Shown one piece after another: positions 1-64,000 of a stretch of DNA of 64,000 nt. The stretch is taken from positions 9,508 to 73,507 of the forward strand of contig JAFGML010000021.1 in the NCBI GenBank assembly GCA_016927555.1. Reading direction: 5' to 3'. Origin of the DNA: Thermoplasmatota archaeon (GTDB lineage: Archaea; Thermoplasmatota; E2; DHVEG-1). The notes under the pieces were generated by a model. That model was not told the DNA's origin and searched no databases. It saw nothing but the letters and a program-made list of their open reading frames with translations. Position numbers and translations under genes: made by a program. Numbering within the stretch: position 1 is the stretch's first letter; each line of letters opens with the position of its first letter.

Positions 1-1361
1 CTGTCGCCATGGCCCAGATTTTAAACTACCACAACACGACCAACAACATCGCTTTTGATGATGGTGATGACTACTACCACAACTACGGTGGGAATCAGTA
101 CTGGATAGACAACGACTATCTGACCTACGATTTTCCCTCCTTCCCACAGCTGAACACGCACCTGACTTCCTTACAGTCCCATTACAGCAATCACATCCCA
201 CCAACCAACACAGAAAAAGCAGCCCTGGTATTTGCCTGTGGTGTCGCTGCACGTCAGGTGTACAACACAGGTGGCTCAGGGACCTTTGGTGTGAATCAAG
301 CTTATGACGCCTATCAGCGGTTCAATTATACCTCAGTCGAACTGATGAATGACAACAACCCTCTCTTGTACCCAAAACTCTCTCATAACATGATGGATGC
401 CCTCCCCGCGCATCTCGCAGTCGTCAACCCAACCTGGACCATGGGGCATAACCTTGTCATTGATGGGTACAACACCAACGACTACTACCATCTGAACTTC
501 GGCTGGGGTGGCTCCTACAATGGATGGTACTTACTCCCTGATGAAGTCCCCTATGGACTCACGGTCATAGAAGGAATCATTCTGAATATCTTGAAAGAGG
601 ATACCGGGGTTTCCGACTTATCAGGTGAAGGTCAGTTGAGCTGGACGAACGTCACACCAAACCACATGGTCACCGGTACATTCACTCTTGCAAACACCGG
701 TGAAGCAGGGTCCTACCTTGACTGGGCAGTTTTGGAATGGCCCAGCTGGGGCACGTGGACCTTCACCCCGCCTTTTGGGAACAACCTCACTCCGGAAGAC
801 GGCCCTGTCACTATCACAGCAAACGTGATTGCACCAAACGTGGAGAATCACCTCTTCACAGGAGAAGTGAAAGTCATCAATATCGATAACCAGAGCGATG
901 CTCTCATCATACCAGTGTCCCTTGATACGAGCATCAAGCTGGGGCCGGATCTCTCATGCGAGGGGGACTTAATCTGGACGAACGTGCGACCAGGCGCAAC
1001 CATCACCGCTAGCTTCACCGTGGAGAACGTAGGAAAAGCATTCTCGAATCTGAGCTGGGAGATTACCGGATGGCCTGACTGGGGAACCTGGACGATTCAG
1101 CCTCTCAGTGGGGAGGACCTCACCCCTGAGGACGGACCGGTCACCATTAATGTCAGCGTGGTTGCTCCGTGGAGATTCAATAGGCAATTCACTGGAGACA
1201 TCACCGTCGTGAACAGTGAGAACAGTAGTGATTACGAGACCGTCCCTGTATCGCTCGCGACACCGTACGCTCATCAGCCTCACATCATCGATTTCCTCCG
1301 AGTGCTCATGGACCGGTTTCCGCATGCGTTTCCCTTGCTTCGCCATCTCTTTTTCCATTAA
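1..1361 (+). CDS. Secreted peptidase C10 (streptopain-like) family protein, 5' end cut by the window edge, with two tandem beta-rich C-terminal domains
   Basis: The frame is open from nt 1, so the ATG at 9 is internal. AMAQILNYHN matches the segment just after the catalytic Cys of SpeB-like enzymes. GHNLVIDGY...HLNFGWGGSYNGWYLL is the C10 His/Trp block. Stop TAA at 1359-1361. Confidence 0.75.
   Translation, partial: VAMAQILNYHNTTNNIAFDDGDDYYHNYGGNQYWIDNDYLTYDFPSFPQLNTHLTSLQSHYSNHIPPTNTEKAALVFACGVAARQVYNTGGSGTFGVNQAYDAYQRFNYTSVELMNDNNPLLYPKLSHNMMDALPAHLAVVNPTWTMGHNLVIDGYNTNDYYHLNFGWGGSYNGWYLLPDEVPYGLTVIEGIILNILKEDTGVSDLSGEGQLSWTNVTPNHMVTGTFTLANTGEAGSYLDWAVLEWPSWGTWTFTPPFGNNLTPEDGPVTITANVIAPNVENHLFTGEVKVINIDNQSDALIIPVSLDTSIKLGPDLSCEGDLIWTNVRPGATITASFTVENVGKAFSNLSWEITGWPDWGTWTIQPLSGEDLTPEDGPVTINVSVVAPWRFNRQFTGDITVVNSENSSDYETVPVSLATPYAHQPHIIDFLRVLMDRFPHAFPLLRHLFFH
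615..1256 (+). repeat. Tandem duplication of a ~100-aa domain inside the C10 peptidase gene (615-923 and 948-1256)
   Basis: Residues 203-305 and 314-416 align end to end. Shared pattern: GEG.L.WTNV...WP.WGTWT..P..G..LTPEDGPVTI...V.AP....FTG...V.N..N.SD....PVSL. Confidence 0.8.
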
Positions 1362-1506
1362 ATTTTTTTAGAAACACAGGAGTGTTAAGGTGCAGTCCCA
1401 TCTGAGTACTCAGGCAGGAGTAGGACACCGGGATACCTAGTTGTATGAGTAGTTGAGTAGCTAGGTACAAAAACAATTTTTTAACTTCTACAGTGTACAG
1501 TGTCTG

Positions 1507-2205
1507 ATGGGATGCATACGTCGGAAATTCATGTTTATTGGAATTCTCATGCTTATTCTGAGTGTCGTGATTGCGACCCAGTATGCAACCACAAAAATCC
1601 CGTACTCATTTGGAATCGTGCATCCAAGTAATGCTGATATTCGCTTTGTGGGAGCAGACAACTCTTCTGCAGATGAGCCCCGTGCACTACGTATTCTTGA
1701 TAACAGTAGCGGGTCTCAGTACTATCAGCTCATGTTAGGAAATCATTCATTAGGGAATGTGAAGAATTATACTGCGGCATTCGCTATTGTGAACGAAGAG
1801 CAGTTCCCCATTAACATCACGTACATCAACGTTTCGGGGAATGGCTCAAGTTTTCTCTCGGTGTGGTTACATGGGAACCATACCACAGAAGCTGCGCTTG
1901 AGGAGTCCTCTGCGCGAATCCAGATGGTGGATAACGGTGTATCGCTCACCGACGCGAACACAAACGCCTGGATTCTTGCAGCGGGAAACGGTGATCCCTC
2001 AAACATGAATGGCACTGTGATTGAAACCGGCTGGGATGAAACAGCTCATGTCCGTTACAATGATACAACAATGGTTTTTTCTCGGAATACTAGCCGGGAC
2101 TGGATATGGGTACAGATTTCTATTTTCATTCCTATCGGAACCGAGATCATGCCACCGTATGAAGGGTCCATATGGATTCACTTCAAGGCTAGTACCCATG
2201 CGTAA
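1507..2205 (+). CDS. Hypothetical membrane-anchored or secreted protein, rich in N-glycosylation sequons
   Basis: 232-aa ORF with an N-terminal hydrophobic segment (FMFIGILMLILSVVIATQYA). At least ten N-x-S/T sequons. No family recognised with certainty. Confidence 0.55.
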   Translation: MGCIRRKFMFIGILMLILSVVIATQYATTKIPYSFGIVHPSNADIRFVGADNSSADEPRALRILDNSSGSQYYQLMLGNHSLGNVKNYTAAFAIVNEEQFPINITYINVSGNGSSFLSVWLHGNHTTEAALEESSARIQMVDNGVSLTDANTNAWILAAGNGDPSNMNGTVIETGWDETAHVRYNDTTMVFSRNTSRDWIWVQISIFIPIGTEIMPPYEGSIWIHFKASTHA

Positions 2206-2303
2206 ATGAAGGAGTGGCAAAGGAAAAATTTTCAAGCTTGGGAGATGGTTAATAAAGAATGTTGTGATATGTTGAGCACCGAGTCTTATGAACCACCAAT
2301 TGC

Positions 2304-3770
2304 GTGATGGGCGAAAGCGAGGGGGTGTGCGTGACGCGATTTCTGTTGATGTACCCTCCTCCTGAACCTTTTTTTATCAGGGCAACCAAGGTGTTTTATG
2401 GATTATCACCTCCGCTAGGACTCTTGTACTGCGCTGCGGTGCTTGAGAAGGAAGCAGATAAGGTGACCGTCCTGGATTTCTCCGCAGAACCGTATCGCGA
2501 CGAGATTCTCACCAAGGCATTGAAAGGGGTAGATGCAGTGGGTATGACTGTGGTCAGCACCTCTGTGCACCAAGCAGCACATCTTGTCAAAGTGATGAAA
2601 CAACACGACCCAGACCTCCCGGTCATTATTGGGGGTCCGCATAGTACGCTTCTCCCTGAACAATCCTTGGAAGAAACACACGCCGATATCAGCGTGCAGG
2701 GTGATGGTGAGACAGTCATCCTGGAAATTAAAAAAGCACTGGAGGGAGAAACACACCTCGGAGAAATCCCTGGTGTCACCTATCAGACAACGACAGGGAT
2801 ATACCATGGTCCTGCTGCGCAGGGGAATGATTCGCTTGACCATTGTGTCTTTCCAGCACGTCATCTTGTGAAACACTACGTGTACGGGCGTGAGTACAAC
2901 CCGCATCTCCGCGCCGGGGACTTCACGGCGATGCTCACGAGCCGGGGATGCCCCTATCAGTGTCGGTTCTGCTCACGAGGCTCGATGCGTCTGCAACGCT
3001 ATCAGACCCGATCCGTTGCTAGTATCATCGATGAATTACACGACATCGGCCAGCAAGGGTACCATCACATCGCTATCGTCGACGATTGTTTCCCTGCGAA
3101 CACAAAGTACGCCCATGAGCTGCTCGATGCCATCATCAAGGAACAGCTCTCGTTGAAGTTCTCGGTGACAGCAGCACGGGTTGACCTTGCTGATAGAGAG
3201 TTGTACGAAAAAATGAGGCAAGCGGGTGTGACTCATATTCAATTCGGGTTGGAATCAGGAAACCAAGACGTCCTTGATTTCTACCATAAGCATACGACGG
3301 TAGCAACCATTCGCACTGCAGTGCACCAGAGTGTGCAGGCAGGGTTGTTCACCACAGGTTCGTTTATCTTTGGTGCACCGTTTGAGACCCAGCAGCACTT
3401 CAACACGACGCTGTCGTTTGCACAATCACTCCCACTCCATTCAGTCTCGTTCCTCCCCTTACGATACATGATTGGATCAGCCCTCTGGCAGCACGCTGTC
3501 GCCGAAGGAAAGATTAAAGCGACTGAATACACGGTGGTTGCTGACAAGAAACGGGGATTAGGGCGATTTACCCAAGAAGAGTTAATGCGGTATTGTGCCT
3601 CAGCCCAACGAGCGTTTTACCTACGACCCGCGTTTGTTCACACTCTTCTGAAGACGTCTCTTCGAAACAGTGATATGACATTTATCCACTCGTATCTCTC
3701 CGTGTTGTTTTCTTCTTTTAAAAAAAATGGTGCACTCAAAGAACAGGGGGGAGAAAAGAGTGGACCTTGA
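2304..3770 (+). CDS. B12-binding domain radical SAM protein
   Basis: N-terminal cobalamin-binding-type domain (DAVGMTVVSTS...PVIIGGPH), then the radical SAM motif SRGCPYQCRFCS. GTG 2331 behind GAGGGGG is an alternative start. Confidence 0.8.
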   Translation: MMGESEGVCVTRFLLMYPPPEPFFIRATKVFYGLSPPLGLLYCAAVLEKEADKVTVLDFSAEPYRDEILTKALKGVDAVGMTVVSTSVHQAAHLVKVMKQHDPDLPVIIGGPHSTLLPEQSLEETHADISVQGDGETVILEIKKALEGETHLGEIPGVTYQTTTGIYHGPAAQGNDSLDHCVFPARHLVKHYVYGREYNPHLRAGDFTAMLTSRGCPYQCRFCSRGSMRLQRYQTRSVASIIDELHDIGQQGYHHIAIVDDCFPANTKYAHELLDAIIKEQLSLKFSVTAARVDLADRELYEKMRQAGVTHIQFGLESGNQDVLDFYHKHTTVATIRTAVHQSVQAGLFTTGSFIFGAPFETQQHFNTTLSFAQSLPLHSVSFLPLRYMIGSALWQHAVAEGKIKATEYTVVADKKRGLGRFTQEELMRYCASAQRAFYLRPAFVHTLLKTSLRNSDMTFIHSYLSVLFSSFKKNGALKEQGGEKSGP

Positions 3771-3834
3771 TTTTTCAATGTGACATTTTCACACCGTACT
3801 TTTAAATAGATTTATATGAAAAATAGAAGCATTT

Positions 3835-4884
3835 GTGGAGAGAACAGCGTGTATGCAGACAACATTGATAAGATACAAGAGAGGTATCATTCGTATTTCC
3901 TGGTGCCTCTTGTTCGCCTTGAATGGGTGGTTATTACACGCATCCTGTGAGGCAGTCTTTTTCCCCGACGTTCCATTCCTCGAGTTATTGATCACCAATC
4001 TCTCTCCTCAGGATCTCCTCCTCCGCCTTATTGTGAGTACCTGTTTTTTACTGTTTGGCCTGATGCTCTTCCAGAAAGTGTCGTATCAACAAAGACAGGG
4101 AGATAAACTCAGAAAAGACAATGAGATGCTCCGTGGGAAAAACACAGTCCTCGAACAGCACGTACACAATCAGACACAGGAGATTCAAACCCTCTTGAAA
4201 CAAAAGAACGAGCTCATCGTGGGTTTAAGTCATGATCTGAACACACCGTTGACGCCACTCATGGGGCTCCTACCACTGATCATCAAGCAGGAGAAAGACC
4301 CAAAACAAAGAGAGCTCCTCAAGTTCAGCCTGCGTAATCTCCACTACATTCGAAACATTGTCAGCAAGGCGATAGATCTTTCGTTACTTGACTCATCGAT
4401 TGTCGGGTTCACCAGAGAGAAGGTCTCCGTGTCAGCTGAACTCGATACTGTTCTTGAGAACAGAGCATACCTCTTACAGAAGCATCAACTCTGGGTGGAG
4501 AAGAGAATCACAGATGATCTCTTCGTGAACGCAGACAGACAGAAACTACGTGAGGTGTTGAACAATCTGCTCATGAATGCGATTCAGTACTCAGTATCTG
4601 CTGGAGGGGTGATTACCGTGGATGCGGTTTCGAAGAACGATTGTGTCATCGTCTCGATTGCCGATGCTGGGATGGGCCTGTCCCAAGAGCAACAGGACCA
4701 GCTGTTCGATGCATTATACAAAGGTGACTCTGCACGCACAGATCATGCAAACACGGGATTGAGTCTGCCGATTTGTAAACGAATTGTCGAGAAGCATGGG
4801 GGGACGATTTGGGTGGAAAGCCCTGGACCGGGGAAGGGCACCACCGTGTTTTTCACGCTTCCAGCATGGAAAGAGACAGCATAG
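3835..4884 (+). CDS. Membrane sensor histidine kinase
   Basis: N-terminal TM segments and a coiled coil. HisKA H-box SHDLNTPLTPL. HATPase_c boxes DAGMGL and GTGLSLPICKRIVEKHGGTIWVES. Confidence 0.85.
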   Translation: MERTACMQTTLIRYKRGIIRISWCLLFALNGWLLHASCEAVFFPDVPFLELLITNLSPQDLLLRLIVSTCFLLFGLMLFQKVSYQQRQGDKLRKDNEMLRGKNTVLEQHVHNQTQEIQTLLKQKNELIVGLSHDLNTPLTPLMGLLPLIIKQEKDPKQRELLKFSLRNLHYIRNIVSKAIDLSLLDSSIVGFTREKVSVSAELDTVLENRAYLLQKHQLWVEKRITDDLFVNADRQKLREVLNNLLMNAIQYSVSAGGVITVDAVSKNDCVIVSIADAGMGLSQEQQDQLFDALYKGDSARTDHANTGLSLPICKRIVEKHGGTIWVESPGPGKGTTVFFTLPAWKETA

Positions 4885-4935
4885 CTGCGCGGTGTCGAAA
4901 CGTTAAAAGTAGGTGCTACATTCTTGTGTACTTCT

Positions 4936-5385
4936 ATGATCATACGACGGGCACACCACCACGATGTGAAAGCCATTCAGACACACAACATCCTTCTTGC
5001 AGAGGAAACCGAAGGTGTGATCCTTCACCCAGACGTGACACTGAGAGGAGTGCAAGCGGTGCTAGCAGATGAGACAAAAGGATTCTATCTCATCGCAGAG
5101 GACAACAAGACAATCGTTGGTCAGATGCTCGTCACCAGAGAATGGAGCGATTGGCGGAACACGTGGATCTGGTGGATCGGGAGCATCTATGTCCAGAAAC
5201 CATGGAGGAACAGAGGAGTGTTTTCACGGCTCGTTCAGTCTGCAGAACAAGAGGCAAAGAGACAGAACGTCGCTTTTCTCCGGTTGTACGCCCATGAGCA
5301 GAACCGCCCTGCACTGCAGGTGTATACGAAACAGGGATGGGTACAAGAACCATATGTGATGTACATACGAGAGATTCAAGGTTGA
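4936..5385 (+). CDS. GNAT family N-acetyltransferase
   Basis: Acetyl-CoA binding-type motif QKPWRNRGVFSRLVQSAEQEAK and typical size. ATG 4936 preferred over the track's TTG 4924. Confidence 0.7.
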   Translation: MIIRRAHHHDVKAIQTHNILLAEETEGVILHPDVTLRGVQAVLADETKGFYLIAEDNKTIVGQMLVTREWSDWRNTWIWWIGSIYVQKPWRNRGVFSRLVQSAEQEAKRQNVAFLRLYAHEQNRPALQVYTKQGWVQEPYVMYIREIQG

Positions 5386-5466
5386 AAAAACAATAAGTAT
5401 TTTGTTTCCTATTCATTAACTTCGCTGGATACAAAAAGTAAGGCTTTGTTGACACAACTGGTATGA

Positions 5467-5495
5467 GAAACCCCTGGTAGGGTTCCAGGGGTTTC
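5467..5495. repeat. Perfect 11-bp inverted repeat (hairpin) GAAACCCCTGG-tagggtt-CCAGGGGTTTC
   Basis: Read directly from the sequence. Arms at 5467-5477 and 5485-5495 with a 7-nt loop. A second 6-bp hairpin (AATCGG/CCGATT) follows about 20 nt downstream. Confidence 0.9.
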
Positions 5496-5750
5496 CTGTG
5501 CCTCTATGTCGTCAAATCGGATCACGGTTCACCGATTTTCTTATGATAGAGGTACAGAAGCAAAGTGAGAAGAAGATTAAAAAATTTTTCTTTATCTACC
5601 CGGAGGAAAGGGAACACGTGTTTGTCGAAAAGAGTAATAGTAATATTAGGAGGAATCCGTCAGACTATGGATGCAAGTATGTACTCTAGTACGTACTCGA
5701 CTACAATAAAAGTTTATTAAAAAACATGCGCTTCACCTGTTGCAACTAGG

Positions 5751-6452
5751 ATGGAAGTGGATGGGACTATGACACAAGAAAACGAGAGTTTTCCATGGTT
5801 CTGGGATAAAAAGTTCAACACCGACATTTTTGGTGATATGGGAATCGGTGCCATGATTGTTTTTATCGCCATGGTGTTAGTCGCAGGGATCGCCGCATCA
5901 GTGATTATTCAAACTGCAAACCGGTTAGAGTCGCAAGCCATGGCAACAGGATTAGAAACACGCGGTGAAGTCAGTTCTGGCATTGGCGTTGTGGACATCG
6001 AAGGGCATCGAAGCGGTTCAGCCTTGAATTATCTGATGATTTCTGTGCGACCCCGCTCAGCATCAAACGCTATCAATCTAGGGACGTGCTACATAGAAAT
6101 ATCTGATGGCAATAGGAAATGTGTGTTGACGTACCTCGCCTCTGAGTTCCATGCAAAAACTGAAATCAGCGGCGATATGTACCAGGCGTCCTTTTTCGAT
6201 GGGTTGAATGCAACACGCTTCGGAGTCATCGTCATTGAGGATGCTGACAGTTCACTCTCAAGTACAAACCCGGCACTGACGAACGGAGATCAAGTGCGGT
6301 TAACCATTGATGTCTCTGATTGTTTCGGCGGTGGTGGGCTCTCATCAAGAACAGACGTGTTTGGGATGGTTCAACCTGAAGAAGGTTGTCCTGGGCCGTT
6401 TGGATTTCGGACACCTTTTTTAAATGCAAACACCCTGTATCTAGTCTACTAA
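5751..6452 (+). CDS. arlB: Archaellin (archaeal flagellin)
   Basis: Archaellin N-domain [33 protein letters not shown] after a leader. Size and beta-rich remainder are typical. The exact start (5751 or ATG 5769) is uncertain. Confidence 0.85.
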
Positions 6453-6569
6453 AACAGTAGGACTTCATCAAACGATGAGTTAATTCTTAAAAAAAATGGT
6501 TTTTTCATAACGGCATCATGTGATTTTTCCACAACAGGTTTAAATACTATGAATGACAAAGAGTATCAT

Positions 6570-6672
6570 GCCTAGGGGCGGTGCCGGCGGCATTTGGTGC
6601 TGACTGGGCCGTCTTGGTAGGAGCCGCGCGGTATTTGGTACCTCGCCGGGCTCTTTCCTGGGCGTTTTTTTT
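6570..6672 (+). ncRNA. Candidate small structured RNA (GC-rich ~100-nt element between a TATA-like box and a T8 run)
   Basis: TTTAAATA at 6539-6546. A GC-rich block starts about 25 nt downstream, contrasting with AT-rich flanks. It contains two related sub-repeats (GCCGGCGGCATTTGGTGC and GCCGCGCGGTATTTGGTAC) and ends in T8 at 6665-6672. Class not identified. Confidence 0.3.
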
Positions 6673-6801
6673 ATGACACTCCAAGTGTTGTAGGAAGTTT
6701 TCTTATTAAGGTTGAACTGCTTTTCGATGAGGATCATAGAGGAGAAAGCCACTACATTTATATATCATAAAAACGTATTATAACATAGATATTAGGGGGT
6801 A

Positions 6802-9486
6802 TTGAAGATCTCGAAGACAATTTCGAACCAAACACTAGTGATAAGTATAGCTATCAGCTGCCTGCTTGTACCAGCTGCCACAATACAAATGCATACCGGT
6901 ATCACAACAGCTCAGGACCCAGGAACCAGGCTTCACCTGCAGTACACACTCAGTTTTTCTCCACAGGATATCGTGTTTGACACTGCCTTTGGGTATGATA
7001 CGGTTACATTCAAAGATGCTGGGTTCACCACCGAGGCAGGCAGTCCTCTTCTCCCCGTCCAGATGATGAGAGTAGCTCTCCCCGGCGATATGAGAGCAAC
7101 TGACGTGCAGATCCTCGAAAGCACTGAATATTCATTACCAGGTGAGTATCGGGTACTCCCGGCTCAACCATCACAGAAACTTAGTTTTGGGTACTACGGC
7201 ACCGAGCCGTATCCACCAAACCCTGAGGTCTATCAGTCACACCTCATCTATCCATCGAACATCATAGAACTCATCGACCATTGTGATCTCGCAGGACAAG
7301 CGATGGCGACACTTGCTGTGTACCCTGTTCGATACGTTCCTAGCCAAAAAACTCTCGTCATGCTCTCCTCAGTCACATTTCTCATCACCGCAGTACAGGG
7401 CTATCACTGCGGCGATTACCTCCCCATGGAAGTATCTAATGAGGAATACACATTGTATCAACACCTTGTTGAAGACCTCGTGATCAACACAGAAGACGTC
7501 GTGCTCCGCTCGTCAACCACGCCTCAGCCAAGCAGTGTTGAGCCTGGTGATTACGAGTATGTCATCATCACACAAGACAGCTGGGTGAGCGCCTTTCAAC
7601 CACTCGCTGACTGGAAGACACAGAAAGGAGTCCCTGCAACCATTGTGACCACCTCCTGGATCTACAACAGCGGAGGGTACAGCGGGACTAATGTTGAGAA
7701 ACTACGTTCGTTTGTACATGATGTCCACGACACCTGGGGCAGCCTGTTTGTCCTCCTCGGCGGTGATACCAGTGTCGTTCCCTGTCACTATCGGACGATT
7801 TCCTCTGTGGACCCTGAACCAATCGCGAATGATGCGTACTACGCTGACTATGATGACGACTGGGTCTGCGAAGTCCATGTTGGGCGAGCCTCGGTCACTG
7901 GCCCAGGCACAGCAGCTGGCCAGATCGGCAATTTCATCAACAAAATACTATCCTATGAGAAGAACCCACCGTTGACTGGTTTTGCGAAAACCGCAGGGTT
8001 CTTCGGCTTTGACCTCGATAGCTCTACCCCTGCTGAGAACTGTAAGATCTACATAGATAACAACTATCTCCCTTCAGGGTGGACGCTGACTACCGTCTAT
8101 GACAGCCAAGGGGGGAACCATAAGACCAACGTGATTAACGCCTTGAACGCAGGTCAGAACCTCATGAACCATGCGGATCACTGCGGGTCGGATTTCATGG
8201 GCACCGGGTACGTGAACCATTATGGCATGGGGCTAGGGAATAGTGATATGGATGCCTTATCCAATGGAAATAAACAAGGAATCCTTTACTCGATGGGATG
8301 CTGGCCTGCGGCCTACGATGAATCCAACTGTATCGCTGAGCACTTCGTCCGGGATGCGAATGGTGGTGGTATCGCATTTGTCGGCAACTCACGCTACGGC
8401 TGGTACAACCCCGGGTACACCAACACCTTGTCCATGAAGTATGACCGCTACTTCTTTAAGTCACTCTTCCAGGATGACTGGGACAACCTTGGCATCGTCT
8501 TCTCCGATCACAAGAACGATGCGTATCAAAGCGACAGTTATTACAAGTACTGTTACACGGAGCTGACCTTGCTTGGTGACCCTGAGCTGCCGATTTGGAA
8601 AGACAACCCGGTGAGCATGACTGCGTCCTTCCCCACGCAAATTGATACAGGGGCTCAAACCTTCACCGTCTCCGTCACCTCTGGTGGTAGCCCGGTGTAT
8701 CAAGCCGACGTCTGCCTCTGGAAAGGAACAGAAGTCTATCTCACGGGGACAACAAACAGTGCTGGTCAGAAAACGTTCTCCATCACACCAACTACCCAAG
8801 GGCAGCTATTCGTTACGGTCACCAAACACAACTACCTACCTTTCGAAGGCATCACCCTTGTGATGGGGGGCAACAACAATCCCCCTGCTACTCCAGCCAC
8901 GCCAACAGGACAAACCGCAGGGATCACCAACGAAGAGTATACGTATGCGACGAGTACCACTGACCCTGAGGGGGATCACGTGTGGTACCAGTGGAACTTC
9001 GGGGATTCGACAACAGACTGGCTCGGCCCCTATCCCTCAGGGACCCCAGTACAAGCGAGCCACACGTGGACGGCTCCTGGGACGTACTACGTGAAAGTCA
9101 AAGCCAAAGACCTCTTCGAGTATGAGAGCAGCTGGTCGACGAGCCTGCCTGTGACTGTCACTGAAGCAAAACCGAACCTGACCATAGGCACACTCACCGG
9201 TGAACTCGTTGGAGTGTCCACCCTCTTGAAGAACAACGGCAATGCTGATGCCACGAATGTCCACTGGAGCATCACACTCTCTGGTGGTGGATTCCTCCTT
9301 GCTGGACAGTCCAGTGCAGGGACCATCCCAACGCTGCAGCAGGGTGACCAGAGCCGCCTTCAGGATTCACCCCTCCTCGGGTTCGGGGAAGTCACCATCA
9401 CGGTGAAGGTCCAGGCGGATGGCGTACCTGAGGTGACGAAAACCGCACAGGGGTTCGTACTGTTCATCTTTGTCATCCTCTACTAA
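6802..9486 (+). CDS. Secreted peptidase C25 (gingipain-like) family protein with a PKD domain and C-terminal hydrophobic tail
   Basis: TTG start behind AGGGGGT, with a signal-like N-terminus. C25-type blocks: YVIITQDSW...PLADWKTQKGVPATIV, LLGGDTSVVPCH, NHADHCGSD, GCWPAAYD. PKD motif WNFGDS...HTWTAPGTYYVKVKAKD. Confidence 0.8.
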   Translation: MKISKTISNQTLVISIAISCLLVPAATIQMHTGITTAQDPGTRLHLQYTLSFSPQDIVFDTAFGYDTVTFKDAGFTTEAGSPLLPVQMMRVALPGDMRATDVQILESTEYSLPGEYRVLPAQPSQKLSFGYYGTEPYPPNPEVYQSHLIYPSNIIELIDHCDLAGQAMATLAVYPVRYVPSQKTLVMLSSVTFLITAVQGYHCGDYLPMEVSNEEYTLYQHLVEDLVINTEDVVLRSSTTPQPSSVEPGDYEYVIITQDSWVSAFQPLADWKTQKGVPATIVTTSWIYNSGGYSGTNVEKLRSFVHDVHDTWGSLFVLLGGDTSVVPCHYRTISSVDPEPIANDAYYADYDDDWVCEVHVGRASVTGPGTAAGQIGNFINKILSYEKNPPLTGFAKTAGFFGFDLDSSTPAENCKIYIDNNYLPSGWTLTTVYDSQGGNHKTNVINALNAGQNLMNHADHCGSDFMGTGYVNHYGMGLGNSDMDALSNGNKQGILYSMGCWPAAYDESNCIAEHFVRDANGGGIAFVGNSRYGWYNPGYTNTLSMKYDRYFFKSLFQDDWDNLGIVFSDHKNDAYQSDSYYKYCYTELTLLGDPELPIWKDNPVSMTASFPTQIDTGAQTFTVSVTSGGSPVYQADVCLWKGTEVYLTGTTNSAGQKTFSITPTTQGQLFVTVTKHNYLPFEGITLVMGGNNNPPATPATPTGQTAGITNEEYTYATSTTDPEGDHVWYQWNFGDSTTDWLGPYPSGTPVQASHTWTAPGTYYVKVKAKDLFEYESSWSTSLPVTVTEAKPNLTIGTLTGELVGVSTLLKNNGNADATNVHWSITLSGGGFLLAGQSSAGTIPTLQQGDQSRLQDSPLLGFGEVTITVKVQADGVPEVTKTAQGFVLFIFVILY

Positions 9487-9572
9487 ACCCCTCCTTTTTT
9501 TTTGAATGAGAGGCACAAATAGGCAGGTTTTAATAGCGACATCAGATTCACCGCAGCGGAGAAACAGGGTCC

Positions 9573-10766
9573 ATGGAACACAGACTGTATCGCTATCGTT
9601 GGGCTATTGTTGCCGCCTATTGGTACTTGATTTTCGCATTTGGAGTGAACTGGTTTGCCTTATCCCCACTGATACATACCTTTGAAACAAACTTCCAGCT
9701 CCCCAGTTGGGAATCGCATCTGATCATTTCTAGTATCGGCATGTTCGTGATTTTTTTCGCCTGGCCTGCAGGGTCACTCATTGATCGAAAAGGACCAAAG
9801 CTGTCTATCTCCATTGGTGGATTGTTCATGGCCATTGGTTTTGGTGCCCGACCATGGCTGCTCACCAGCTTCGAAACCACACTTCTCAGTAGTGTGATTG
9901 CTGGTATTGGCCTCGGCTGGATTCTTGTTGCTATGGGGCCGCAGATGCTGCGGTGGTTTCCTTCGAAAAACGCAGGTCTGCCTGTGGGTATCAGTGCCTC
10001 GGGTCTATTCATCGGGTTTGGTACTGGTTCGCTTCTAATGCAGCTGTTCACCCCTGAGAAAACCACAACGCAGGTGTACAACGGGTTTCTTTCCTTTGGA
10101 CTCCTTGCAGTCACTGCGTTTTTTCTTTGGGTCCTCATCGCACGAGACAGCCCGCCGTCTCCACCTGAAGACCGTCAAACACCACAGACCATGAAATTTT
10201 CCCAGGGAATGAAACAGATTCTGAGTTCAAAGAATGCGTATCTCTACCCGTTCATCGGATTCTTCATCGTTGGTATCACCTTGGTTATCTCCGGGTTTCT
10301 GCATGGGCTGTACCCCTCAACAGAGGGAGGATACATCGCAGGGTTCCTATTGTACGGTTGTGCTTGTGGAGCGTTTCTCGCGCCATTTCTTGCCAAGAAT
10401 TTTGGGTTGAAACGAGTCATGCTTATCGCTGTGGGTGGATCAGTTCTATTCTGGTGTATCTTTTTTGTTTTTATCTATTACATCGCTGTCGTGTGGTTTG
10501 TTATTCTGCTTCTCATGTTTCTATTTGGCGCGTGTTTCCAGGCATCCTGGCCGCTCGCATTGTACAGCCAAGAGACTGAGAAGGGAGTCACCGGAGCTAA
10601 TGTAGGCATTGCAGCAAGCCTCTACATCTCATTGAGTAATGTCGGGGCCGCCGTTCTCCCCGTCCTCTTCCCGATTCTCTTTCCAACGCAGATGGCAACG
10701 TTTCTCGCAGTGTTCGTCGCTATCATCATTTGTATGGTGTTGTGGGGAGTGACAAAAAAGCGATAA
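9573..10766 (+). CDS. MFS-type transporter
   Basis: 397 aa, about 12 predicted TM helices in a 6+6 arrangement with a central hydrophilic loop. Substrate unknown. Confidence 0.65.
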   Translation: MEHRLYRYRWAIVAAYWYLIFAFGVNWFALSPLIHTFETNFQLPSWESHLIISSIGMFVIFFAWPAGSLIDRKGPKLSISIGGLFMAIGFGARPWLLTSFETTLLSSVIAGIGLGWILVAMGPQMLRWFPSKNAGLPVGISASGLFIGFGTGSLLMQLFTPEKTTTQVYNGFLSFGLLAVTAFFLWVLIARDSPPSPPEDRQTPQTMKFSQGMKQILSSKNAYLYPFIGFFIVGITLVISGFLHGLYPSTEGGYIAGFLLYGCACGAFLAPFLAKNFGLKRVMLIAVGGSVLFWCIFFVFIYYIAVVWFVILLLMFLFGACFQASWPLALYSQETEKGVTGANVGIAASLYISLSNVGAAVLPVLFPILFPTQMATFLAVFVAIIICMVLWGVTKKR

Positions 10767-10773
10767 AAAAAAA

Positions 10774-12066
10774 TTAGCGTTCAACAACTCGTTTTGCCTT
10801 TCCCGTGCTCCTTGGTAGTGTCTTTGGTTGCACCGCATGCACAGGAACACGGAGATTGAGGACTCTGAAGATTTCTTTTTCTGCCTTCTGTTCAAAGTCA
10901 TCGAGATGCCCCTGTCGAAAGCGATCTTCGACAGGCTCGGCTTCAACAGAGAGGGAGTACACATCACCCTGTTTGGTTTTTACAATCTGATAGTTATCAC
11001 TCATCCCTGATACTTGCATGAGCGCGGCTTCAATCTGGGAGGGAAAGACAATGACTCCTTTGATTTTCATCATATCATCGCTGCGTCCTTTGATCCGTGA
11101 TTGGATGGGTAACGTCCGTCCGCACTCACAGGTCTCCTCAGAGATACTAGCCAGGTCCTTCGTCCTGAACCGCAAGGCAGGAAATGCTTCTTTCGTCAGT
11201 GTGGTGTACACCAGTTCTCCTTCATTGCCTGGCTCGAGAGTCTCCCCGGTTTTCGGGTCAATGATCTCTGGGTAGAAATGATCTGCGTTGATGTGTAGTT
11301 TTTTGTATTCACACTCAGAGACCACGCCAGGTCCTATGAGCTCAGTGAGCCCGTAGTGCTCATGAGCAGTGATTCCCCAGCGCTTCTCAATACTACTGCG
11401 CATCTCCTCGCTCCAGGCTTCCGCACCAAAGGCACCAAGGCGAAGCTGGAAATCCTCTGCAGGGCGCAGCCCCTTCTCTTCTGCGACCTCAGCGATGTGG
11501 AGGGAGTACGAGGGGGTGCACGCTAGTGCAGTGCTGCCGAAATCCTTCATGATATCAATTTGACGCTCTGTGTTCCCTGAGCTGATTGTGATGACCATGG
11601 CACCAATTTTTTGTGCCCCTTTCTCAAACCCATGCGCACCAGTGAACAGTCCATAGCCGTACGCGTTCTGCACAATGTCAGTCTTCCGAAGACCATTGGC
11701 GAACAAGGACCGCGCCATGACCTCGCCCCAGAGGTCAACATCGTGTGCTGTGTACGGTCCTACCACAGGTTTACCAGTTGTCCCTGAAGAGGCGTGTACC
11801 TCGACGATGTCATCGAGTGGAGTGCAGACCAGCCCAAACGGATAGTACGCTCGTAAATCTTGTTTGGTTAAAAAAGGGATGGTTTCAATATCCTGTAAGG
11901 TTTTAATTGATGCGTGAGTCACTTGTGCTTCTGTCAATTTTTTTCTGTACAACTGGTTTGATTTTGAAACGTACGATACTAATGTCTTTAACCGTTTTAA
12001 TTGGAGATCTTGTAGGTCACGTAATGGCAGAGTCTCATGTTTCCTATCCCAGAATTCCTGTGTCAT
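10774..12066 (-). CDS. paaK: Phenylacetate-CoA ligase family (PaaK / coenzyme F390 synthetase-like) adenylate-forming enzyme
   Basis: The N-terminus (WDRKHETLPLRDLQDLQLKRLK), the SSGTTGKP AMP-binding motif and the 430-aa length are typical of PaaK-like ligases. Confidence 0.8.
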   Translation of the reverse strand: MTQEFWDRKHETLPLRDLQDLQLKRLKTLVSYVSKSNQLYRKKLTEAQVTHASIKTLQDIETIPFLTKQDLRAYYPFGLVCTPLDDIVEVHASSGTTGKPVVGPYTAHDVDLWGEVMARSLFANGLRKTDIVQNAYGYGLFTGAHGFEKGAQKIGAMVITISSGNTERQIDIMKDFGSTALACTPSYSLHIAEVAEEKGLRPAEDFQLRLGAFGAEAWSEEMRSSIEKRWGITAHEHYGLTELIGPGVVSECEYKKLHINADHFYPEIIDPKTGETLEPGNEGELVYTTLTKEAFPALRFRTKDLASISEETCECGRTLPIQSRIKGRSDDMMKIKGVIVFPSQIEAALMQVSGMSDNYQIVKTKQGDVYSLSVEAEPVEDRFRQGHLDDFEQKAEKEIFRVLNLRVPVHAVQPKTLPRSTGKAKRVVER

Positions 12067-12192
12067 AAAAACCCTCTGTCTGGAGAAAGGGAATAAGTGG
12101 AGACTCTATAAGAGTTTCTGAAAAATAAAGAAAGAATTAAATCACGCTACCTGTTTTCCCACCAGTAGTTTGGAATTGGTAGTTAGAGAGAG

Positions 12193-12378
12193 TTGGAGGA
12201 GGCATTGAGACGTATGATCCTTGGTATGGATGTCGGAGTCTTTATCGCGTGGATAGGAACAATACTAGCTGCTGTGCTCTGTATTCTGTATGGAGTATAC
12301 TATCGTTTGAAAAAAGATACAGAGGAAAAACCAGTGAAACCTTCAAAAGAACCTTCGAAACTTACGGAGGAGCCCTAA
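12193..12378 (+). CDS. Small membrane protein, symporter-associated
   Basis: 61 aa with a single TM segment (VGVFIAWIGTILAAVLCILYGVYY). Its stop overlaps the symporter start (TAATG at 12376-12380). Confidence 0.55.
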   Translation: MEEALRRMILGMDVGVFIAWIGTILAAVLCILYGVYYRLKKDTEEKPVKPSKEPSKLTEEP

Positions 12379-13970
12379 TGGATATTGCATTCTTTGTCGT
12401 GACCATGGCATTGTTCGCCGGGGTCTTTATTTTTCTAGGGTACCTTGGGTATAAGAAAACAAAAACAGTAGAAGATTACTTCATCGCAGGCAGAACCATG
12501 GGTGCACTTTTGATAGCATTGTCGTATGGTGCGACGTTCATCAGCGCAGTCGCCCTCATCGGGTTTTCTGGGATTGCGTCTATCTATGGTCATTCCATAC
12601 TCTGGCTTGCGTTTCTCAACATCTTCGTTGGTATCTTCATCGCATTTGTCTTCTATGGCCTCCGGACACGAAAGATGGGCATAGCGTTGAATGCGATGAC
12701 GCTCCCAGAGTTACTCGGCAATCGATTCCATTCAGCAGGGTTACAGAAAGTCTCTGGGTTGATCATCGGAGTGTTCATGGTTGCGTACACCTCTGCAGTG
12801 TTCCTTGCTATTGCGTCGTTATTCCAGGTCACCTTTGGCATCCCCTATTGGGTGTGTGTCGTTATCTTCACTGTCATCGTCGGCATCTATCTCATCGTTG
12901 GTGGGTTGTACGCAGTGATGTGGACGCACATGGTGCAGGGTATTGTGATGCTCGTGGGCATGGTGATGTTAACGATTGGCATCTATGCGATGCTAGGAGG
13001 TATTGGTCCTGCCCATGAGGCAGCTGCTGCACTCACGCCAGAGATGCTGCAAAGCATCGGGAGCCCAGCAGCGACCCAGGCGCCCAATGGTCTGACATCC
13101 ATGCCACCTGTGTTCTCCCAGCCGTTCATGATGGTACTCACCCTGATTTTTGGGGTCGGTATAGGTGTGCTTGCACAACCACAGTTAATCACCCGGTATC
13201 TCACCGCGAAAAATGAGAAAGCACTGCGTCTTGCTGTCCCCTACGGAGGGTTCTTCATCTTGATAATGACGTTCTTTGCGTTTAGCATCGGGCCGCTCTG
13301 CAACGTGTTGATGTATCAAAATGACATCATGTATCCAACGAAGTTAGTCGCAGGAGCAACAGTGGCAAATCCCGATGCCGTGGTGCCAACGATCATTAAT
13401 ACCTTGTTCCCACAGTGGTTCGTCGCTATTTTCCTGTTTGCTATTCTTGCGGCTGCAATGTCCACAGCAGCAGCCCTCTTCCACACTGCTGGAGCATCTA
13501 TTGGAAGAGATGTTTGTGAGACCTCTATGAAAAAGAAATGTGAACCAAAGCGGTCTATTATGATTACCCGCATCGCTACCTTTGCCATTGTGATCGCAAC
13601 ACTCGTGATTGCGCTCAACCCCTTAGATGTGGTCGCGTTCATGACCGCGTTCTTCTTTGGTCTGATGGCGTGTACCTTCCTTGCCCCCTATACACTGATG
13701 TTGTACTGGAAAAAGACAAGTCGGGTGGGCGCGTGGGTTGGCATGCTAGGTGGATTCCTCTTCACTATCTTCTGGTACGTGCTGATTTACTTCAAGACCG
13801 CACCGAGCATCATCGGGTCTTCCATGATTGATAATTACCTGGTCAATATGCTTGACCCGATCTTCATTGGTCTTGCCTTGTCGTTCCTCTTGACCATCCT
13901 GTTTAGTAGCATCGTGAAACAAGATACTACTGAAGAAGCTATAATGAAGAAGACCTTCGAAAGCCTCTGA
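12378..13970 (+). CDS. Sodium:solute symporter (SSS) family transporter
   Basis: Multi-TM protein with an SSS-like layout. ATG 12378 (MDIAFFVV...) is preferred over the track start 12249, which would overlap the upstream small gene. Confidence 0.75.
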   Translation: MDIAFFVVTMALFAGVFIFLGYLGYKKTKTVEDYFIAGRTMGALLIALSYGATFISAVALIGFSGIASIYGHSILWLAFLNIFVGIFIAFVFYGLRTRKMGIALNAMTLPELLGNRFHSAGLQKVSGLIIGVFMVAYTSAVFLAIASLFQVTFGIPYWVCVVIFTVIVGIYLIVGGLYAVMWTHMVQGIVMLVGMVMLTIGIYAMLGGIGPAHEAAAALTPEMLQSIGSPAATQAPNGLTSMPPVFSQPFMMVLTLIFGVGIGVLAQPQLITRYLTAKNEKALRLAVPYGGFFILIMTFFAFSIGPLCNVLMYQNDIMYPTKLVAGATVANPDAVVPTIINTLFPQWFVAIFLFAILAAAMSTAAALFHTAGASIGRDVCETSMKKKCEPKRSIMITRIATFAIVIATLVIALNPLDVVAFMTAFFFGLMACTFLAPYTLMLYWKKTSRVGAWVGMLGGFLFTIFWYVLIYFKTAPSIIGSSMIDNYLVNMLDPIFIGLALSFLLTILFSSIVKQDTTEEAIMKKTFESL

Positions 13971-14008
13971 ATGTAACCAGAGAGTCAAGGTAGTCCTGAA
14001 GGGATGCT

Positions 14009-15160
14009 ATGGATGTACTCATCGTAGGTGCCGGGATGATGGGCCGTGCCATTGCCTATGACCTTGGTCGTTTTTCTCATTTTGATTCTATTACCCTTGG
14101 TGAGTGTGACACTGAAACACGCGACGCAGCTGCAACGTTTCTGAAGAAATCCCACGTTGAAGTGATTCCTCTGAACGTTGAAAAGACAGCAGAGGTGCAA
14201 CAACAGTTTCAGGGTGTTGATGTGGTGGTCTCTGCAGTTCCCTATCGGTACAACGAAAGGCTGACGCAACTCGCTATCGACACCCGGACCCACTTCATTG
14301 ACCTTGGGGGGAACAACACCATTGTTGCGCATCAACGACGGCTCCATGCTCAGGCGGTTCGCAACAAAGTGACCGTCATCCCAGACTCAGGGTTAGCCCC
14401 CGGTCTGGTCTCGATCATCACACGAGATGTAGTCGATCATCTGGATACTGTTGATGTCGTCAACTTACGGGTGGGTGGACTGCCTCGGCATCCACAGCCT
14501 CCGTTGATGTACCAGATTGTGTTCTCACCGTACGGCCTCATCAATGAGTACGTAGAGGATGCCCTGGTGCTTGACAACGGCAAGATCCTGCAGAGGAAAT
14601 CATTGACAGAGCTGGAGTCGCTCCATTTTCCTGAACCCTTTGGGACCATGGAGGCGTTTCTCACCTCAGGTGGATGCTCCACTCTTCCGTACACCTACCA
14701 GAAGACGATTCGTTACCTTGACTATAAGACTGTGCGCTACCCTGGTCACTGTGAGAAAATGAAAGCACTCCTTGATCTCGGATTGGCAGAGACAACACCA
14801 CTGACTGTGAAGGACTGCAGTGTGTCTCCTCGTGATGTGTTTGCCTCACTCTTATGTAAATATGTACCTACCACGGGTGAAGACGTGGTGCTTCTCAAGG
14901 TGCTAAGTCAGGGAACAAAAGCAAGGAAACCTTGCGTTCGAGAGTACCTCCTCATCGATTATTGTGATATGGAGAGGGGTATGACGGCCATGATGCGAAC
15001 GACAGGGTATCCTGTTGCGATTACTGCACAGATGATCGAAGAAGGAAGTATCCAGGAATGCGGAGTGTTTTGTCCAGAAGAGATCATCAACCCCGCAGTG
15101 TTTTTCAAGGAGTTACAGAAGAGAGACATCACCCTCACCATTTCTGAGCGTATGGGGTGA
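14009..15160 (+). CDS. Saccharopine dehydrogenase family oxidoreductase
   Basis: N-terminal Rossmann motif VLIVGAGMMGRAIAYDL. Length and C-terminal domain layout fit the family. Confidence 0.7.
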   Translation: MDVLIVGAGMMGRAIAYDLGRFSHFDSITLGECDTETRDAAATFLKKSHVEVIPLNVEKTAEVQQQFQGVDVVVSAVPYRYNERLTQLAIDTRTHFIDLGGNNTIVAHQRRLHAQAVRNKVTVIPDSGLAPGLVSIITRDVVDHLDTVDVVNLRVGGLPRHPQPPLMYQIVFSPYGLINEYVEDALVLDNGKILQRKSLTELESLHFPEPFGTMEAFLTSGGCSTLPYTYQKTIRYLDYKTVRYPGHCEKMKALLDLGLAETTPLTVKDCSVSPRDVFASLLCKYVPTTGEDVVLLKVLSQGTKARKPCVREYLLIDYCDMERGMTAMMRTTGYPVAITAQMIEEGSIQECGVFCPEEIINPAVFFKELQKRDITLTISERMG

Positions 15161-15163
15161 GCA

Positions 15164-15760
15164 ATGGGCAGCAAAGAGTTCCTTGACGCCAAAGAGCGAG
15201 CATTGAAATCGCTCCAGAAGGCGCTCACCGAGGACAAAGTGGACGCAGGGGTGCGTTCGCTTCTCAAGATACTTAACGACATGGACGGGGTGTACTCCAC
15301 GAGTAGTTGTGCAGGGCGCATCGTGCTGCTTCAGATTCCTCAGCTAGGGGAGAAACGCACAGCGACATTCCTCGGCATCTGGCATCACCAAATCACTGTG
15401 GGGGACCTTGAGGCTGCTGCGTCGTCTGCTACGACAGGGATGCTCTGGTTGCTCGCCCAGGCACCGATCCTACATGTGGGAGTACAGACCCTCGAGCGTG
15501 CAGATCACCTTGTGAAAACCGCGGTGTCCTGTGGCTTCAAAAACTCCTCAGTGAAATCACTAGGGAAGAAGATTACAATTGAGATTTGCAGTACCGAGCG
15601 TCTTGATGCACCAATAGGTGTCGATGGGAGGGTCTTTTGCAACAAGGACCATCTTTCTCTCCTTGTTGAGATTGCAAATGAAGTCATTAGAAGGTCGCAG
15701 AGGAAGCTGCTAGGGTTAGAACGAAAACTAAGAATTTATATAATTTACCAAAAAAACTAA
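15164..15760 (+). CDS. taw3: tRNA wyosine-derivative methyltransferase Taw3 (TYW3 family)
   Basis: TYW3 signature KVDAGVRSLLKILNDMDGVYSTSSCAGRI. Confidence 0.7.
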   Translation: MGSKEFLDAKERALKSLQKALTEDKVDAGVRSLLKILNDMDGVYSTSSCAGRIVLLQIPQLGEKRTATFLGIWHHQITVGDLEAAASSATTGMLWLLAQAPILHVGVQTLERADHLVKTAVSCGFKNSSVKSLGKKITIEICSTERLDAPIGVDGRVFCNKDHLSLLVEIANEVIRRSQRKLLGLERKLRIYIIYQKN

Positions 15761-15809
15761 CAAAACATTTATATATAGTATCGATATATTAGTCTCTGGG
15801 GAAATAAAT

Positions 15810-16157
15810 ATGAACACTAAAAAAATCTTAGCTATCTTTATGTGCATGCTGGTATTGACGCTAATCCCAGTTGCAGCAGGAGCCGCAGTCGAAGAAAAAG
15901 AACCAGAAACAACCGACATTGGTGTAACCTATATACGAGGAATAATCACTAAACCGCAGCTTGTAAACGGTGGCCATGATATTACATTCCGATGTATTTG
16001 GGTTCACTACAATACACGTGGTATCGGTGAGAAACAGTCAGGATTTTTACATCTCTTCCAGAAACTAACCTTAAAGAACGACTTCATTGGGGTTGTTGGA
16101 CTCGGGCCCATGAAACATTTTATCTTCGCTCGATTCCCTGGTCAGCTTGAATTATAA
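15810..16157 (+). CDS. Small secreted protein of unknown function (paralog of 61121-61459)
   Basis: Signal peptide (ILAIFMCMLVLTLIPVAAGAA). Aligns along its whole length with the 112-aa protein at 61121. Confidence 0.6.
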   Translation: MNTKKILAIFMCMLVLTLIPVAAGAAVEEKEPETTDIGVTYIRGIITKPQLVNGGHDITFRCIWVHYNTRGIGEKQSGFLHLFQKLTLKNDFIGVVGLGPMKHFIFARFPGQLEL

Positions 16158-16353
16158 GGAAACAACATTTTTCCTTCTTTTTTTTCTCTTTTTATTAGAT
16201 TGTATGTGGAATATTAATTTAAAAAAAGTTTAAGCAGTAGTACTTCTATTGATAATATTTAAAACTCCATACTTATTTTTCATCCATGAAGTATATTTAA
16301 GGTAGAACCTATAAATTTTAGTATGAAAATTTTTTATTGCAGGATATTCTAAT

Positions 16354-16806
16354 TTGCGTCAAAGTAAGATAAGATATATATTTGTTGCAACAGTAATTAT
16401 TTCAATATTGTTGCCAACTACAGCTACCGCCTACAAACAACAACAATCATCGCCAGTAGATGCTGGAGACGGTTTGGAAGCATTAATTATTGACCATGGG
16501 TTTAATTCAGTCTATTTTATGGTTGGTCTTAGTGATAATGCCTCGAATACTATAGCACATGGAAAGGTGACACTATTATCACTATTTTCCAATGAACCAG
16601 TAGTATTCTCTATAGATTTTTTAGTCACTCCTCATTGAGGTGAAATTCAACAGCTAACAATCCGTTCATATGATCATCTGCAGTATTGTATTTCTCGAAT
16701 TAAAGCAGAATTATATGTTGATGGATACCAGCAAAATTTAACAGCAAACGGATTGAAAATCGGACCGTTCTTCCTCGTCGAGGGTGAATGGAAGCTCAAT
16801 CCATAA
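16354..16806 (+). pseudogene. Secreted-protein ORF interrupted by one in-frame TGA (16636-16638), either a nonsense pseudogene or a readthrough candidate
   Basis: A 94-codon ORF with a signal-like N-terminus ends at TGA. The same frame stays open for 55 more codons, to TAA at 16804-16806, in an AT-rich region. Confidence 0.4.
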
Positions 16807-16915
16807 TAGAGTATTTACTATCTATCTTTCTTTTTTTTTATATCTGGTTTAAGTTACAGTAAATAAATCTTATATTCAATAGGAAAAGTATTATATTCAT
16901 TTTTTTTATTTCAAT

Positions 16916-18040
16916 TCAGAAGGATCCAATGACTCTCGCGACTTCCTTAGCGACCTCAAGGGTGGTATTCGTGCCACCGACATCATAGGTTTTCACCTTG
17001 TTGTCTTGGATGACAGCAGCAATAGCCTGCTCTAGCTGCGTCGCAGAGGTGTGCTCTTCAAGCCACTCTAGCATGAGCTTCACGGTGAGCAGCATCGCCA
17101 TGGGGTTCACCTTGTACATACCAGCGTACTTTGGTGCCGACCCATGGGTTGGTTCAAACACGGCATACGAGTCGCCGATATTGGCGCTGGACGCATACCC
17201 AAGGCCGCCAACGAGCTGCGCGGCAAGATCTGAGATGATATCCCCAAACATGTTCGAGGCAACAAGGACATCGTAGTTCTGCGGGTTTTTCACCAGCCAC
17301 ATGCACATGGCATCGATGTTTGCTTCTTTGAATTCGATGGAAGGATACTCTTGTGCGATGTTCCGTGCTTCCTCAAGGATGAGACCACTGGTCTCTCGAA
17401 GGACATTTGGTTTTTCAACGAGAGTGACTGATTTCCGTTTATGCTTCTGGGCGTATTCAAAGCCTTGTCGAATGATGTTCGCTGATGCCTTTTTCGTATT
17501 GATCCGACAGGAGATAGCCATCTCCTCTAGCGGGGTGTGTTCAAATTTCTTCATTTTTTTATTCGTCATGAGGGCGTCGAAGACGACCTTAGGTACTGGT
17601 CTGAACTCCACGCCAGCGTAGAGATCCTCAGTGTTTTCTCGAAAGACCACTAGATCGATGTCGTCCCGGTAGTTCAACGGGTTCCCTGGGTAGGCCTTGC
17701 AAGGCCTCAGATTAGTATGAAGGTTAAACTCCTGACGAAGACGTACTATCGGACTGGTATAAGTGAAGCCTTTGGCTCGGAGGCGAGGGGCTAGTTCGTT
17801 CTGCGCATCTTTATTTGGTTTTGAGGTAATGGCACCGAACAGACAACAATCTGTTTCTTTGAGCAGAGCAAGTGTCCGATCAGGAAGGGGATTTCCTTCT
17901 TTTTTCCAGAACTCCCAGCCGATGTCACCGTAGGTGTACTCGGCGTCAAGGCCAATGGTGTCAAGGACTACTTTTGCCGCGTCCATGACGTCTTTTCCGA
18001 CGCCATCACCAGGGAGGATAGCGATATGGTATTTGGACAT
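16916..18040 (-). CDS. Isocitrate/isopropylmalate dehydrogenase family protein
   Basis: N-terminus IAILPGDGVGKDV plus family-typical blocks (NLRP, MFGDIISD). Substrate not assignable by eye. Confidence 0.8.
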   Translation of the reverse strand: MSKYHIAILPGDGVGKDVMDAAKVVLDTIGLDAEYTYGDIGWEFWKKEGNPLPDRTLALLKETDCCLFGAITSKPNKDAQNELAPRLRAKGFTYTSPIVRLRQEFNLHTNLRPCKAYPGNPLNYRDDIDLVVFRENTEDLYAGVEFRPVPKVVFDALMTNKKMKKFEHTPLEEMAISCRINTKKASANIIRQGFEYAQKHKRKSVTLVEKPNVLRETSGLILEEARNIAQEYPSIEFKEANIDAMCMWLVKNPQNYDVLVASNMFGDIISDLAAQLVGGLGYASSANIGDSYAVFEPTHGSAPKYAGMYKVNPMAMLLTVKLMLEWLEEHTSATQLEQAIAAVIQDNKVKTYDVGGTNTTLEVAKEVARVIGSF

Positions 18041-18111
18041 GAGGGACTGTAAACCAGAAGCATTTTTTAAGGTTGTTGCCCAGAGAAGTATGGGCGCCAG
18101 GGGGCAGGTAT

Positions 18112-18966
18112 CTACTGTCGGAGTTCCCCAAGAGTGGTGACCCGCTCAGCGAACGCGTTGTGCTTATGGATGGATTCCTCGCTTTCGCTGCGTGCGACGA
18201 CGCACACCTCATCAGGGAGGTCTGTGTAGGTGCTTAAGACACGGGTGAGCATGTCGCGGACAACGTCTTCGACGAACTTGGGTTTCTTATGGGCGGTGAT
18301 GACCAGCTCTGCTTCTTCTTTTCGTTTCAAGATACTGTAGGTGGGGCTGCTAAATGACTGTTCAATGATAGCAATCAGATCATCGGCGTCAACGACTTTG
18401 GTTCCCCGGGGCACCTCAATCATCAAGGTGCCAATATTGCGCTGGTTGTGTGTTGGGGTAGCAGAAGTCTGTTGTGTTGGGTCTAAGGTGCGTACTACCT
18501 CCATGGCACAGGGACAGGCGGTCATGCCGATGACTTGCACGCCAATGAGTTTTCGCAGCTCCCCGTTGTTGTTTGCCCGTGCTTCGGCGACGAGTTTGTA
18601 AGGTTCTGACCCGTTCTTGCCTGAGGGGTAGGTGACATCGAGGAAGTAGTCTGCCTCAGCTTTCACCTCGGAGCAGGTGGCGTACTCATGTTTCTGCAGC
18701 AGGAGCTCAGCGGTCTTCGCACAGAAGGATTCTAGGTCTGTGACTGGTGCTTGGACGGTCGAATCAATAATCTCAGATACCAGTTCGAGGTTTCGTGACA
18801 TGTGGCTGCCTTTCTGATGAGCGGGAAGATCAACAAAGAGATCCATGGTCACGACGAGCGGGATGACAAGTTTCTTATTGGGTCGTTTGACGTGTACTAA
18901 TTTTTTAACACCAGTGACGCCGACTCTTGTGAGTTTAAAATTCGATGAGGCAAGTCGGGATTGCAC
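18112..18966 (-). CDS. mptA: GTP cyclohydrolase MptA (FolE2/GTP cyclohydrolase IV family)
   Basis: FolE2/MptA signature VGVTGVKK...VDLPAHQKGSHMSRN. Length 284 aa. Confidence 0.8.
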   Translation of the reverse strand: MQSRLASSNFKLTRVGVTGVKKLVHVKRPNKKLVIPLVVTMDLFVDLPAHQKGSHMSRNLELVSEIIDSTVQAPVTDLESFCAKTAELLLQKHEYATCSEVKAEADYFLDVTYPSGKNGSEPYKLVAEARANNNGELRKLIGVQVIGMTACPCAMEVVRTLDPTQQTSATPTHNQRNIGTLMIEVPRGTKVVDADDLIAIIEQSFSSPTYSILKRKEEAELVITAHKKPKFVEDVVRDMLTRVLSTYTDLPDEVCVVARSESEESIHKHNAFAERVTTLGELRQ

Positions 18967-19145
18967 ATCTGGTAAATCAAGAGGAGTAATGCGTTGTCAC
19001 CATGAGGATATAGGGTGGTGTGTCAAAAACATATGCCTTCAACCCAGATTTGTAGACACCAAACAACCCTGAGAATGTTCCGAGTGTGTCATAATGCTAA
19101 AATAGTACCTACCTGTTACTTGGTACTAACGGAAAAGAGGGGAAT

Positions 19146-19793
19146 ATACACACGAGGGTTAGAGAGAATCAGAGAGGAGCACTTGGCATTGGTGCGATGA
19201 TTATCTTCATAGCGATGGTACTCGTGGCTGGTATAGTTGCGTACGTGATCCTCTCAACCGGGCAACAACTTGGACTCCGTTCAAGTCGGACGGGTAGTCA
19301 GACCCTTGAAGAAGTGGCAACAGGTATCGAGATCTCCACTATTGAGGGGCATAACACTTCTGGATTAATCGATAAGATCGTGATCATCGTCACCCTGCGG
19401 TCAGGCTCGCCAAGTATTGATCTTGATGATACACGGATAGAGATTTCTGATACGAATAATAAATGTGTCTTGTCCTATTCGTCGACGTACTGGGTGAACG
19501 GGACGGTCGGTGTCAGCAATATCTTTTCTAAGCCTGCGTTTTCTTCTGTTGCCTCTGAGTATGGAGTCATTGTGCTTAAGGATGATGACTACTCGTGCAC
19601 CTCAACATCCCCGTTGTTGACCCGTGATGACCATGTGATGTTAGCGTTGAATACGACTGCGATTTTTGGTGGTATTACAGAGAATGTCAACGTTTTTGGG
19701 AACGTGATTCCTGAGGAAGGCTCCTGGGCCATCATTCAGTTCCGGACACCATCTGCATTTGCAGATCCGGTGTTGATGCTCCAAGAGGACTGA
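19146..19793 (+). CDS. arlB: Archaellin, second copy; start codon uncertain (ATA 19146 proposed, track ATG 19197 lies inside the conserved N-domain)
   Basis: The frame is open from 19101 and encodes ...[23 protein letters not shown], a canonical (K/R)G-A prepilin cleavage context. There is no in-frame ATG/GTG/TTG upstream of the GIGAM motif. ATA 19146 sits 3 nt after GAGGGG. Confidence 0.7.
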   Translation: MHTRVRENQRGALGIGAMIIFIAMVLVAGIVAYVILSTGQQLGLRSSRTGSQTLEEVATGIEISTIEGHNTSGLIDKIVIIVTLRSGSPSIDLDDTRIEISDTNNKCVLSYSSTYWVNGTVGVSNIFSKPAFSSVASEYGVIVLKDDDYSCTSTSPLLTRDDHVMLALNTTAIFGGITENVNVFGNVIPEEGSWAIIQFRTPSAFADPVLMLQED

Positions 19794-19900
19794 AGAGGAA
19801 AGCAGGCAAGGTAGGTGCCACTACACGGTCTGTTTTTAGGGAGGAACTGGAAGGAAAAAGTAAAATAGGACTCGTTGTTATCCAGGGCGGTAGAGATGCT

Positions 19901-19972
19901 GCCGCTGTGGCTTAGAGGTATAGCGATTCCTTGGTAAGGAATAGGTCGAGGGTTCAATTCCCTCCAGCGGCT
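19901..19972 (+). tRNA. tRNA-Thr (anticodon GGU)
   Basis: Manual cloverleaf: acceptor GCCGCTG/CAGCGGC, anticodon stem ATTCC/GGAAT with loop TTGGTAA, T arm GAGGG-TTCAATT-CCCTC, 5-nt variable loop. 72 nt, no encoded CCA, no intron. Confidence 0.9.
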
Positions 19973-20055
19973 TTCGGAACTTTTTCTCTCTAGTTGAATA
20001 CCTGGTCGTTTAAACGCCATGGGCGGTAGTTATCGTATGAGTGACAAGCTGTTTT

Positions 20056-20442
20056 CTATTGATTGTTCTCTTGAAGTAAACACTTTTCACAAATACCATG
20101 TACATCAATTTGAAAATGGCAGATTTCACCGTGTATTTTCGATTGAAGAAAATCGATTTTTTCTATGTTAAAATGTGCTACCGTATCACATTTTTGACAA
20201 ATGAAATGACAATGATTGTTTTTTTCTTTGGAATAAATCATTTTCCTGTCGCACACGTAGGAGTGTAGAGCCTTCTTTTTTCGTATTTCTTTTAAAAAGC
20301 GGTACACGGTTGCAATGCCGATAGTGCTATCCTTTTTTCTCAGTCGTTCATACAAGTCATCAGCTGTAAAGAGGGTAGTAAACGTCGCTATCTCAGATTG
20401 TATCAGCTCTTTTTGTTTGGTTTTTCTTGATCGTTTCACCAT
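20056..20442 (-). CDS. zur: Fur family metal-responsive repressor (Zur-like)
   Basis: Winged-helix block IGIATVYRFLKEI and C-terminal Cys pairs (CQKCD...CEKC). Divergent from a znuABC-type operon. Confidence 0.75.
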   Translation of the reverse strand: MVKRSRKTKQKELIQSEIATFTTLFTADDLYERLRKKDSTIGIATVYRFLKEIRKKKALHSYVCDRKMIYSKEKNNHCHFICQKCDTVAHFNIEKIDFLQSKIHGEICHFQIDVHGICEKCLLQENNQ

Positions 20443-20456
20443 GGCAGTAAACCTTC

Positions 20457-20479
20457 TTATTGATAACAGTAATCAATAA
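20457..20479. promoter_or_regulatory. Candidate Zur/Fur box: 23-bp palindrome TTATTGATAACAGTAATCAATAA
   Basis: Perfect 8-bp arms (TTATTGAT/ATCAATAA) around a 7-nt spacer. It lies between the divergent zur and znuA starts, directly upstream of a TATA-like ATTTTTATATAC. Confidence 0.6.
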
Positions 20480-20521
20480 CATTTTTATATACATTCGGTA
20501 TAAAAGGACACCAAACAACGT

Positions 20522-21451
20522 ATGAGTCCTATGATAAAAAAAATAATCATAATTGTTGGAATAATGAGTGGTTTTCTCCTGTTAAGTGGGTGTACACAAA
20601 ACCAGAATGAGCAACATGGTATTCAGATTGTCGCCTCATTTTACCCCTTAGCCTTCTTTGCAGAAGAAATCGGTGGGGACTACATCACCGTAACTCAAGT
20701 AATACCTGATAACACTGAACTGCACGCATGGCAACCATCAATCTCAGATATCACAGCAGCCAGCAACGCAGATATCTTGGTGTACAACGGCGCACACCTG
20801 GATCATTGGTTTGAAGAAGACATCCTCACAAGCATTGATACAACCGCAAAGTTTATCGTTGAAACAACAGAAACTGTGACGCTTCTTGAGAGTGAAGCAG
20901 GAAATGGACATCAGGATAGCCTGTATGATCCCCACACGTGGGTAAGCCCGTTCATAGCTTCACAACAAGCAGAAATGATCTATGCTGCACTTGTCCAAAA
21001 AGACCCGGACCATGCAGAGTATTACACCCAGCGATGGACCCTGTTACAACAAAGGTTCACCACAATAGACACGGAATTCCAAGAGGGATTATCGACAAAA
21101 CAAAAAGACACCATCTTTGTCACCCATGCAGCATTTGGGTACCTTGCTGCCCGGTATGGGTTTCACCAGCATGGCGTGATAGGCTTATCTGCTGATGAGC
21201 AACCGAGTGCATCAACGATTGCGACATTAGTCAGTGCCATGGTTGAGCACGAAACCTACGTCGTCTACGTCGACCCTGTCTACTCTGACAGGTATGCACA
21301 GACGCTGAAAAGTACGCTGGAGGCAGAAACTGGTCAGAATGTACACATTCTTACGTTGTATTTGATGTCTGGTGCCATAGATACCATGGATTACTTCGAA
21401 CAACTTGAAAAGAACCTAGAAAACCTACAAATTGGGTTACAGGCATCATAA
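20522..21451 (+). CDS. znuA: Metal (Zn/Mn) ABC transporter substrate-binding lipoprotein, ZnuA/TroA family
   Basis: Lipobox LLLSGC, cluster-9 SBP blocks (DPHTW, THAAFGYL) and operon context. Confidence 0.8.
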   Translation: MSPMIKKIIIIVGIMSGFLLLSGCTQNQNEQHGIQIVASFYPLAFFAEEIGGDYITVTQVIPDNTELHAWQPSISDITAASNADILVYNGAHLDHWFEEDILTSIDTTAKFIVETTETVTLLESEAGNGHQDSLYDPHTWVSPFIASQQAEMIYAALVQKDPDHAEYYTQRWTLLQQRFTTIDTEFQEGLSTKQKDTIFVTHAAFGYLAARYGFHQHGVIGLSADEQPSASTIATLVSAMVEHETYVVYVDPVYSDRYAQTLKSTLEAETGQNVHILTLYLMSGAIDTMDYFEQLEKNLENLQIGLQAS

Positions 21452-21473
21452 GAGGAGAAAAGAAGCGAGTCGT

Positions 21474-22253
21474 ATGGAAAAACAAGTGGTTCTTGAACTA
21501 CAACACGTAGATATTGTACGATCAAAAGACCTGGTTGTTGAAGATGCGACGTTTTCAATTGAACAGGGAGACTATGTCGGAGTGGTCGGACCAAATGGCG
21601 GAGGAAAAACCACCCTGCTATTAGCAATGCTTGGTTTTCTTCCGATAAAAAACGGTTCAATACGCGTATTCTCAGAACCCATTCAGTCGTTTACCGCATG
21701 GGAACGCATTGCGTATGTACCGCAGGGGGCAATACAGGTTGATGATCACTTTCCCCTGACCGTGAGAGAGTTAGTAGCGCTTGGCAGGATACAACGAAAA
21801 AACATCGGTCGACCTCTCAAGAAGAGCGACTGGGAGGCTGTTGATGATGCTCTCCATCTTATGGACATAGAAGATCTTGCCGTAAAGAGGTTAGGGACTC
21901 TCTCTGGCGGACAGAAACAACGTGCATTTATCGCAAAGGCACTCGTACGAAACCCGGAGATCTTGATTCTGGATGAACCCATCGCAGGAATCGATGCCAC
22001 ATCACTAGAGAATTTTTACAAGCAGTTGAGTGATCTAAACCGGAAAAAAACTCTTACAATTGTCATTGTCTCCCATGATTTATCAACGGTGTTTTGTCGT
22101 ATGACAAAACTCCTCTGCGTCAACAAAAAAGTGTATCTCAGCGATATCACCAAAGAAAGTGACCCTAACATCATCTTAAAGAAAGTGTACGGGGACCATT
22201 TCCATTTTGTATTCCACAAGCATGAATGCACAGGAGATTTCCATCATGATTGA
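21474..22253 (+). CDS. znuC: Metal ABC transporter ATP-binding protein
   Basis: Walker A GPNGGGKTT, signature LSGGQKQR, Walker B ILILDEP. ATG 21474 behind GGAGAA preferred over TTG 21432. Confidence 0.85.
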   Translation: MEKQVVLELQHVDIVRSKDLVVEDATFSIEQGDYVGVVGPNGGGKTTLLLAMLGFLPIKNGSIRVFSEPIQSFTAWERIAYVPQGAIQVDDHFPLTVRELVALGRIQRKNIGRPLKKSDWEAVDDALHLMDIEDLAVKRLGTLSGGQKQRAFIAKALVRNPEILILDEPIAGIDATSLENFYKQLSDLNRKKTLTIVIVSHDLSTVFCRMTKLLCVNKKVYLSDITKESDPNIILKKVYGDHFHFVFHKHECTGDFHHD

Positions 22254-23070
22254 TTCACTGTTGTTCGATATCCCTCAACTTCTGGGGTACCAATTCTTCC
22301 AATTTGCGTTACTTGGAGGAATCATTGCTGCACTTGCGACATCATGGGTTGGGCTCTTCCTCGTTCTCCGTCGTGAGGCAATGATCGGTGATGGAATCGC
22401 GCATACCGCCTTTGGCGGTATCGCACTCGGCTTACTCCTTGATATCCATCCTCTTATCACTGCGTTGCTTGTCTCGATTCTTGCAGTCTTCGGCATCTCC
22501 TACATGAGAAAAAAGGGGCTTGCAAAATCAGATGCGGCAATAGCAGTGATGCTTTCCCTTGGTTTCTCCTCAGGGCTCATCATCATCAGTATTGCTGGTG
22601 GTTTTAATGTTGAAATCTTCAGCTATTTGTTTGGCTCCATCCTCACCATTGATCACACTGATCTTCTCATTGTGTCACTGCTTGGTGTTGCATCGATTTG
22701 TTTCTTTGGTATCTTTTATAAGGAATTACTTGCCATGACCTTTGATGAAGAATCAGCAAAGGTCACAGGGATACCTGTGAATCTTTTTTCGTTTGGTTTT
22801 AATCTTCTCGTTGCATCCACTATTGCCCTCTCCATAAAGGTCATTGGAGTGATCCTCGTGGTTGCCCTGATGGTCTTACCCGGGCTTGCTGCACTACAGT
22901 TAAAACGATCGTTTAAAGGCACGATGGTTGCGACAGTCGGTTTTTCCATTATGAGTGTTGTGATTGGTATTTTTCTTTCTGCGATCTACAATGTTGCAAC
23001 GAGTGGTGTCATTGTGTTTACCGCAGCCGGTATTTTTCTCATCACTGTTGTGTCTCACAAACTCATGTGA
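22246..23070 (+). CDS. znuB: Metal ABC transporter permease
   Basis: Multi-TM ABC-3 type permease. ATG 22246 overlaps the znuC stop. Confidence 0.8.
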   Translation: MIDSLLFDIPQLLGYQFFQFALLGGIIAALATSWVGLFLVLRREAMIGDGIAHTAFGGIALGLLLDIHPLITALLVSILAVFGISYMRKKGLAKSDAAIAVMLSLGFSSGLIIISIAGGFNVEIFSYLFGSILTIDHTDLLIVSLLGVASICFFGIFYKELLAMTFDEESAKVTGIPVNLFSFGFNLLVASTIALSIKVIGVILVVALMVLPGLAALQLKRSFKGTMVATVGFSIMSVVIGIFLSAIYNVATSGVIVFTAAGIFLITVVSHKLM

Positions 23071-23235
23071 TGAAAGGAACTGCCACACTATTTTTTCCTA
23101 TGGATATTCTAATCATACACCGTACTCCCTCCAGCGGCTTTATCACCCGTGGTTTATAGCGAAGTGTTTCCTAATCTTATCTGAATTGTATACTGATAAC
23201 TGTAAGTTTAAATATACCTTACAATATAAATATCA

Positions 23236-24942
23236 ATGATGCAGAAAAAAACAATTCAAAAAGCAAGTACCTTAGTCCTGTTTCTGTGTTCTGTGATCCT
23301 CATAAGTTCAAGCCTGTGGCATCCCGTCCAAGGTATCTCTTCTGACGTAGATTCATCTCAACCATCGCTATCCTACCAACAACCACTTTCAGAAACCCTA
23401 GTCCTCCCGTCAGCGTTCAGCTGGCGTGACATCAACGGAGTGGATTTCACCACACCGATACGGTCTCAAAGTCCATACCCCAGCTGCGAATCATTTGCTC
23501 TCGTCGCTGCGGTAGAGACCATGGTGCAATATCAGGTTGGATATCCCTTCGGATGTGACCTCTCAGAAGCCCACCTCTTCTTCTACAGCGGCGGCAACAT
23601 CCAGTGGGGATCCTACCCAGAGAACGATACGAACTTTCTCCAAGAGTACGGCGTTCCCGATGATGCCTGTTGGCCCTATCCCTCCGACTTGTATCAGTAT
23701 CCGCTGAACACGACATCCCCTGACTGGAAGAACAGGACCGTGAAAATATCGAATTGGAGCTACCTGCCTGATGACCCTCTTGCCATTAAAAACGCGCTAG
23801 TCACCAATGGCCCCGTACCATCATACTTCCTCGTCTACCAGGATTTTCTGTACCACAAGAAAGGCATCTACCAACACCGCTGGGGAAAAGCCAGAGGCCC
23901 TCATTACATGGCAATCGTCGGATACAATGACGACCCGGGCTACTGGATCGTGAAGAACAGCTGGGGGACCTCCTACCAAGAGGACGGATGGGTGAAGATT
24001 AAGTACGGTGAATGTGGCATCGGCAGAAAATCCTTCTACCTCAACGGGGTGTATGGACACTTCCCGATCCTCTATGTTGATGATGATAACACCATGGGCC
24101 CCTGGGATGGGACACAGCAGTTCCCGTATCAGACCATTCAAGACGCGGTGAACCACGCATACAACGGCTATGCTATTTTCGTGTACAATGGGACCTACCA
24201 TGAACATGTGATCCTCAATAAGACACTACACGTACAGGGGGAGAATAAACAGACGACAGTCGTGGATGGAGGAGGAACCGGTGATGTGGTCACGGTGACT
24301 GTTCCCGGTGTCTCACTCTCAGAAATAACGGTGCAACACAGCGGCATGCAGACCTATGATGCAGGGATAAAAACACTGACGTTACGCTCCAACGTCACCA
24401 TAAAAGACTGCAACGTTCAACAGAATGCTATAGGCGTGTATCTTAACTACGCGTATGAAACCGCATGGAATATCGTGATTAACAATACATTGCAGCAGAA
24501 TACAAAAGGCCTCTACGCCCACTGGGCATACAGCAACCAAATCACAGGGAATACCATTGACTTTAACGATGAGATAGGCATTGAGATGGAACGCTGTGAG
24601 CTGGCGACAATTTCTGGAAATACGATTAGCAACAATGGAGAGTGCGGAATCTTCCTGAGGGGCGCTTCGAATACGAATGTCATCGATGGAAACTCAATTA
24701 AAAATAACACGGTTGGCGTGATGTTAACAGAATCAAAGAGAAACCGCATTATGGAGAACGATTTTATACAGAACGACGTGCACGCTGGGTTCGACAATGC
24801 GGTGTTCACCAGGTGGAGGGGCAACTACTGGGATGACTGGCCGCATATCAGGGCACGGATGATACGAGGAGTCATTGGCGGCCACCAACTCCCCTGGGTT
24901 GACTTCGACTGGCATCCTTCAAAAAAACCAGTTCTTCTCTAG
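23236..24942 (+). CDS. Secreted papain-like (C1) cysteine peptidase fused to parallel beta-helix repeats
   Basis: Signal peptide. C1 blocks SQSPYPSCESFA (Cys), HYMAIVGY (His) and WIVKNSWG (Asn/Trp). The C-terminal half has periodic N-rich repeats (NTI..N..GI.L...SN) typical of NosD/pectate-lyase-like beta-helices. Confidence 0.75.
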   Translation: MMQKKTIQKASTLVLFLCSVILISSSLWHPVQGISSDVDSSQPSLSYQQPLSETLVLPSAFSWRDINGVDFTTPIRSQSPYPSCESFALVAAVETMVQYQVGYPFGCDLSEAHLFFYSGGNIQWGSYPENDTNFLQEYGVPDDACWPYPSDLYQYPLNTTSPDWKNRTVKISNWSYLPDDPLAIKNALVTNGPVPSYFLVYQDFLYHKKGIYQHRWGKARGPHYMAIVGYNDDPGYWIVKNSWGTSYQEDGWVKIKYGECGIGRKSFYLNGVYGHFPILYVDDDNTMGPWDGTQQFPYQTIQDAVNHAYNGYAIFVYNGTYHEHVILNKTLHVQGENKQTTVVDGGGTGDVVTVTVPGVSLSEITVQHSGMQTYDAGIKTLTLRSNVTIKDCNVQQNAIGVYLNYAYETAWNIVINNTLQQNTKGLYAHWAYSNQITGNTIDFNDEIGIEMERCELATISGNTISNNGECGIFLRGASNTNVIDGNSIKNNTVGVMLTESKRNRIMENDFIQNDVHAGFDNAVFTRWRGNYWDDWPHIRARMIRGVIGGHQLPWVDFDWHPSKKPVLL

Positions 24943-25059
24943 AGGCGATGAGGATAAAAGATAGTAAAACAGTGAGGAGTAGGTCTGAGAATCCATGAGA
25001 GAAACTTCTTGAAAGCGCATTGCTTACCAATCCTCACTCGTATCACTGGAGGAACCATC

Positions 25060-25527
25060 ATGAACGAGATACACTACAGGCCTATTGGCATCATCCATTC
25101 TCCGTTTACCGAACCACAAGGAACACCTATTCAACCAGCCAGTGGTCGAGGTGTGAAGGGAACCGTCGAGCTGTTCCCGGCGTACGTGGGAGGACTGCTG
25201 GATATCGAGGGGTTCTCCCATCTCATCCTGCTGTACCATTTCCATCGCTCGACGAGCTTCTCGCTACGCGCTTGCCCGTACCTCGATGACACCCCACATG
25301 GTGTGTTTGCGATCCGCAGCCCACGACGACCCAATCCCATTGGTCTATCTGTTGTCCGTCTTGTATCAGTTGATGACAATATCCTACATGTGCAGGATCT
25401 CGATATCATTGATGGCACACCCCTGTTGGATATCAAACCCTTTGTGCCAGCGTTTGATGCTGCAGACGAGATACGGATAGGCTGGCTGGAGGGTCGTATC
25501 AAACATCTTTCTAGAAAAACAGCATAA
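25060..25527 (+). CDS. trmO: tRNA (t6A37) methyltransferase TrmO/TsaA family
   Basis: YaeB/TsaA blocks IGIIHSPF, RSPRRPNPIGLSVVRL, DIIDGTPLLDIKPF. ATG 25060 follows GGAGG. Confidence 0.8.
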   Translation: MNEIHYRPIGIIHSPFTEPQGTPIQPASGRGVKGTVELFPAYVGGLLDIEGFSHLILLYHFHRSTSFSLRACPYLDDTPHGVFAIRSPRRPNPIGLSVVRLVSVDDNILHVQDLDIIDGTPLLDIKPFVPAFDAADEIRIGWLEGRIKHLSRKTA

Positions 25528-25578
25528 CAAGAATGCTTCTTTATAAAATGGAGGTCGATATCTCCAAAATTTTTAGTT

Positions 25579-25992
25579 CTAGTCTTTAATTTTGTAAGAG
25601 TAGGTGATCTCTACTGCTTTGTGAAGCATAGATGAAATAGGACAGTACGTGTCTCGTGAAAGGTGTATGGCACGCTCAAGGTCATCGCTTCTTAGATTTT
25701 TGCCAGCAAAGACGTATTCGACGTGTATTTTTGTAAAGACTTTCGGGTGCTCAGGTGCTCGTTCTCCAGTGAGATGGACTTCAAAGTGTTGTAATTCTAC
25801 ACGTTTCTTTCTAAGGATAGATGCCACATCACTTGCCGTGCAACTCCCAAATGAGATGAGTAGCAGCTCCATGGGTCGTGCTGCAGCTTCTGAGCCGAAA
25901 AATGCTTTGGGTCCATCGATGGTCACCCAGTGATTGCTATCTGCTTTTCCTATAAAGGTTACTCCTTCAACTTGCTTTACTGTAACCTGCAT
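25579..25992 (-). CDS. OsmC/Ohr family peroxiredoxin-like protein
   Basis: Both conserved Cys contexts (SFGSCTASD and DTYCPIS), 137 aa. Confidence 0.75.
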   Translation of the reverse strand: MQVTVKQVEGVTFIGKADSNHWVTIDGPKAFFGSEAAARPMELLLISFGSCTASDVASILRKKRVELQHFEVHLTGERAPEHPKVFTKIHVEYVFAGKNLRSDDLERAIHLSRDTYCPISSMLHKAVEITYSYKIKD

Positions 25993-25998
25993 AACATT

Positions 25999-26973
25999 TC
26001 ATCTCCTCTTGGTGCTCTCCTTTTTAAATTTACGTATATAGAATTTTTTGTTTTTATATTCTGTTTCTACGATCTTTCCTTGGGTTACAAGGTCTTCGAT
26101 GACCTCCCAGCGTTCACCCGTCTTTTTCAGCAGCTCGGTTATCCCGTCTTCGCGTAGGGGATGAACCGCTGTAATGCTCAAGATATCCTCAGCTAGGTTT
26201 CCTGTTGATGAAAAAGCATTTCCTTCATACCCAGTGATGAGCTCGACATTGATACCTTTTTCATGAAAAATTTGGTAGGCCGAAGTGAGCGTCTCCTCGT
26301 CTGCTGGTTCTACCCATTGTTCAGCAGGTGGTCGTGTTGGAATGGAGAGATAGCTTTTTTTGGGATGTAACGTTGTAATAAAATCAGCTATGTTTTCAAG
26401 TTCATCTACAGAATCGTTCACACCTTTAATGATCATACTCTCAGTTGCTAGTTCACCTTGAAATGTTGTTGAAAACAGTGTTATACCCTGTAAGATTTTC
26501 TCTAGTGTGAGGGATTTGTGTGCTCTGTTCACTCTCCGCCAAACATCGTGGCGTATGGCATCAATTTTTACAGACACCCAATCAGCATTCGATACATCTT
26601 CACGAACATTATCTCTCCAGAGAAGGGAAGCATTGGTAATAACTGCAACTTTGATTCCTAACGACTTGACACGTTCTATTTCTTTTCCCAAATTGATGTC
26701 TAAGGTCGGTTCTCCATCAGGAACAAACGTTAAATAATCGATTGGTTCTTTTTTCTCTACGGTTACGTGAACTTTTCGTTGTACCTCTTGAAATATTTTC
26801 TCTACGTCATAAAACGCTTGTCGTTCACCTTGCATCTTTAAAGTTCTTCCCAGCTGACAATAGAGACATGCATAGGTGCAGATTTTTGGCGGGATGTTGT
26901 TGATTCCAATGCTCTTGCCTAAACGCCGCGAGGGAACCGGACCAAATGCTATGCTCGTTTGATCTCGCCTCAT
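25999..26973 (-). CDS. Radical SAM protein
   Basis: N-terminal FGPVPSRRLGKSIGINNIP..CTYACLYCQLG (CxxxCxxC). Substrate unknown. Confidence 0.75.
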   Translation of the reverse strand: MRRDQTSIAFGPVPSRRLGKSIGINNIPPKICTYACLYCQLGRTLKMQGERQAFYDVEKIFQEVQRKVHVTVEKKEPIDYLTFVPDGEPTLDINLGKEIERVKSLGIKVAVITNASLLWRDNVREDVSNADWVSVKIDAIRHDVWRRVNRAHKSLTLEKILQGITLFSTTFQGELATESMIIKGVNDSVDELENIADFITTLHPKKSYLSIPTRPPAEQWVEPADEETLTSAYQIFHEKGINVELITGYEGNAFSSTGNLAEDILSITAVHPLREDGITELLKKTGERWEVIEDLVTQGKIVETEYKNKKFYIRKFKKESTKRR

Positions 26974-27584
26974 CCTTTTTCCCCTTCAATAACGTATAAA
27001 CTAGCTATAGCTCTATCGCTAGTGTTCGTGACTGTGTGGTCTAGTATACCTAAGAAGTATTCCTCAGTGGTGATGGAAAAATAGTGTGATATCGTGCTTT
27101 TCATGTTGGTTGTGTTGGTATGCTTTTTGTTCTTCCGTATGTAGGAATTTGTATCGCTATACTTCTCTTGGTAATAACGAGAATGGGTATTGAGGAGCAG
27201 GACCAGCAGCAGTCCATTTTTCCTGAGGACCCTGTGTGCCTCCTGGATGGTGTGTTGAGTGTTTTCGATGAACTCTAATGCCGTGACATAGACGACGGCA
27301 TCAAAGCTTTCGTCTTTAAACTCAAGGTGTTCGGCATCACCGTAAACAAGAGTAACACCGTGTGATGCCTGTGTAATCATTTCTTTTGAACGATCAAGAC
27401 CTATGACCGTCATTTCTGGGTGGTGCCATTGAAGCTGTGCCTCCAGCAATGCAGGGCCGCAACCGATGCTCAACACGTGTGTCCGACCTCGTAATTTCTT
27501 CTCAACATAGTGTGTCTCTTCATCCAATATTTTTTTACCGAACGGGGTGCTGTAAAACTTGATGTATTGTTGTACTTTGTTCAT
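26970..27584 (-). CDS. Class I SAM-dependent methyltransferase
   Basis: Motif I VLSIGCGPA and a downstream acidic post-I region. The stop of this gene overlaps the start of the downstream radical SAM gene by 4 nt. Confidence 0.7.
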   Translation of the reverse strand: MNKVQQYIKFYSTPFGKKILDEETHYVEKKLRGRTHVLSIGCGPALLEAQLQWHHPEMTVIGLDRSKEMITQASHGVTLVYGDAEHLEFKDESFDAVVYVTALEFIENTQHTIQEAHRVLRKNGLLLVLLLNTHSRYYQEKYSDTNSYIRKNKKHTNTTNMKSTISHYFSITTEEYFLGILDHTVTNTSDRAIASLYVIEGEKG

Positions 27585-27602
27585 ATGTTGTGCTTCACGT
27601 TA

Positions 27603-27965
27603 TTATTTGTCAAACTGGTGTATGATATCCAGAAGAATGAAACGGTGACAGGGGTGTTTTCCACAGTAGCAATACAGGTAGACATCCTGTGTTCTCGCCA
27701 GTTCCTTTATCTCACGTAGTTTCTGAATCACTTCAGGGTTGGATTCGACTTCCTTCCTATATCGGTTCTCAAAATCAGTGTGTACCCATGCATTCTGTCT
27801 TGCCTCTGCTTCAGCCATCCCTGAGTCCATCAGCGTACTTTTCCTCTCATTGAATTCTTTTAACAGGGTCTCTGATGGTGAAAAAACACTTGGGTATCCC
27901 ACCGGTATTTTAATGGCCTCTTTTGGCAGAGTCTTCAGCTTTGCTACGTACGTTTCTTTCAACAT
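27603..27965 (-). CDS. DUF488-like small protein
   Basis: The C-terminal LYCYCGKHPCHR motif and the SPSETLLKEF block resemble DUF488. Confidence 0.45.
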   Translation of the reverse strand: MLKETYVAKLKTLPKEAIKIPVGYPSVFSPSETLLKEFNERKSTLMDSGMAEAEARQNAWVHTDFENRYRKEVESNPEVIQKLREIKELARTQDVYLYCYCGKHPCHRFILLDIIHQFDK

Positions 27966-28046
27966 GTTCTTGTGAGGAGCTTGTGGTCGTGACTCTTTTA
28001 GCCCTCTCCTTCGTATCTTGTTCTGGTTTAAGGTGCTACTCTCGTT

Positions 28047-28697
28047 TTAGATTTCAGCAACCTTCCCAACACCACCAGGAGTGTACGCCTGTGGATACCG
28101 CTTTTGTATCTCTCGTGTATGTTGCGTACAATGACAGGGGCAAATATACTCTAAACCGTCTAATATTGAAAAATGGGTAAACCCATGCAACCCGCCGATG
28201 AGCCCGTTGACAGGACCATATTGTTGTGCGACACGAAACATGTCTTCCACACCACAGTGAGAACAACCTGCGAGAACGTACAACCCTTTTGTACCCTCAA
28301 GAATTAAGGCTTGCTCATCGACAGGCCCGTGACTCAGTCGTCCTGTCGTATACACTCCCTCGGTAATCTTCTGAGACTCCTCAGGTACTATACAGCGCAT
28401 GTTTTCTTTGGGGAGTTGATGTGCTAAACGATACACTGTAGCATCCTGCACCTCAGGTGCAAGCGCCTGCAACCCGCCGGTATGATCCCCGTGCTCATGC
28501 GACAACACAACCGTACGAATCGTGTGGGGATCTATCCTCAGAATCTCCATATTGTGCAGGAGAATACTGCCTTGTGCTCCAGTATCAAAGAGAAGCGTAT
28601 GTTCTGCTGTTTGAATGAGGCACGAGAAGCCCCAATCAGCTTTCAATCCCATGCCTCTCGTAGAAACTTCATTATCATACACGATCGTCAGTTTCAT
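28047..28697 (-). CDS. MBL-fold metallo-hydrolase (COG1237-like)
   Basis: N-terminus MKLTIVYDNE..GLKADWGFSCLI and metal motif LSHEHGDHTGG. Confidence 0.75.
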   Translation of the reverse strand: MKLTIVYDNEVSTRGMGLKADWGFSCLIQTAEHTLLFDTGAQGSILLHNMEILRIDPHTIRTVVLSHEHGDHTGGLQALAPEVQDATVYRLAHQLPKENMRCIVPEESQKITEGVYTTGRLSHGPVDEQALILEGTKGLYVLAGCSHCGVEDMFRVAQQYGPVNGLIGGLHGFTHFSILDGLEYICPCHCTQHTREIQKRYPQAYTPGGVGKVAEI

Positions 28698-28708
28698 TTT
28701 AGAGGACC

Positions 28709-29152
28709 TCAGTCCTTCGTCGTCTTTTTCTGATACTGCTCAAGAGCTTTCTTCAAGGTAGTGACTGCAAGAACAGTACAATGTATATGTTCGCTTGGGA
28801 GACCTTCTAACGCATCCAGGAGCTGCTGAGGAGTCACAGCAGTCGCTTGTTGGAGTGTTTTTCCTTTGATCATCTTGAGGAGCATATTGCCGGAAGCAAG
28901 TGTCGCTCCACATCCATCTGTCCAAAACCGTGCATCCTGTATCTTCCCGTCCCTGATGTTGACGGTAATTCTCATGGTATCACCGCATGGTCCTTTGATT
29001 TCGCCAACTGAATCCGGATGTTGGAGAACCCCGAAATACGTAGGGTTGCGATACTCTCTGAGTACCACTGGTGAGTACGTCTGTCTTTCATCCTCCTCGA
29101 TTGTGTTCTGCAAATCCTTTAGCATCGTGTCAAATTCATCTTCATCTTCCAT
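28709..29152 (-). CDS. IscU/NifU N-terminal-like Fe-S scaffold protein
   Basis: Three scaffold Cys contexts (GPCGD, DGCGA, HC). ATG 29152 behind GAGGT is preferred over 29236, which would overlap the upstream gene by 95 nt. Confidence 0.7.
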   Translation of the reverse strand: MEDEDEFDTMLKDLQNTIEEDERQTYSPVVLREYRNPTYFGVLQHPDSVGEIKGPCGDTMRITVNIRDGKIQDARFWTDGCGATLASGNMLLKMIKGKTLQQATAVTPQQLLDALEGLPSEHIHCTVLAVTTLKKALEQYQKKTTKD

Positions 29153-30008
29153 ACAGTACCTCTGTGATGTTCTGCCACATGGCACGGATATCTCGTGTGA
29201 GTGGACCATCTGAGAATTCAATGATGCTTTGCTCATGAATCATGGCTTGGGTGATGGTGAGATCGTAAGGCAGGGTTCCAACGAGTCGAAGAGCGTGATC
29301 CTTGCAATACTGCTCGATGGCTCTGGTGTTGTCGTCGTTAATCGATGCTTTATTGATGCAGACGACAGCAGGGATGTGGAAATGCAAGGCGACCGCATGC
29401 ACTCGCTCAAGGTCATGGATCGCTGAGTAGGTTGGCTCAGTGACAATCACCACGAGGTCGACACCGGTAATCGATGCGATCACTGGGCAGCCGATGCCGG
29501 GGGGGCCATCGATGAGGACTAGGTCTTTGTTCAAGGTACCAGCGAGGTCTGTCGCCATGTTCCGCACCATGGTCACCAATTTTCCTGAGGCTTCCTCAGC
29601 AGTATGCAGCACCGCATGAGCCATGGGACCAAATCGCGTCTGGGAGCGGTACGCTACCCCTGACTCTCGGTCCACCATCGTAATCGCATGAACAGGGCAG
29701 ACGTAGGCGCACACACCGCAGCCTTCGCAGGAGTCAGCATGAACACGGATGTCATCGTCTATCGCCTGGAAATGACAGGATTTCACGCACTGGTTACAAC
29801 GGGTGCACTGTGCTTCATCGATGTGTGCAAGCTTGAGACCTGAAAACAACTGGGTGTCCTGTACAACTGGTTTGAGAATGAGGTGCAAATCGGCAGCGTC
29901 GACATCACAGTCTGCAAGTACAGCCTTGTTCGCCAGGGCCGCAAACGCTGCTGTCAGAGACGTTTTGCCTGTGCCGCCTTTGCCGCTGATGACTGCTAAC
30001 TGCTTGAT
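29142..30008 (-). CDS. MinD/ParA-type P-loop ATPase with an inserted 2x[4Fe-4S] ferredoxin domain (copy 2); proposed ATC start
   Basis: The deviant Walker A AVISGKGGTGKTS lies upstream of the track's ORF start (TTG 29888). The frame has no ATG/GTG/TTG before it. ATC 30008-30006 follows GGAGGTGA by 4 nt and gives (M)KQLAVISGKGG. Ferredoxin motifs CTRCNQCVKSC and CEGCGVCAYVCP. Confidence 0.7.
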   Translation of the reverse strand: MKQLAVISGKGGTGKTSLTAAFAALANKAVLADCDVDAADLHLILKPVVQDTQLFSGLKLAHIDEAQCTRCNQCVKSCHFQAIDDDIRVHADSCEGCGVCAYVCPVHAITMVDRESGVAYRSQTRFGPMAHAVLHTAEEASGKLVTMVRNMATDLAGTLNKDLVLIDGPPGIGCPVIASITGVDLVVIVTEPTYSAIHDLERVHAVALHFHIPAVVCINKASINDDNTRAIEQYCKDHALRLVGTLPYDLTITQAMIHEQSIIEFSDGPLTRDIRAMWQNITEVLYGR

Positions 30009-30841
30009 GCTGTCACCTCCTGCTGTACTGTCTGGTACATGGTGTGAAACTTGGATTGCCAGGGCTCCATCTGTTCAACAAACACTATGCCTTGTGAGTA
30101 CAACCGTGCGATTTCTTCGCTGTGAGGGATTTTGAGATGAACCGGTATGTTTTCTGTGTTACAGTACTGCTCCACGGCATCATTCCCTATTCCATCGCGG
30201 TTGATGATCACACCAAAGGGGAGATGCTGATGACGCAGCACAGCGACCATGAGCTTGAGGTCGTGGAGACCAAAGGGTGTTGGCTCCGTGACAAGAAGGG
30301 TGTAGTCTGCGCCTCGAACTGCCTCGATGACTGGGCAGGCAGTTCCCGGTGGTGCATCGATGATGATGTGTTTCGTAGGATCTATCTTTTTTTTCAGTGC
30401 TTTCAGTAAGGGAATCGCTTGTGCTTCCCCAATGTTTAACAGCCCCTGATACAGCTCTACGGTTCCACGGGTGCCATACTCAATGGTTCCTATGATCCTC
30501 TTCTTCCACGTAATCGCCTGACGTGGACAGACAAGGGCACATCCGCCGCAGGAGTGACACAGCTCAGGGAAGACCAGAACCTTCTGGGGCACCACTGCTA
30601 AGGCGTTGTACATGCAGAACGCTGCGCACTTCCCACAGTAATCACATTTCGTGGTATCAACCTCAGGGGTGTCCACCGTAACAGTCTCCTGTGTATAGAG
30701 AGGAGCTTTGAGAAAGACGTTGATGTTGGGTTCTTCGACATCGCAGTCAACGAGGCAGGCTGACGCTAGGCTTAACGCGAGATTCAAGGCAACAGTGGTC
30801 TTGCCTGTCCCACCTTTTCCGCTGGCGACTGCAATAATCAT
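29996..30841 (-). CDS. MinD/ParA-type P-loop ATPase with an inserted 2x[4Fe-4S] ferredoxin domain (copy 1)
   Basis: MIIAVASGKGGTGKTT Walker A from ATG 30841. Ferredoxin motifs CDYCGKCAAFC and CHSCGGCALVCP. The track's longer ORF would overlap the upstream gene. Confidence 0.8.
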   Translation of the reverse strand: MIIAVASGKGGTGKTTVALNLALSLASACLVDCDVEEPNINVFLKAPLYTQETVTVDTPEVDTTKCDYCGKCAAFCMYNALAVVPQKVLVFPELCHSCGGCALVCPRQAITWKKRIIGTIEYGTRGTVELYQGLLNIGEAQAIPLLKALKKKIDPTKHIIIDAPPGTACPVIEAVRGADYTLLVTEPTPFGLHDLKLMVAVLRHQHLPFGVIINRDGIGNDAVEQYCNTENIPVHLKIPHSEEIARLYSQGIVFVEQMEPWQSKFHTMYQTVQQEVTASSS

Positions 30842-30884
30842 TTTAATACTCTTCCTTTTTATTTTTATGATTAAAGTTGTACTA

Positions 30885-31283
30885 TTAACAATGACCTCCA
30901 TGATGATCATGGTGATGGTGATCCCGGAATGCATGTTGACCACAAGCATCGTCTGCTCCTGCTTTATGAAGCGTTCCATTTTGAAAGGCAGTAATTGCAT
31001 CTTTCACAGTCCCTGATGCGCCAATGTACACCTCAATGCCGATTTGTTCAAACATTGCTATGGCTCGTCGTCCAAGTCCTCGGCAGACAAGTACTGTGAC
31101 ACCTTCCTTTGCCATAATCTCAGGAGGGTAGCCGACGCCTCCAAGATGTTCACTGGTGTTGGGAACCACCCGAACGTCGTTGGTTTGTAAATCAACAATA
31201 GTGTAGGTAGGTACTCTGCCGAAGTGCTCACCGACCGTGTCATTCAATCCCTGATTGCCGTTGGTAGGGATGCAAACCTTCAT
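30885..31283 (-). CDS. NifX/NifB-C-terminal-like (dinitrogenase FeMo-cofactor-binding fold) protein with a His-rich tail
   Basis: MKVCIPTNG...HFGRVPTYTIVD family signature. C-terminus HAFRDHHHHDHHGGHC. Confidence 0.7.
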   Translation of the reverse strand: MKVCIPTNGNQGLNDTVGEHFGRVPTYTIVDLQTNDVRVVPNTSEHLGGVGYPPEIMAKEGVTVLVCRGLGRRAIAMFEQIGIEVYIGASGTVKDAITAFQNGTLHKAGADDACGQHAFRDHHHHDHHGGHC

Positions 31284-31657
31284 GGGATGTGTCCTCCTAA
31301 ACCAAAATGACTTGCTTGGGTGGCTGCGTGTACTTCCTGTAATTTTCCTTTGCTGTACTGCTCAAGGACTTCTTGTATAGTACCAGAAGCACCGCTGAAG
31401 ACTTTGATGCCCGCAGCATGCAGGACGTTGAAGGCGTTTGGTCCGACGTTTCCGGTAATCACTGCGCCGACCTTTTCGTTGGTAACGATTTGAGCCGCTT
31501 GAATCCCAGCTCCACCAGATGCGATGGTACTTTCATTGTCAATGGTTTTCACCTGCTTGCTTTCTGTGTCGATGATGAGAAAGTAGGGACATCGACCGAA
31601 GCGTTGATCAACACTTGCGTGAAGATCTTTGCCTGTTGATGTGATACATATTTTCAT
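31280..31657 (-). CDS. NifX/NifB-C-terminal-like protein
   Basis: MKICITSTG...RFGRCPYFLIID signature. 4-nt overlap with the next gene. Confidence 0.7.
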   Translation of the reverse strand: MKICITSTGKDLHASVDQRFGRCPYFLIIDTESKQVKTIDNESTIASGGAGIQAAQIVTNEKVGAVITGNVGPNAFNVLHAAGIKVFSGASGTIQEVLEQYSKGKLQEVHAATQASHFGLGGHIP

Positions 31658-32007
31658 TGTTTACCTCCAGTGCTACTAAATTCTTCTATTGCTTTTTGTA
31701 CTTCGACGATATACGTCATCGCTGGGCCACCGCCCATAAGAATGGCAACGACGGCTACTTCATAGATTTCTTCTTTTGTTGCTCCTGCTTTTAATGCTTT
31801 TTCAACATGGATGGCGATACAGTATTTGCATCGTGCGGTTATCGCTGTTCCCACAGCAACAAGTTCTTTTGTCTTTGCATCTAACACGCCTTCTTTCAAC
31901 GTCGATCCCATGAATGCTTTAAAATGTCGCAAGGTTTCGGGTTGATGTTTTGACAACTCTTCCATCATGCTAATGACATAATCAACTGACTCTTTCATTT
32001 CTCCCAT
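31654..32007 (-). CDS. Carboxymuconolactone decarboxylase / AhpD-like family protein
   Basis: AhpD-like CxxC context ARCKYCIAIH, 117 aa. Confidence 0.7.
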   Translation of the reverse strand: MGEMKESVDYVISMMEELSKHQPETLRHFKAFMGSTLKEGVLDAKTKELVAVGTAITARCKYCIAIHVEKALKAGATKEEIYEVAVVAILMGGGPAMTYIVEVQKAIEEFSSTGGKQ

Positions 32008-32180
32008 AGTCCACCTCTTGGCGTATTCATATGTTCTCGTATGACGATAACTGTGCCGTCTTTTGAATATATTTTGTTATAAGATGAGGAATCACTGACA
32101 CCTTTGAATCCTCGAGATAGAAGGAAGCGTTTGATTTGTTCTACCTCTGTTGATTTGTGATTCTTTTGATGTTTATTCAT
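31995..32180 (-). CDS. Small hypothetical protein (weak HicA-like pattern)
   Basis: ATG 32180 lies 8 nt after AGGTGGA. 61 aa. IKRFLLSRGF...DGTVIVIREH loosely resembles the YcfA/HicA fold. Confidence 0.35.
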   Translation of the reverse strand: MNKHQKNHKSTEVEQIKRFLLSRGFKGVSDSSSYNKIYSKDGTVIVIREHMNTPRGGLWEK

Positions 32181-32209
32181 GGTATTCTTCCACCTGTGTA
32201 TACTAATGG

Positions 32210-32413
32210 TTAACCTCGAGTCATCGGTGTTCCACATTTCGGGCATTTTTTGTGAAAGCATGGTACAGCCAGTTCATGAGGCTCGGTGTAACCGCAATTT
32301 GGACATCCACATTCACCAGTAGGACCTTGACGGAAACCTCCGCCAAGACCGCGACCGCGCCTTCCACCAACGGGTCCTTGACCATAAGGTCCTGTTCCGT
32401 CTCTACGTGGCAT
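32210..32413 (-). CDS. DUF5320-like Gly/Arg-rich protein with a C-terminal zinc ribbon
   Basis: [14 protein letters not shown]...RGRGLGGG, then CGCPNCG...CPKCG. ATG 32413 lies 8 nt after AGGTGA. Confidence 0.65.
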
Positions 32414-32492
32414 GTTCTTTTTCACCTTTTTTCCTTTCTGTTTTTCTTAGTTCTTCTTCTGTTTGTTATTATAATAACGTCAATATAGTAGC

Positions 32493-32681
32493 TTATTTTC
32501 GTGTCATCATTGCACCGCACTGAGGGCATTTAATTGTGTAGCACGGTACCCCCCGTTGGTGCAGTTGGCGGTACCCGCAATTGGGACAGAGACACTCACC
32601 GCTGGGGCCCATGCCGTATCCTCCACCGAGACCGCGACCGCCGTAGCGGCCGAAGCCTCCCCCTCCGCGCCCTCGTGGCAT
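32493..32681 (-). CDS. DUF5320-like Gly/Arg-rich protein with a C-terminal zinc ribbon (paralog)
   Basis: MPRGRGGGGFGRYGGRGLGGG, then CLCPNCG...CPQCG. Clear paralog of 32210-32413. Confidence 0.65.
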   Translation of the reverse strand: MPRGRGGGGFGRYGGRGLGGGYGMGPSGECLCPNCGYRQLHQRGVPCYTIKCPQCGAMMTRK

Positions 32682-32690
32682 GTCTTTTGT

Positions 32691-33506
32691 TCAGCTCCTG
32701 TGTTGAACCATGTGTTCAATTTTTTCTACAATAGCGTGAAATGACTTTCCAGCCGCGGTGGATGCTTGTTCCTTTAGGAAGGGTATTCCGGTATCTCCTG
32801 TGGTGACAATTTCGGGGTCAAGGGGAATAGTCCCAAGAAACGGGACTGATAAATCCATGGAGGCTTTGAGCCCACCGCCTGTTTTGAAGAGATCAATGGT
32901 CTTGTGACAATGCGGGCAGGTCAGCCCACTCATGTTTTCTATGATGCCAATGACCGGCATGTTCATTCGTTTCACAAAGTTGATGGATTTTCGGACGCTG
33001 ACCAGTGCGACGTCTTGTGGAGTAGTCACGATAACTGCTCCATCGCTGTGTGGGATGAGCTGTGCGATGCTGAGGGGTTCGTCTCCAGTCCCTGGTGGCA
33101 GGTCAACGATTAAGTAGTCCAGTTCACCCCAGTCGACGTCTCCGATGAACTGCTTTATTGCTCCCATCTTCATGGGCCCTCGCCAGATCACAGGGGAATC
33201 AGTATCAGACAGGAAGAACCCCATGGACATGACTTTCAGATAGGGTGTGACAGTGATAGGGTTAAATCCTGTCGCAGTCGCTGTTGGTTTTTTGTCTTCG
33301 ATGCCAAGTATCTTTGGGATGGTAGGCCCATGAAAATCGCTGTCGAGTAATCCTACAATGTGTTTTTTTTGTGCAAGGCCGTAGGCGAGGTTGACAGCAA
33401 CCGTGCTTTTTCCTACACCGCCTTTGCCACTCATCACGATGATGGTATGATGTATTTTCCCGAGGTTCTTGGTGATTTTTTCGTCATTTTGTGCGTTTTT
33501 TTCCAT
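32691..33506 (-). CDS. Mrp/NBP35/ApbC family Fe-S cluster carrier ATPase
   Basis: Walker A VMSGKGGVGKST, the CPHC motif and the DLPPGTGDE block. ATG 33506 lies 8 nt after GAGGTGA. Confidence 0.85.
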   Translation of the reverse strand: MEKNAQNDEKITKNLGKIHHTIIVMSGKGGVGKSTVAVNLAYGLAQKKHIVGLLDSDFHGPTIPKILGIEDKKPTATATGFNPITVTPYLKVMSMGFFLSDTDSPVIWRGPMKMGAIKQFIGDVDWGELDYLIVDLPPGTGDEPLSIAQLIPHSDGAVIVTTPQDVALVSVRKSINFVKRMNMPVIGIIENMSGLTCPHCHKTIDLFKTGGGLKASMDLSVPFLGTIPLDPEIVTTGDTGIPFLKEQASTAAGKSFHAIVEKIEHMVQHRS

Positions 33507-33575
33507 TCTGATTCTCACCTCAGTGGTGTGTGTAATGATTGATAGAGAGAAAGAAGGAGAAGTGGTGGTGTCTTA

Positions 33576-33917
33576 TTATGGTTCTTGTTTTTTTTCTTCG
33601 CTGAGTTCTTTGAGTCGCTGTTTTATTGCGGTCATGTCATCTTCAAGTGCTTTGAGGCTGTCTTGTAGGTAATGTTGTTCTTCTTCTTTATTTGGTGCTG
33701 GGGGACTGTAGGGGTAGTAGGGGTCTGGGTAGGGGTACTCGTGTCTCCACCAGAATCCTCTGCCGCGTCCTTGGAATCCTCGTCCCCATCCTCGACCGCC
33801 TCCTCTCCCGTAACCAGGAGTGGCGTAGCCGGGATGTGGGTAGCCGGCACAGTAGCCAAGTGCTCTGCCGGTCCGGGGTCCGCGTCCCCAGGGTCCTGTT
33901 CTATCGCCGCCAGGCAT
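33576..33917 (-). CDS. DUF5320 family protein (Gly/Arg-rich N-terminus, C-terminal coiled coil)
   Basis: MPGGDRTGPWGRGPRTGRALGYCAG plus RG repeats, then the heptad-like LQDSLKALEDDMTAIKQRLKEL. ATG 33917 lies 8 nt after AAGGAGGTGA. Confidence 0.7.
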   Translation of the reverse strand: MPGGDRTGPWGRGPRTGRALGYCAGYPHPGYATPGYGRGGGRGWGRGFQGRGRGFWWRHEYPYPDPYYPYSPPAPNKEEEQHYLQDSLKALEDDMTAIKQRLKELSEEKKQEP

Positions 33918-34095
33918 GTGTTCGTTCACCTCCTTTGATTTTTTTGTTCATGGTCAGTACTACATGAGGTCTTCATTATAAATGTTGGCATAATAATTAT
34001 TATGTAAAATGCATTTTTCATCTATTTTTTATAGGAAATGTTAATATAGAAGGTCTTTATTTGTGATATTTAATTTGATTTCTGGAAATGATCGT

Positions 34096-34668
34096 ATGGC
34101 ACGCCTGAAGAGTTCGCTTGATGAAATCGATAAGAAAATCATTACACTGTTACATGATACGCACGACTTGTCCCAGGAGGAGATAGCTAAAAAAGTCAAG
34201 TTGTCACAACCCTCGGTAGCGATGCGGATTAAAAAATTGAAGGACCGGGGTGTCCTTGAACAGGTCACGGGTGTGAACCTGAATAAAGTCGGGTTGTACC
34301 TCGCGAAGGTGATGGTGCGCACGACCAATACCACGAAACTGTTGAACATGTTTCGAGGGTGTCCTTTCTTCTTGAATGGGTTTGTGATTTCCGGCAGTGA
34401 TAATTTGATGTTGCTGTTTGCTGGGGAGGACTTAGCCTCTCTGGAGTCCATCATTGACTGTCGTATTCGCCCAGATGAGAATGTGCAGAGCGCAGATTTC
34501 AACATCATCATTTCTAGTATAAAGGATCTGGTCATGCCGCTGAAAATCGTAGAGCGGGGGTTGAACAAGCCACCATGTGGGGTGGAGTACAAATCCTGTC
34601 CAGCGTATGCGGAGAACCGGTGTTTTGGCTGTCCAGCAACGAGTCGGTACAAAGGATCATTTTGGTGA
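34096..34668 (+). CDS. Lrp/AsnC-like transcription regulator with a C-terminal four-Cys tail
   Basis: HTH block IDKKIITLLHDTHDLSQEEIAKKVKLSQPSVAMRIKKLKDRGVL, a RAM-like middle domain, and the tail CGVEYKSCPAYAENRCFGC. Confidence 0.7.
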   Translation: MARLKSSLDEIDKKIITLLHDTHDLSQEEIAKKVKLSQPSVAMRIKKLKDRGVLEQVTGVNLNKVGLYLAKVMVRTTNTTKLLNMFRGCPFFLNGFVISGSDNLMLLFAGEDLASLESIIDCRIRPDENVQSADFNIIISSIKDLVMPLKIVERGLNKPPCGVEYKSCPAYAENRCFGCPATSRYKGSFW

Positions 34669-34806
34669 AAAAGGAAACAAACCCTGTTTTCTTATTTCCA
34701 TACGGTTATTAATTGCAGTTGGCTGATTGTGAACGGTTCATCTTAAGTTTTTTTTTTTCGTAATACTTATGAAATCTCCTCAGATACTTTGTAATGGGGG
34801 CATGTA

Positions 34807-36042
34807 GTGGATCTCGTCGTACTCGGTATCCTTGGTGGTGTCGGTGCTATCGGTTTTTACATGGCCTGGAACATTGGTGCAAACGATGTGGCAAACTCCA
34901 TGGCCACGGCCGTAGGAGCACGAGCGATTACACATAGACAAGCAGTCCTCATTGCCGGAGTATTAACTTTTTTAGGTGCAGTGCTTGTGGGTTCAAACGT
35001 CACTGAGACGATTAAAGGAAATATCGTTGATCCCTGTCAAATTGCAGATGCACATATTTTGATGTTAGGGTTCGTTGCCTCCCTTCTTGCAGCATCAGTG
35101 TTTGTCACCCTTGCGACGTGGAGAGAAATGCCGATCTCCACAACCCATTCTATTATTGGTGCATTAGTGGGCTTTGGTATCGTAGCAGGAGGGACCACAT
35201 GTATCAACTGGGGGAAGCTGGCTGAAGTTGCCGCTAGCTGGGTGCTTTCACCCCTTGTGGGTTGTGTCTTAGCTTTTTTTGTGTTTAAGATTATTGTGAA
35301 GTTAATTTTTTCAAAACAAGACCCTGTGGAAGCTGCAAAGATTGTTGGCCCAGGGATTATTGGTGTAACCGTGTGTATAATTGTTATTTCTCTGTTAACA
35401 AAAACAAACCTTGGGATGATGATAGGGGTAACAAATCTATTTTTAGTTTTTGGTATTGCTATTGGCTTTGGCGTCTGTTTCACGGTTCTTTCTGCAGTTC
35501 CATTTCGAAGAATCCAATCACGTCATCCAGATGATTATGAGACTGTTGAGTTACTCTTTCGAAAACTACAGATTGGGACATCGTGTTTTGTCGCCTTTTC
35601 TCATGGGGCAAACGATGTAGCCAATGCTATTGGACCGGTCGCTGGGATCTTATCGCTCACCAGCACAGGAAGTCTGAATCCTCTTGAGTCTACACCTACC
35701 GTTTTACTCGCGCTAGGTGGCATCGGTATTGCTCTTGGGGCGATGACCTGGGGGCATAAGGTGATGAAAACGGTTGGTGGTCGTATTACCAGCCTGACGA
35801 ACACTCGAGGGTTTTCTGTTGATTTTGGAGCAGCGACCACGGTTCTCTTAGCGTCGATTCTCGGGTTGCCCATCTCTACATCTCATACTGTCGTAGGAGC
35901 AGTCATTGGCGTCGGGTTAGCAAAGGGGTTAGCTGCCATTGATCTCTCCGTGATCAAAAAGATCATTTACTCCTGGTTGTTGACGGTTCCTCTTGCCGCA
36001 GGCTTGTCAGCAATATTTTTTATACTCCTTCGCATGATATGA
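34807..36042 (+). CDS. pitA: Inorganic phosphate transporter, PiT (PHO4) family
   Basis: Duplicated GANDVAN motifs (N-terminal GANDVANSMATAVGA, C-terminal HGANDVANAIGP). Multi-TM. Confidence 0.85.
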   Translation: MDLVVLGILGGVGAIGFYMAWNIGANDVANSMATAVGARAITHRQAVLIAGVLTFLGAVLVGSNVTETIKGNIVDPCQIADAHILMLGFVASLLAASVFVTLATWREMPISTTHSIIGALVGFGIVAGGTTCINWGKLAEVAASWVLSPLVGCVLAFFVFKIIVKLIFSKQDPVEAAKIVGPGIIGVTVCIIVISLLTKTNLGMMIGVTNLFLVFGIAIGFGVCFTVLSAVPFRRIQSRHPDDYETVELLFRKLQIGTSCFVAFSHGANDVANAIGPVAGILSLTSTGSLNPLESTPTVLLALGGIGIALGAMTWGHKVMKTVGGRITSLTNTRGFSVDFGAATTVLLASILGLPISTSHTVVGAVIGVGLAKGLAAIDLSVIKKIIYSWLLTVPLAAGLSAIFFILLRMI

Positions 36043-36064
36043 GGGATGTTATGGACGTGAGATC

Positions 36065-36763
36065 ATGAGTAAAGATAAGGAGCACTTCCGGGTGCCTCTC
36101 TCTGAGACGTATCGGAGAAAATCCCCGTTTGACCAACTCTTGGACCACATGGGCAAGGTGCGAGAATGCATCCATTTACTCGGTGATGGGTTGATAAAAT
36201 ATTACACAGGCGACTATCAAGGGTTTTCTGAATTATCTGAGCGGGTGTCAACGTTTGAACATGAAGCAGATATTATTAAAGGGAATATTCGGAACCATCT
36301 GCCAAACTCCCTGCTCATGCCTGTCGATAAAGGCCGATTTCTTTGGGCATTACGAGAACAAGATGCTATTCTAGACCATGCGGAGAATCTCACCCAAATG
36401 TTAGATATGCGTCATACAAAGATACCAAAGGAGCTGCAGGCATTGTTCATTGACCATGCACGTTTGGTCATGGAGACGGTGAAAGCCATGGAAAATGCTG
36501 TGCAGAACATTCGAGACCTCATTGAATCAGGGTTTGTGAAGCGAGAACGTGAGCAAACAAAAACATTTATCCATAAAGTCCATGAGAAGGAGTACAACGC
36601 AGATCAGAAGAAATATGAACTCACGAAAGCCATCTATGCGTTAGAAAAGAAACTTGATCCCATGGATGAATACCACTTGTTAAAGATAGCTGATTGGGTG
36701 GATGATATCGCGGACCATGCAGAGAATGTCGCTGATTGGTTACGATCCATGATTGCCCGCTGA
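36065..36763 (+). CDS. DUF47 / PhoU-like Pit accessory protein
   Basis: Helical 232-aa protein directly downstream of pit. The FEHEADIIKGNIRNHL-type motif is typical of the DUF47 family. Confidence 0.7.
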   Translation: MSKDKEHFRVPLSETYRRKSPFDQLLDHMGKVRECIHLLGDGLIKYYTGDYQGFSELSERVSTFEHEADIIKGNIRNHLPNSLLMPVDKGRFLWALREQDAILDHAENLTQMLDMRHTKIPKELQALFIDHARLVMETVKAMENAVQNIRDLIESGFVKREREQTKTFIHKVHEKEYNADQKKYELTKAIYALEKKLDPMDEYHLLKIADWVDDIADHAENVADWLRSMIAR

Positions 36764-36771
36764 AATGATTT

Positions 36772-37767
36772 CTAAATAAGATAGTTAATGACGTTTTCTG
36801 AGATGTCTTCTGCGTACTCTCCAATTCGTCTAATACTTTCAATGATGTATCCAACGGAGATGGCAACGATTGCTTGCTGTTGGAGGGCAAGGGTGTTGAT
36901 TTCTCCACAGAGCGTCTCTAGCTCTATCACAGATTCAATGGTTCCGTGGGATGATTTCAAGTCTTTTTTGAAGAATGCATGGATGCTTGTATTGAAGATC
37001 TCTGATGCGAGACCGCTTGCCGTTTGAATCTTGTCTAGGATGGTTTGATCAAGATCGTTATCGATGAGGGTCGGGACGTTCTGAGCGATGCGGACCACAT
37101 GGTCTCCTATCCGCTCAATGATCCTGCTGATGAGGAAACAGGTGGATGCCATGTCAATGGTGATGTTCATGGTTCCTGCAAGACTGATGTTTTGTAGCAG
37201 GATGTTGTACTGTCGTGCGACAAGCCAGTGGAGGCGATCGACGTCGTCATCTCTTGAGAGGATTTGTTCTGCTAATGCGGTGTCTCTATTTTGGAGTGAG
37301 CGCATCACATCTTCGTACATGCCTTTCACGATGATTTGCATTCTTTTAATGGTTCGATCGAGTGGCATTTCTGTAGGTTTTAACAAGTCTTTTAAAAGGA
37401 TGGCGGTGTCTGTCTCTTCTACGACTTCAGGGCCGATGGCTAATTGGGTGAACGATCGAATGACGTTTTGTACAGCTGTGGGCATGCGAGAGGATGAAAT
37501 AATTTTTAAGGATGTGTACCCAGCGATGTACGCACCAATGAGGCGTTGGAGCAGATACGTCGGCTGTGGAATCTGACTGACATCAAATTCTTTGATGCGT
37601 TCGAGGTTTTGCTGCGTCATTTTCGGAGTGAGCAGAAGCGTCCCATCTGATTGAACATTGATTCCAAGGGGATCGTTTTTTTGAATATGAAGATTTTTTA
37701 TCCATTCCTTCGGGAGGGTAATCACATACGAAGAGCCGCCAGTGATTTGCACGCGTCGTATTTCCAT
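36772..37767 (-). CDS. AbrB/SpoVT-domain + tandem PhoU-domain regulator (copy 1)
   Basis: N-terminus MEIRRVQITGGSSYVITLPKEWIKNL (AbrB swapped-hairpin type), followed by two PhoU-like repeats (ERIGDHVVRIA, RRIGEYAEDIS). Confidence 0.75.
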   Translation of the reverse strand: MEIRRVQITGGSSYVITLPKEWIKNLHIQKNDPLGINVQSDGTLLLTPKMTQQNLERIKEFDVSQIPQPTYLLQRLIGAYIAGYTSLKIISSSRMPTAVQNVIRSFTQLAIGPEVVEETDTAILLKDLLKPTEMPLDRTIKRMQIIVKGMYEDVMRSLQNRDTALAEQILSRDDDVDRLHWLVARQYNILLQNISLAGTMNITIDMASTCFLISRIIERIGDHVVRIAQNVPTLIDNDLDQTILDKIQTASGLASEIFNTSIHAFFKKDLKSSHGTIESVIELETLCGEINTLALQQQAIVAISVGYIIESIRRIGEYAEDISENVINYLI

Positions 37768-37812
37768 CTGAAGCACCGAAGCTTCTGTATTATCCTACGA
37801 TTCATAAGTATT

Positions 37813-37859
37813 TCTATAGGACTCTATATAGCCCATATGAATATATATACCTCTATAGA
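37813..37859. promoter_or_regulatory. Three TCTATA(G/T)A motif copies in the divergent phoU-abrB / pstS intergenic region
   Basis: TCTATAG at 37813, TCTATATA at 37823, TCTATAGA at 37852. Read directly. Confidence 0.5.
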
Positions 37860-37861
37860 CT

Positions 37862-38932
37862 ATGGAGATAAAGTATATATTTCATGGTGAAATTGCTTGC
37901 TCGGTGATTCATATAGAATCAAAAAAAGAAAAAAACATTGGAAAATTTATCTTTGGGCTAGTTGTAGTAACCTTGTGCATTTCTCTCCTAGCAGGATGCA
38001 CGCAACAATCAGAAGGAGAAAAACCAAATCTAATACAAACTGGTTCAAGCACTGTCCTTCCCCTTGCAGTCGCCTGGGCTGAACAATTCGACCAAGCAAA
38101 TATCGCAGTCTCGGGGGGTGGCTCAAGCCATGGATTAAACGCACTGCTGCTTGGTGAAGCAGATCTTGGAGACGCAAGTCGATTAATGAAAGGATCTGAT
38201 TATGAGAAAGTGGGAGGTAACGCAGATGATGTGTATGCTAATGGCACTGCTAAAGCACCAGCAAATGGTATCTTCCCTGTGAAATGGGTGGTTGCCTATG
38301 ATGTTCTTGCTGTTGTTGTTCATAATAGCAATACCTGGGCAACCCAATTGAATTACTCACAACTCTCAAAGATTTTTACCGATGATTCCCCCGCAACATA
38401 CTGGGATGAAGTCCCTGGTTTAACTGGAGCACCTCATGAAGCGATTGAGATTTACGCTCCAGATGAAGCAAGCGGAACATACGATTATTTCTTTGAAAGC
38501 ATCATTACAGACTGGGGAAAAGACACGCAACAGATTGCTACGAGACTTGAGTTAGGTGATGGCGTGTATCATCCCAGCGCCGATGATAATGTGATATTAA
38601 ACGCTATCAAAGACAACGAGTACGCTATTGGATACTTTGGTTTTGCGTATGTCATGGAAAATCCTGGACAGGTTAAGGTTGTGAAAATCGCGAAGACTAC
38701 GACTTATGTCGAAGCGAGTTTAGACAACGTCGCAAATTATCCGATGGCTCGTCCCCTCCACATTTATACGAATGGCATCCCTGATACAACAACAGACAAA
38801 GGAAACGCCATCAACGAGTACCTCCAATACATCATGAGTGATGAAGGACAAGAGATTGTCTCCGTGGTAGGTTACGTGAAACTTGACTTAGTTGATCCAA
38901 CAATAATTCCAGATCAACTAGCAAAGTTGTAA
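37862..38932 (+). CDS. pstS: Phosphate ABC transporter substrate-binding lipoprotein PstS (set 1)
   Basis: Lipobox LLAGC, then GSSTVLPL and GGGSSHG PstS blocks. An in-frame GTG at 37904 is an alternative start giving a tidier signal peptide. Confidence 0.85.
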   Translation: MEIKYIFHGEIACSVIHIESKKEKNIGKFIFGLVVVTLCISLLAGCTQQSEGEKPNLIQTGSSTVLPLAVAWAEQFDQANIAVSGGGSSHGLNALLLGEADLGDASRLMKGSDYEKVGGNADDVYANGTAKAPANGIFPVKWVVAYDVLAVVVHNSNTWATQLNYSQLSKIFTDDSPATYWDEVPGLTGAPHEAIEIYAPDEASGTYDYFFESIITDWGKDTQQIATRLELGDGVYHPSADDNVILNAIKDNEYAIGYFGFAYVMENPGQVKVVKIAKTTTYVEASLDNVANYPMARPLHIYTNGIPDTTTDKGNAINEYLQYIMSDEGQEIVSVVGYVKLDLVDPTIIPDQLAKL

Positions 38933-38942
38933 AATCTGGATT

Positions 38943-40841
38943 GTGATACCTTCCATGAGGAGTCGGACGAATACCAAAATCTCAAAGGAAAAACAGCACC
39001 TGTTTTTCCATAAAAGAGGAATCAAAGAGCAGGCCATTGTATGGCTGCTCTTGCTCACAGCAAGTATCGCTGTTGTGGTAAGCGCAGCCATCATCTATAC
39101 ACTCATCGAAGGGTCTGCTGGTTTCTTTTTCAACCCAGCTGTTAACATCCTTGAGTTTTTCACAGGCAGTAAGTGGACTCCAAATGGAAGTAACCCACAT
39201 TTTGGGCTCCTGCCTTTGTTCTCAGGAACCCTCCTTGTCGCAGGAGGGGCTCTACTCATCGGCGCACCTTTAGGAGTTGGTGCCGCTTTATACCTCTCCG
39301 AGTTTGCAGGGAAAAAAGTACGCTCAGTCGCAAAACCCGTCATTGAGGTGCTCGCTGGTATACCCTCAATAGTCTACGGGTTTTTCGCATTACTTGTAAT
39401 CAGCCCTCTCCTACAGCAGTACTTTGGGGCGAGTTATTTTAACGCGGGAAGCGCGATTATTGTCATGGCAATCATGGTGCTTCCCATCATTGTCAGCATC
39501 TCTGATGACTCCATAAACGCCGTCCCAAAACACCTCAGAGAAGCAAGTCTTGCTATGGGAGCAACAAAATGGGAGACGTCACTAAAGGTGGTCATGCCTG
39601 CAGCATCCAGTGGTATTATCGCCTCTATTCTGCTAGGCCTTGCCAGGGCGCTTGGGGAAACAATGGTGGTAGTACTCGCAGCAGGCAGTATCGCAAAACT
39701 GACCTTGAATCCTTTTGAAGAAGTACAAACAATGACTGCGTATATCGCACAGGTGGCGACTGGCGATATCCCACCAGGGGTTGCAGTGAGCGCAGCATTT
39801 GCTGTCGGACTGGTGCTCTTCGTCATCACCTACATCATCAATCTGATTGCCGGCAAGGTTGTCCTTCGCATTAAACGAGGGGGGACAGCAGCACAGAAGC
39901 AATCACGATTAAAAAAGTTTACAAAACAAATCTTCTCAAGGATTTCCTCTGTTTGGCAGCATCTTGTACGAAGAACCCATAAAAAGACTATCACTCTGCA
40001 ACGCCGATACCTGAAGGGAAAAATCGGGATATCTGTTGTTGCCACGTGTCTGCTTTTTGCTGTTATTTTTCTTATAGTTCTTATCGCCTCAGTGTTAGAA
40101 CAAGGACTGGGTGGCATTAACTGGGGGTTTCTCTCCTCATTTCCCAGCGCATTACCCTCCAAAGCAGGAATCTATCCAGTCATTCTTGGTTCAGTGTACC
40201 TCGTCGTTCTTACCTTAGTATTTGCTGTGCCCATGGGAGTCGGTGCAGCGATTTATTTAAATGAGTTTGCGAAGGACAATCGGTACACACGGTTTCTGCG
40301 TCGCATTATTCAAAATCTTGCCGGTGTACCTTCTATTGTGTTTGGTCTGGTTGGATTAGCAGTATTTTCACGGTTGCTTGGGTTTGGACCAAGTCTTCTT
40401 ACCGGCAGTCTCACGCTTGCTATCATGATCATGCCTATGATCGTTGTCGCAACAGAAGAAGCATTGAAGGGTGTTCCAGACTCGTTTCGAGAAGCATCCC
40501 GTGGGCTTGGTGCAACAAAATGGCAGACCGTCCGTCACCATGTTCTCCCGTATGCTATTCCCGGGACACTGACTGGGATTATTCTTGCCTTGTCTCGTGC
40601 CATTGGAGAAACAGCACCGATTCTTTTTATCGGTAGCATCTTTATGAAAACAGCACCAAGTAGCATCCTTGATGGATTTCTTGCACTACCCATCACTATC
40701 TTTTATTGGACGCGACACCCAAAAGTACAATTCCATGACCTCGCAGCAAGCACCATTGTCGTGTTACTGGTCATTCTTCTCTCGATGAATCTTGTGGCAA
40801 TTATCATTCGTCAGCGATCACAATCACGGAGGGATTGGTAA
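38943..40841 (+). CDS. Fused phosphate ABC transporter permease PstC-PstA (single 632-aa polypeptide)
   Basis: Two complete permease halves, each with an EAA-type loop (REASLAMGATKWET and REASRGLGATKWQT), joined by a basic linker. Confidence 0.85.
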   Translation: MIPSMRSRTNTKISKEKQHLFFHKRGIKEQAIVWLLLLTASIAVVVSAAIIYTLIEGSAGFFFNPAVNILEFFTGSKWTPNGSNPHFGLLPLFSGTLLVAGGALLIGAPLGVGAALYLSEFAGKKVRSVAKPVIEVLAGIPSIVYGFFALLVISPLLQQYFGASYFNAGSAIIVMAIMVLPIIVSISDDSINAVPKHLREASLAMGATKWETSLKVVMPAASSGIIASILLGLARALGETMVVVLAAGSIAKLTLNPFEEVQTMTAYIAQVATGDIPPGVAVSAAFAVGLVLFVITYIINLIAGKVVLRIKRGGTAAQKQSRLKKFTKQIFSRISSVWQHLVRRTHKKTITLQRRYLKGKIGISVVATCLLFAVIFLIVLIASVLEQGLGGINWGFLSSFPSALPSKAGIYPVILGSVYLVVLTLVFAVPMGVGAAIYLNEFAKDNRYTRFLRRIIQNLAGVPSIVFGLVGLAVFSRLLGFGPSLLTGSLTLAIMIMPMIVVATEEALKGVPDSFREASRGLGATKWQTVRHHVLPYAIPGTLTGIILALSRAIGETAPILFIGSIFMKTAPSSILDGFLALPITIFYWTRHPKVQFHDLAASTIVVLLVILLSMNLVAIIIRQRSQSRRDW

Positions 40842-40844
40842 TCC

Positions 40845-41699
40845 ATGAAAAACCAACAGAACAACAAGAACAGATCACATCATCACACTGCTCAACCGAG
40901 CAATCCAACGAATAATGAGGTAGAGAGGCGACATCAGGAGGGCTACTCAGGCACTATCGGTTTGCGAGAATTAAATGTGTACTACTCTCAGAAGCATGCG
41001 ATTATCGATGTTTCCATGGATATCTTGGAAAAGAAGGTGACCGCATTTATCGGCCCAAGTGGATGTGGAAAAAGCACCCTCCTCCGGGCGCTGAACCGCA
41101 TGAACGATGAAATTGAAGGATGCCGAACAGAGGGAAAAATACTGTGGAAAGGCGTTGACATCCTTGACGTAACCGTTGATCCTGTAGCGCTGCGTCGGAA
41201 AGTCGGCATGGTGTTTCAGAAACCAAACCCGTTTCCAAAATCTGTCTATGAGAACATTGCTTATGGGCTAAAAATCCATGGCATCCATGAGAAGAAGACC
41301 CTGGATGAGCTGGTTGAAAAAAGTTTGAGAGCAGCAGCACTCTGGGATGAAGTCAGTGATCGATTGCATGAATCTGCTATGAGTCTCTCAGGAGGGCAAC
41401 AGCAACGCTTGTGTATCGCTCGTGCCCTGGCCATAGAACCTGAGGTAATCCTTATGGATGAACCCTGCTCTGCCCTTGATCCGATTGCGACAGCAAAAAT
41501 CGAGGATCTCATCCAAGAGTTGAAAAAAGACTACACCGTTATTATTGTAACCCATAACATGCAACAGGCAGCTCGAGTAAGTAATTATACTGCGTACATG
41601 TACCTTGGCAAGATGATTGAATTTGGGGAGACAAAGCAAATCTTTGAGCACCCGCGAGAGGAGCTCACAGAGAATTATATCACAGGACGATTTGGATAG
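40845..41699 (+). CDS. pstB: Phosphate ABC transporter ATP-binding protein PstB (set 1)
   Basis: Walker [10 protein letters not shown], signature [14 protein letters not shown], Walker [14 protein letters not shown]-terminus YITGRFG. Confidence 0.9.
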
Positions 41700-41709
41700 G
41701 TGAGAAGCT

Positions 41710-42360
41710 ATGGTTGAGAAGTTTCATGTGGAGTTAGAAGACCTCAAGCAAGATGTCGCGAAAATGGCAGAACTTGCGATCTTTATGCTTTCGAACTCTG
41801 TAGACGCCTTCAAAAAACTTGATGTCGAGCAAGCAGATCTCGTCGACTCAAAAAAGAAGGAACTTGCTGAGATAAAAATCACCAATGAAGAGGAGGCATT
41901 GCAGTTAATCGCCTTATATCAGCCCATGGCTCGAGACATGCGGACGATTGCCAGCTGTTTGAAAATGATTACGGATCTCTATCGTATTGGGAGGTATGGA
42001 AAAGATATCGCGAAGGTTACTAGAGAGATTTACCCAGGACCCCATATTAAAAAAATCATTAGTCTGCCACATATGAACCAGCTCGTGTGTGGAATGATTA
42101 CTGATGCACTCACCGCGTTTCGCACAGGGAATCTCTCCCTGCTGAAAGATTTCACAGAACGAGATAATGATGTCGATGAGCTGCGCTATTCGATTTTCCG
42201 TGAGTGTATTTCCTACATGATGGAAGACCCAAAGAACATCACCATTTGTACTCATTACATCATGGTCGCCCGGTACTTGGAGCGTTGTGGTGACCATGCC
42301 TGCAACATGGCTGAAGAAGTGCATTACATCGTGACTGGAGAACGGATTGAGCTATCATGA
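41710..42360 (+). CDS. phoU: Phosphate signalling modulator PhoU
   Basis: 216 aa with two PhoU repeats (YRIGRYGKDIA and ERCGDHACNMAE). Sits directly after pstB. Confidence 0.85.
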   Translation: MVEKFHVELEDLKQDVAKMAELAIFMLSNSVDAFKKLDVEQADLVDSKKKELAEIKITNEEEALQLIALYQPMARDMRTIASCLKMITDLYRIGRYGKDIAKVTREIYPGPHIKKIISLPHMNQLVCGMITDALTAFRTGNLSLLKDFTERDNDVDELRYSIFRECISYMMEDPKNITICTHYIMVARYLERCGDHACNMAEEVHYIVTGERIELS

Positions 42361-42845
42361 AGCAGACCGTCTTGTTTATTTGCTACCATAATTCTGCTCG
42401 GTCTCAGATGGCAGAAGCATTCCTCAAGACATTGTATCAAAATCGATTTGAGGCAGCTAGTGCCGGAGTAGAACCGACGCAGGTAAATCCCTATGCTATC
42501 GATGTGATGAAAGAAGTTGGTATCGATCTTTCTTCGTATCGATCAAAGAGTATCGAGGAGTTCCGAGGACAGGTATTTGATTACGTGGTGACAGTGTGTG
42601 ACCAAGCTCAGGAGAAGTGTCCGTTTTTTCCTGGGAAAACAGTACTGCACCAAGGGTTCCGTGATCCTGCAGTTGTTCAGGGTCCTTTCGAAGAAACCAT
42701 GACAGTCTTTCAGCAGGTCCGCGATGAAATACAAACATGGATTACCAAGACATTTGGAGCTGATGATGTACACTCCCAAGTACAAGAATTTACTGTTGAA
42801 GTTTCAGCATGGAAAAAATCATCTGCTTTAGGTGAGAATCAGTGA
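42357..42845 (+). CDS. arsC: Arsenate reductase / low-molecular-weight phosphotyrosine phosphatase family (thioredoxin-coupled ArsC type)
   Basis: CX5R P-loop VLFICYHNSARSQMAE plus the downstream Cys pair VCDQAQEKCPFFPG. Its ATG overlaps the phoU stop (ATGA). Confidence 0.75.
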   Translation: MKQTVLFICYHNSARSQMAEAFLKTLYQNRFEAASAGVEPTQVNPYAIDVMKEVGIDLSSYRSKSIEEFRGQVFDYVVTVCDQAQEKCPFFPGKTVLHQGFRDPAVVQGPFEETMTVFQQVRDEIQTWITKTFGADDVHSQVQEFTVEVSAWKKSSALGENQ

Positions 42846-42903
42846 ATAGATCTAAGCATGAAAACTGGTGTTTTTTTCCGCTGATGAGCAGTAAGTATAT
42901 AGG

Positions 42904-42969
42904 TCTATATAGAAAATGGAGTTTATATTGATAATTTATTTATGTATAGAGAAAATAAAGATGTATAGA
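42904..42969. promoter_or_regulatory. TCTATATAGA palindrome plus two TATAGA half-sites upstream of AbrB-PhoU copy 2
   Basis: 10-bp perfect palindrome at 42904-42913. TATAGA at 42955-42960 and 42964-42969. Confidence 0.5.
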
Positions 42970-43096
42970 CGAACTAGTCCTAACTCAAGGAACTGGAGCG
43001 AGTACCTGTGGGGGACGTGGTCTCTCCAGCAAAAGACTTGACTGAGAGAAGCAGAGAATAGGCATGCGCAACTGCATGCGATTAGGGGAACTACAT

Positions 43097-44107
43097 ATGG
43101 AAACTCGTAAAGTGCAAATAACAGGCAAATCAACATATATTATTTCACTTCCTAAAACATGGGTCAACAAGGTAAAAATACGCAATGGTAACAGTGTTAT
43201 TTTGATACCACGCTCTGATGGAACATTACTGATTAATCCAAAACTCAATGAGACAAAAGAGGTATCCAGCAACGCTATCGCGGTAGACACCCTCGATATG
43301 GAAACCTTGTTTAGGAAGTTCATCGGGGCGTACCTCGCTGGCTTTGACGTCATTGAAATCAACAGCTCTGAGAAGATGTCCCCGGCGGTTCGTCAGCAGA
43401 TTCGTCGGATGACTCAAAGCGTCATTGGCCCTGAAATTATCGATGAAACCAGTACCTCAGTGAAGATACAAGATCTGCTGGATTCAAGCGACCTGTCCAT
43501 GATCCAGGGGCTGAAACGGATGTACGTGATCACCCGCGGGATGCATCGGGATGCAGTCATCGCTTTGGAGCAACGAGATACGGAGCTTGCGGAGGATGTT
43601 GAATCCAGGGACAATGAAGTCGACAAGTTTTACTGGATGATCGCCAAGCAGTATAATCTCGTCCTTAATGATATGTTTTATGCAGATAAAATGAATGTGA
43701 AACCTCAAGAGGTGCTAGGCTACCTGTTGGTTGCGCGTTCTATTGAGCGTATTGCAGATCATGCGAAACGACTCGCAAGCAACGTACAACTCTTGAAGGG
43801 GAAAATCGATATTCTGCCTAGGATATTAGAGGCGAGCGATGCGATTTTAAAGGAGTTTGACGAGGCGGTGAACGCGTTTCATCGAAATAAATTTGAGCAT
43901 GCCAACCAGGTCGTCATCAAGGCACGGTCTCTTGGAAAGCTCACCCAGCAGTTGACGCAGGAGATTTTAGGATTAAAACTAGATGCGGCGACAATAGTCT
44001 CCCTGGCGTATATCGTGGATAGTCTTGAGCGGACGCGGGCGTACGTGCTCGATATCGCGGAGACTGCGATTAACCATCAGTTTACGACAGCGATGGTAAC
44101 CACTTAA
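43097..44107 (+). CDS. AbrB/SpoVT-domain + tandem PhoU-domain regulator (copy 2)
   Basis: METRKVQITGKSTYIISLPKTWVNKV plus two PhoU repeats (ERIADHAKRLA, ERTRAYVLDIAE). ATG 43097 follows TAGGGGAA. Confidence 0.75.
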   Translation: METRKVQITGKSTYIISLPKTWVNKVKIRNGNSVILIPRSDGTLLINPKLNETKEVSSNAIAVDTLDMETLFRKFIGAYLAGFDVIEINSSEKMSPAVRQQIRRMTQSVIGPEIIDETSTSVKIQDLLDSSDLSMIQGLKRMYVITRGMHRDAVIALEQRDTELAEDVESRDNEVDKFYWMIAKQYNLVLNDMFYADKMNVKPQEVLGYLLVARSIERIADHAKRLASNVQLLKGKIDILPRILEASDAILKEFDEAVNAFHRNKFEHANQVVIKARSLGKLTQQLTQEILGLKLDAATIVSLAYIVDSLERTRAYVLDIAETAINHQFTTAMVTT

Positions 44108-44152
44108 AGTGTTCGTAAAGAGAAAAAGAAAAAAGGGTTGCAGACAGGGTTG

Positions 44153-44407
44153 TTATCGTAATGCAAACAGGTAGTTGCGTAGACTGCTAGATTCTAAGTA
44201 GTGCTCGGTGAGCGCCTGGGCGGTCTGGATGTCGAGTCCTTGGTTGAGGAGTTCGCGGTGAAAAATGCGTCCACCGCGTTGTGCCTGTCCTTTGAACCGG
44301 AGGAGCAATCCTCCGAATCGTACAAGGAAGAGAGGAAGACGGAGAAGGACGATGCCAACAAGGTGCGGTAGGTCGGCATCAGTCCTCGTTGATGCTGGTT
44401 GTGTCAT
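44153..44407 (-). CDS. Hypothetical small protein
   Basis: 84-aa ORF, last gene of a three-gene minus-strand unit. No family recognised. Confidence 0.35.
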   Translation of the reverse strand: MTQPASTRTDADLPHLVGIVLLRLPLFLVRFGGLLLRFKGQAQRGGRIFHRELLNQGLDIQTAQALTEHYLESSSLRNYLFALR

Positions 44408-44424
44408 AGTCGTGTCTGCTCTGC

Positions 44425-44700
44425 TTAGTGGTGGTTATGGTCGCTGAACCGCCCGATCATCTTGCCGATGTTGAGCGTCGAGAGGTACTGCTGGGTGAGC
44501 TCGTAGGCCTGCTCATCGGTCATCCCTGCTGCCTTGAGTTCTTTGTAGAAGATCGCCGCAGCTTGGGCGTACTTCTTGGCACTCTCTGGGCCGTAGAGTA
44601 GGCTGCTGAGTTCCTTGAGCAGCCCAGGGATTTTCTCTGCGACGACATCAAGGATTTCTTTTATTTTTTCTGGGTCTGGCATTCGGTCATGTTCTGACAT
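44425..44700 (-). CDS. Hypothetical small helical protein
   Basis: ATG 44700 lies 7 nt after TGGAGGTAA. 91 aa, helical, C-terminal His tail. No family recognised. Confidence 0.45.
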   Translation of the reverse strand: MSEHDRMPDPEKIKEILDVVAEKIPGLLKELSSLLYGPESAKKYAQAAAIFYKELKAAGMTDEQAYELTQQYLSTLNIGKMIGRFSDHNHH

Positions 44701-44752
44701 GTTTTTTTTACCTCCAAATTGTTTTTCTTGGTATCCGTGTAGTGTGGTCATG

Positions 44753-45184
44753 TTATATAGGAGAACCGAGCAGTTGTGACCACTTTTTCATCACTTCGGT
44801 GGTCAGGTGATAGACGGTTCGTGAGCCCAGTAGGGATGCTTCAACGATGTGATTTTCGGTGAGTTCTTTGAGTTTGGCTCTGATGATGCGCCGGGAGGCG
44901 GTGCCACGTTTGCTTTTCACACGCTCTGTTATCTGTGAGATGTTCTGGTCAGGTTTATCAATGAGGACACGGACGATATCACGGCTGATGGGGTCTTTGA
45001 GGTCTGGGAGGATGAGATCCGGGGTCAGGCCACCATGTTCAAGGAGCAGGTTGACGATGCGGAGGTACTGCTGGGTGGTTCTACTGACGTTTTGCAGTGG
45101 TTGGAGGGCAACTGAGAGCATGCGTTCGAGTTCTGCGATGCGTTGTTGAAGTTCTTTGAGTTCGTCTTTGAGATCTTTTGGCAC
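44753..45184 (-). CDS. Coiled-coil plus winged-helix (HTH) putative transcription regulator
   Basis: N-terminal heptad segment (LKDELKELQQRIAELERML). C-terminal wHTH-like NISQITERVKSKRGTASRRIIRAKLKELTENHIVE. GTG start. Confidence 0.5.
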   Translation of the reverse strand: MPKDLKDELKELQQRIAELERMLSVALQPLQNVSRTTQQYLRIVNLLLEHGGLTPDLILPDLKDPISRDIVRVLIDKPDQNISQITERVKSKRGTASRRIIRAKLKELTENHIVEASLLGSRTVYHLTTEVMKKWSQLLGSPI

Positions 45185-45506
45185 AGCAACGATATCTACG
45201 TTGTATGATATAGTGCTTTTCTTAGGTTGATCTGAGTGGTTCGGTTACAACAGTGCCTCCATGTATATAGAACTATATACTACATAGGGTCATCTATATT
45301 GTATGGTGAAAAAGTATATATTTTTTGGAGTGATGTGATGGTTAGGAGTGCGTTTACTCCACACCCAAAAGCATGAGTAGTATTTGAGGGAAAAGAAACT
45401 CTTACCCGGACCGGACCAGTAAAGCCTATAGAGGGGGGCTCCAAGGGACGTGGGGAGTTACCTGAACGATTCACTGCCCACGACGCGCCTCTCCTTTTCT
45501 TTTTTT

Positions 45507-45845
45507 TTATGTGGGGTGTGACAAAACGGTTTCTTCTTGTTGAGATCCTCGTGTTTGGGAGGGGCCTCGTGTTTTGAGTGTTCGGTAGTAGAGTGAGAAG
45601 GCAAACCAGAGGATACCGCATCCTAAAATGGCAAGGGTGAGCCAGTCAAAGAACAAATCAAAGGTGTTTGGAGTGTACGAAGTCCCTGGTGCAAAGAGGC
45701 CTTGGTAGAGCATGCGTGCCCCATGCCCAATCATGATAGCACCAGAAAGTGTCAATAACAGGATGGTGACGTAGGATTTCCTCTTCTGTGACGTGGTGTT
45801 TTTCTGCTTCTTGTTTTGAGTGTTATGCATGGTATGCAAGAGCAT
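45507..45845 (-). CDS. Hypothetical two-TM membrane protein
   Basis: 112 aa with a basic N-terminus and two hydrophobic helices. Confidence 0.4.
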   Translation of the reverse strand: MLLHTMHNTQNKKQKNTTSQKRKSYVTILLLTLSGAIMIGHGARMLYQGLFAPGTSYTPNTFDLFFDWLTLAILGCGILWFAFSLYYRTLKTRGPSQTRGSQQEETVLSHPT

Positions 45846-46037
45846 CCCTCAATGTTCCCATCTACATATCCTATATAGTGATATTGTTTCTATAGTTTTC
45901 TATATATGGTGAAGAGAAGAGTGTTCTACTGGTTTTTTCCTCGCTCTCCACGACGCATGTCACTACTTAGCATTCATTGTATTTAAATGCAGCGAGGAAA
46001 AGTAGCATGATGAAAAAAAATTTGATGAGTGATTTAT

Positions 46038-46244
46038 TTAATCGAAAGAGAGGACCGGAAGGGTAGTAACGATGGCAACATCTGCATATCGACGCACTTG
46101 TTCAATACCTTCGAGACAGTCGTCTTCAGTGGCATACCCTGCGCTTTGGACGATGATGCCATTTGCAGGGGCTTTGAGGTGGAAGTACCACTGTTCGTCC
46201 TCTTCTGATTGCCAGTATTCATAGCGTGCTAACATACGGTTCAT
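46038..46244 (-). CDS. DUF1508 (YegP-like) small protein
   Basis: YEYWQSEEDEQWYFHLKAPANGIIVQSAGYATEDDCLEGIEQVRRYA fits the YegP repeat pattern. The start among 46265, 46244 and 46235 is uncertain. Confidence 0.6.
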   Translation of the reverse strand: MNRMLARYEYWQSEEDEQWYFHLKAPANGIIVQSAGYATEDDCLEGIEQVRRYADVAIVTTLPVLSFD

Positions 46245-46349
46245 GTGTCCTGTTTTGTTGTACAACAGTCAAAAGAAGTCAAACATGATAAAGTCTTTCC
46301 ACATACAATATGAAGGCTCTATGAGTCTATAGTGTTCTATTGTTTTTCT

Positions 46350-49300
46350 TTAGTGTTTCATCATGCGGGAGGCACGATAGCTTACTAATCGCGCAATAGC
46401 ATTCAGAGCAAGTATCATGATAATTAGGATAAAAGCCACAGCATATATTTTTTCGTATAATGTAGGCCATTGAGCACTAACACTATAAAAAAGATAAATC
46501 ATGTTTGACATTGATGCTGTGGGCTGGAAAATCGATGTTGCGACATGTGCAGAATATCCTGCGGTGAACATGACTGCAGCTGTTTCCCCAATTGCTCGTC
46601 CCATCGAAATGATCGCACCACTTGTAATTCCTGGAGCCGCTGGAGGAAGAATAACTGTTCGAATCGTTTGCCATTTTGTTGCACCAAGAGCAAGTGCTCC
46701 TTCTTGAAATTCCCGAGGGATTGATTTAATTGATTCTATAGAACTTCGAAGCAGAAGAGGTATTACCATTATCCCAAGGGTGAGTCCTCCAGCAATCATT
46801 GATATCTTAAACTCAAGGAAAATCACAAAGAACATAAAACCAAATGCACCAAAGACAATGGATGGTGTACTTGCTAAAGTGTCTGAGGCAAAGAGAATGA
46901 TTTTCGTGATGATATTGTCTTTCTTGATATATTCTTGAATGTAAATCGCGGCACCAATGGACAGTGGAGCAGCAAATGCAAGGGCTATAGCAACAAGTTG
47001 GAGGGAACCTGTGATTGCATTAGCAAAACCTCCCCCTAAACCGCCCATTTCTTCTTTTTGAAAGAGATACTCGGGTTTTAATGCTAATCCACCCTTGACA
47101 ATAATATCCTGGATTATCGCAACAAGAAATAAAGTGACAGTTATTGCACAAAGAAAAAGAATGATTTTTATGATTTTTTCTGATTGAAGCGCTTTTTTTG
47201 TTGAAAATGTACGAATGAGATCTTTAAATTGACTTCTAGATGACTCATATGTAGCGTCTTCAGAGGTTTTTTTATGGGTAGAATCAATGATTACGAAATT
47301 TTTTGAAATTTTATCAGACACTATCTTAAATTTTTTTGCTGATGAAAGAGCTTGGATATTTTGTGTGTTTTTCATGAGTTTGTTTGATTTTTCTTTTTTT
47401 CGTTGCTTGAGTTTTTCTTTAAGGAATAAAAAAATACGATGACTATAGTTATGCTTGTTTTTTCTATGAATAGATAAGATGAGAACATTAAGTATGAAGA
47501 TAAGGAAAAAGAGGACAATTCCTATCGCAAAGAGAGCATGCCGTATTTGGTCGTATGAGTACCCCCAACCAAGTGTTGCCGCGATAACGGAAGTCATCGT
47601 GCCACCTGAATCAAATAGAGAACTTGGTATTTGATAAAAAGCACCCATAATCATGAGAACCGCCATGGTTTCTCCAATCGCTCTGCCAGTTGCAAGAATA
47701 ATCGACGTGATGATGCCGGATTTTGCCTCAGGTAATATGATATGTTTTACGGTCTGCCAGCGTGTCGTGCCTAAAGCAAGTGATCCTTCTTTGAGGTCTT
47801 TTCTGACAACATGAATAGCGTCTTCGGAGAGTGTAATAATAATCGGAAGTATCATGATACCAAGAACGATTGAGGCGGTTAGAACATCATTTCCTATGCG
47901 TGTTGTTGTTTTAAAAAACCAGATGTATTCACCTAGTGTGCTGGTTATGAGCGGATAAAGAGAGTGTGCAAGAAACGGTCCGAAGGTAAAAAAACCCCAA
48001 AGACCAAAAATAACTGAGGGGATTCCTGCAAGAAGCTCGTAGAGAGGCTTTAAAATCATTCTTATTTTTCTTGGGCAGAACTCAGATAGAAAGATAGCGC
48101 ATCCTAAGCCAAGAGGAGCAGCAATAAAGATTGCAATAGTTGTGGTAAGCAATGTTCCTACGATGAATGGTAATATTCCAAATGTTGGTTGTGTTTTTTC
48201 AAGTTCGATGAGTAACTCGGTTTCAAGTGTCTCATCTTGAGTTGATTCTGGGGATTCGACGATAAACGTGAGGTGTAGGGTATCGGTTGATTGATTACCA
48301 ATGTTTATTGTTCCATCACCGATTAGTAACATTGTTCCGTTTTGAAGAAGAGTTGTTTTCCAGGTATCTCTACTGCTGGTTACGGTGAATGTCGCAAATC
48401 GTTGCACCTCATTGAGCGTTATTGTGTAGTTAACTGATGAACCAGCGATGATGTTTAATCTGTCCGTATCTACTTTGATTAAATTTTGGTTTTTGAAATG
48501 AAATAGTATGTGTGATGTGTCTGTTACTTGAGGATGGTTTGTCGAATTTATCGTTACTAGTATGTCATAGACTCCATCTTGAAAACTGACGAGTCGCGGG
48601 TTGACTGTCAGATTGAGTGATGCACCTGCTTCAAGAGTAATTTGTGCTGATGATGAGTTGTAATTCCAGTTCTCAGTGAGTTCTGCTATAGATGGACGGA
48701 AATAGTCCGGAGCATGAAGGGTGATGGTGTAGGTGTCTGAATACTCTCCAGTATTTTTCAGCTGCAGGAATGCTAGTTGAAATCCTAGTTCGTCTCCTGT
48801 GGCGACGAGGCTGATTTGACTTGGAGAGAGATCAACTCGATACTCAGAGGCGGTGATTTGTAACGGGATAATTTTATTATAAGATGAGGATTGTGAGGTT
48901 ACTGTTATTGATCCTTGATAAATATTCTCACCAGCGGGTATGAAGACACTAAGGTTCATTACCACGGTGTCATTGGGTATAAGAGCAATTGGTGAGTGCG
49001 GCGCAAGAGAATAGCTTAGGTTTTGTTCAAATTGTATATCTATGGCTATGTCATCAGTGGTTCCTCCTCGATTACTGATTGTAAATGGGATGGTCACCCA
49101 AGCATCAGGGGCAGCGAAAAGGGAGGTATCCTCTAGGTGTATGTGAAGGTCGTAGGCAACAATATGGGTGATCAGTGTTGTTGATTCTGTTTTTCCTAGG
49201 CTATATGATGGTTGCCATTGTGTCCCGGTGATAAATTCAGCGGGCCCGGTTGTATCGTAGAAAGCAGGCATGCCTTCGCGTACAATAAAAAGAACGATTA

Positions 49301-49718
49301 AAAAAACTGCTAAGGTTGTTGAAAGTGAAAGCAGGAAAAGTAATTTTTTTATGATGCGTTCTTGAAAGATCAGATAGCAAAGGATGAGCGCCTCGATGCT
49401 GATGAAAGTAACAATCAACGTGCCTAAAGCTATTGGAGAGGGGGTATAGCCTTGGAATAGGTTTTGTGGATGAAAAAGTATTTGTTCAAGAACGAAAAGA
49501 AAAATTTGGAATTGGAAAAGCAAAAAGAATAGCTTTATTTTTTTTTTGTAAAAAAACATGATAATTAATCCGATTTCTGTGAGCATGATAAGTAGGATGA
49601 ACATGGGATTCATGACAAATATGTTTGGCAAAAATATTATTATTAAAAAAAGAATATTTATGATAAACAGTATCCATTTTGATTGTAGTATCTCTGTAAA
49701 ACCCATTGCATCTGTCAA
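46350..49718 (-). CDS. Giant fused PstC-PstA phosphate permease (set 2) with an extra N-terminal TM bundle and a ~340-aa insertion in the first extracytoplasmic loop
   Basis: 1122 aa. The PstC landmark FITGTQWQP is separated from QPTFGILPFIVGTLL by residues ~171-509 (nt 48192-49208), versus only a few residues in set 1. EAA loops KEGSLALGTTRWQT and QEGALALGATKWQT. A Lys-rich linker joins the halves. Confidence 0.8.
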   Translation of the reverse strand: MTDAMGFTEILQSKWILFIINILFLIIIFLPNIFVMNPMFILLIMLTEIGLIIMFFYKKKIKLFFLLFQFQIFLFVLEQILFHPQNLFQGYTPSPIALGTLIVTFISIEALILCYLIFQERIIKKLLFLLSLSTTLAVFLIVLFIVREGMPAFYDTTGPAEFITGTQWQPSYSLGKTESTTLITHIVAYDLHIHLEDTSLFAAPDAWVTIPFTISNRGGTTDDIAIDIQFEQNLSYSLAPHSPIALIPNDTVVMNLSVFIPAGENIYQGSITVTSQSSSYNKIIPLQITASEYRVDLSPSQISLVATGDELGFQLAFLQLKNTGEYSDTYTITLHAPDYFRPSIAELTENWNYNSSSAQITLEAGASLNLTVNPRLVSFQDGVYDILVTINSTNHPQVTDTSHILFHFKNQNLIKVDTDRLNIIAGSSVNYTITLNEVQRFATFTVTSSRDTWKTTLLQNGTMLLIGDGTINIGNQSTDTLHLTFIVESPESTQDETLETELLIELEKTQPTFGILPFIVGTLLTTTIAIFIAAPLGLGCAIFLSEFCPRKIRMILKPLYELLAGIPSVIFGLWGFFTFGPFLAHSLYPLITSTLGEYIWFFKTTTRIGNDVLTASIVLGIMILPIIITLSEDAIHVVRKDLKEGSLALGTTRWQTVKHIILPEAKSGIITSIILATGRAIGETMAVLMIMGAFYQIPSSLFDSGGTMTSVIAATLGWGYSYDQIRHALFAIGIVLFFLIFILNVLILSIHRKNKHNYSHRIFLFLKEKLKQRKKEKSNKLMKNTQNIQALSSAKKFKIVSDKISKNFVIIDSTHKKTSEDATYESSRSQFKDLIRTFSTKKALQSEKIIKIILFLCAITVTLFLVAIIQDIIVKGGLALKPEYLFQKEEMGGLGGGFANAITGSLQLVAIALAFAAPLSIGAAIYIQEYIKKDNIITKIILFASDTLASTPSIVFGAFGFMFFVIFLEFKISMIAGGLTLGIMVIPLLLRSSIESIKSIPREFQEGALALGATKWQTIRTVILPPAAPGITSGAIISMGRAIGETAAVMFTAGYSAHVATSIFQPTASMSNMIYLFYSVSAQWPTLYEKIYAVAFILIIMILALNAIARLVSYRASRMMKH

Positions 49719-49841
49719 GTATCAGGTTTATATAATAGTCTTGTGTATAGATTATATACTGCTCTATAGAGATATATAAAAAAAAAATGAGGAATGATGA
49801 TTTGTTATTATTGTGAGAAGAGTGAATTTTTAATGTTTTTG

Positions 49842-49883
49842 AAAAAAAAAGAAAAAGATGTGAGGAGAGGTATGTATCTCCTC
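49842..49883 (-). terminator. Hairpin plus T-run downstream of pstS2 (possible attenuating terminator before pstCA2)
   Basis: On the minus strand, GAGGAGA-tacatacc-TCTCCTC (plus strand 49862-49883) is followed by a CTTTTTCTTTTTTTTT run (plus strand A-run 49842-49856). Confidence 0.5.
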
Positions 49884-49896
49884 GTTGGTGTCCTCT

Positions 49897-51039
49897 TTAG
49901 TAGAGGCTAATGTATCCGCTTTGTTCGCAGATTTTTTTGTTCATCTCTGGGCCAAGGACAAAGTCGATGTAGACTTTTGCGTCGCCTTTTGGTTTTCCAA
50001 CGGTGACATACAAGAGTTCTCGGGCACCATCATAGAAGGTTGTTACACCAGAGCGAATGTTTTTTGCAAAATTAGTGTCGTTTGGGTCTATTAGGGTTTT
50101 AACTGTTCGTCCAGCATAGGGTATCATCGTCACAAGGCCAGTTGAGGTGGCAACAGCACCATACGAGATGAAACCAAGAGCATCTGCATCCTTTGATATC
50201 GCCTGTATAAGCTCAGCGTTACCAGTTGCATGGATGGCAGCGATGCCTCGTGATTCAAGATCGACTTTTCCTTCGTTGATCATAGAACAGAAGGTTTCCT
50301 CTGTACCTGAGACTTCAGATCGGTCATAAATCTTTACTTCTTCACTACCTGTGCAGTTATCAAACATATCGGTACGTATATTTTTTGTTGGAACTTCATC
50401 CCATGAAATATACCCATTTGCGTCGCGATCTCTAACACCATCGGTCTGATTACTCTTCCAATTTGTTGATAATTGGTCCCATGTTGCAGTTCCTTCTCTC
50501 CCGTTATATGCATAGACATCTCGAACAGTCATAGCATGGATGCTTGTTAACCCGTGAGTATTTGCATATGGGACAGCAATAACTACTGCATCATATGCAA
50601 TCAGTGTGGTAAAAAGATCGATACCAATATCTTTCTTGCCATCGCGATTCAAATCAGGTAACGAAGTCATTTTTGCTTCTACATCTGACCTGGATGATGC
50701 ACTACCAATATCAATGGTTCCATATCCAACTGCAGTGACTCCTGCACCGGTTCCACCCTGTTGGAAAGAAATCTTATAGTTTGGGTTCTGTGCTTCGAAA
50801 AACTGTGCAGCAACAGCTGTGAACGGATATACAGTTGTACTTCCACCAATAGTCATTGCTGCTTGTAACTCACCAGCACCACCGGTTTTTGTTTGAACGT
50901 CACTCTGCCAGCCGCTCTGCCAGACATAGAACGCCCCAGCTGATCCAACAGCAACGAGGACCAACATAAGGGTGGCTATGATTGGTGAGACCGCCTGGGC
51001 GTTCTTCACTAGCCTTTTTCCTATTGTTTTTGTGTTCAT
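49897..51039 (-). CDS. pstS: PstS-family phosphate-binding protein (set 2) with a class III (type IV pilin-like) signal peptide
   Basis: ATG 51039 lies 6 nt after TGGAGGCA. N-terminus MNTKTIGKRLVKNAQAVSPIIATLMLVLVAVGSAGAF. PstS blocks GGSTTVYPF and GGTGAGV...TIDIGSASS. EF-hand-like loops DLNRDGKKD and DRDANGYISWDE. Confidence 0.8.
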   Translation of the reverse strand: MNTKTIGKRLVKNAQAVSPIIATLMLVLVAVGSAGAFYVWQSGWQSDVQTKTGGAGELQAAMTIGGSTTVYPFTAVAAQFFEAQNPNYKISFQQGGTGAGVTAVGYGTIDIGSASSRSDVEAKMTSLPDLNRDGKKDIGIDLFTTLIAYDAVVIAVPYANTHGLTSIHAMTVRDVYAYNGREGTATWDQLSTNWKSNQTDGVRDRDANGYISWDEVPTKNIRTDMFDNCTGSEEVKIYDRSEVSGTEETFCSMINEGKVDLESRGIAAIHATGNAELIQAISKDADALGFISYGAVATSTGLVTMIPYAGRTVKTLIDPNDTNFAKNIRSGVTTFYDGARELLYVTVGKPKGDAKVYIDFVLGPEMNKKICEQSGYISLY

Positions 51040-51294
51040 TTTTTTTGCCTCCAAATATTTTTCTACTTTGGATTGCATCCCCCAACACCGTCAGGTTCAC
51101 GAAATCCAAACCACATGCAGTATTTTTCTGCACTTACTTTGCGCCAACGAACCGGTTTTTTAATAAGCTTATTCAAATAAAAAAAATAGAATGAGTAGAT
51201 GACACGACTACCACTCACGGCTACATACAAAAACTGGAACTATATAGGGTATAGTGTCTCTATACAACATCTTTTTAACACACAGTTTTCATAG

Positions 51295-53091
51295 ATGGTT
51301 CCAGAGCAACAAAAGGAGGCATTCTGTATTCCACGCTTTGAACATCTCAGCAATCTCTTCAAGAAAAAAGACGACTCTGAGCAACAAATCACCCGACTGC
51401 TTGATACCAAATACCGAGATCTTCTGAAAAAGAAAGCTGAGTCACTCGAACAACACTTCCTCCCAAAAGAAGAAATCTCAGAAAAAATCATTCAACAAGA
51501 AGAAATCAGCTTCATGAGAAGAGAATTCGAACGAAACAAAAGCACCGTCAACATCACGTATCCTGTCAACCCACCCTTCGCTTTTGTGAACATCCTCTTC
51601 AACGAACAAGCTGGGGAATTCCACTACCTGCTCAAAGAACCAAAACTCAAAGAAGCTGAGGTACACCACCTTGACCTCATCAAACAAAAAATAGAGGCAA
51701 CCATGGATGAAGAAGACCTTCCCATCGACGAGGAAGGAACCTTCACTGTCTCAAAGGAACTCAAAGCATACCTACAGAAACGATTCCTCGATGTCATCGA
51801 CTTGTACGACATTGCTGTTGATGAGAAACGACGACCCATTCTCTTGTATTACCTACAGAAAGACCTCCTTGGACTTGGTAGAAGCGACGCAGTCATCAAA
51901 GACCTGTTCGTCGAAGACATCGGCTGCAATGGGCCAAAAACACCCCTCTACCTGTACCATCGTGTGTTTGGCTCCATGAAGACCAACATCACCTACCCTA
52001 GTGAACTTGAACTGAACAAGTTCATCCTGAAGCTGGCGCAAACCTCTGGCAAACACATCAGCGTCTATCAACCAATCCTAGATGCAGTCCTTGCTGACGG
52101 CAGTAGAATCAACCTCACCTTAGGTTCTGAGGTCACAAGGAAAGGCTCGACGTTCACGATACGGAAATTCAGCTATGACCCGATCTCACCGATTGACTTG
52201 CTCAGGTTCGGCTCAATCTCCACCCTGCAGCTGGCGTACTTCTGGCAGCTCATCGAACATAAGAAATCCATTCTGATGAGTGGGGGAACCGCTTCAGGGA
52301 AAACCACGCTGCTCAACGCCCTGTGCATGTTCATCAGACCAGAGGATAAAATCGTCTCCATAGAAGACACCCCAGAGATCCACATCGACCATCAGAACTG
52401 GATCCAATCAGTGGCACGAAAAGGATATGGGAAAATGATGGGGGTGTCTGGCATCTCAGGGATATCAGGAATCTCAGGAATCTCCTCCTCAAGCGGCGGG
52501 CCTGGGTCTATTGATATGTTTGATTTACTTGTCGCTGCCCTGCGTCAACGACCAGAGTACATCATCGTTGGGGAAATACGAGGCAGAGAAGCCTTCACCC
52601 TCTTCCAAGCCATCGCCGTTGGCCACTCCTCAATGAGCACGGTGCATGCTGGGTCTATCGAAGAACTCCTCCACCGGGTGGAAAACGAACCGATGAACAT
52701 CCCCCGTGTTTTGTTCCAAAGCATTGACGCGGTCGCCTTCCAAGGACAAGTCATCGCCAACGGCAAACGCGTCAGACGAGTCAAAAACATAGTGGAAGTC
52801 CTTGAAATCGACCCTGATACCAACAACCTGCTCACGAACACCGCGTTCCACTGGAACCCCAAGGGTGACTTCTTCCACTACAACGGCAGAAGCTTCATTG
52901 TGGAAAAAATCGCTCGAGACACAGGGAAAGACTCCGATAAAATCATGGAGGAGCTCACCAGAAAAGAACACTACCTGCAACTCATGAACAAGAAAAACCT
53001 GACGTACTACAAAGACGTCAGCAAAGCCATCAACATGTACTATGTCGACCCACTGAAAGCAACCATGGACCTTGAAGCAACCCTGAGGTAA
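51295..53091 (+). CDS. FlaI/ArlI-PilB-type secretion ATPase (type IV filament assembly)
   Basis: Walker A SGGTASGKTTLLNAL, Asp box IVSIEDTPEI, Walker B/His box RQRPEYIIVGEIRGREA...GHSSMSTVHA. Unusual GVS(GIS)4SSSGGPGS insert. Confidence 0.85.
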   Translation: MVPEQQKEAFCIPRFEHLSNLFKKKDDSEQQITRLLDTKYRDLLKKKAESLEQHFLPKEEISEKIIQQEEISFMRREFERNKSTVNITYPVNPPFAFVNILFNEQAGEFHYLLKEPKLKEAEVHHLDLIKQKIEATMDEEDLPIDEEGTFTVSKELKAYLQKRFLDVIDLYDIAVDEKRRPILLYYLQKDLLGLGRSDAVIKDLFVEDIGCNGPKTPLYLYHRVFGSMKTNITYPSELELNKFILKLAQTSGKHISVYQPILDAVLADGSRINLTLGSEVTRKGSTFTIRKFSYDPISPIDLLRFGSISTLQLAYFWQLIEHKKSILMSGGTASGKTTLLNALCMFIRPEDKIVSIEDTPEIHIDHQNWIQSVARKGYGKMMGVSGISGISGISGISSSSGGPGSIDMFDLLVAALRQRPEYIIVGEIRGREAFTLFQAIAVGHSSMSTVHAGSIEELLHRVENEPMNIPRVLFQSIDAVAFQGQVIANGKRVRRVKNIVEVLEIDPDTNNLLTNTAFHWNPKGDFFHYNGRSFIVEKIARDTGKDSDKIMEELTRKEHYLQLMNKKNLTYYKDVSKAINMYYVDPLKATMDLEATLR

Positions 53092-53097
53092 CCACTG

Positions 53098-54027
53098 ATG
53101 AAACAACGCCGTACGAAGAAAGAGCCTTCTTTGAAAAAACCAGTCAGTGCACTCCTCGTGGAACGCTACAAAGCGTTCAGCTACCGTCTCTTCGGCAAAC
53201 ACGTGTTCACTACAGAGAAGACTGGGGCATTGTCTGAAAAACTCAAAATGGCAAACATGCGTTACACACCATCGGTATTCTACTCAACACTGCTGACCAC
53301 AGGCATACTCATCACAGTTCTTTCACTCATCGTCTTCAGCTTCCTGTTTCATTTTCTCCTAACGATAGACATGTGGCTTTTGTACTCCCTTGCGCTAACC
53401 GCGGTGACTACGACAGTAACCCTTGGGATGTTCTTCTTCGTCATGAACTCGAAAATCTCCTCACGGAAATCGCAAATCGACCACGAACTGCCCTTCGTCC
53501 TCAGCGAGCTGTCCATTCTCGCAAGCACGGGGCTGACCCCCATTAAAATCATGCGGCACATGGCACAGCGTCACGGTAACCCAGCGATGACCTCAGAATT
53601 CAGAAAAATCATATCAAAAATCGACGTGGAAGGAAAAGACATCATCACCGCGATGAGTGAAACCGCAAAGGAAACACCCTCGCCACTGTTCCGGGAGACA
53701 CTCTGGGACCTCTGCAACATGATTCACCAGGGAGGAGACCTGGATGCATACCTACGTTCAAAGGCAGACATCACCCTGCAGCTGAAGCGAGATATCCAAA
53801 AAGAATTCATAGAGAAACTGGCGACCTACTCCGAGATGTACTCAAGCTTGGTCCTCATCGGCGTACTGTTTCTTGGGATTGCAGCATTCTTGCTTGATGC
53901 GATGCAATCCACAATAGGACCACTCACCGCTGACTCCTTACTGCTCATGCTCTCATACTTAATCATACCTGCGGTCATCATTGGTGTGAATGCTATCGTC
54001 TCTCTGGCGTATGCGAAGAGCGGGTGA
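53098..54027 (+). CDS. Type IV filament platform protein, half-size (single T2SSF domain; FlaJ/TadB-like)
   Basis: One T2SSF-type cytoplasmic domain (ELPFVLSELSILASTGLTPIKIM...GGDLDAYL) flanked by TM segments. Confidence 0.7.
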   Translation: MKQRRTKKEPSLKKPVSALLVERYKAFSYRLFGKHVFTTEKTGALSEKLKMANMRYTPSVFYSTLLTTGILITVLSLIVFSFLFHFLLTIDMWLLYSLALTAVTTTVTLGMFFFVMNSKISSRKSQIDHELPFVLSELSILASTGLTPIKIMRHMAQRHGNPAMTSEFRKIISKIDVEGKDIITAMSETAKETPSPLFRETLWDLCNMIHQGGDLDAYLRSKADITLQLKRDIQKEFIEKLATYSEMYSSLVLIGVLFLGIAAFLLDAMQSTIGPLTADSLLLMLSYLIIPAVIIGVNAIVSLAYAKSG

Positions 54028-54034
54028 GTAAACG

Positions 54035-55432
54035 TTGCGCTTTCACACCATCTCCTTGAGTGTAGCATTCTTCCTTCTCCTCTGTCTTCCCTCCAGCATC
54101 ACCGCACAAGAAGATACCACTCCACCAGTGATTATTAGTGTTTCCCCTGCCGAGGCCACAACCATAGGTAACCAAACACCACAAATCATGGTTCAGTACG
54201 CAGATGAATCAGACATCGACCTGAGCACTGTTAGAATCATCGTCGATCAAATAGATGTCACAGAGTGGGAGGAAACCTCGATAACAGACACCTCTGTTTT
54301 GTATAAGGTTCCGCAGATCCTCAGACTCCAAGACGGTAATCATTCCGTGTTTATTGAGGTGGCAGATACACAAGGGAACCGTGCGACAAAAACCTGGGTG
54401 TTTCTCGTTGACACAACACAACCAACACTCCAAGGAGAAAGCCTGGACCTCTTCACCATCGTCACCTTTTTCATCTACGGAGCACTCATCAGCGCAGTCC
54501 TCTTCATTTTTTATATTTTATACCTGAGGAAAACACGGAGGTTCACGTTCAGAAAGTTCTTTGCACAACATCCCATACAAAAAGAAATCATCACCCTCTA
54601 CATTCCCCTCATCCTTGGTTTTTTTATCATCCTCTTTGGTCTTGCTTGGACCTCAAGAAACCTGCCTGACATCCCGTTTTCCCCGGAGTACGTCTTTTCT
54701 GCCGGAGTGCTCATTGCCCTTGGACCATTCACACTATCATCGATAGCTGAAAAACGCACTATCAATCGGTACGAGCAAGCGTTCGCACAGTTTCTCTTTG
54801 AAATGGCAGATGCTATGCGCGGGGGTCTTGACCCCACCAAAGCACTCATTGAGCTTGCAAAGGGAAATCAAGGAATCCTCAGAGACCATCTGAAGAAAGC
54901 AGCGGAGAACATCAAACTCGGTCGACCCTTTGATGAGGTGATGCAAGCCATGGTCCGTCCTATTAAAAGTGATTTGGTGAAACGGTATGCGACTTTGATT
55001 GGTGACACCTCAAAAATCGGTGGGGAAACCTCACTGGTCATTTACAGAACCGCAAAGGATATGGATGACTTTATCAAAATCAACCAGGAGCGCAGACGGC
55101 AGCTCACCGCTCAGGTCACCACGATTTACATCGCCTTTGCCGTCTTACTTGTCATCCTGTATCAGTTGATCACGATGTTTCCTTCAATGGGGTCATTGAA
55201 CCTCTCTTTGCTTGGTGCCACTGATTTGGATTCCACAGAGACAAGCTCATCGATCATCCGCATGAGTAGTGAAACCATGAAACGCAGGTTCCTTCATCTC
55301 ATGATGATTAACTCCCTGGGCACAGGGACGCTCATGGGGATGCTTGTTGATGGAAAAATCAAATACGGGCTTATTCATTCACTCGTCCTGATTAGTATAT
55401 CAGTGGTGTTCTTCGCACTTCTCATCCTTTAA
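54035..55432 (+). CDS. Type IV filament platform protein, half-size (T2SSF domain) with a Sec-type signal and an N-terminal Ig-like ectodomain
   Basis: TTG start 7 nt after GGGTGA. Signal LSVAFFLLLCLPSSITAQ. A ~110-aa beta-rich domain (PPVIISVSP...TWVFLVDTTQPT), TM segments, then a T2SSF block (FEMADAMRGGLDPTKALIELA...GRPFDEVM). Confidence 0.7.
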   Translation: MRFHTISLSVAFFLLLCLPSSITAQEDTTPPVIISVSPAEATTIGNQTPQIMVQYADESDIDLSTVRIIVDQIDVTEWEETSITDTSVLYKVPQILRLQDGNHSVFIEVADTQGNRATKTWVFLVDTTQPTLQGESLDLFTIVTFFIYGALISAVLFIFYILYLRKTRRFTFRKFFAQHPIQKEIITLYIPLILGFFIILFGLAWTSRNLPDIPFSPEYVFSAGVLIALGPFTLSSIAEKRTINRYEQAFAQFLFEMADAMRGGLDPTKALIELAKGNQGILRDHLKKAAENIKLGRPFDEVMQAMVRPIKSDLVKRYATLIGDTSKIGGETSLVIYRTAKDMDDFIKINQERRRQLTAQVTTIYIAFAVLLVILYQLITMFPSMGSLNLSLLGATDLDSTETSSSIIRMSSETMKRRFLHLMMINSLGTGTLMGMLVDGKIKYGLIHSLVLISISVVFFALLIL

Positions 55433-55476
55433 AAAAAAGTAAAAATGTACACAGAATTTTTTTTAAACCCAGGGTG

Positions 55477-56736
55477 TTACTCAGTGATTGCTCCTAGGAA
55501 ATCACAATAGGGGCAGCGAAGTATTCCCTCTGTATCATTGAGTGTTGTGGTAAAAGTCTTCTGACACATAGGGCAGGAGACTTCAACAGCAGGAGAGGGT
55601 AGCCGAATAGAGGTTACCTGTGCGTCCTTTGTATTTCTCACAGCTGAGGATTTTCTTGGTGAGGCCCGAGGTGCCTTGGTCTTTTGTGATGAAGTTTTTT
55701 TATGAGACATAGTAGTTTTTTGTGTATTTGAGGATGGTTCAGACGATGCTGTTGTCGTTATTTTCTGTATGGGTACACACACCAACTCAGGAGCCACAGC
55801 ATCCTCCGGAATAGTGATTTTCTGTTCTTTTACCATGGAGAGGACTTCACCAACGACGACTTCATCAATCATGATGGAACGCTTCTTTGCAGCGTAATCA
55901 ATGACAACATCAGCAAGCTTGAGGAGATGACGAGGGTTGCCAGCCACATCTAAATTGAGAAAAGCGACGCCCTCGGGGGTGAACGGGTACAAAGGGTCCA
56001 CATCATCAACGAGTCGTTTCTCTAAGAGTCTTTTGGCAATCATCAACTGTGCTTCTTCATCGCTGAGCGGTGGGATTTGGATTTTTCGGTTTATCCGTTC
56101 ATGCAGGGATTTGTGCTGCTCCATGAGTGATTCGAAATACTGCTGATCACTGCTGATCATAATCATCACGCCTTGGTCAATGTGGTCAATCATGACGTGC
56201 AGTGTGTGTAAGAACCGCTCAGCATCCTCCACCCGTGCAAGGTGATGAAAATCATTTATTAACAGAAACGAAGGGGCATTATTGTTTAAAGCATCAGCGA
56301 TGATTCTACCGGCTTTATCAGGATCGTACTGCTTCTCTGCTTTCTTAAGTTTCTTTTTAACCGACTTGTACCACTTCGGAGCAGAGAACAGACGAGTGAA
56401 GAAACCAAGGTGGCTTTGAAGAAGGAGTAGATGCAGGATGCCTTCGACGACCCAGCGGGTCTCAAAAGTCATGTTCTGAAACACATAGAACGCGTTGTTG
56501 CGTTTTGCTTCATTTGCCACCAGCAGCAGTCGCTCGGTTTTCCCAGCACCAAGCCCACCAAGCACTGCAACAACCGCTTTGTTTTCCTTGTAGAATACTT
56601 CCTCGCGCATTCGAGCTAAATCTTCATCAACCCGCTGAACGACATGGAAGATGTCAACGTTCTCCAAACTCTCACTGGAGAGATCTCGGAACGGATTGCT
56701 ACTTAACCCATAGCGTTCATATCCTGTTTTCTGCAT
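55477..56736 (-). CDS. ExeA/AAA_22-like P-loop ATPase with a disordered Ser/Thr/Lys-rich linker and a C-terminal zinc ribbon
   Basis: YGLSSNPF N-terminus, Walker A GGLGAGKTERL, Walker B-like LLINDFHH, C-terminal CPMCQ...CPYCD. Confidence 0.6.
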   Translation of the reverse strand: MQKTGYERYGLSSNPFRDLSSESLENVDIFHVVQRVDEDLARMREEVFYKENKAVVAVLGGLGAGKTERLLLVANEAKRNNAFYVFQNMTFETRWVVEGILHLLLLQSHLGFFTRLFSAPKWYKSVKKKLKKAEKQYDPDKAGRIIADALNNNAPSFLLINDFHHLARVEDAERFLHTLHVMIDHIDQGVMIMISSDQQYFESLMEQHKSLHERINRKIQIPPLSDEEAQLMIAKRLLEKRLVDDVDPLYPFTPEGVAFLNLDVAGNPRHLLKLADVVIDYAAKKRSIMIDEVVVGEVLSMVKEQKITIPEDAVAPELVCVPIQKITTTASSEPSSNTQKTTMSHKKTSSQKTKAPRASPRKSSAVRNTKDAQVTSIRLPSPAVEVSCPMCQKTFTTTLNDTEGILRCPYCDFLGAITE

Positions 56737-56752
56737 AGTGCTTGTTCACTTC

Positions 56753-57367
56753 CTACGTGACCCGTGCGCGAAGATCGATGCTGATCTTTTTGCCATCAAA
56801 GGTGTAGTAAATATTATCATTGAAGGAATCACGGTTCATCCATTTGGAAATCCGAATATACCGTGCGATTCCCTTTGTCGTCTCTTTGGATAAAAAATGA
56901 ATAATACCATCAGCAAGGTGACCTATGGTGATCTGGACTTTCTCATCAAGCATCCCGTACTCCAGTGAGAGCAGGAGAATGGTGTTGTGTTGTTTGCACA
57001 GACTATCCAGCTCCTCAACAATGGTTCGGACTTCTGATAAGGTCTTGTCAAGAACCAAATAGGAAAACGAGTCGATGATAAGCACCGCATCTCTCCTGAT
57101 GAAATCCTTCCAGTGGCGATGGGAACGCTCTTCAACAATTTGACACTTGGTTGAATCGGTGTACTGCGACAGTTCAGCGACAACCTCTTCTTTTGCCCGC
57201 GAGGCGATGTACACAACCTCTTTTTTGTGTTTCACGGCAAGCCCTGCTACAGTTTGAATAAAGATCGTCTTAATGGGGTCAATCGTGCCTTGGACGACAA
57301 CAATGTTCCCATTTGGGATTTCTTGTATGAATTCGTTTAATCCAGCTATGTGAATAGGAATCCCCAT
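56753..57367 (-). CDS. KaiC/RecA-superfamily FlaH(ArlH)-like protein with a degenerate Walker A
   Basis: GLNEFIQEIPNGNIVVVQGTIDPIKTIF (GxxGxGKT degraded to GTIDPIKT) and a VLIIDSFS Walker B-like strand. ATG 57367 preferred over the longer track ORF. Confidence 0.55.
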   Translation of the reverse strand: MGIPIHIAGLNEFIQEIPNGNIVVVQGTIDPIKTIFIQTVAGLAVKHKKEVVYIASRAKEEVVAELSQYTDSTKCQIVEERSHRHWKDFIRRDAVLIIDSFSYLVLDKTLSEVRTIVEELDSLCKQHNTILLLSLEYGMLDEKVQITIGHLADGIIHFLSKETTKGIARYIRISKWMNRDSFNDNIYYTFDGKKISIDLRARVT

Positions 57368-57452
57368 AGGAGCCAATATCCTCTTTTTTATTATCGCTAA
57401 GAATACTATATTTCTTAAAGATATTGAACATAATCTATGGACCGCCTTAGTT

Positions 57453-57462
57453 TCTATATAGA
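57453..57462. promoter_or_regulatory. TCTATATAGA palindrome in the divergent flaH-like / pilin-like intergenic region
   Basis: The same perfect 10-bp palindrome as at 42904. A further TATAGA at 57483-57488. Confidence 0.5.
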
Positions 57463-57529
57463 CATACATACCATGCATACATTATAGACATCATTTTTAA
57501 GATACGGAAAAAAGTACGTAAATCTACCT

Positions 57530-58423
57530 ATGAGAAAGTGTACTTACGAGGAGCAAGCAGTCTCTATTATCATTGGAGCGTTAATGCTTACCGTCATTGT
57601 CGTGTCAGCAGCAACAGCGTTTGCAGTGTTCACCAGTCAAAAACAAAAGGAGCTGCAGGAAGCACAGTACGCCTCCTTACAACGAGATCTCGAACAGCTA
57701 GCCATTACAAGGATCTCCACCATCCACTACAACAGCTCAAATCATTTAGAAAACATTAGTTGTAGCATCGTCAGTCTCCACGCAGATGACTCACGCATTA
57801 TTTCAATGAGTCTGAACGGCAATTACCTCAGGTATTTTCACCTCACCAGGCAAGACTACACACTAGAAGAGTGGAAAATCAATTCAACAACAGGTGAATA
57901 TGTCTTACAGAGTGTAACAGACAGTCAGGGTGCCGTGATCTATAATGGAAGCACAAGTTTTAACACATCGAATGAAAAATATTCATACTACCCCTTGACA
58001 GTGTTATCTCGAGAACGAGTGCTTCTTACTATAGACAATGCATCGAGCACAAGTGTATTCCTTATTCGGCATATTCTTAGCAATGATGCAATTACTTTGT
58101 CGGTGTACACAAGTTTAACCAATGAGTTTTCAAAGACGTTCTATCCACCGACAGCAATCATCCGTCTCATTACTGAGTCACAGTGGAATAGCACAAGTAA
58201 TGACTATGAATCAGTCATCATCTTGGATGGCTCCCTCTCAGATCATCCTTCACTAGATGCCTACATTGTATCATGGATATGGACAGTCGATGGAAATCCA
58301 CTGAGCACATCGGGAAGAAAAATCCGTGCACCAGATAGCCTTCTCATAGGGAACCATAACATCACCTTGAGTGTCACTGATAATTTTGGCATGAACAGCA
58401 CCAGCACAATCACATACCCCTAG
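57530..58423 (+). CDS. Type IV pilin-like protein (class III signal peptide) with a C-terminal PKD-like domain
   Basis: N-terminus [34 protein letters not shown] (archaeal pilin N-domain type). Many N-x-S/T sequons. C-terminus [10 protein letters not shown]...[12 protein letters not shown] (PKD-like). Confidence 0.7.
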
Positions 58424-58439
58424 CGAGGAGGATTTTTTT

Positions 58440-59207
58440 ATGGCACTGAAGAAAAAACCTAAAATCACCATCAACAATCTGAATCTGTGGTATGGCGACA
58501 AACAAGCACTCATCAATGTTTCGATACAGATACCGGAACATAAAATAACCGCACTCATCGGCCCCTCCGGATGCGGAAAATCCACACTCATCCGCTGCTT
58601 AAACCGTATGAATGACACCATCGATACCTGTAAGACAAGAGGTGAAGTACATCTTGATGGACACAATATCTACGCTGATGATGCAAACGTCGTGGCAATA
58701 CGTAGAAAAATCGGCATGGTGTTCCAGAAACCAAACCCCTTCCCAAAAAGTGTGTACGACAACATCGCATATGGACCGAAAATGCAAGGAATTAAAGACA
58801 AAAAAATTCTTGACCCGCTGGTCGAACAAACCCTGAGGAAAGCAGCGCTTTGGCAGGAAGTTGTTGATCGATTACATGAATCAGCTATGGGATTGTCGGG
58901 AGGTCAACAGCAGCGACTCTGCATCGCACGTGCCTTAGCTATTGAACCGGAGGTCATCCTCATGGATGAGCCCTGCTCCGCCCTTGACCCCATAGCGACT
59001 GCAAAAATAGAGGACCTCATGGTAGAGCTAAAAAAAGATTACACGGTCGTCATCGTCACTCATAACATGCAGCAGGCAGCACGCATTAGCGATTACGCTG
59101 CGTACATGTACCTCGGCAAGATGATCGAATTTTCATCAACAAAACAACTCTTTGAAAACCCTAAAGAAGAACTCACCCAGAACTATATCACCGGGAGATT
59201 TGGATAA
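58440..59207 (+). CDS. pstB: Phosphate ABC transporter ATP-binding protein PstB (set 2)
   Basis: Walker [10 protein letters not shown], signature [15 protein letters not shown]-terminus YITGRFG. Very similar at protein level to PstB at 40845, but with many synonymous differences. Confidence 0.9.
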
Positions 59208-59211
59208 CACG

Positions 59212-59928
59212 ATGCAGAATTCTGCTTCTCCCCAGTACTTCACTCTCTCTGAGAAAGGGACAAAACGTTCGAGGAATGAGGATTGCTTTCTTGTGGAAAC
59301 CCACCAAAATCACTACTTGTGTGCAGTCGCTGACGGCGTTGGTGGTCTGCAGAATGGTCATGTTGCAAGCAGTCATGCAATCTCAGAACTACGACAATTG
59401 TTTAGAGGACGACAGATGGGTCTGAAGGACTGTTTTCACCTCATCAACACATCGTTAGTACGAGAGAACCAGAAGCATTCACAGACCAGCGCAACCACAC
59501 TAACCTCGGTACTCATCAACGTAGAAACCATGGAAGCAATGATAGCCCACGTCGGAGATAGCAGAGCGTACGTCATCACTGAAACACTATGGAGAACACA
59601 CGACCATAGCTTGGTTGAGCAGCTCGTTGATCTCGGTGTGATTACTGAGGAGGCAGCATTTACTCATCCCGAAAAGCATAGGATTACACAAGCACTAGGA
59701 ATCAATACAAGTATTGGTGTTGAGGTGAATTACCAAGGACTCAAGAACGCGATCTTGTTACTCTGTTCAGATGGGCTACATAATTTTGTTCGTGACAGAG
59801 ACATTGCTACCATCGCTCGAGAGCATGACCCACAAACAGCCTGTATACGATTAATGGAAATTGCGCGAACACAGGGGAGTAATGATGACATCACAATCAT
59901 ATTTTTCAAGATAGGAGATGAAAGGTAA
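59212..59928 (+). CDS. PP2C-family Ser/Thr protein phosphatase
   Basis: RSRNEDCF, AVADGVGG, LLLCSDGL and GSNDDITII motifs. ATG 59212 lies 5 nt after the pstB2 stop. Confidence 0.8.
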   Translation: MQNSASPQYFTLSEKGTKRSRNEDCFLVETHQNHYLCAVADGVGGLQNGHVASSHAISELRQLFRGRQMGLKDCFHLINTSLVRENQKHSQTSATTLTSVLINVETMEAMIAHVGDSRAYVITETLWRTHDHSLVEQLVDLGVITEEAAFTHPEKHRITQALGINTSIGVEVNYQGLKNAILLLCSDGLHNFVRDRDIATIAREHDPQTACIRLMEIARTQGSNDDITIIFFKIGDER

Positions 59929-60130
59929 GCATGGGCGCTCACCTGCTTGTTCCACATCCCCACCCCTATGGAGAGGACTAGTCTCTATATAATATATGTG
60001 CAGAATAGATATAAACTAACAAGAGGATGATTAGATGCATACACTCTCCTCCTAAGGAAAGTACGTCTTCATCCCACCCCATCTCCCTACCCGTACTTTC
60101 CCTTTTTTTTTTATTTACGCATAAAGTGAG

Positions 60131-60904
60131 TTATACTTTGTTTTTTTCAGGTTCGTAGTACCGATTCTGACAGCATCCATCAGTGAGAGAAAACTCCACC
60201 ATGGTCTTCATCTCCCCGGTTCGCACATTCATCACTTGTACTTTAATCTGGTGGTCGTCGATGTCAATGACATTAAACGTGTTGCCGAAATGCGCCCGGG
60301 TGCGGTTACAGGAAAACGTGCCTGCGTTGACCAAGAGTGTCTTATGGATTTTCACGGCCCAGGGGACATGACGATGACCCATCAACACGAGTGGGACTTC
60401 TTTGCGTAGAATCAAATCCAGGGTTTCCCCAGCATCCTCAATAATGTTGGTTTCTCGCCCTGAGCCAGGTACCGGAACCAGATGATGATGGAACCCCACT
60501 ATCGTAAGTTTCCCTGCAGTAACACATTCTTCGATCTTTCGATACCGCCCTCGTCCTAGACGCCCGTCGTCCTTGTCAGGCTCGCTGGATGCTAGACCAA
60601 TCAATGTCACCTGTGGTAATGTATGAACAAAATCAGTTTCACCGAAAAACTCAGGAAACAACTTGAACCCCAGGTTCCGCTCATCATGGTTCCCCGGCAC
60701 CACAAATAACCGACTTGTGATTTCCTGGGTTTTCTTGGCTGCTAGCTCGTATTCGGACAACAGTCCATCCGTGGTGAGATCACCAGAGACAAACACAAAA
60801 TCACAGTGAAGGCCGTTAAGCATCCCAACTGCCTTGTCAAAAATCTTTGGGTTGAAATCCGTCCCTTGCGTAGAATGAATATCAGAGATATGACCAATTC
60901 TCAT
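60131..60904 (-). CDS. Calcineurin-like metallophosphoesterase
   Basis: MRIGHISDIHS, SGDLT, GNHD, GFHHH and GHRH motifs. Confidence 0.8.
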   Translation of the reverse strand: MRIGHISDIHSTQGTDFNPKIFDKAVGMLNGLHCDFVFVSGDLTTDGLLSEYELAAKKTQEITSRLFVVPGNHDERNLGFKLFPEFFGETDFVHTLPQVTLIGLASSEPDKDDGRLGRGRYRKIEECVTAGKLTIVGFHHHLVPVPGSGRETNIIEDAGETLDLILRKEVPLVLMGHRHVPWAVKIHKTLLVNAGTFSCNRTRAHFGNTFNVIDIDDHQIKVQVMNVRTGEMKTMVEFSLTDGCCQNRYYEPEKNKV

Positions 60905-61120
60905 AGAGCTAGGAACACGTTGGAATATTAAAAGATTGTATGTTCTACTACAATCTGCTGAGATACGCCTGATGATAAAAATATTTTTAAGGTGATATTA
61001 ATTGTAAAATAACTGCACCGGAGTAGGCAAAAAAATATGTTACAAATGTAACGATTATTATTATGAGGAAAACATTTAAATTCTGGTCCCCTATGTATAT
61101 TTATTTGACGGAGGTATAAT

Positions 61121-61459
61121 ATGAAGACAGTAAAATATTTAGGTATCATAGGTATATTAGCTCTCCTTCTGATTCCCACCAGTTTAGCAGTGGCACTACC
61201 ACAAGAACAAGAGGAACAACCAACAGACCTTGGCTGGACGTTTCTTCGAGGATTTATCACAAAACCGAGTCTGACCAACGCTGGTCAAGATGTTCAGTTC
61301 CGAGCCATCCTTGTCCACTACCGCACCCATATCTTCGGTGTCAGCCAACGAGGAGTTCTCCGAGGATTTCAAAAAATCGTCCTCCCAAATGATTACACGG
61401 GCATCTTAGGCAACCACTACGTGTTTGCGCGATTTGACGGACGAATGACGTTTCTGTAA
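61121..61459 (+). CDS. Small secreted protein of unknown function (paralog of 15810-16157)
   Basis: Signal peptide. Shared blocks with 15810: TD(I/L)G.T(Y/F)(I/L)RG.ITKP.L.N.G.D..FR...VHY.T...G....G.L..FQK..L.ND..G..G......FARF.G. Confidence 0.6.
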   Translation: MKTVKYLGIIGILALLLIPTSLAVALPQEQEEQPTDLGWTFLRGFITKPSLTNAGQDVQFRAILVHYRTHIFGVSQRGVLRGFQKIVLPNDYTGILGNHYVFARFDGRMTFL

Positions 61460-61566
61460 TCCAAGGGAAAAAAAAGAGGAGTCTTGTTTTCTTTTTCTTT
61501 CTTCACCAATTACATGTACTAGGGGTTATATAGAAGAAAGCGAATTCGAGAGGGTGGGATGGTCCT

Positions 61567-62076
61567 ATGGATGTGTTTGACGCAATCCTCACCAGACGAA
61601 GTATCAGAAAATACAAGCAGAAACCAATAGGGTCAGATTTCCTTCAGAAGCTCTTATCCGCTGGGTTTCAGGCGCCCTCTGCTGGGAACCAGCAACCCTG
61701 GCACTTCGTGGTTCTTGATGACCGGAAGTACCTCAACGTCATCCACACGTTTCATCCCAGTGCCAAGATGCTGCAGGAGGCAGATGCGGCGATCCTGGTC
61801 TGTGGTGACCTCCACCTAGAGAAATTCAAGGGGTACTGGATGATTGACTGTGCTGCTGCAACTGAGAATATCGTGCTTGCAGCGCATGGCCTTGGGCTTG
61901 GTGCCTGCTGGCTGGGCATTTACCCCAGGGAAGGCCGTGTGGCCGGGATGCGCAAGCTGCTGCGCCTCCCTAGCCATATCATCCCGTTTGCCCTCATCTC
62001 GCTCGGGTACCCCGCTGAGGAGAAACCCAGTGAAGACCGGTACAATCCTGAACGGGTGCATCAGAACAGCTGGTGA
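61567..62076 (+). CDS. Nitroreductase family protein
   Basis: MDVFDAILTRRSIRKY N-terminus, QPWHFVV block, 169 aa. Confidence 0.8.
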   Translation: MDVFDAILTRRSIRKYKQKPIGSDFLQKLLSAGFQAPSAGNQQPWHFVVLDDRKYLNVIHTFHPSAKMLQEADAAILVCGDLHLEKFKGYWMIDCAAATENIVLAAHGLGLGACWLGIYPREGRVAGMRKLLRLPSHIIPFALISLGYPAEEKPSEDRYNPERVHQNSW

Positions 62077-62077
62077 C

Positions 62078-62860
62078 TTACTTGTACATGATTTTTCGTC
62101 CAGCGGCATCCCGGTGATACTTGCCGAAGTCAGTGATTTTCTGTAAGGTGGTGCCATCGAAAATAGGGCCGTCAACGCACACGCGTAAGCCGTCTCCTAC
62201 GCAGCATTGCCCGCAGAGACCCATAGCACATTTCATGTACCGCTCCAGTGATGCTTGAAAACGAATGTGCTTACACAGCTTATGTAAGGTTTTCATCATG
62301 AGCTCTGGTCCACAGGTGTACACGGCATCGATGTGTTCTTTTTTCAGTACGGTTGCTGCGAGGTCTGAGGCAAACCCCTTCTCCCCGTAGGATCCATCAT
62401 CAGTGGTGACGTACACAGTAGCTCCTGTGCGTTTCATGTGCTGTTCAAAGAAGAGTTCCTGGTGTGTTTTCACGCCAATGATGACGGTTGTTTTAACTTT
62501 TTGTTTCCGTGCGTGTTCAATGGCTGGTGCCAGCATCGCTATCCCGGTGCCACCGCCGACAAACAACAGATGCTTTCCTGCGATGGTAAAACCGTTGCCG
62601 TAGGGGCCTCGGATGCCGATGTGGCTTCCTGCGTTCAGTTGAAACAGTTGGTGTGTTGCGTCTCCCACGTCGCGAAAGGTGATCGCTTTCGTTTTCAGGG
62701 TGATACGTGAGACGCTCATCGGTATCTCGTCGACACCAGGTATCCAGATCATGTAGAACTGACCAGGGATGACGGGTGCAGGGTGTGCAAAGGTGATGGT
62801 TTTGACGTCTTTGGTTTCAAGTGTCGTCGATTGGATCGGAGTAATAATGGGAATGTTCAT
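62078..62860 (-). CDS. pyrK: Dihydroorotate dehydrogenase electron-transfer subunit PyrK
   Basis: FAD/NAD-binding FNR-like fold (GGGTGIA) and C-terminal 2Fe-2S Cys cluster CAMGLCGQCC. Overlaps pyrD by 4 nt. Confidence 0.8.
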   Translation of the reverse strand: MNIPIITPIQSTTLETKDVKTITFAHPAPVIPGQFYMIWIPGVDEIPMSVSRITLKTKAITFRDVGDATHQLFQLNAGSHIGIRGPYGNGFTIAGKHLLFVGGGTGIAMLAPAIEHARKQKVKTTVIIGVKTHQELFFEQHMKRTGATVYVTTDDGSYGEKGFASDLAATVLKKEHIDAVYTCGPELMMKTLHKLCKHIRFQASLERYMKCAMGLCGQCCVGDGLRVCVDGPIFDGTTLQKITDFGKYHRDAAGRKIMYK

Positions 62861-63765
62861 GGGAGGGCAGCTCCTACGAGTTGTGAGACGTTGGTGTAGC
62901 CATGGGCAGACATCCAGTCTTTGAGTTCTGTGCAGACCGCTCTGAACACGTCAGGGCCGCGGTAGTACACCGCTGAGCCGAGTTGCACTGCAGAGGCTCC
63001 AGCCATGAAGTATTCTACCGCATCCTGACCCGTGGTGATACCACCAACACCGATGAGGGGCAATTTGATGTGTTGCGCAAGGTCGTAGATGCAGCGGACG
63101 CCGATGGGTTTGATGGCTCTGCCGGAGTACCCACCGGTCTTGTTGGCAAGAATCGGCTGTCTGGTCTCTAGGTCGATTTTCATGGCTTTGACGGTGTTGA
63201 TGGCCACAATAGCATCAGCGTTTCCTTGTTCAGCGGCAGAGGCGATCTCAACGATGTTCGTCACATTCGGTGAGATTTTCACAAACACGGGGATGGTCAC
63301 TTGCTCGGTGACCGCTGTAACAATTTTGTAGAGTAGTTGAGTATCACAGCCGACTTCCATGCCGTAGTGCTTGGCATGGGGGCAACTGACGTTGAGTTCG
63401 ACTGCGGCGGCACCGCAGTGTTGCATTGTGTCTGCAAGACGGGCAAATTCGTCTGGTGTCGCCCCGTAGATACTTCCAATGATAGGGACACGTGATTTCT
63501 TTAAAAGTTGAAGTTCGTCCTCATAGGCATCTATCCCTGGGTTGGGGAGTCCCATGGCGTTGAGGAGTCCATACTCAAGCTCAAGGACTGTGGGGTTTGG
63601 GTAGCCCTCTCGCGCGTGCAGTCCAATGGATTTGGTCACGATAGCGCCAGCACCGCTCCGGATCATCCGGTGCATACTGCCAGCATCTTCGTCCATGATG
63701 CCTGATGCCAGCATGGTTGGATTTTTTATTCGTAGCGACCCAATGGTTGTGCTGATGTCGACCAT
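62857..63765 (-). CDS. pyrD: Dihydroorotate dehydrogenase catalytic subunit PyrD (class 1B)
   Basis: LRIKNPTMLASG, NVSCPH, GGYSG and GVGGI blocks. ATG 63765 preferred over the track's longer ORF. Confidence 0.85.
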   Translation of the reverse strand: MVDISTTIGSLRIKNPTMLASGIMDEDAGSMHRMIRSGAGAIVTKSIGLHAREGYPNPTVLELEYGLLNAMGLPNPGIDAYEDELQLLKKSRVPIIGSIYGATPDEFARLADTMQHCGAAAVELNVSCPHAKHYGMEVGCDTQLLYKIVTAVTEQVTIPVFVKISPNVTNIVEIASAAEQGNADAIVAINTVKAMKIDLETRQPILANKTGGYSGRAIKPIGVRCIYDLAQHIKLPLIGVGGITTGQDAVEYFMAGASAVQLGSAVYYRGPDVFRAVCTELKDWMSAHGYTNVSQLVGAALP

Positions 63766-63900
63766 CGTACCACCAGCATATGAACAACAATCACCTATAA
63801 AGTCATTTTCACAGAGACGAAGGGATGTACGTTCCAGTGAACAATACATCCAAGTCTTAACAATCGTTATTTATATATAGTGAAAACTGGTTATCCTACT

Positions 63901-64000
63901 ATGCAGCGAACACCCTGCGAAGTCATGATGTGGAACGGCCTTCCTGCCATCCGAAAAGAACTCGCAATAATCATGATCAAAGAATTTGGTCTCAACCAAC
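63901..64000 (+). CDS. Partial CDS (3' end beyond the window), possible archaeal HTH regulator
   Basis: MQRTPCEVMMWNGLPAIRKELAIIMIKEFGLNQ resembles the N-terminus of archaeal XRE-like regulators (LPAIR motif). Only 33 codons are visible. Confidence 0.3.
   Translation, partial: MQRTPCEVMMWNGLPAIRKELAIIMIKEFGLNQ

Follow-up and report, generated by a model that had tools for sequence, protein, structure and literature searches.

How archaeal substrate-binding proteins (SBPs) with pilin-type signals feed ABC importers, and whether the 'bindosome' first proposed for Sulfolobus is a real structure, are questions touched by a locus in a 64,000-nucleotide stretch of Thermoplasmatota DNA (the window), whose own pstCA2 protein is placed by NCBI taxonomy in Candidatus Thermoplasmatota. 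In a single conserved locus, the pstCA2 family brings together a pilin-type PstS, a filament ATPase and platform, a pilin-like protein, PstB and regulators, and its permeases are at present annotated simply as "PstC" or "phosphate transport system permease". A phosphate bindosome with a hard-wired locus appears not to have been described before.

pstCA2 encodes a PstC-PstA fusion permease

The open reading frame listed for pstCA2 (46350..49718(-)) runs for 1122 codons from TTG 49718 without an internal stop, and the preliminary description took it at that length. The frame exists, but its conserved start is a different one. The N-terminus MGFTEILQ is common to P0002 and to the L001 frame 5' of the start called there, so the real start was placed at ATG 49706, giving a gene at 46350..49706(-) (stop codon 46350-46352) and a protein of 1118 aa; the NCBI annotation (P0001, 1078 aa) has a truncated start.

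The product is a genuine PstC-PstA fusion, as first described. The whole protein matched the NCBIfam PstC model TIGR02138 at 447.6 bits (cutoff 196.45), in three stretches split by an insertion, the best of them at residues 508-754, and residues 848-1115 matched the PstA model TIGR00974 at 381 bits (cutoff 193.45). The top Foldseek matches of the full-length AF2 model (pLDDT 77.7, pTM 0.63) were the E. coli PstC and PstA chains of 9k3s, 9k3y and 9k3x (target-normalised TM-score 0.69-0.82), with 9k3s_B/9k3y_B matching the PstC half (0.69-0.72, 34% identity) and 9k3s_A the PstA half (0.82). Like these E. coli proteins (PDB 9k3s, 9k3x, 9k3y), with which it shares family membership, pstCA2 has a six-TM core in each half, an EAA coupling region and a PstB partner. 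It differs from them in that the halves are joined into one chain through a Lys-rich, disordered linker, and in three additions to PstC: a 339-aa triple-Ig insertion at the tip of the P1 loop, four N-terminal TM helices and a 13-aa extension of an outward loop.

Residues 122-166 (49209..49343(-)) cover TM1 of PstC and the proximal P1 loop through FITGTQWQP, and the core TM2-TM6 with the EAA coupling region occupies residues 506-746 (47469..48191(-)). The 13-aa addition, SLYPLITSTLGEY (47925-47963(-)), is family-specific and sits in the next outward loop of PstC. The Lys-rich cytoplasmic linker that had been noted between the halves spans ~97 aa (residues 747-843; 47178..47468(-)) and is predicted to be disordered (AF2 pLDDT <50); across the family its length ranges from 51 to 204 aa. 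The PstA half follows, with a family-specific motif, STPSIVFGAFGF (residues 844-1118; 46353..47177(-)).

The insertion is a three-module Ig-like ectodomain on the PstS-contact loop

As FITGTQWQP ends at residue 166 and QPTFGILPF starts at residue 506 (ATG numbering), the insertion comprises residues 167-505 (nt 48192-49208), exactly the nucleotide boundaries first proposed. It is a 339-aa all-beta segment in the extracytoplasmic P1 loop of PstC, between TM1 and TM2, where only a few residues are found in the set 1 PstCA (38943-40841) and in the closest relatives lacking the insertion. By HMMER alignment, the insertion point corresponds to E. coli PstC E61-P65, the tip of the P1 loop, which includes D63. 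In the cryo-EM structures of E. coli PstSCAB this same loop is periplasmic and contacts PstS; the P1 and P3 loops of both PstA and PstC reach into the PstS cleft, and PstC D63C cross-links to PstS K167C (PMC12976172). Charge and sequon distribution agreed with an outward placement: K+R content alternated over successive N-terminal loops in the positive-inside manner (1.7/0.13/4.1/0.32/2.8/0.19 per 10 aa; 18 family members), and the insert had 3.1 N-X-S/T sequons per 100 aa, the membrane parts 0.1-0.2. The topology evidence thus places the insert outside the cell, as had been claimed, and not in the cytoplasm.

Three tandem Ig-like sandwiches were seen in the insert with AF2 and Foldseek (pLDDT 76.7 for the insert alone and ~80-90 for the insert inside the full-length 22-sequence model). 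Module 1 (residues 167-291; 48834..49208(-)) carries a conserved N-x-G-G (N212, G214). Module 2 (residues 292-406; 48489..48833(-)) holds the most conserved motifs of the insert, NTG (318-320), FRPSI...WNY..SS (336-353, within which the sole short helix of the insert lies) and PR (370-371). Module 3 (residues 407-505; 48192..48488(-)) leads the chain back to PstC TM2. Foldseek matches were tandem Ig/ASH/PapD-like (probability 1.0); their global TM-scores were low, as is to be expected of chains with several domains. The beta-rich, Ig-like character suggested from the sequence was therefore borne out, and its likening to CARDB was not: Pfam searches gave no PF07705 match in the window insert (E<=10) or in 22 family members (E<=0.01), and returned only weak Cep192_D3/D4 and HYDIN/VesB Ig matches to the insert.

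Such a tower might instead be an independent binder of ligands or surfaces (minerals, polyphosphate, organic phosphate polymers or other cells) that concentrates substrate near the gate. Adhesins and biofilm matrix proteins (RbmA, antigen I/II, fimbrial subunits) are among its Foldseek matches, and the insert profile also matches many large multi-repeat surface or adhesin-like proteins, both of which would fit such a role. Against it, no binding-site signature can be recognised in the most conserved insert motifs, and the insert matched neither a lectin nor a CBM family in Pfam; we consider this explanation distinctly unlikely.

A comparable arrangement is found in MalF of the E. coli MalFGK2 importer, which likewise belongs to the type I importer permeases and has additional TMs at its N-terminus and a large Ig-like extracytoplasmic domain. 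As MalF has two extra N-terminal TMs, its TM3 and TM4 are core TM1 and TM2 in the MalFGK2 structures. The P2 loop of MalF, which links TM3 to TM4, forms an Ig-like domain and binds MalE throughout the transport cycle (PMC6906923). In pstCA2, too, core TM1 and TM2 are joined by an outward loop that houses a large folded domain, with no sequence similarity seen between this insert and MalF P2. The two further differ in that pstCA2 has three modules (339 aa) versus one (~180 aa), four extra helices versus two, phosphate as predicted substrate and an archaeal host; SBP binding is observed for MalF and proposed for pstCA2. The MalF-P2 principle, earlier described as unique to the maltose system, would then be extended to phosphate uptake and to archaea.

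A membrane bundle precedes PstC

Before PstC TM1, the family has a specific N-terminal bundle of four predicted TM helices (residues 1-121; 49344..49706(-)), in keeping with the extra membrane bundle first reported. Hydrophobic helices were found at ORF residues 16-34, 39-57, 63-81 and 100-118, with the loops KKKIK and QERIIKK cytoplasmic. Conserved polar positions lie within the membrane (E44 in 16/20, Q67 in 19/21 and E105 in 19/22), and position 64 is W in 17/21 family members and F in the window. AF2 placed helices at 10-28, 34-54 and 57-78; in the full-length model, residues 91-151 formed a single continuous DSSP helix, which disagrees with the hairpin that a four-TM bundle requires.

The architecture is conserved in independent assemblies

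Independent assemblies yielded at least 35 clusters (50% identity) with this architecture, which is hence neither chance nor the assembly or frameshift artefact that had been named as a concern. Family identity was 34-53% overall and 20-35% within the insert, where N212, G214, N318, G320, F336, P338, W347, P370 and G378 were invariant or near-invariant; this retention of the insert in at least 35 clusters with near-invariant positions indicates that it is under purifying selection.

The AT-richness noted for pstCA2 was confirmed (GC 0.387; GC3 0.337, the lowest of 52 window ORFs; window GC 0.463), but the foreign origin drawn from it found little or no support, with relatives in L001, L005 and L009 at ambient GC and the whole locus anciently syntenic. 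Composition also bears on the idea that insertion and helices are a near-neutral, lineage-specific decoration without a specific role, on a redundant second Pst gained horizontally with an AT-rich cassette. This idea draws on the low GC3, on the TFF (type-IV-filament) and pstCA genes of L010, which differ in composition from their flanking genes, and on the complete classical pstSCAB-phoU (set 1) that lies 4 kb away. We regard it as highly improbable: insert, bundle and synteny are kept down to 34% identity and across loci spanning 39-60% GC, the insert has conserved motifs and a confident AF2 fold, and the gene is at ambient GC in the three loci named above.

pstCA2 stands in a locus with a pilin-type PstS and filament genes

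Directly upstream of pstCA2 is pstS2 (49897..51078(-)), encoding a pilin-type PstS in which the motifs GSTT, GGTGAG, DIGSAS and SGTEETF are conserved. PstS2 scored 64 bits with PBP_like_2 and 107 bits with TIGR02136 (below the 206.6 cutoff) and gave a weak match to the UpsA pilin N-terminal model. Phosphate as the substrate of set 2 is consistent with the motifs GSTT, GGTGAG, DIGSAS and SGT and with family membership. The class III signal motif [KRQE][AG]|[VI]SP[VI][VI]ATL[ML]LV was present in 10/10 family PstS proteins, and a class III-signal PstS stood directly upstream of pstCA in 10/10 loci where the PstS N-terminus was present, which answers the proposal to survey whether loop-1 insertions and class III PstS co-occur. 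In the controls, the insertion-less PstCA proteins of window set 1 and L024 pair with a lipobox PstS in the classical pstSCAB-phoU order, and no TFF genes accompany them.

Divergent from pstS2 is a gene for a TFF ATPase (T2SSE; ArlI/PilB3/BasE-like; 51295..53091(+)), with 61-72% identity across family loci, followed by two T2SSF/TadC-like platform genes (53098..54027(+) and 54035..55432(+)), the second with a weak Ig-like N-terminal ectodomain; the divergent ATPase and two T2SSF genes were found in 8/8 loci with enough flank. Next come a P-loop protein with weak AAA_22/STAND matches (55477..56736(-)), a KaiC/ArlH-like ATPase (56753..57478(-)) and a pilin-like protein (57530..58423(+)) with a class III-type N-terminus (EEQA|...), a sequon-rich beta body and a C-terminus that is PKD-like as judged by eye. 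Set 2 also has its own dedicated pstB, pstB2 (58440..59207(+); TIGR00972 415 bits, cutoff 343), so that in the window the TFF genes stand between pstB2 and pstS2/pstCA2. An AbrB(MazE)-PhoU fusion regulator (43064..44107(+)) is conserved beside family loci. The long loci L005, L008, L009 and L010 each kept the KaiC-like ATPase, P-loop protein, pilin-like protein and AbrB-PhoU (4/4 for each), and PstB was kept in 3/4, with no pstB in the retrieved 23-kb L008 locus. With cognate PstS2 and PstB2 encoded alongside the permease, set 2 has the gene complement of a complete Pst system. The filament genes, the pilin-like gene and pstB2, assigned here to one system with pstCA2, had been overlooked in the preliminary description.

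This neighbourhood might be a general pilus system merely co-regulated with Pst. Under the ligand-binding explanation given above for the tower, it would likewise reflect shared Pho regulation only, with which TCTATAGA-like motif clusters in several Pst-related promoters would agree; that explanation leaves unaccounted for the strict pairing with a pilin-type PstS, as opposed to the lipoprotein PstS of the insertion-less paralogues.

The filament genes also allow tower and TM bundle to be read as an anchoring or integration module that ties the importer to the TFF platform, the S-layer or the glycocalyx, without the tower binding PstS2; contact with the ectodomain of the second T2SSF protein, for example, would fix the importer at the filament base. 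Both the general idea and this particular form of it seem to us rather unlikely. They gain from the weak Ig-like ectodomain of that platform protein, from the bundle's conserved buried Glu/Gln, which suit in-membrane helix-helix contacts, from the heavily sequon-rich, envelope-protein-like insert, and from the TFF genes being far more conserved (ATPase 61-72%) than the ectodomain yet always adjacent. What speaks against anchoring is the position of the insertion, at the SBP-contact loop and not at the TMD periphery.

The set 2 filament genes were compared with known systems. Scores against archaellum motor models fell below cutoff (ArlI/FlaI 399 bits, cutoff 550; ArlH 32, cutoff 215; ArlJ 65 and 36, cutoffs 550 and 400), and model scans flagged no archaellin among the cluster ORFs. 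Euryarchaeal adhesion-pilus machineries share with set 2 an ATPase, two TadC/T2SSF genes, a KaiC-like ATPase and a PilA-like pilin, and the text of the survey describing them makes no mention of phosphate, PstS or ABC (Makarova et al. 2016, PMC4858521). The Sulfolobales bindosome (BasEF/BasABC) resembles set 2 in its class III-signal SBP and in a TFF ATPase and platform believed to mount the SBP on the cell surface, from where it would supply an ABC importer (PMC3047682, bioRxiv 10.64898/2026.04.22.720090). BasE and BasF models gave 184 bits (cutoff 1000) and 34.7 bits (cutoff 1300), and on these scores the set 2 genes are homologous TFF components and not orthologues of BasE and BasF. Class III-signal SBPs are usually encoded with ABC genes, apart from TFF clusters (bioRxiv 10.64898/2026.04.22.720090). 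Set 2 differs from the Sulfolobales system in that its TFF genes are physically joined into the transporter locus, the filament and transporter genes of Sulfolobus being in separate loci; in its predicted substrate, phosphate as against sugars; and in the dedicated extra permease domains of pstCA2, none being reported for Sulfolobus in PMC3047682 or bioRxiv 10.64898/2026.04.22.720090.

A candidate mechanism for filament-linked phosphate import

On balance we favour, with some reserve, a MalF-P2-like capture domain on a specialised second Pst permease, adapted to a pilin-type tethered PstS2. The cell would have a second phosphate ABC importer, a specialised one, with pstCA2 as its membrane subunit. 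PstS2, unlike the soluble periplasmic PstS of E. coli, would be made as a type-IV-pilin-like precursor and would therefore be tethered to membrane or filament by the adjacent TFF machinery, forming a phosphate 'bindosome'. The three-module tower on the P1-loop tip may capture the PstS2 head and hold it over the translocation gate, working like the MalF P2 loop. The four extra TM helices, with their buried Glu/Gln, may serve as an in-membrane adaptor, contacting either the hydrophobic helix at the N-terminus of PstS2 or the TFF platform. Docking of a filament-tethered PstS2 on the ectodomain, as first suggested, would agree with both position and genomic context. In the E. coli structure PstS rests directly on the TMD surface (PMC12976172), and a tower of such bulk on the P1 tip could impede PstS2 docking instead of aiding it, unless it swings aside. 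Having evolved two extra parts at the SBP-contact site, the permease offers a clear hypothesis, open to testing, of the way in which a tethered SBP and its transporter come together.

A tentative extension, possible though somewhat doubtful, is a filament-coupled ABC importer, in which the TFF machinery displays pilin-type PstS on a short pseudopilus and the permease plugs in, making one phosphate-scavenging organelle, a hard-wired bindosome. The triple-Ig tower would grip the PstS head and the four-helix adaptor would receive the pilin helix or the platform. If this is true, cells that lack a confined periplasm pass substrate from SBP to permease by means of a dedicated architecture that is not known in bacteria.

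Under the favoured capture-domain reading, transport would be energised by PstB2 and probably regulated by the AbrB-PhoU proteins. A small membrane protein of 112 aa (45507..45845(-)) recurs near family pstCA genes, its membership in the system being uncertain. Among the Pst-related promoters with TCTATAGA-like motif clusters is the intergenic region between pstS2 and the TFF genes.

The pstCA2 gene encodes a PstC-PstA fusion permease with a 339-residue insert

The pstCA2 reading frame (46350..49718(-)) was found to be open throughout, with 0 internal stops, and both parts of its product scored above the cutoffs of their NCBIfam models (PstC part, TIGR02138, 447.6 bits with a cutoff of 196, the match being interrupted; PstA part, TIGR00974, 381 bits with a cutoff of 193), confirming the PstC-PstA fusion proposed in the preliminary description. 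The insertion proposed there, of about 340 residues, measured 339 residues between FITGTQWQP and QPTFGILPF (nt 48192-49208), with only a few residues separating the same landmarks in the PstCA of set 1 (38943-40841), the insertion-less Pst system of the window, and in the nearest insertion-less relatives. Hydropathy analysis likewise recovered the extra N-terminal membrane bundle, as 4 additional hydrophobic helices ahead of PstC TM1. Because the N-terminus MGFTEILQ was conserved in pstCA2, in its relative P0002 and in the reading frame preceding the annotated start at the comparison locus L001, the start of pstCA2 was placed at the ATG at 49706 (1118 aa); the database copy of the protein (P0001, "MAG: Candidatus Thermoplasmatota archaeon", annotated PstC) is truncated by 40 residues at its called start.

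An exhaustive HMMER search of 1.84 billion representative proteins with a profile of the insert gave 389 matches (E<=1e-3). Among the best 150 of these, about 35 were proteins of 1030-1223 aa to which the whole insert aligned at approximately residues 167-497, and which therefore have the same architecture; the other matches were large multi-repeat surface proteins. Twenty-two family members could be aligned end to end; P0002 was 88% identical to the window protein and the others 34-53%. Besides the insert and the PstA half, all of them have the N-terminal bundle, the Lys-rich linker and an extra 13 aa in the outward loop that follows the one with the insert. A DNA pattern built by hand around the PstA motif STPSI[VI][FY]GAFGF and run on metagenomes retrieved 13 further loci, 13/13 of which encoded family members. 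These members belong to uncultivated archaea, with taxonomy on record for the window protein only. The family is present in databases but unrecognised. A word-indexed protein search with the insert alone returned no match, the identical database protein included, which is a false negative given the 389 HMMER matches; word-indexed nulls should not be trusted for low-complexity Asn/Thr/Ser-rich queries. The same type of search with the 22-sequence alignment gained only 1 protein, insertion-less, and the sole match of a genome-contig profile search with the insert alignment was a Chloroflexia repeat protein of 1594 aa (L004), of generic Ig-repeat type.

An assembly or frameshift artefact fusing separate genes was excluded, as the architecture was found in the 22 aligned members and the 13 metagenomic loci, from many independent assemblies, and as PstCA fusion is normal in the nearest relatives and in set 1, where pstCA is also fused, making fusion the norm in this genome. 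The gene is AT-rich relative to its neighbours, as described previously, with the lowest GC (0.387) and GC3 (0.337) of the 52 window ORFs. The foreign origin suspected on these grounds did not hold up: the low GC3 is real, yet GC is ambient in several relatives, leaving recent horizontal transfer unsupported as a general explanation.

The insert is Ig-like and emerges where the binding protein touches PstC

AlphaFold2 predicted the insert to be all-beta, with three sandwich modules (residues 167-291, 292-406 and 407-505), both when modelled alone (4 sequences, pLDDT 76.7) and within full-length pstCA2 (22 sequences, pLDDT 77.7, pTM 0.63, most of the insert at 80-90). Foldseek matched the insert to tandem Ig-like proteins (ASH/PapD-like, Cep192 SPD-2, fimbrial subunits, RbmA) with a probability of 1.0. 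Pfam and PDB sequence searches with the insert, the N-terminal bundle and the linker gave nothing significant, the weak Pfam matches of the insert being to Cep192_D3/D4 and HYDIN/VesB Ig only, and a Pfam CARDB match was found in 0/22 members. The "CARDB/Ig-like" assignment in the preliminary description therefore holds for its "Ig-like" half but finds no support for "CARDB". The best-conserved motifs of the insert (NxGG, NTG, FRPSI...WNY..SS and PR) lie in modules 1 and 2.

Three lines of evidence agreed with the earlier placement of the insert outside the cytoplasm. Among the 18 members with complete N-termini, K+R content per 10 aa alternated over successive N-terminal loops (1.7, 0.13, 4.1, 0.32, 2.8 and 0.19), a pattern that fits a predicted topology in which the N-terminus is cytoplasmic, 4 extra TM helices follow, PstC TM1 leads outwards and the insert is extracytoplasmic. 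The inserts contained 230 N-X-S/T sequons in 7418 residues (3.1 per 100 aa), compared with 0.12-0.2 per 100 aa in the membrane parts. The pstCA2 core matched the cryo-EM structures of E. coli PstSCAB (9k3s, 9k3x, 9k3y), in which the TM1-TM2 loop is periplasmic (PMC12976172). In the full-length AlphaFold2 model, DSSP assigned one continuous helix to residues 91-151 (pLDDT 84-88), covering the QERIIKK turn together with the TM helices on either side of it, the fourth extra one and PstC TM1. This is at odds with hydropathy and the positive-inside pattern, both of which imply a hairpin.

When the insert was swapped for a short linker and the PstC half aligned to E. coli PstC, the insertion point of this "tower" fell at E61-P65. 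In E. coli, the C-lobe of PstS is positioned above PstC, and PstC D63C has been cross-linked to PstS K167C (PMC12976172). The tower therefore emerges exactly where the substrate-binding protein (SBP) is touched.

The permease is encoded beside a pilin-type PstS and filament genes

Genomic context was the main addition to the original finding. Immediately upstream of pstCA2 lies pstS2 (49897-51078), the product of which has a class III (pilin-type) signal peptide (KNAQA followed by VSPIIATLMLVLVAVGSAGAFYVW). Divergent from pstS2 are a type-IV filament (TFF) ATPase gene (51295-53091, +) and two T2SSF/TadC-like platform genes (53098-54027, + and 54035-55432, +), followed by genes for a P-loop protein (55477-56736, -), a KaiC/ArlH-like ATPase (56753-57478, -), a pilin-like protein (57530-58423, +) and a PstB (pstB2; 58440-59207, +; TIGR00972, 415 bits with a cutoff of 343). 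The last, missing from the preliminary description, is the second pstB of the window. It lies 7 kb from pstS2/pstCA2, with the filament genes in between, and immediately follows the gene for the pilin-like protein; elsewhere in the family, pstB is found downstream of pstCA and convergent with AbrB-PhoU. A degenerate archaellum was rejected as an identity for the cluster, model scores being sub-threshold and no model scan flagging an archaellin among its ORFs.

This arrangement recurred at PstCA identities down to 34-36% and at locus GC of 39-60%. The suggested pairing of a loop-1 insertion with class III PstS was observed in 10/10 loci with the N-terminus available, where such a PstS is encoded upstream of pstCA (the window, L005, L008, L009, L010, L014, L017, L018, L019 and L023). 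A TFF ATPase gene lay beyond pstS in 8/8 loci with sufficient flank, followed by two T2SSF genes in the five that extend that far (the window, L005, L008, L009 and L010), with the first T2SSF gene visible in L017 before its sequence ends. In long loci, the KaiC-like ATPase, P-loop protein, pilin-like protein and AbrB-PhoU were each present in 4/4 and PstB in 3/4. The controls, set 1 and L024 (which encodes P0007, one of the closest relatives without the insertion), had a lipobox PstS (lipobox-like LLAGC in PstS1), the classical pstS-pstCA-pstB-phoU order and no TFF genes. That the tower and bundle are neutral decoration on a redundant, transferred cassette is disfavoured by the conservation of both insert and synteny and by the ambient GC in several relatives.

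A proposed specialised importer for a tethered PstS

The analysis establishes the architecture, the site of the insert, its fold class and the gene co-occurrence. The best-supported reading is that pstCA2 belongs to a Pst importer specialised for a PstS that is tethered and of pilin type, with docking of PstS2 on the ectodomain plausible. By analogy, we infer that the Ig tower may work as the P2 loop of MalF does. MalF, like pstCA2, is a permease with an SBP-side ectodomain, though with no sequence relationship to it; P2 sits in the loop equivalent to PstC P1, and MalF also has extra N-terminal helices. The P2 loop is an Ig-like domain that stays bound to MalE throughout the cycle (PMC6906923). 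The four-helix bundle, in which the conserved buried polar positions are E44, Q67, E105 and position 64 (mostly W across the family, but F in the window protein), would be a candidate adaptor within the membrane, serving either the platform proteins or the N-terminal helix of PstS2. Rival readings are that tower and bundle could serve integration with the platform or cell envelope, or that the tower could be an independent ligand- or surface-binding module. The second platform protein (54035-55432) has a weak Ig-like (Big_13/TIG) N-terminal ectodomain, a possible partner of the tower.

The locus is similar in concept to the Sulfolobales bindosome, although BasE and BasF models scored far below cutoffs. 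For archaea, 4364 SBPs with class III signals have been reported, usually adjoining ABC genes rather than TFF clusters, in a 2026 preprint that mentions neither phosphate nor PstS (bioRxiv 10.64898/2026.04.22.720090). No link to phosphate or to ABC transport is mentioned in a census of archaeal type IV pili from 2016 (PMC4858521), and literature text searches on class III signals in PstS, or on Ig-like insertions in PstC/PstA, returned nothing relevant. The family is an unexpected elaboration of a textbook transporter and a genetically self-contained system for testing the bindosome idea.

Additional features of the Pst loci

Set 1 (36772-44107) is a classical archaeal pst operon with pstS1 (lipobox), fused pstCA (632 aa), pstB, phoU and arsC, flanked by AbrB(MazE)-PhoU fusion genes at 36772-37776(-) and 43064-44107(+). 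Palindrome-like motifs (TCTATAGA, CTATATAG and GTATAGA) occurred in clusters of 2-4 at Pst-related promoters (37813-37853, 42904-42963, 45871-45889, 49745-49764 and 51240-51259), ahead of pstS1/phoU, AbrB-PhoU, a small TM gene, pstCA2 and the divergent pstS2/TFF-ATPase region. Multi-copy clusters were almost restricted to Pst-related intergenic regions, with no window-wide enrichment of the motifs (27 vs 19.6 +/- 5 in shuffles); they may be Pho operators or just TATA boxes.

A DUF1508 gene (75 aa, 46038-46265) directly downstream of pstCA2 recurs in L001 and L006/L007, and a small membrane protein (112 aa, 45507-45845) is also encoded near family pstCA genes in L001, L008, L010, L012, L013 and L018. 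PstS2 has two EF-hand-like loops (DLNRDGKKD and DRDANGYISWDE) in insertions missing from PstS1, with similar loops in the L009 PstS (DMNQDGQKD and GPDGEISWEE), which suggests a putative Ca-binding decoration on the pilin-type PstS. After pstB2 come a PP2C-type phosphatase ORF (59152-59928), its TTG start overlapping the pstB2 end by 56 nt, and a calcineurin-like metallophosphoesterase gene (60131-60904), neither of which turned up in other loci of the family. L001 (9956-13971), L005 (19293-23210), L008 (17016-22277) and L009 (18057-22229) encode, a few kb away from their Pst/TFF clusters, very large secreted multi-domain proteins with PKD, CARDB or Cadherin-like repeats; 5'-nucleotidase and metallophosphatase domains occur in one of these and an STT3/AglB domain in another, and the proteins could be further phosphate-scavenging or envelope components.

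Follow-up and report, generated by a model that had tools for sequence, protein, structure and literature searches.

A PstS-family protein with a pilin-like N-terminus encoded in a conserved archaeal cluster of pst and type IV filament genes

PstS2, a PstS-family protein encoded in a 64-kb window (the whole stretch of 64,000 nucleotides that was analysed) from a Thermoplasmatota archaeon, belongs, as judged from sequence searches, to a large subfamily of PstS proteins, nearly all of which bear a pilin-like N-terminus. An earlier note on this DNA had presented it as a peculiar paralog; instead, it is one of a large family, and its gene lies within a conserved cluster of pst and type IV filament genes (Table 1), for which we found no describing paper in the literature. 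The occurrence of a conserved pilin-type PstS beside a filament motor suggests that cells mount a phosphate scavenger on a surface filament. We consider it probable that the cluster encodes a phosphate-dedicated, bindosome-like type IV filament system, in which the export and processing of PstS2 would follow the route of type IV pilins and not that of lipoproteins; cleavage, filament assembly, phosphate delivery and Ca2+ binding are steps that we infer.

Table 1 Features of the pstS2 gene and its cluster, in window coordinates
Feature	Coordinates	Strand	Description and evidence
pstCA2, fused PstC-PstA permease	46350..49718	-	two BPD_transp_1 domains; 350-aa hydrophilic insert, residues 165-514
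pstS2	49897..51039	-	PstS-family phosphate-binding protein, 380 aa, pilin-like N-terminus; PBP_like_2 E 1.8e-17
Loop 2, residues 204-216 (DRDANGYISWDEV)	50392..50430	-	EF-hand-like 12-residue loop plus hydrophobic residue (putative)
Loop 1 insert, residues 127-141 (LPDLNRDGKKDIGID)	50617..50661	-	DxDxDG-type putative Ca2+ loop
Pilin-like hydrophobic alpha-1 helix, residues 17-52 (VSPIIATLMLVLVAVGSAGAFYVWQSGWQ...)	50884..50991	-	AlphaFold helix 19-52
Putative class III signal peptide, residues 1-16	50992..51039	-	short basic n-region; predicted cleavage A16|V17
Shine-Dalgarno GGAGG	51048..51052	-	ATG at 51037-51039, 8 nt further downstream; direct sequence reading
Type IV filament assembly ATPase (FlaI/PilB-like), divergent from pstS2	51295..53091	+	T2SSE E 8.5e-33
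Platform protein N-terminal half (FlaJ/TadC-like)	53098..54027	+	T2SSF E 1.6e-13; ArlJ/UpsF/BasF-like
Platform protein C-terminal half, N-terminal Ig-like domain	54035..55432	+	T2SSF E 3.3e-12, Big_13 E 5.7e-4
419-aa P-loop (AAA_22/STAND-like) protein, C-terminal CxxC...CxxC	55477..56736	-	weak Pfam matches
KaiC/ArlH(FlaH)-like ATPase	56753..57478	-	PF06745 37.7 bits; ArlH model E 8e-8
Second pilin-like protein, PKD-like C-terminal part	57530..58423	+	Pilin_N 22.7 bits, E 1.9e-4
pstB2, phosphate ABC transporter ATPase	58440..59207	+	TIGR00972 415 bits, cutoff 343

The Shine-Dalgarno-supported start at ATG 51039, proposed in the earlier note, was confirmed. Homologues begin at the same Met, as does an identical protein from a Ca. 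Thermoplasmatota MAG in NCBI (P0001), and this Met was therefore taken as the start in place of that of a longer alternative open reading frame beginning at 51078. The assignment to PstS likewise stands, and the core motifs were located at residues 65-70 (GGSTTV), 93-100 (QQGGTGAG) and 110-115 (DIGSAS). PF12849 (PBP_like_2) matches PstS2 at 64.4 bits (cutoff 27) and 90 of 91 relatives, the AlphaFold model has the two-lobe PstS fold (pLDDT 87, pTM 0.78), and the top 41 Foldseek matches in the PDB are all phosphate-binding proteins (best E 1.6e-17). Since PstS2 misses the cutoffs of both TIGR02136, the NCBIfam PstS model (107 bits, cutoff 206.6), and TIGR00975 (21.7 bits, cutoff 205), we regard it as part of a divergent PstS subfamily. 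Alignment to E. coli PstS by hhalign (probability 97.8%) used a reference sequence whose motif numbering agrees with that published, and equates T68/T69 with T10/F11, T97 with S38, R240 with R135, E242 with D137, and S244-G245-T246 with S139-G140-T141. The E. coli phosphate ligands are T10, F11 NH, S38, D56, R135, S139, G140 NH and T141, and seven of these eight positions are kept in PstS2 (T68, T69, T97, R240, S244, G245 and T246). The exception is Asp56, replaced by Ser115, which is invariant among the relatives; D110 aligns to E. coli D51. Canonical PstS proteins (E. coli; the PBP_like_2-type 4JWO, 4GD5 and 1TWY) share with PstS2 the two-lobe fold and the PstC, PstA and PstB partners, but they carry a Sec or lipoprotein signal, whereas PstS2 has a pilin-like N-terminus, two acidic inserts and Ser115 in place of Asp56. 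The lipoprotein-type PstS1 of the same window (37862-38932) has the lipobox LLAGC and is only 25% identical to PstS2. With its modelled PstS fold and its ligand positions, PstS2 is a predicted high-affinity phosphate-binding protein.

Both acidic loops are insertions relative to E. coli PstS in the hhalign alignment, and both motifs are missing at the aligned positions of PstS1, as had been claimed. The description of two EF-hand-like calcium loops applies to loop 2, whose core DRDANGYISWDE lies exactly where it was noted (residues 204-215, nt 50395-50430) and which is calmodulin-like and matches PROSITE PS00018 in full. Loop 1 has no match to PS00018, with K at position 8 and I at position 12, and is better described as DxDxDG-type: its DLNRDGKKD reads D-x-[DN]-x-[DN]-G with an acidic position 9, matching the DxDxDG motif, which has reportedly been described before. 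This nonapeptide was correctly recognised at residues 129-137, but it spans nt 50629-50655, and the range of 50617-50655 first assigned to it reaches D141. Composition-preserving shuffles of PstS2 give a full PS00018 match in 0.15% of cases and a DxDxDGxxD-like match in 0.29%; because the W-D-E-V end of loop 2 is an ordinary PstS motif, present also in PstS1 and E. coli PstS, the PS00018 match is easier to obtain than the shuffle figure suggests.

We regard both inserts as most likely structural Ca2+ sites that would stiffen the extracellular domain where it is exposed. Of the two, loop 1 is the stronger candidate; it is also better conserved and better ordered. Ca2+ binding by loop 2 is probably confined to a sub-clade. 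It is possible, and we hold this only tentatively, that both are look-alikes of calcium motifs with no metal role, acting as surface loops or binding the PstC insert or the cell envelope. Loop 2 lends itself to such a reading, with its ordinary W-D-E-V end, its place in the least conserved region of the protein (21% mean pairwise identity) and its full pattern, which just 8-9 of 120 relatives share at this site; yet the non-ligand positions differ among those relatives, all of which keep D1, D/N3, D/N/S5, E12 and a hydrophobic position 8, and the PDB matches of this loop are calmodulin loops only, one of them identical at 11 of 15 residues. Neither loop has the flanking helices of an EF-hand. 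In the structure model loop 1 is confidently ordered (pLDDT ~96), with no regular secondary structure, whereas loop 2 is poorly modelled (pLDDT 53-65), with a helix (188-197) that stops 6 residues before it, a 3-residue turn after it and no helix-loop-helix; no Pfam EF-hand family matched PstS2 or its 91 relatives. A 29-mer around loop 1 found no PDB match even at E<=10, but the loop 1 insert is present in ~60 of 120 relatives, and its ligand positions (1, 3, 5, 6 and 9) are kept in 52-57 of those 60 (87-95%), among proteins only ~40% identical. Positions 4 and 7, which are not ligands, show no such constraint, position 2 is hydrophobic and position 8 mostly Lys; the motif itself occurs at the same site in ~47 of the 120. 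Some relatives have a further DxNxDGxxD loop, their third, at another place in the sequence, which also speaks against mere resemblance.

Calcium loops outside EF-hand domains offer the closest comparison for the putative sites in PstS2: single loops of 9-12 residues rich in Asp, Asn and Gly, set in non-EF-hand folds that include a periplasmic binding protein and pilin-like proteins. The galactose/glucose-binding protein of E. coli reportedly has such a Ca site, and Ca sites occur in type II secretion pseudopilins and in PilY1. An EF-hand domain, in contrast, is a helix-loop-helix unit, usually paired, and the PstS2 loops have no such arrangement, nor does loop 1 have Glu at position 12. The searchable literature yielded no description of a Ca-binding PstS.

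Around pstS2, the filament genes lie between two pst genes. The fused permease gene pstCA2 is directly downstream, an arrangement kept in loci L001, L002 and L004; its hydrophilic insert had no match in Pfam. The filament ATPase scores 399 bits against the FlaI model (cutoff 550) and 184 bits against BasE (cutoff 1000), and the platform scores 34.7 bits against BasF (cutoff 1300). We rejected an archaellum as the identity of the cluster, given the FlaI score under its cutoff, the lack of archaellins and the constant tie of this gene set to pst genes. The only pilin-like genes of the cluster are pstS2 and the gene for the pilin-PKD protein, whose equivalent in M. tindarius lies in locus L006 at 18215-19354. 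These are also the only two open reading frames in the window with an AVS[PI]II N-terminus, and they flank the filament machinery. Profile searches also found a PP2C phosphatase, and a crude motif scan of the open reading frames of the window found no prepilin peptidase gene.

The same gene set recurs in L001, L002, M. luminyensis and M. tindarius, and in M. tindarius pstA overlaps the filament ATPase gene within a single operon. T2SSE/T2SSF genes lie within 10 kb in 32 of 35 well-flanked species loci, each bordered by 9 kb or more of sequence to either side, and a reciprocal search from the filament ATPase placed a PstS2-like gene just upstream in 52 of 52 loci. This linkage extends over Thermoplasmatota, Methanomassiliicoccales, Methanosarcinales, Methanomicrobiales and ANME lineages. 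The database search proposed in the earlier note, for PstS homologues with a QAVSP-type N-terminus, showed that almost every close PstS relative has one. N-terminal words served in part as seeds for the family alignment and the GTDB scan, a bias that the N-terminus-free searches (from the ATPase, or with the PstS domain only) correct only in part. In the PstS-domain-only search, which used no word index and no N-terminus, 111 of the 150 top-ranking cluster representatives had the N-terminal motif, as did 44 of the top 46. Annotation pipelines label proteins of this type "substrate-binding domain-containing protein" or "flagellin-like protein". The KaiC/ArlH-like ATPase is encoded in 24 of the 35 well-flanked loci, and the 419-aa P-loop protein is kept in Thermoplasmatota and Methanomassiliicoccales loci. 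The clusters of these two lineages include a full permease and their own pstB; most loci of Methanosarcinales and Methanomicrobiales have no pstB in the cluster, so that a transport role there is less secure.

These differences bear on a second, unlikely reading, namely that the cluster encodes a phosphate-regulated pilus made of the pilin-PKD protein, for instance for adhesion to phosphate minerals or cells, with PstS2 and PstCA2 mainly acting as a sensor and PstS2 only membrane-anchored. PstSCAB is the signal input of the bacterial Pho regulon. Such a role would suit the absence of pstB from 24 of the 35 well-flanked loci and the frequent PhoU and MazE-PhoU regulators among the neighbours, as well as the conserved second pilin-like protein with its adhesin-type PKD domain, the KaiC-like and P-loop regulators and the PP2C phosphatase. 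Moreover, the window also carries a complete conventional pstS1CAB-phoU operon and a PiT transporter that would already serve uptake. However, PstS2 retains its phosphate-binding positions, the Thermoplasmatota and Methanomassiliicoccales clusters are equipped with permease and pstB, and it is PstS2 that bears an Iho670-like helix (see below), under stronger constraint than that of the PKD protein. There is also precedent in the literature, where uptake through binding proteins that bear class III signals depends on the Bas machinery.

A phosphate-dedicated filament system of the kind we prefer depends on how the N-terminus of PstS2, MNTKTIGKRLVKNAQAVSPIIATLMLVLVAVGSAGAFYVW, is read. The residues preceding the predicted cleavage site include 4 Lys/Arg within positions 1-13, followed directly by a hydrophobic stretch (16-40). 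Residues 17-49 align to 1-33 of mature Iho670 (5kyh, E 2.7e-4), and residues 17-42 to 1-26 of 3j1r. Iho670 forms the adhesion filament of Ignicoccus hospitalis (PDB 5KYH, 3J1R), and its mature N-terminus, VSPVIATLLLILIAVAAAVLLYTWVSGLS, is identical to PstS2 residues 17-45 at 16 of 29 positions; despite its large subunit (303 aa), it still forms a filament through its N-terminal helix. Its head domain, in contrast, is unrelated to PstS2, with no binding-protein fold, and it has no transporter context. The top PDB matches of the N-terminal 59-mer, to designed "Pizza" beta-propellers, were discarded as summed sub-threshold repeats (each domain E > 300), as were those to dPPR10.

The archaeal prepilin pattern described in the earlier note survives in part: the homology to Iho670, the conservation of the segment and the adjoining filament genes argue for it, whereas the profile cutoffs are missed, position -2 is Gln and an AxA motif is present. 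No lipobox occurs, as claimed, the first Cys being residue 229; the supposed absence of an AxA site was mistaken, as A34-G35-A36|F37 stands at the C-terminal end of the hydrophobic stretch and the motif alone cannot dismiss Sec/SPase I cleavage. TIGR02537 gives 16.3 bits (cutoff 20, E 0.005) and the UpsA profile E 0.002; Pilin_N (PF07790) does not match PstS2 at E<=0.05, a threshold at which it matches 15 of 91 relatives. The FlaFind rule reportedly calls for Gly or Ala at -1, preceded by a charged residue at -2. All 91 relatives have A or G at -1, and position -2 is variable among them (K 19, Q 14, A 12, Y 10 and others).

It is quite improbable, in our assessment, that this N-terminus is a Sec signal cleaved by SPase I after A34-G35-A36, or an uncleaved anchor, with the filament neighbours not acting on PstS2. 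The sequence of a basic n-region, a hydrophobic stretch and a small-x-small AGA|F would allow it, and so would the sub-cutoff pilin profiles, the uncharged -2 residue and the retention of A34 in 81 and A36 in 76 of 91 relatives; the AlphaFold helix is detached from the PstS head (residues 41-60, pLDDT 63-67), which a simple tether also fits. Against this, the hydrophobic segment is the best-conserved stretch of PstS2, with a mean pairwise identity among the 91 relatives of 0.71 over residues 17-35 versus 0.36 over the PstS domain and with S18, P19 and A22 invariant, whereas signal peptides destined for removal are not normally the best-conserved segment of a protein. Mature Iho670 retains the same segment, including AAA at the equivalent place, the stretch of ~24 residues has transmembrane length, and the linkage to filament genes is near-universal and reciprocal, down to the overlap of pstA with the ATPase gene in the M. 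tindarius operon. A pilin-type class III signal is, therefore, well supported for PstS2, if indirectly.

In the mechanism that we propose, a prepilin (class III) peptidase would remove residues 1-16, leaving V17-S-P-I-I-A-T-L... at the head of the long hydrophobic helix. The FlaI-like ATPase, the two-piece FlaJ/TadC platform and the KaiC/ArlH-like ATPase would then extract this helix from the membrane and pack it, probably together with the pilin-PKD protein, into a filament or short stalk, with a flexible linker (residues 47-59) holding the PstS heads at a distance from the membrane. Captured phosphate would be handed to the PstCA2-PstB2 ABC importer of the same cluster. Pilin-like maturation, a dedicated machinery and an importer in the same cluster would together make the system work like the Sulfolobales bindosome, dedicated to phosphate and encoded as a single module. 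It is conceivable, though we advance this only as a tentative extension, that PstS is a repeating or regularly spaced subunit of a phosphate-scavenging type IV filament, with the pst genes and the FlaI/FlaJ/FlaH-like motor having co-evolved as one module; in pstB-less lineages with overlapping pstA and ATPase genes, loaded PstS might be brought to PstCA by the extension and retraction of the filament and not by simple diffusion, and the Ca2+ loops might lock neighbouring heads or gate assembly.

In the bindosome of Saccharolobus/Sulfolobus solfataricus, the binding proteins GlcS, AraS and TreS have class III signal peptides and are assembled by BasEF/BasABC, a type IV filament ATPase and platform being needed for their functional surface localisation. 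Both systems join a pilin-type N-terminus to the binding protein of an ABC importer, and the ATPase and platform of the PstS2 cluster weakly match the BasE and BasF models. However, the bindosome substrate is sugar, whereas that of PstS2 is predicted to be phosphate, bound by a different binding-protein family (PBP_like_2); the hosts are Sulfolobales in one case and Thermoplasmatota and Halobacteriota in the other; and in Sulfolobales the binding-protein genes sit beside ABC transporters and away from bas, whereas here the machinery lies inside the transporter locus. The PstS2-cluster ATPase is also nearer to FlaI than to BasE, and the split platform, the KaiC/ArlH-like ATPase and the pilin-PKD protein set the cluster apart. 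We thus place the PstS2 system as a predicted functional analogue of the Bas bindosome, with no member of the BasE or BasF families.

A broader survey (bioRxiv 10.64898/2026.04.22.720090, April 2026) lists 4364 candidate binding proteins with class III signals across Archaea, including Euryarchaeota, proposes that type IV filament machineries display them, and reports that they usually co-localise with ABC transporters and not with filament clusters. PstS2 fits this category, but here transporter and filament set form one conserved module; the main text of that survey makes no mention of phosphate or PstS. PstS-rich appendages of multidrug-resistant Pseudomonas aeruginosa (PMC2242829) also place PstS on extracellular structures and not free in the periplasm. 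They are bacterial, the abstract mentions neither a pilin-type N-terminus nor a dedicated type IV machinery, and, on that abstract, they are probably not homologous as a system to the PstS2 cluster.

Binding proteins with pilin-type signals are experimentally known almost only from the sugar bindosome of Sulfolobales, whose architecture and mechanism have been difficult to resolve, partly since the genes for machinery and cargo lie apart and many cargos share the one machinery. The gene module described here joins a single cargo (PstS) to a single transporter and a single filament machinery, and it is conserved in at least four orders of archaea. Cultured carriers include Methanomassiliicoccus luminyensis, Methanolobus, Methanoculleus and Methanosarcina, so that a single-cargo module in cultured archaea would provide a clean system for studying the role of type IV filaments in nutrient uptake; among the carriers, only the Methanosarcina group has genetic tools. 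The module points to an unrecognised strategy of phosphate acquisition in methanogens, ANME archaea and Thermoplasmatota of sediment and peat, which is relevant to methane cycling, and PstS2 additionally offers putative Ca2+-binding inserts in a PstS scaffold.

A search for intergenic repeats gave weak inverted repeats only. As a minor observation, a CTCTATA heptamer is shared by the pstS1 promoter and the pstS2/ATPase promoter, which hints at co-regulation.

The gene context of pstS2, which encodes a PstS-family protein of 380 residues, is the main result of this analysis. It lies among phosphate-transporter and type IV filament genes, and PstS2 and a 297-aa protein, the only window ORFs with a pilin-type N-terminal motif, bracket the filament machinery. 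The same gene set surrounds the homologue in another Thermoplasmatota MAG (L001, 50% identity), an "uncultured Thermoplasmatales" MAG (L002, 41%), Methanomassiliicoccus luminyensis (L004, 33%) and Methanolobus tindarius (L006, 28%). In M. tindarius, pstS-pstC-pstA-ATPase-platform-platform forms a single operon (L006 10001-17382), and after the KaiC-like gene comes one for a class III-type PKD protein.

Features of the pstS2 cluster and of the phosphate island, in window coordinates
Feature	Position	Strand	Remark
PiT/PHO4 transporter	34807-36042		phosphate island
PhoU_div	36065-36763		phosphate island
MazE(AbrB)-PhoU fusion, first	36772-37776	-	phosphate island
pstS1-pstCA-pstB-phoU operon	37862-42360		phosphate island; complete, lipoprotein-type
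MazE(AbrB)-PhoU fusion, second	43064-44107		phosphate island
pstCA2 (fused pstC-pstA)	46350-49718	-	downstream of pstS2
pstS2	49897-51039	-	
T2SSE-family ATPase	51295-53091	+	divergently upstream of pstS2
T2SSF platform gene, first	53098-54027	+	
T2SSF platform gene, second	54035-55432	+	
419-aa P-loop protein		-	beyond platform genes
KaiC/ArlH-like ATPase		-	adjoins 419-aa P-loop protein
297-aa pilin-PKD protein	57530-58423	+	pilin-like N-terminus (Pilin_N 22.7 bits); after KaiC/ArlH-like gene
pstB2 (bona fide pstB)	58440-59207	+	TIGR00972 415 bits; after 297-aa protein
PP2C Ser/Thr phosphatase	59152-59928	+	overlaps pstB2 3' end
Calcineurin-like metallophosphoesterase	60131-60904	-	after PP2C ORF

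A forward linkage scan, with each GTDB species represented by one genome, yielded 80 loci, which belong to Thermoplasmatota, Methanomassiliicoccales, Methanocellales, Methanosarcinales (including ANME-2), ANME-1, Methanomicrobiales and two Nitrososphaerales MAGs. Where at least 9 kb flanked the gene on both sides (n=35), pstC/A was always present (35/35), an ATPase and/or platform gene lay within 10 kb in 32 and a KaiC-like gene was found in 24; pstB occurred in only 11, being missing within 10 kb in the other 24. Methanosarcinales and Methanomicrobiales share the order seen in M. tindarius, with overlapping pstA and ATPase ORFs (L006, L025, L028, L032, L034, L036-L039, L052, L054 and others). 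A reciprocal search seeded with the ATPase alone gave 80 metagenomic loci (57-78% identity); 52 of these had 1.6 kb or more of upstream sequence, and every one of the 52 has a PstS2-like gene divergently upstream, other pst genes often lying on the far side, beyond the filament genes. Since the linkage is reciprocal and survives rearrangement of gene order, it argues for a functional unit. On two Nitrososphaerales MAG contigs (L042, L062), genes with the same N-terminus adjoin a T2SSE ATPase, so the pattern reaches past Euryarchaeota-type lineages; a contig binned as "Deltaproteobacteria bacterium" (L082) has an archaeal-type locus and is probably mis-binned. In M. luminyensis B10 (L004 5679-9759), a T2SSE ATPase and two T2SSF proteins adjoin pstS, whereas Makarova et al. 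(2016) listed three "Thermoplasmatales" species, discussed with Methanomassiliicoccus, among archaea without secretion ATPases; their genome set probably differed.

The ORF and Shine-Dalgarno-supported start proposed in the earlier note are real: GGAGG (51048-51052) precedes the ATG by 8 nt. The mechanical ORF reaches 51078, and this Met is where the homologues begin, as does an NCBI protein of identical sequence from a Candidatus Thermoplasmatota MAG. The N-terminus and PstS motifs quoted there were found in place, and its assignment of the product as a PstS paralog stands. Pfam PBP_like_2 scores 64.4 bits (cutoff 27), an AlphaFold2 model from 91 relatives (mean pLDDT 87, pTM 0.78) has the PstS fold, with phosphate-binding proteins as all of its best 41 Foldseek PDB matches, and profile alignment to E. 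coli PstS gives 97.8% probability. The ligand positions are kept (T68/T69 for E. coli T10/F11, T97 for S38, R240 for R135, E242 for D137, S244-G245-T246 for S139-G140-T141) bar Asp56, which is replaced by Ser115, invariant across the family. The motif numbering of the E. coli PstS sequence used agrees with that published. PstS2 scores under the NCBIfam PstS cutoffs, which places it in a divergent subfamily. It is only 25% identical to the lipoprotein-type paralog PstS1 (37862-38932), which has the lipobox LLAGC; PstS2 lacks a lipobox, as claimed, because no Cys precedes residue 229.

Two loops had been described as EF-hand-like calcium sites, and both motifs are present: loop 1 (DLNRDGKKD) at residues 129-137 (nt 50629-50655) and loop 2 at residues 204-215 (nt 50395-50430). 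Compared with E. coli PstS, both loops are insertions, and alignment shows neither motif at the equivalent positions of PstS1, again as claimed. The EF-hand description fits loop 2, a complete PROSITE PS00018 match reached by only 0.15% of PstS2 shuffles (0.29% for a DxDxDGxxD-like match). It fails for loop 1, whose positions 8 and 12 do not fit PS00018 and which from its sequence is best called a DxDxDG-type loop; Pfam detects no EF-hand domain in PstS2 or the 91 relatives. Half of the 120 relatives (60), each of Thermoplasmatota type, have loop 1 (Y/L-P-D-L-N-x-D-G-x-K-D-x-G); among them D129 is kept in 55, N/D131 in 55, D/N133 in 57, G134 in 52 and D137 in 57, with positions 4 and 7 free to vary; in the model loop 1 is ordered and non-regular (pLDDT ~96). 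Judged by motif and conservation, it likely binds Ca2+. Binding by loop 2 is possible: its PDB sequence matches are calmodulin Ca loops only (for example VFDRDGDGYISADEL vs VRDRDANGYISWDEV), and 8-9 relatives carry the complete PS00018 pattern at this site with differing non-ligand residues (including DFDGDGTIQWDEV, DTDTSGSVEWDEL, DDDNDDSVSWDEL and DANTDDLVQWDEL). The loop 2 region has the lowest conservation and lowest model confidence in PstS2, and its W-D-E-V end is an ordinary PstS motif shared with PstS1 and E. coli PstS. That the calcium motifs are non-functional look-alikes seems to us somewhat doubtful. Towards the C-terminus, some relatives (P0047, P0054, P0068, P0074) have a third loop of DxNxDGxxD type, and in others (P0006, P0015, P0035, P0038) 60-150 aa are inserted at the site of loop 2, making it an insertion hotspot. 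No description of a Ca-binding PstS was found in the literature searched, whose coverage is incomplete.

The proposal that PstS2 has a pilin-type class III N-terminus is strongly but indirectly supported, by homology, conservation and linkage to filament genes. The alignment of residues 17-49 with Iho670 begins at residue 1 of the mature chain as deposited (PDB 5kyh, E 2.7e-4; 3j1r, E 7.7e-4). Iho670 is the subunit of an Ignicoccus hospitalis adhesion filament with a cryo-EM structure, and 16 of 29 residues are identical between VSPVIATLLLILIAVAAAVLLYTWVSGLS in the PDB sequence and VSPIIATLMLVLVAVGSAGAFYVWQSGWQ in PstS2; as the match starts at mature residue 1, cleavage is expected at A16|V17. 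Among the 91 relatives, S18, P19 and A22 are invariant, and mean pairwise identity is 71% over residues 17-35 and 36% over the PstS domain, the opposite of the pattern expected for a discarded signal peptide. Because these relatives were partly retrieved through shared N-terminal words, we also searched residues 60-380 alone against 1.84 billion cluster representatives, obtaining 181 clusters at E<=1e-10. The motif [AGS][VIL][STA]P[IVL][IVL][AGS] is present in 111 of the best 150 and in 44 of the best 46 (the exceptions being one truncated protein and one GVDPVIATL variant), and no lipobox-type protein ranks higher than 47, where the first is met. The predicted pilin-like N-terminus is a trait of the PstS2 family, and PstS2, as part of a large, already sequenced family, is therefore no singular oddity. 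In the model, a single unbroken helix (19-52) leads through a low-confidence linker to the PstS head. The profiles give weaker support: TIGR02537 scores 16.3 bits (cutoff 20), the UpsA profile gives E 0.002, and Pilin_N matches 15 of the 91 relatives and not PstS2 itself. The supposed absence of an AxA site proved wrong: A34-G35-A36|F37 ends the hydrophobic stretch and is conserved in the family; the equivalent small-residue patch of Iho670, AAA, is retained in the mature filament subunit.

The best-supported reading, and one we consider reasonably probable from sequence and gene order, is a counterpart of the Sulfolobales bindosome that is dedicated to phosphate. Prepilin peptidase would process PstS2 at A16|V17, and its Iho670-like helix would then be assembled by the neighbouring machinery, a FlaI-like ATPase and the split platform, with the KaiC/ArlH-like and P-loop ATPases as accessories and the pilin-PKD protein probably co-assembled; the resulting filament or stalk would show PstS heads on flexible linkers and pass phosphate to PstCA2/PstB2. 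The lack of pstB in most Methanosarcinales and Methanomicrobiales clusters is the main point for a rival reading, which we judge unlikely, in which PstS2 senses phosphate for an adhesion pilus built of PKD-pilin. That the N-terminus is just a Sec signal or a membrane anchor is improbable, given the conservation pattern of residues 17-35, the Iho670 homology and the linkage to filament genes.

Among binding proteins, class III signals have been established for those that bind sugars in Sulfolobales, together with the Bas system (reviews). An April 2026 preprint (10.64898/2026.04.22.720090) catalogued 4364 such proteins across Archaea and proposed widespread bindosomes; its main text does not mention phosphate or PstS, and such genes are reported usually to co-localise with ABC transporters, not filament clusters. 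Makarova et al. (2016) noted that some KaiC-family ATPases of Methanomicrobia are co-transcribed with VirB11/TadC operons, mentioning neither transporters nor phosphate, and a recent paper reported a split platform in a Thermoplasmatales pilus. The cluster ATPase and platform fall under the BasE, BasF and FlaI family cutoffs, so the module would work like a bindosome, yet outside the Bas family and the archaellum. No description of pst genes with a type IV filament module was found in the literature searched (coverage incomplete), and the obligatory embedding of the PstS2 family in such a conserved module appears undescribed. The pst-linked filament module extends the bindosome idea in a new form.

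PstCA2 (1122 aa) contains a hydrophilic insert of 350 aa (residues 165-514; 48177-49226, minus strand) with no Pfam match, which we tentatively place in the first external loop of the PstC half; the E. coli loop contacts the C-lobe of PstS (K167-D63 crosslink; PMC12976172). PstCA2 also has additional hydrophobic segments at its N-terminus. The other fused PstCA of the window (38943-40841) has only 632 aa, and fusions of 1071-1094 aa occur in L001, L002 and L004. The second platform protein has a signal-peptide-like start and an Ig-like domain (Big_13 E 5.7e-4, TIG E 7e-3) before T2SSF; in M. tindarius the Ig-like part is seemingly C-terminal instead. The PP2C gene recurs in L001, L010 and L012, and together the PP2C, the metallophosphoesterase and the KaiC-like ATPase hint at phospho-regulation of the machinery.

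In M. luminyensis and M. tindarius, too, the cluster is flanked by MazE-PhoU fusions like those of the phosphate island (34807-44107). The window contains 11 copies of the heptamer CTCTATA against 4.25 expected, a count reached in 0 of 100 shuffles. Eight copies are intergenic among the phosphate genes (37822, 37851, 42945, 45427, 49762/49765, 51258, 59983), the sites including the pstS1 promoter, the pstS2-pstCA2 spacer and the region upstream of the ATPase gene, and homologous intergenic sites have it in L001 (9822, 11224) and M. luminyensis (L004 9801). The heptamer may thus be an operator or promoter element of the Pho type, and its sharing hints at co-regulation.

Follow-up and report, generated by a model that had tools for sequence, protein, structure and literature searches.

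Gene organization of the locus

In the window (the whole stretch of DNA analysed, 64,000 nucleotides), a second Pst phosphate transporter is interleaved with a type IV filament (T4F) locus (Table 1). The original prediction had listed five genes at 51295-57367 as filament machinery, and open reading frames and domain profiles confirmed all five as described; the pilin-like gene and the flanking pstCA, pstS and pstB genes were not on that list. The surroundings form a phosphate island that also includes a canonical pstSCAB-phoU operon and genes for two AbrB-PhoU regulators and for a phosphoesterase. The gaps between the three plus-strand genes for the ATPase and the platform halves are 6 and 7 nt, and GAGG and GGGTGA lie close upstream of start codons in this run. 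A promoter and terminator scan, with a bacterial consensus applied to an archaeal host, gave promoter matches no better than those of shuffled sequences.

Table 1 Features of the pst-linked filament locus and their positions in the window
Feature	Position	Strand	Remarks
pstC-pstA fusion permease, 1122 aa, large extracytoplasmic insertion	46350..49718	-	Two BPD_transp_1 stretches; downstream of pstS
Pilin-type PstS	49897..51039	-	Class III signal peptide and pilin-like helix, then PBP_like_2 phosphate-binding domain
AT-rich divergent intergenic region between pstS and ATPase operon	51040..51294		Probable shared control region
FlaI/PilB-family secretion ATPase, 598 aa	51295..53091	+	T2SSE match
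Platform half 1, TadC/PilC-like, 309 aa	53098..54027	+	One T2SSF domain
Platform half 2, 465 aa, TTG start	54035..55432	+	Sec signal, Ig-like ectodomain, TM helices, one T2SSF domain
AAA+ ATPase, AAA_22/ExeA-ORC type, 419 aa	55477..56736	-	Motifs; AAA_22 matches in orthologues
Single-domain KaiC/RecA-like protein	56753..57367	-	PF06745; P-loop degenerate family-wide
Pilin-like protein, candidate filament subunit	57530..58423	+	Class III signal, beta-rich PKD-like C-terminus
pstB, ABC-transporter ATPase	58440..59207	+	ABC_tran 109 bits; 17 nt downstream of pilin-like gene
PP2C-type phosphatase	59152..59928	+	PP2C 48 bits; overlaps pstB end; loosely associated

Secretion ATPase and split platform

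The ATPase matched T2SSE at 113.9 bits, which is above the Pfam cut-off, and it scored 399 bits against the ArlI equivalog NF058587 (cut-off 550) and 184 bits against BasE NF053672 (cut-off 1000). Its best PDB match was afGspE (2OAP, 383 bits), and FlaI (4II7) reached 270 bits. The original prediction had left the placement of the ATPase to phylogeny, and in the tree it fell into a clade of its own, made up of pst-linked ATPases (64 rows, SH-aLRT 99) and separate from bona fide ArlI. The ArlI reference set consisted of 28 sequences of relatives, each with more than 650 bits; bona fide ArlI of relatives score 660-730 bits against the ArlI equivalog. The alignment also revealed a clade-specific Gly/Ser loop of the form (GxSG)n at residues ~382-405, encoded in the window by a 9-bp repeat.

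Each platform half has one T2SSF domain (PF00482) above the Pfam cut-off, with 51.2 and 46.9 bits. Half 1 covers positions 13-238 of the 555 positions of the ArlJ profile. Against ArlJ models, the halves scored 65 and 36 bits where the cut-offs are 400-570, and the score against BasF NF053673 was 35 bits (cut-off 1300). In each of the 51 loci with sufficient flanking sequence, half 1 is a gene of its own. The two half-size genes stand, as do the signal and the Ig-like ectodomain of the second, but the view of the split platform as non-canonical was overstated: all three T4F loci of the source genome have two single-domain T2SSF genes each, and Makarova et al. (2016, PMC4858521) had already described two tadC genes and KaiC-family partners for the clade 1 and clade 2 systems of Euryarchaeota.

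Platform half 2 begins with MRFHTISLSVAFFLLLCLPSSITAQ, and its AlphaFold model has an all-beta domain ahead of the first TM helix (pLDDT 85-92 over residues 32-125). In Foldseek searches this ectodomain (residues ~30-127) resembled Ig-like sandwiches such as CopC/PcoC (target TM 0.6-0.7), the PorU Ig domain and PKD domains; a Big_13 match stayed below the cut-off. The ectodomain was retained in all of the 34 aligned half-2 orthologues, with P38 invariant and P49, I51, G101, D111 and F123 nearly invariant. We did not see such an N-terminal domain in the second T2SSF gene on contig C26 of the same genome; the copy on contig C55 is cut by the contig end.

KaiC-like and AAA_22 partner proteins

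The open reading frame of the KaiC-like protein spans 56753-57478 on the minus strand, and orthologues begin at its M38 (57367), the coordinate at which the original prediction also ended. It matched PF06745 with 37.7 bits (cut-off 26.6), chiefly over its C-terminal half, and the ArlH equivalog with 32 bits (cut-off 215). Its P-loop reads GTIDPIKT, as had been noticed before, and Walker B DS is kept. The decay is shared by 56 orthologues, in which the P-loop is E-[GS]-G-A-D-x-A-K-S, so the family as a whole has lost two of three Walker A glycines.

The AAA protein has the motifs RYGLSSNPF (RxGLxxxPF), GGLGAGKT (intact Walker A), a non-canonical Walker B LLIND, and GNPR. These are followed by a low-confidence or disordered Ser/Thr/Lys linker (residues 314-379) and a C-terminal CPMC...CPYC zinc ribbon. 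The window protein itself reached 17.9 bits against AAA_22 (cut-off 27). Among the orthologues, 30 of 34 matched AAA_22 (PF13401), with E values up to 0.01 and a best value of 7e-8, and JGI labels many family members "predicted ATPase ExeA", in line with the earlier assignment to a probable ExeA type. The zinc ribbon is present in the window protein as described, but as a defining feature of the family it was rejected, being a subclade accretion carried by 10 of the 34 aligned orthologues. The structure model (pLDDT 82.5) had no long hydrophobic helix, TM segment or peptidoglycan-binding domain. Foldseek placed ORC/Cdc6, HslU and TnsC at the top (TM 0.4-0.53), and a PDB sequence search returned chance matches only.

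Pilin-type PstS, pilin-like protein and Pst genes

PstS scored 64 bits against PF12849 and 107 bits against TIGR02136, with a weak UpsA match at residues 28-69. Its N-terminus is KNAQ/AVSPIIATLMLVLVAVGSAGAFYVW, where the slash marks the predicted class III cleavage site; it can also be given as KNAQ/AVSPIIATLMLVLVAV, and this predicted class III N-terminus is kept in orthologues. The pattern [KR]-[AG]/[VI]SP[VI][VI]ATL was found in every PstS orthologue with a recovered N-terminus. The canonical PstS in the window is a lipoprotein (LLAGC lipobox), in which the class III signal is absent.

The pilin-like protein has a predicted class III signal with EEQ before the cleavage site and many N-x-S/T sequons; its Pilin_N score was 22.7 bits, below the cut-off of 25.2. 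The motif RG/LSEIVGTLMLVLIVV marks its orthologues, which 45 of 51 loci have, and the pilin gene is likewise followed by pstB in L028, L029, L034 and L071. The window has another pstB, in the canonical pst operon, to which the pstB of the locus is 73% identical. Full-length orthologues of the pstC-pstA fusion (1065-1089 aa) adjoin pstS in L028, L030, L035, L068, L073, L085 and L092. The soil Thermoplasmata branch is without the large PstCA ectodomain; there, pstC and pstA are of ordinary size and sometimes ~9 kb away.

A prepilin peptidase (Peptidase_A24) was not found in the source assembly, which is 85% complete. Of nine relatives tested, eight had one copy each, among them G022, G031 and G036, which carry the module, so we read the missing gene as assembly incompleteness.

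Conservation of the module in relatives

We found 73 ATPase-bearing loci, and the module recurs in about 70 related, species-level genomes of uncultured Thermoplasmata. Gene-by-gene mapping gave a typical layout of pstS on the minus strand and the ATPase and the two platform halves on the plus strand, plus the pilin, KaiC-like and AAA genes. Both platform halves, the KaiC-like protein and the AAA protein were present in 51/51 loci and the pilin in 45/51. Pilin-type PstS lay divergently upstream of the ATPase in ~47 of the 49 loci with enough flank. A strict pstS-adjacency filter passed 38 of these 49, and 9 of the 11 failures were due to over-extended open reading frames in high-GC loci or to locus-orientation artefacts. 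The real exceptions were L038 and L045, and L038 has a PstS-like C-terminal fragment upstream. PstS stayed adjacent across several orders and at ATPase identities that ranged from 57 to 85%. A comparison of 61 relatives gave strong full-length PstS matches in just three genomes (G022, G031 and G036), the very three that have a full AAA match. The module was patchy: of 401 genomes sampled in the phylum, 13 have it, which marks it as an accessory system. Conservation of the PP2C-type phosphatase was limited to two close relatives, L022 and L027.

A probable phosphate bindosome

A conserved module is thus fixed beside pilin-type PstS and the Pst permease and ATPase genes, and this conserved linkage to pilin-type PstS indicates a bindosome-like role. 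Judging function from sequence and synteny, we consider it fairly probable that the locus encodes a T4F assembly module dedicated to a phosphate-binding protein of pilin type. Such a module would amount to a "phosphate bindosome", and it most likely mounts PstS on the cell surface. A prepilin peptidase encoded elsewhere would cleave PstS and the pilin-like protein, and the hexameric ATPase, acting via a TadC1/TadC2 heterodimer of the platform halves, would pull their hydrophobic helices out of the membrane. The helices would be built into a short surface filament or pseudopilus, so that PstS is held above the envelope, where it could catch phosphate and pass it to the PstCA permease, possibly at the large ectodomain of the permease. 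The Ig ectodomain of TadC2 is a likely extracellular contact with PstS, the filament base or PstCA. The KaiC-like protein, in the ArlH position below the ATPase, may be a non-catalytic scaffold or switch, and the AAA_22 protein, with its intact P-loop and non-canonical Walker B, may be a nucleotide-dependent regulator.

A more elaborate version is tentative at best: PstS might be the polymerising or tip pilin of a phosphate-scavenging filament, and in the giant-PstCA branch the TadC2 Ig domain might dock on the extracellular tower of the permease, so that platform and ABC importer form one physically coupled supercomplex, whose assembly the dead KaiC-like protein and the AAA_22 switch would gate in response to phosphate status. 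Since the soil branch is without the large PstCA ectodomain, physical permease-to-platform coupling cannot be general.

In Euryarchaeota, T4P loci that combine two tadC genes with KaiC-like partners and Ig-like pilins as a rule encode adhesion pili (PMC4858521). The present locus encodes a pilin-like protein of its own, with a PKD-like domain, and pstC, pstA and pstB are not always adjacent, all of which would fit an ordinary adhesion pilus simply co-located or co-regulated with phosphate genes, with PstS only membrane-anchored by its N-terminal helix. However, the PstS adjacency survives across divergent ATPases and several orders, PstS and module co-occur strictly in the 61 relatives, and it is the module PstS, not the canonical one, that has the class III signal, so we regard this explanation as unlikely. 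Attachment to phosphate-bearing particles would be one example of a role for such a pilus.

ExeA-type AAA_22 proteins are accessories of bacterial T2SS and MSHA systems. The presence of one at the locus (by JGI naming), the single pilin-like gene and a platform Ig ectodomain that could serve as a cargo dock would suit a T2SS-like pseudopilus, which would not carry PstS as a filament does but would drive it, or other cargo, across the S-layer or set it free. But the pilin-type helix marks PstS as a subunit-like substrate and not as folded cargo, and a secretin or other outer conduit is neither needed in archaea nor known from them, which makes such a pseudopilus quite improbable.

The module is distinct from the archaellum. 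The original prediction had allowed that the genes might simply be a divergent archaellum operon, and in NCBIfam the ATPase, the platform halves and the KaiC-like protein indeed match ArlI, ArlJ and ArlH best, with archaellin-family genes within the window; this reading is nevertheless rejected as extremely improbable, because the scores fall far under the equivalog cut-offs (550 for both the ArlI match and the 65-bit ArlJ match, 215 for ArlH), the ATPase clade is separate, and a module-carrying relative has a separate arl operon. In that relative (G022), a full arl cluster lies on contig C1, apart from the module on C3; the cluster comprises five archaellins, ArlF, ArlG, an ArlH with an intact P-loop (GKEGAGKS), two ArlI and a single-chain ArlJ (595 aa). 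As originally stated, the filament machine is without ArlC/D/E, ArlF/G or ArlX, and profile searches with the locus proteins gave no match to ArlF, ArlG, archaellin, ArlCDE or ArlX. The archaellin genes are distant, as also stated (5751-6452 and 19197-19793, 45 and 31 kb from the locus), and others are on contig C18.

Comparison with known type IV filament systems

To our knowledge, the Sulfolobales bindosome is the only T4F machine serving nutrient-binding proteins that has been studied, and it is poorly understood; its binders are encoded away from the machine. In both the bindosome and the phosphate module, a T4F ATPase, a platform and pilin-like proteins serve ABC binding proteins with class III signals (PMC3047682, PMC13705601). 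The module is analogous to the bindosome and not a member of it, since the BasE and BasF scores (184/1000 and 35/1300 bits) give no family-level homology. The two systems also differ in lineage (Thermoplasmata against Sulfolobales) and in cargo, which is a phosphate-binding PstS here and sugar binders in Sulfolobales. Unlike the bindosome, the module has its binder encoded at the machine across a divergent promoter region, with one machine per binder; its platform is split and has an Ig ectodomain, and KaiC-like and AAA_22 proteins are added.

According to a 2026 survey (PMC13705601), archaeal binding proteins with class III signals are widespread (thousands) and were proposed to functionalise T4F; the survey showed no link to a specific T4F locus and called for validation of any such link. 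The module offers a genetically fixed link, in which a single machine goes with a single binder and a single transporter in about 70 species-level genomes, and the idea of a "functionalised pilus" can thereby be tested directly. The module further takes this idea beyond sugars to phosphate, which is a key limiting nutrient of soils and sediments, and it defines a minimal component list with two new accessories, the platform Ig ectodomain and the AAA_22 partner.

The euryarchaeal clade 1/2 T4P (Methanococcus Epd pili and the Archaeoglobus system with an afGspE-type ATPase) share several features with the module: afGspE is the closest solved structure to its ATPase, and these loci have two tadC-like genes, frequent KaiC-family ATPases and Ig-like beta-rich pilins. 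The split platform and the KaiC-like partner are already known from them. Unlike these T4P, the module has a fixed pilin-type PstS with pst genes, a signal and Ig domain on the second TadC, an AAA_22 protein and the Gly/Ser loop. The PstS/pst link, TadC Ig ectodomain, AAA_22 partner and Gly/Ser loop go unmentioned in PMC4858521 and PMC13705601, and three of these features, namely the fixed PstS link, the TadC2 Ig ectodomain and the AAA_22 protein, are apparently undescribed.

With the archaellum core ArlH-ArlI-ArlJ the module shares KaiC-like, secretion ATPase and T2SSF platform superfamilies in like roles; unlike that core, it has a split platform and a degenerate KaiC-like P-loop, and is without stator, archaellin, ArlCDE and ArlX. 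The bacterial Tad platform TadB/TadC also consists of two separate single-T2SSF-domain proteins, but the module is archaeal, has an extracellular Ig domain on the second half and lacks a Tad-type pilin set. The AAA protein presumably shares its AAA_22 P-loop and N-terminal GLxxxPF-type motif with ExeA/GspA/MshM of bacterial T2SS and MSHA pili. Unlike these, it has no TM or peptidoglycan-binding domain, its Walker B is LLIND, and it has a linker and a zinc ribbon confined to a subclade; its nearest folds are ORC/Cdc6, at a TM of just 0.4-0.5.

Gene organization and phosphate context

The original prediction placed a five-gene type IV filament (T4F) machinery in this region, and an ORF check of the window confirmed all five genes at their positions. 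The quoted motifs were likewise all present in the sequence, namely the signal LSVAFFLLLCLPSSITAQ of platform half 2, GTIDPIKT of the KaiC-like protein, and YGLSSNPF...GGLGAGKT and CPMC...CPYC of the AAA protein. Domain HMM scans of the five proteins found T2SSE, two single T2SSF and KaiC domains, and none above the cut-off in the AAA protein. The ATPase and the two platform halves (TadC1 and TadC2) form a tight operon with spacers of 6 and 7 nt, and Shine-Dalgarno-like GAGG and GGGTGA precede the starts.

Features of the T4F locus and its phosphate-related surroundings (window coordinates)
Feature	Position	Strand	Remarks
ATPase	51295-53091	+	T2SSE, 114 bits (Pfam scan)
Platform half 1	53098-54027	+	one T2SSF domain, 51 bits (Pfam scan)
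Platform half 2	54035-55432	+	one T2SSF domain, 47 bits (Pfam scan)
AAA gene	55477-56736	-	no Pfam/NCBIfam family above cut-off for the window protein
KaiC-like gene	start 57367	-	KaiC, 37.7 bits (Pfam scan); start set from orthologues
Pilin-like gene	57530-58423	+	N-terminus EEQ|(16 residues); next past KaiC-like gene
pstB	58440-59207	+	17 nt after pilin-like gene
PstS	49897-51039	divergent from ATPase	directly upstream of ATPase; class III signal and helix
PstC-PstA fusion			1122 aa; follows pilin-type PstS
Canonical pstS-pstCA-pstB-phoU operon	37862-42360		own PstS is a lipoprotein, LLAGC lipobox
AbrB(SpoVT/MazE)-PhoU fusion regulators (two)	36772-44107		either side of canonical operon, which the span includes
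Calcineurin-like phosphoesterase	60131-60904

What had been missed around the five genes was the pilin-like gene, pstB, the pilin-type PstS and the PstC-PstA fusion. The N-terminus of this PstS, KNAQ|AVSPIIATLMLVLVAVGSAGAFYVW, combines a class III (pilin-type) signal with a helix. With pstS, the PstCA fusion and pstB around them, the T4F genes are interleaved with those of an entire Pst transporter. The window additionally contains two AbrB-PhoU regulators and one phosphoesterase, and approximately 36.7 to 61 kb of it is a phosphate-acquisition island. The canonical operon within it consists of the lipoprotein PstS, a 632-aa PstCA fusion, PstB, PhoU and an LMW phosphatase.

Conservation of the module and its linkage to pstS

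To survey the module, one genome per species was scanned for relatives of its ATPase, which gave 73 loci with 57-85% identity, nearly all from Thermoplasmata and Methanomassiliicoccales MAGs. Mapping of all locus proteins onto these loci showed that the order pstS(-), ATPase and both platform halves (+), pilin, KaiC-like and AAA recurs almost everywhere. Both platform halves and the KaiC-like and AAA genes were present in all 51 adequately flanked loci, and the pilin-like gene in 45 of them. Under a strict filter, which required a divergent pstS no more than 1.5 kb away, 38 of 49 loci passed; nine of the 11 failures were artefacts of ORF calling or orientation, which left only loci L038 and L045 as true exceptions. 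Every PstS orthologue with a recovered N-terminus carried the motif [KR]-[AG]|[VI]SP[VI][VI]ATL. In roughly half of the loci with full flanks, pstC/A and pstB lay no farther than 10 kb away, and the giant fused PstCA was limited to the marine and Methanomassiliicoccales branches.

Among 61 relatives of the window's genome, strong full-length matches to the pilin-type PstS were found only in genomes G022, G031 and G036, the same three in which the AAA gene was matched in full; the remaining PstS matches were weak, partial and to ordinary PstS of about 300 aa. Of 401 genomes sampled from the phylum, 13 carried the module; within the same genus, only one other genome had it, as a fragment. The module is an accessory system.

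Relationship of the ATPase to archaellum systems

The module ATPase scored 399 bits against the NCBIfam ArlI equivalog, the cut-off of which is 550, similar to the other secretion ATPases of the window's genome (403 and 419 bits). ArlI above this cut-off was present in 78 of 151 genomes of the same class, with scores of 650-730 bits. In the maximum-likelihood tree, the pst-linked ATPases formed one clade (64 rows, SH-aLRT 99); ArlI grouped in a different clade (SH-aLRT 100), and the paralogues encoded in the window's genome also fell outside the pst-linked group. Between Walker A and the Asp box, the pst-linked clade has in common a Gly/Ser (GxSG)n loop that is absent from ArlI and the genome's other secretion ATPases. 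In the window, this loop lies at 52440-52510 (ATPase residues ~382-405) and is partly encoded by a 9-bp tandem repeat. The closest solved structure by sequence was Archaeoglobus afGspE (2OAP, 383 bits); FlaI gave 270 bits.

The original prediction had considered that the ATPase might group with ArlI in a genome lacking any other arl locus, which would make this a divergent archaellum operon. This is not what was found: the ATPase falls in its own clade, and in the relative G022 the module is located on contig C3, while contig C1 holds a canonical arl cluster with five archaellins, ArlF, ArlG, ArlH with an intact P-loop (GKEGAGKS), two ArlI and an ArlJ that is one chain of 595 aa. The score below the cut-off, the separate clade and this second, canonical cluster therefore exclude an archaellum. 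Tandem pairs of bona fide ArlI genes (660-690 bits each) in otherwise canonical arl operons, such as the pair of G022 (L147, 7424-10739), were seen in most genomes of this family and in many of the class; the T4F ATPase has been stated to remain single-copy per subsystem (PMC13705601).

No ArlI above the cut-off was found in the window's own 85%-complete assembly, though archaellin-family genes are present; its arl core is either lost or missing from the assembly. One such gene, an orphan outside any arl operon (contig C18, 2443-4161), encodes a 572-aa protein with an archaellin N-terminal domain and long Ser/Gly/Ala-rich repeats of ~45-residue periodicity. Another orphan (window 5751-6452) is located just upstream of a Peptidase_C25 gene of the gingipain type (6802-9486), whose 894-aa product combines a propeptide with Ig-like and PKD domains. 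Contig C30 (58684-62286) holds two adjoining secretion ATPase genes, the first (815 aa) with a 320-aa Pro/Lys-rich N-terminal extension and the second (at least 383 aa) with an N-terminal CxxC...CxxC zinc ribbon.

Platform, KaiC-like and AAA proteins

Two single-domain T2SSF genes were found at all three T4F loci of the genome, and two tadC genes are on record both for euryarchaeal clades 1 and 2 and for subsystems 4A and 4B (PMC4858521, PMC13705601). The split platform is not special, and calling the machinery non-canonical was partly overstated; what is special is the combination of signal peptide and ectodomain in platform half 2. The structural model of this half (mean pLDDT 84) showed a beta-sandwich at residues 32-125 followed by a TM helix, and by the model topology its T2SSF domain would be cytoplasmic. 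Foldseek matched the ectodomain to Ig-like domains (CopC/PcoC, PorU, PKD, titin-type), and it was present in all 34 aligned orthologues. At a further T4F locus (contig C26, 1-14834), the split-platform genes precede one for a secreted protein of 675 aa, the N-terminus of which (DDTTPPVISNITYEP) is similar to the start of the TadC2 ectodomain (QEDTTPPVIISVSP); a 3158-aa surface protein comes next.

The orthologue column profile of the KaiC-like family showed that Walker B is kept and D-S is invariant, and that the Walker A glycine positions are Asp and Ala/Ile family-wide. The AAA orthologue alignment showed an AAA+ core of ~310 aa in which RxGLxxxPF and GxxGxGKT are invariant, with LLIND as Walker B, and GNPR. 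AAA_22 was matched by 30 of 34 family members, many of which are annotated by JGI as 'predicted ATPase ExeA', and the linker and zinc ribbon were present in only 10 of 34. The nearest folds to the AAA model (pLDDT 82.5) were ORC/Cdc6, HslU and TnsC, with TM only 0.4-0.5.

Proposed function

Of the archaellum, pilus and bindosome readings first raised, a bindosome-like type IV filament dedicated to phosphate is fairly probable, judged by sequence, synteny, the distribution among genomes and the structure models. A class III peptidase would process PstS and the pilin-like protein, and the ATPase, acting via a TadC1/TadC2 heterodimer, would pull their helices from the membrane, which may assemble as a short filament or pseudopilus. 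This assembly would hold PstS away from the membrane, where it could supply the Pst permease. The TadC2 Ig domain is a candidate extracellular contact, and the KaiC-like and AAA_22 proteins may be cytoplasmic scaffold or switch parts by analogy with ArlH. The likeness to the Sulfolobales bindosome lies in this mode of working, which we infer from the genes; however, the BasE/BasF scores of the module are far under the cut-offs, and the module does not belong to that system.

A link between a specific T4F locus and class III binding proteins is considered to still need validation (Sivabalasarma and Albers 2026, PMC13705601). Neither that paper nor Makarova et al. 2016 (PMC4858521) mentions phosphate or PstS, and no paper that brings PstS together with archaeal class III signals came up in a full-text literature search. 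The suggested search for a PibD/FlaK-type prepilin peptidase gave none in the window's 85%-complete assembly and one copy of Peptidase_A24 in eight of nine relatives tested, module carriers included.
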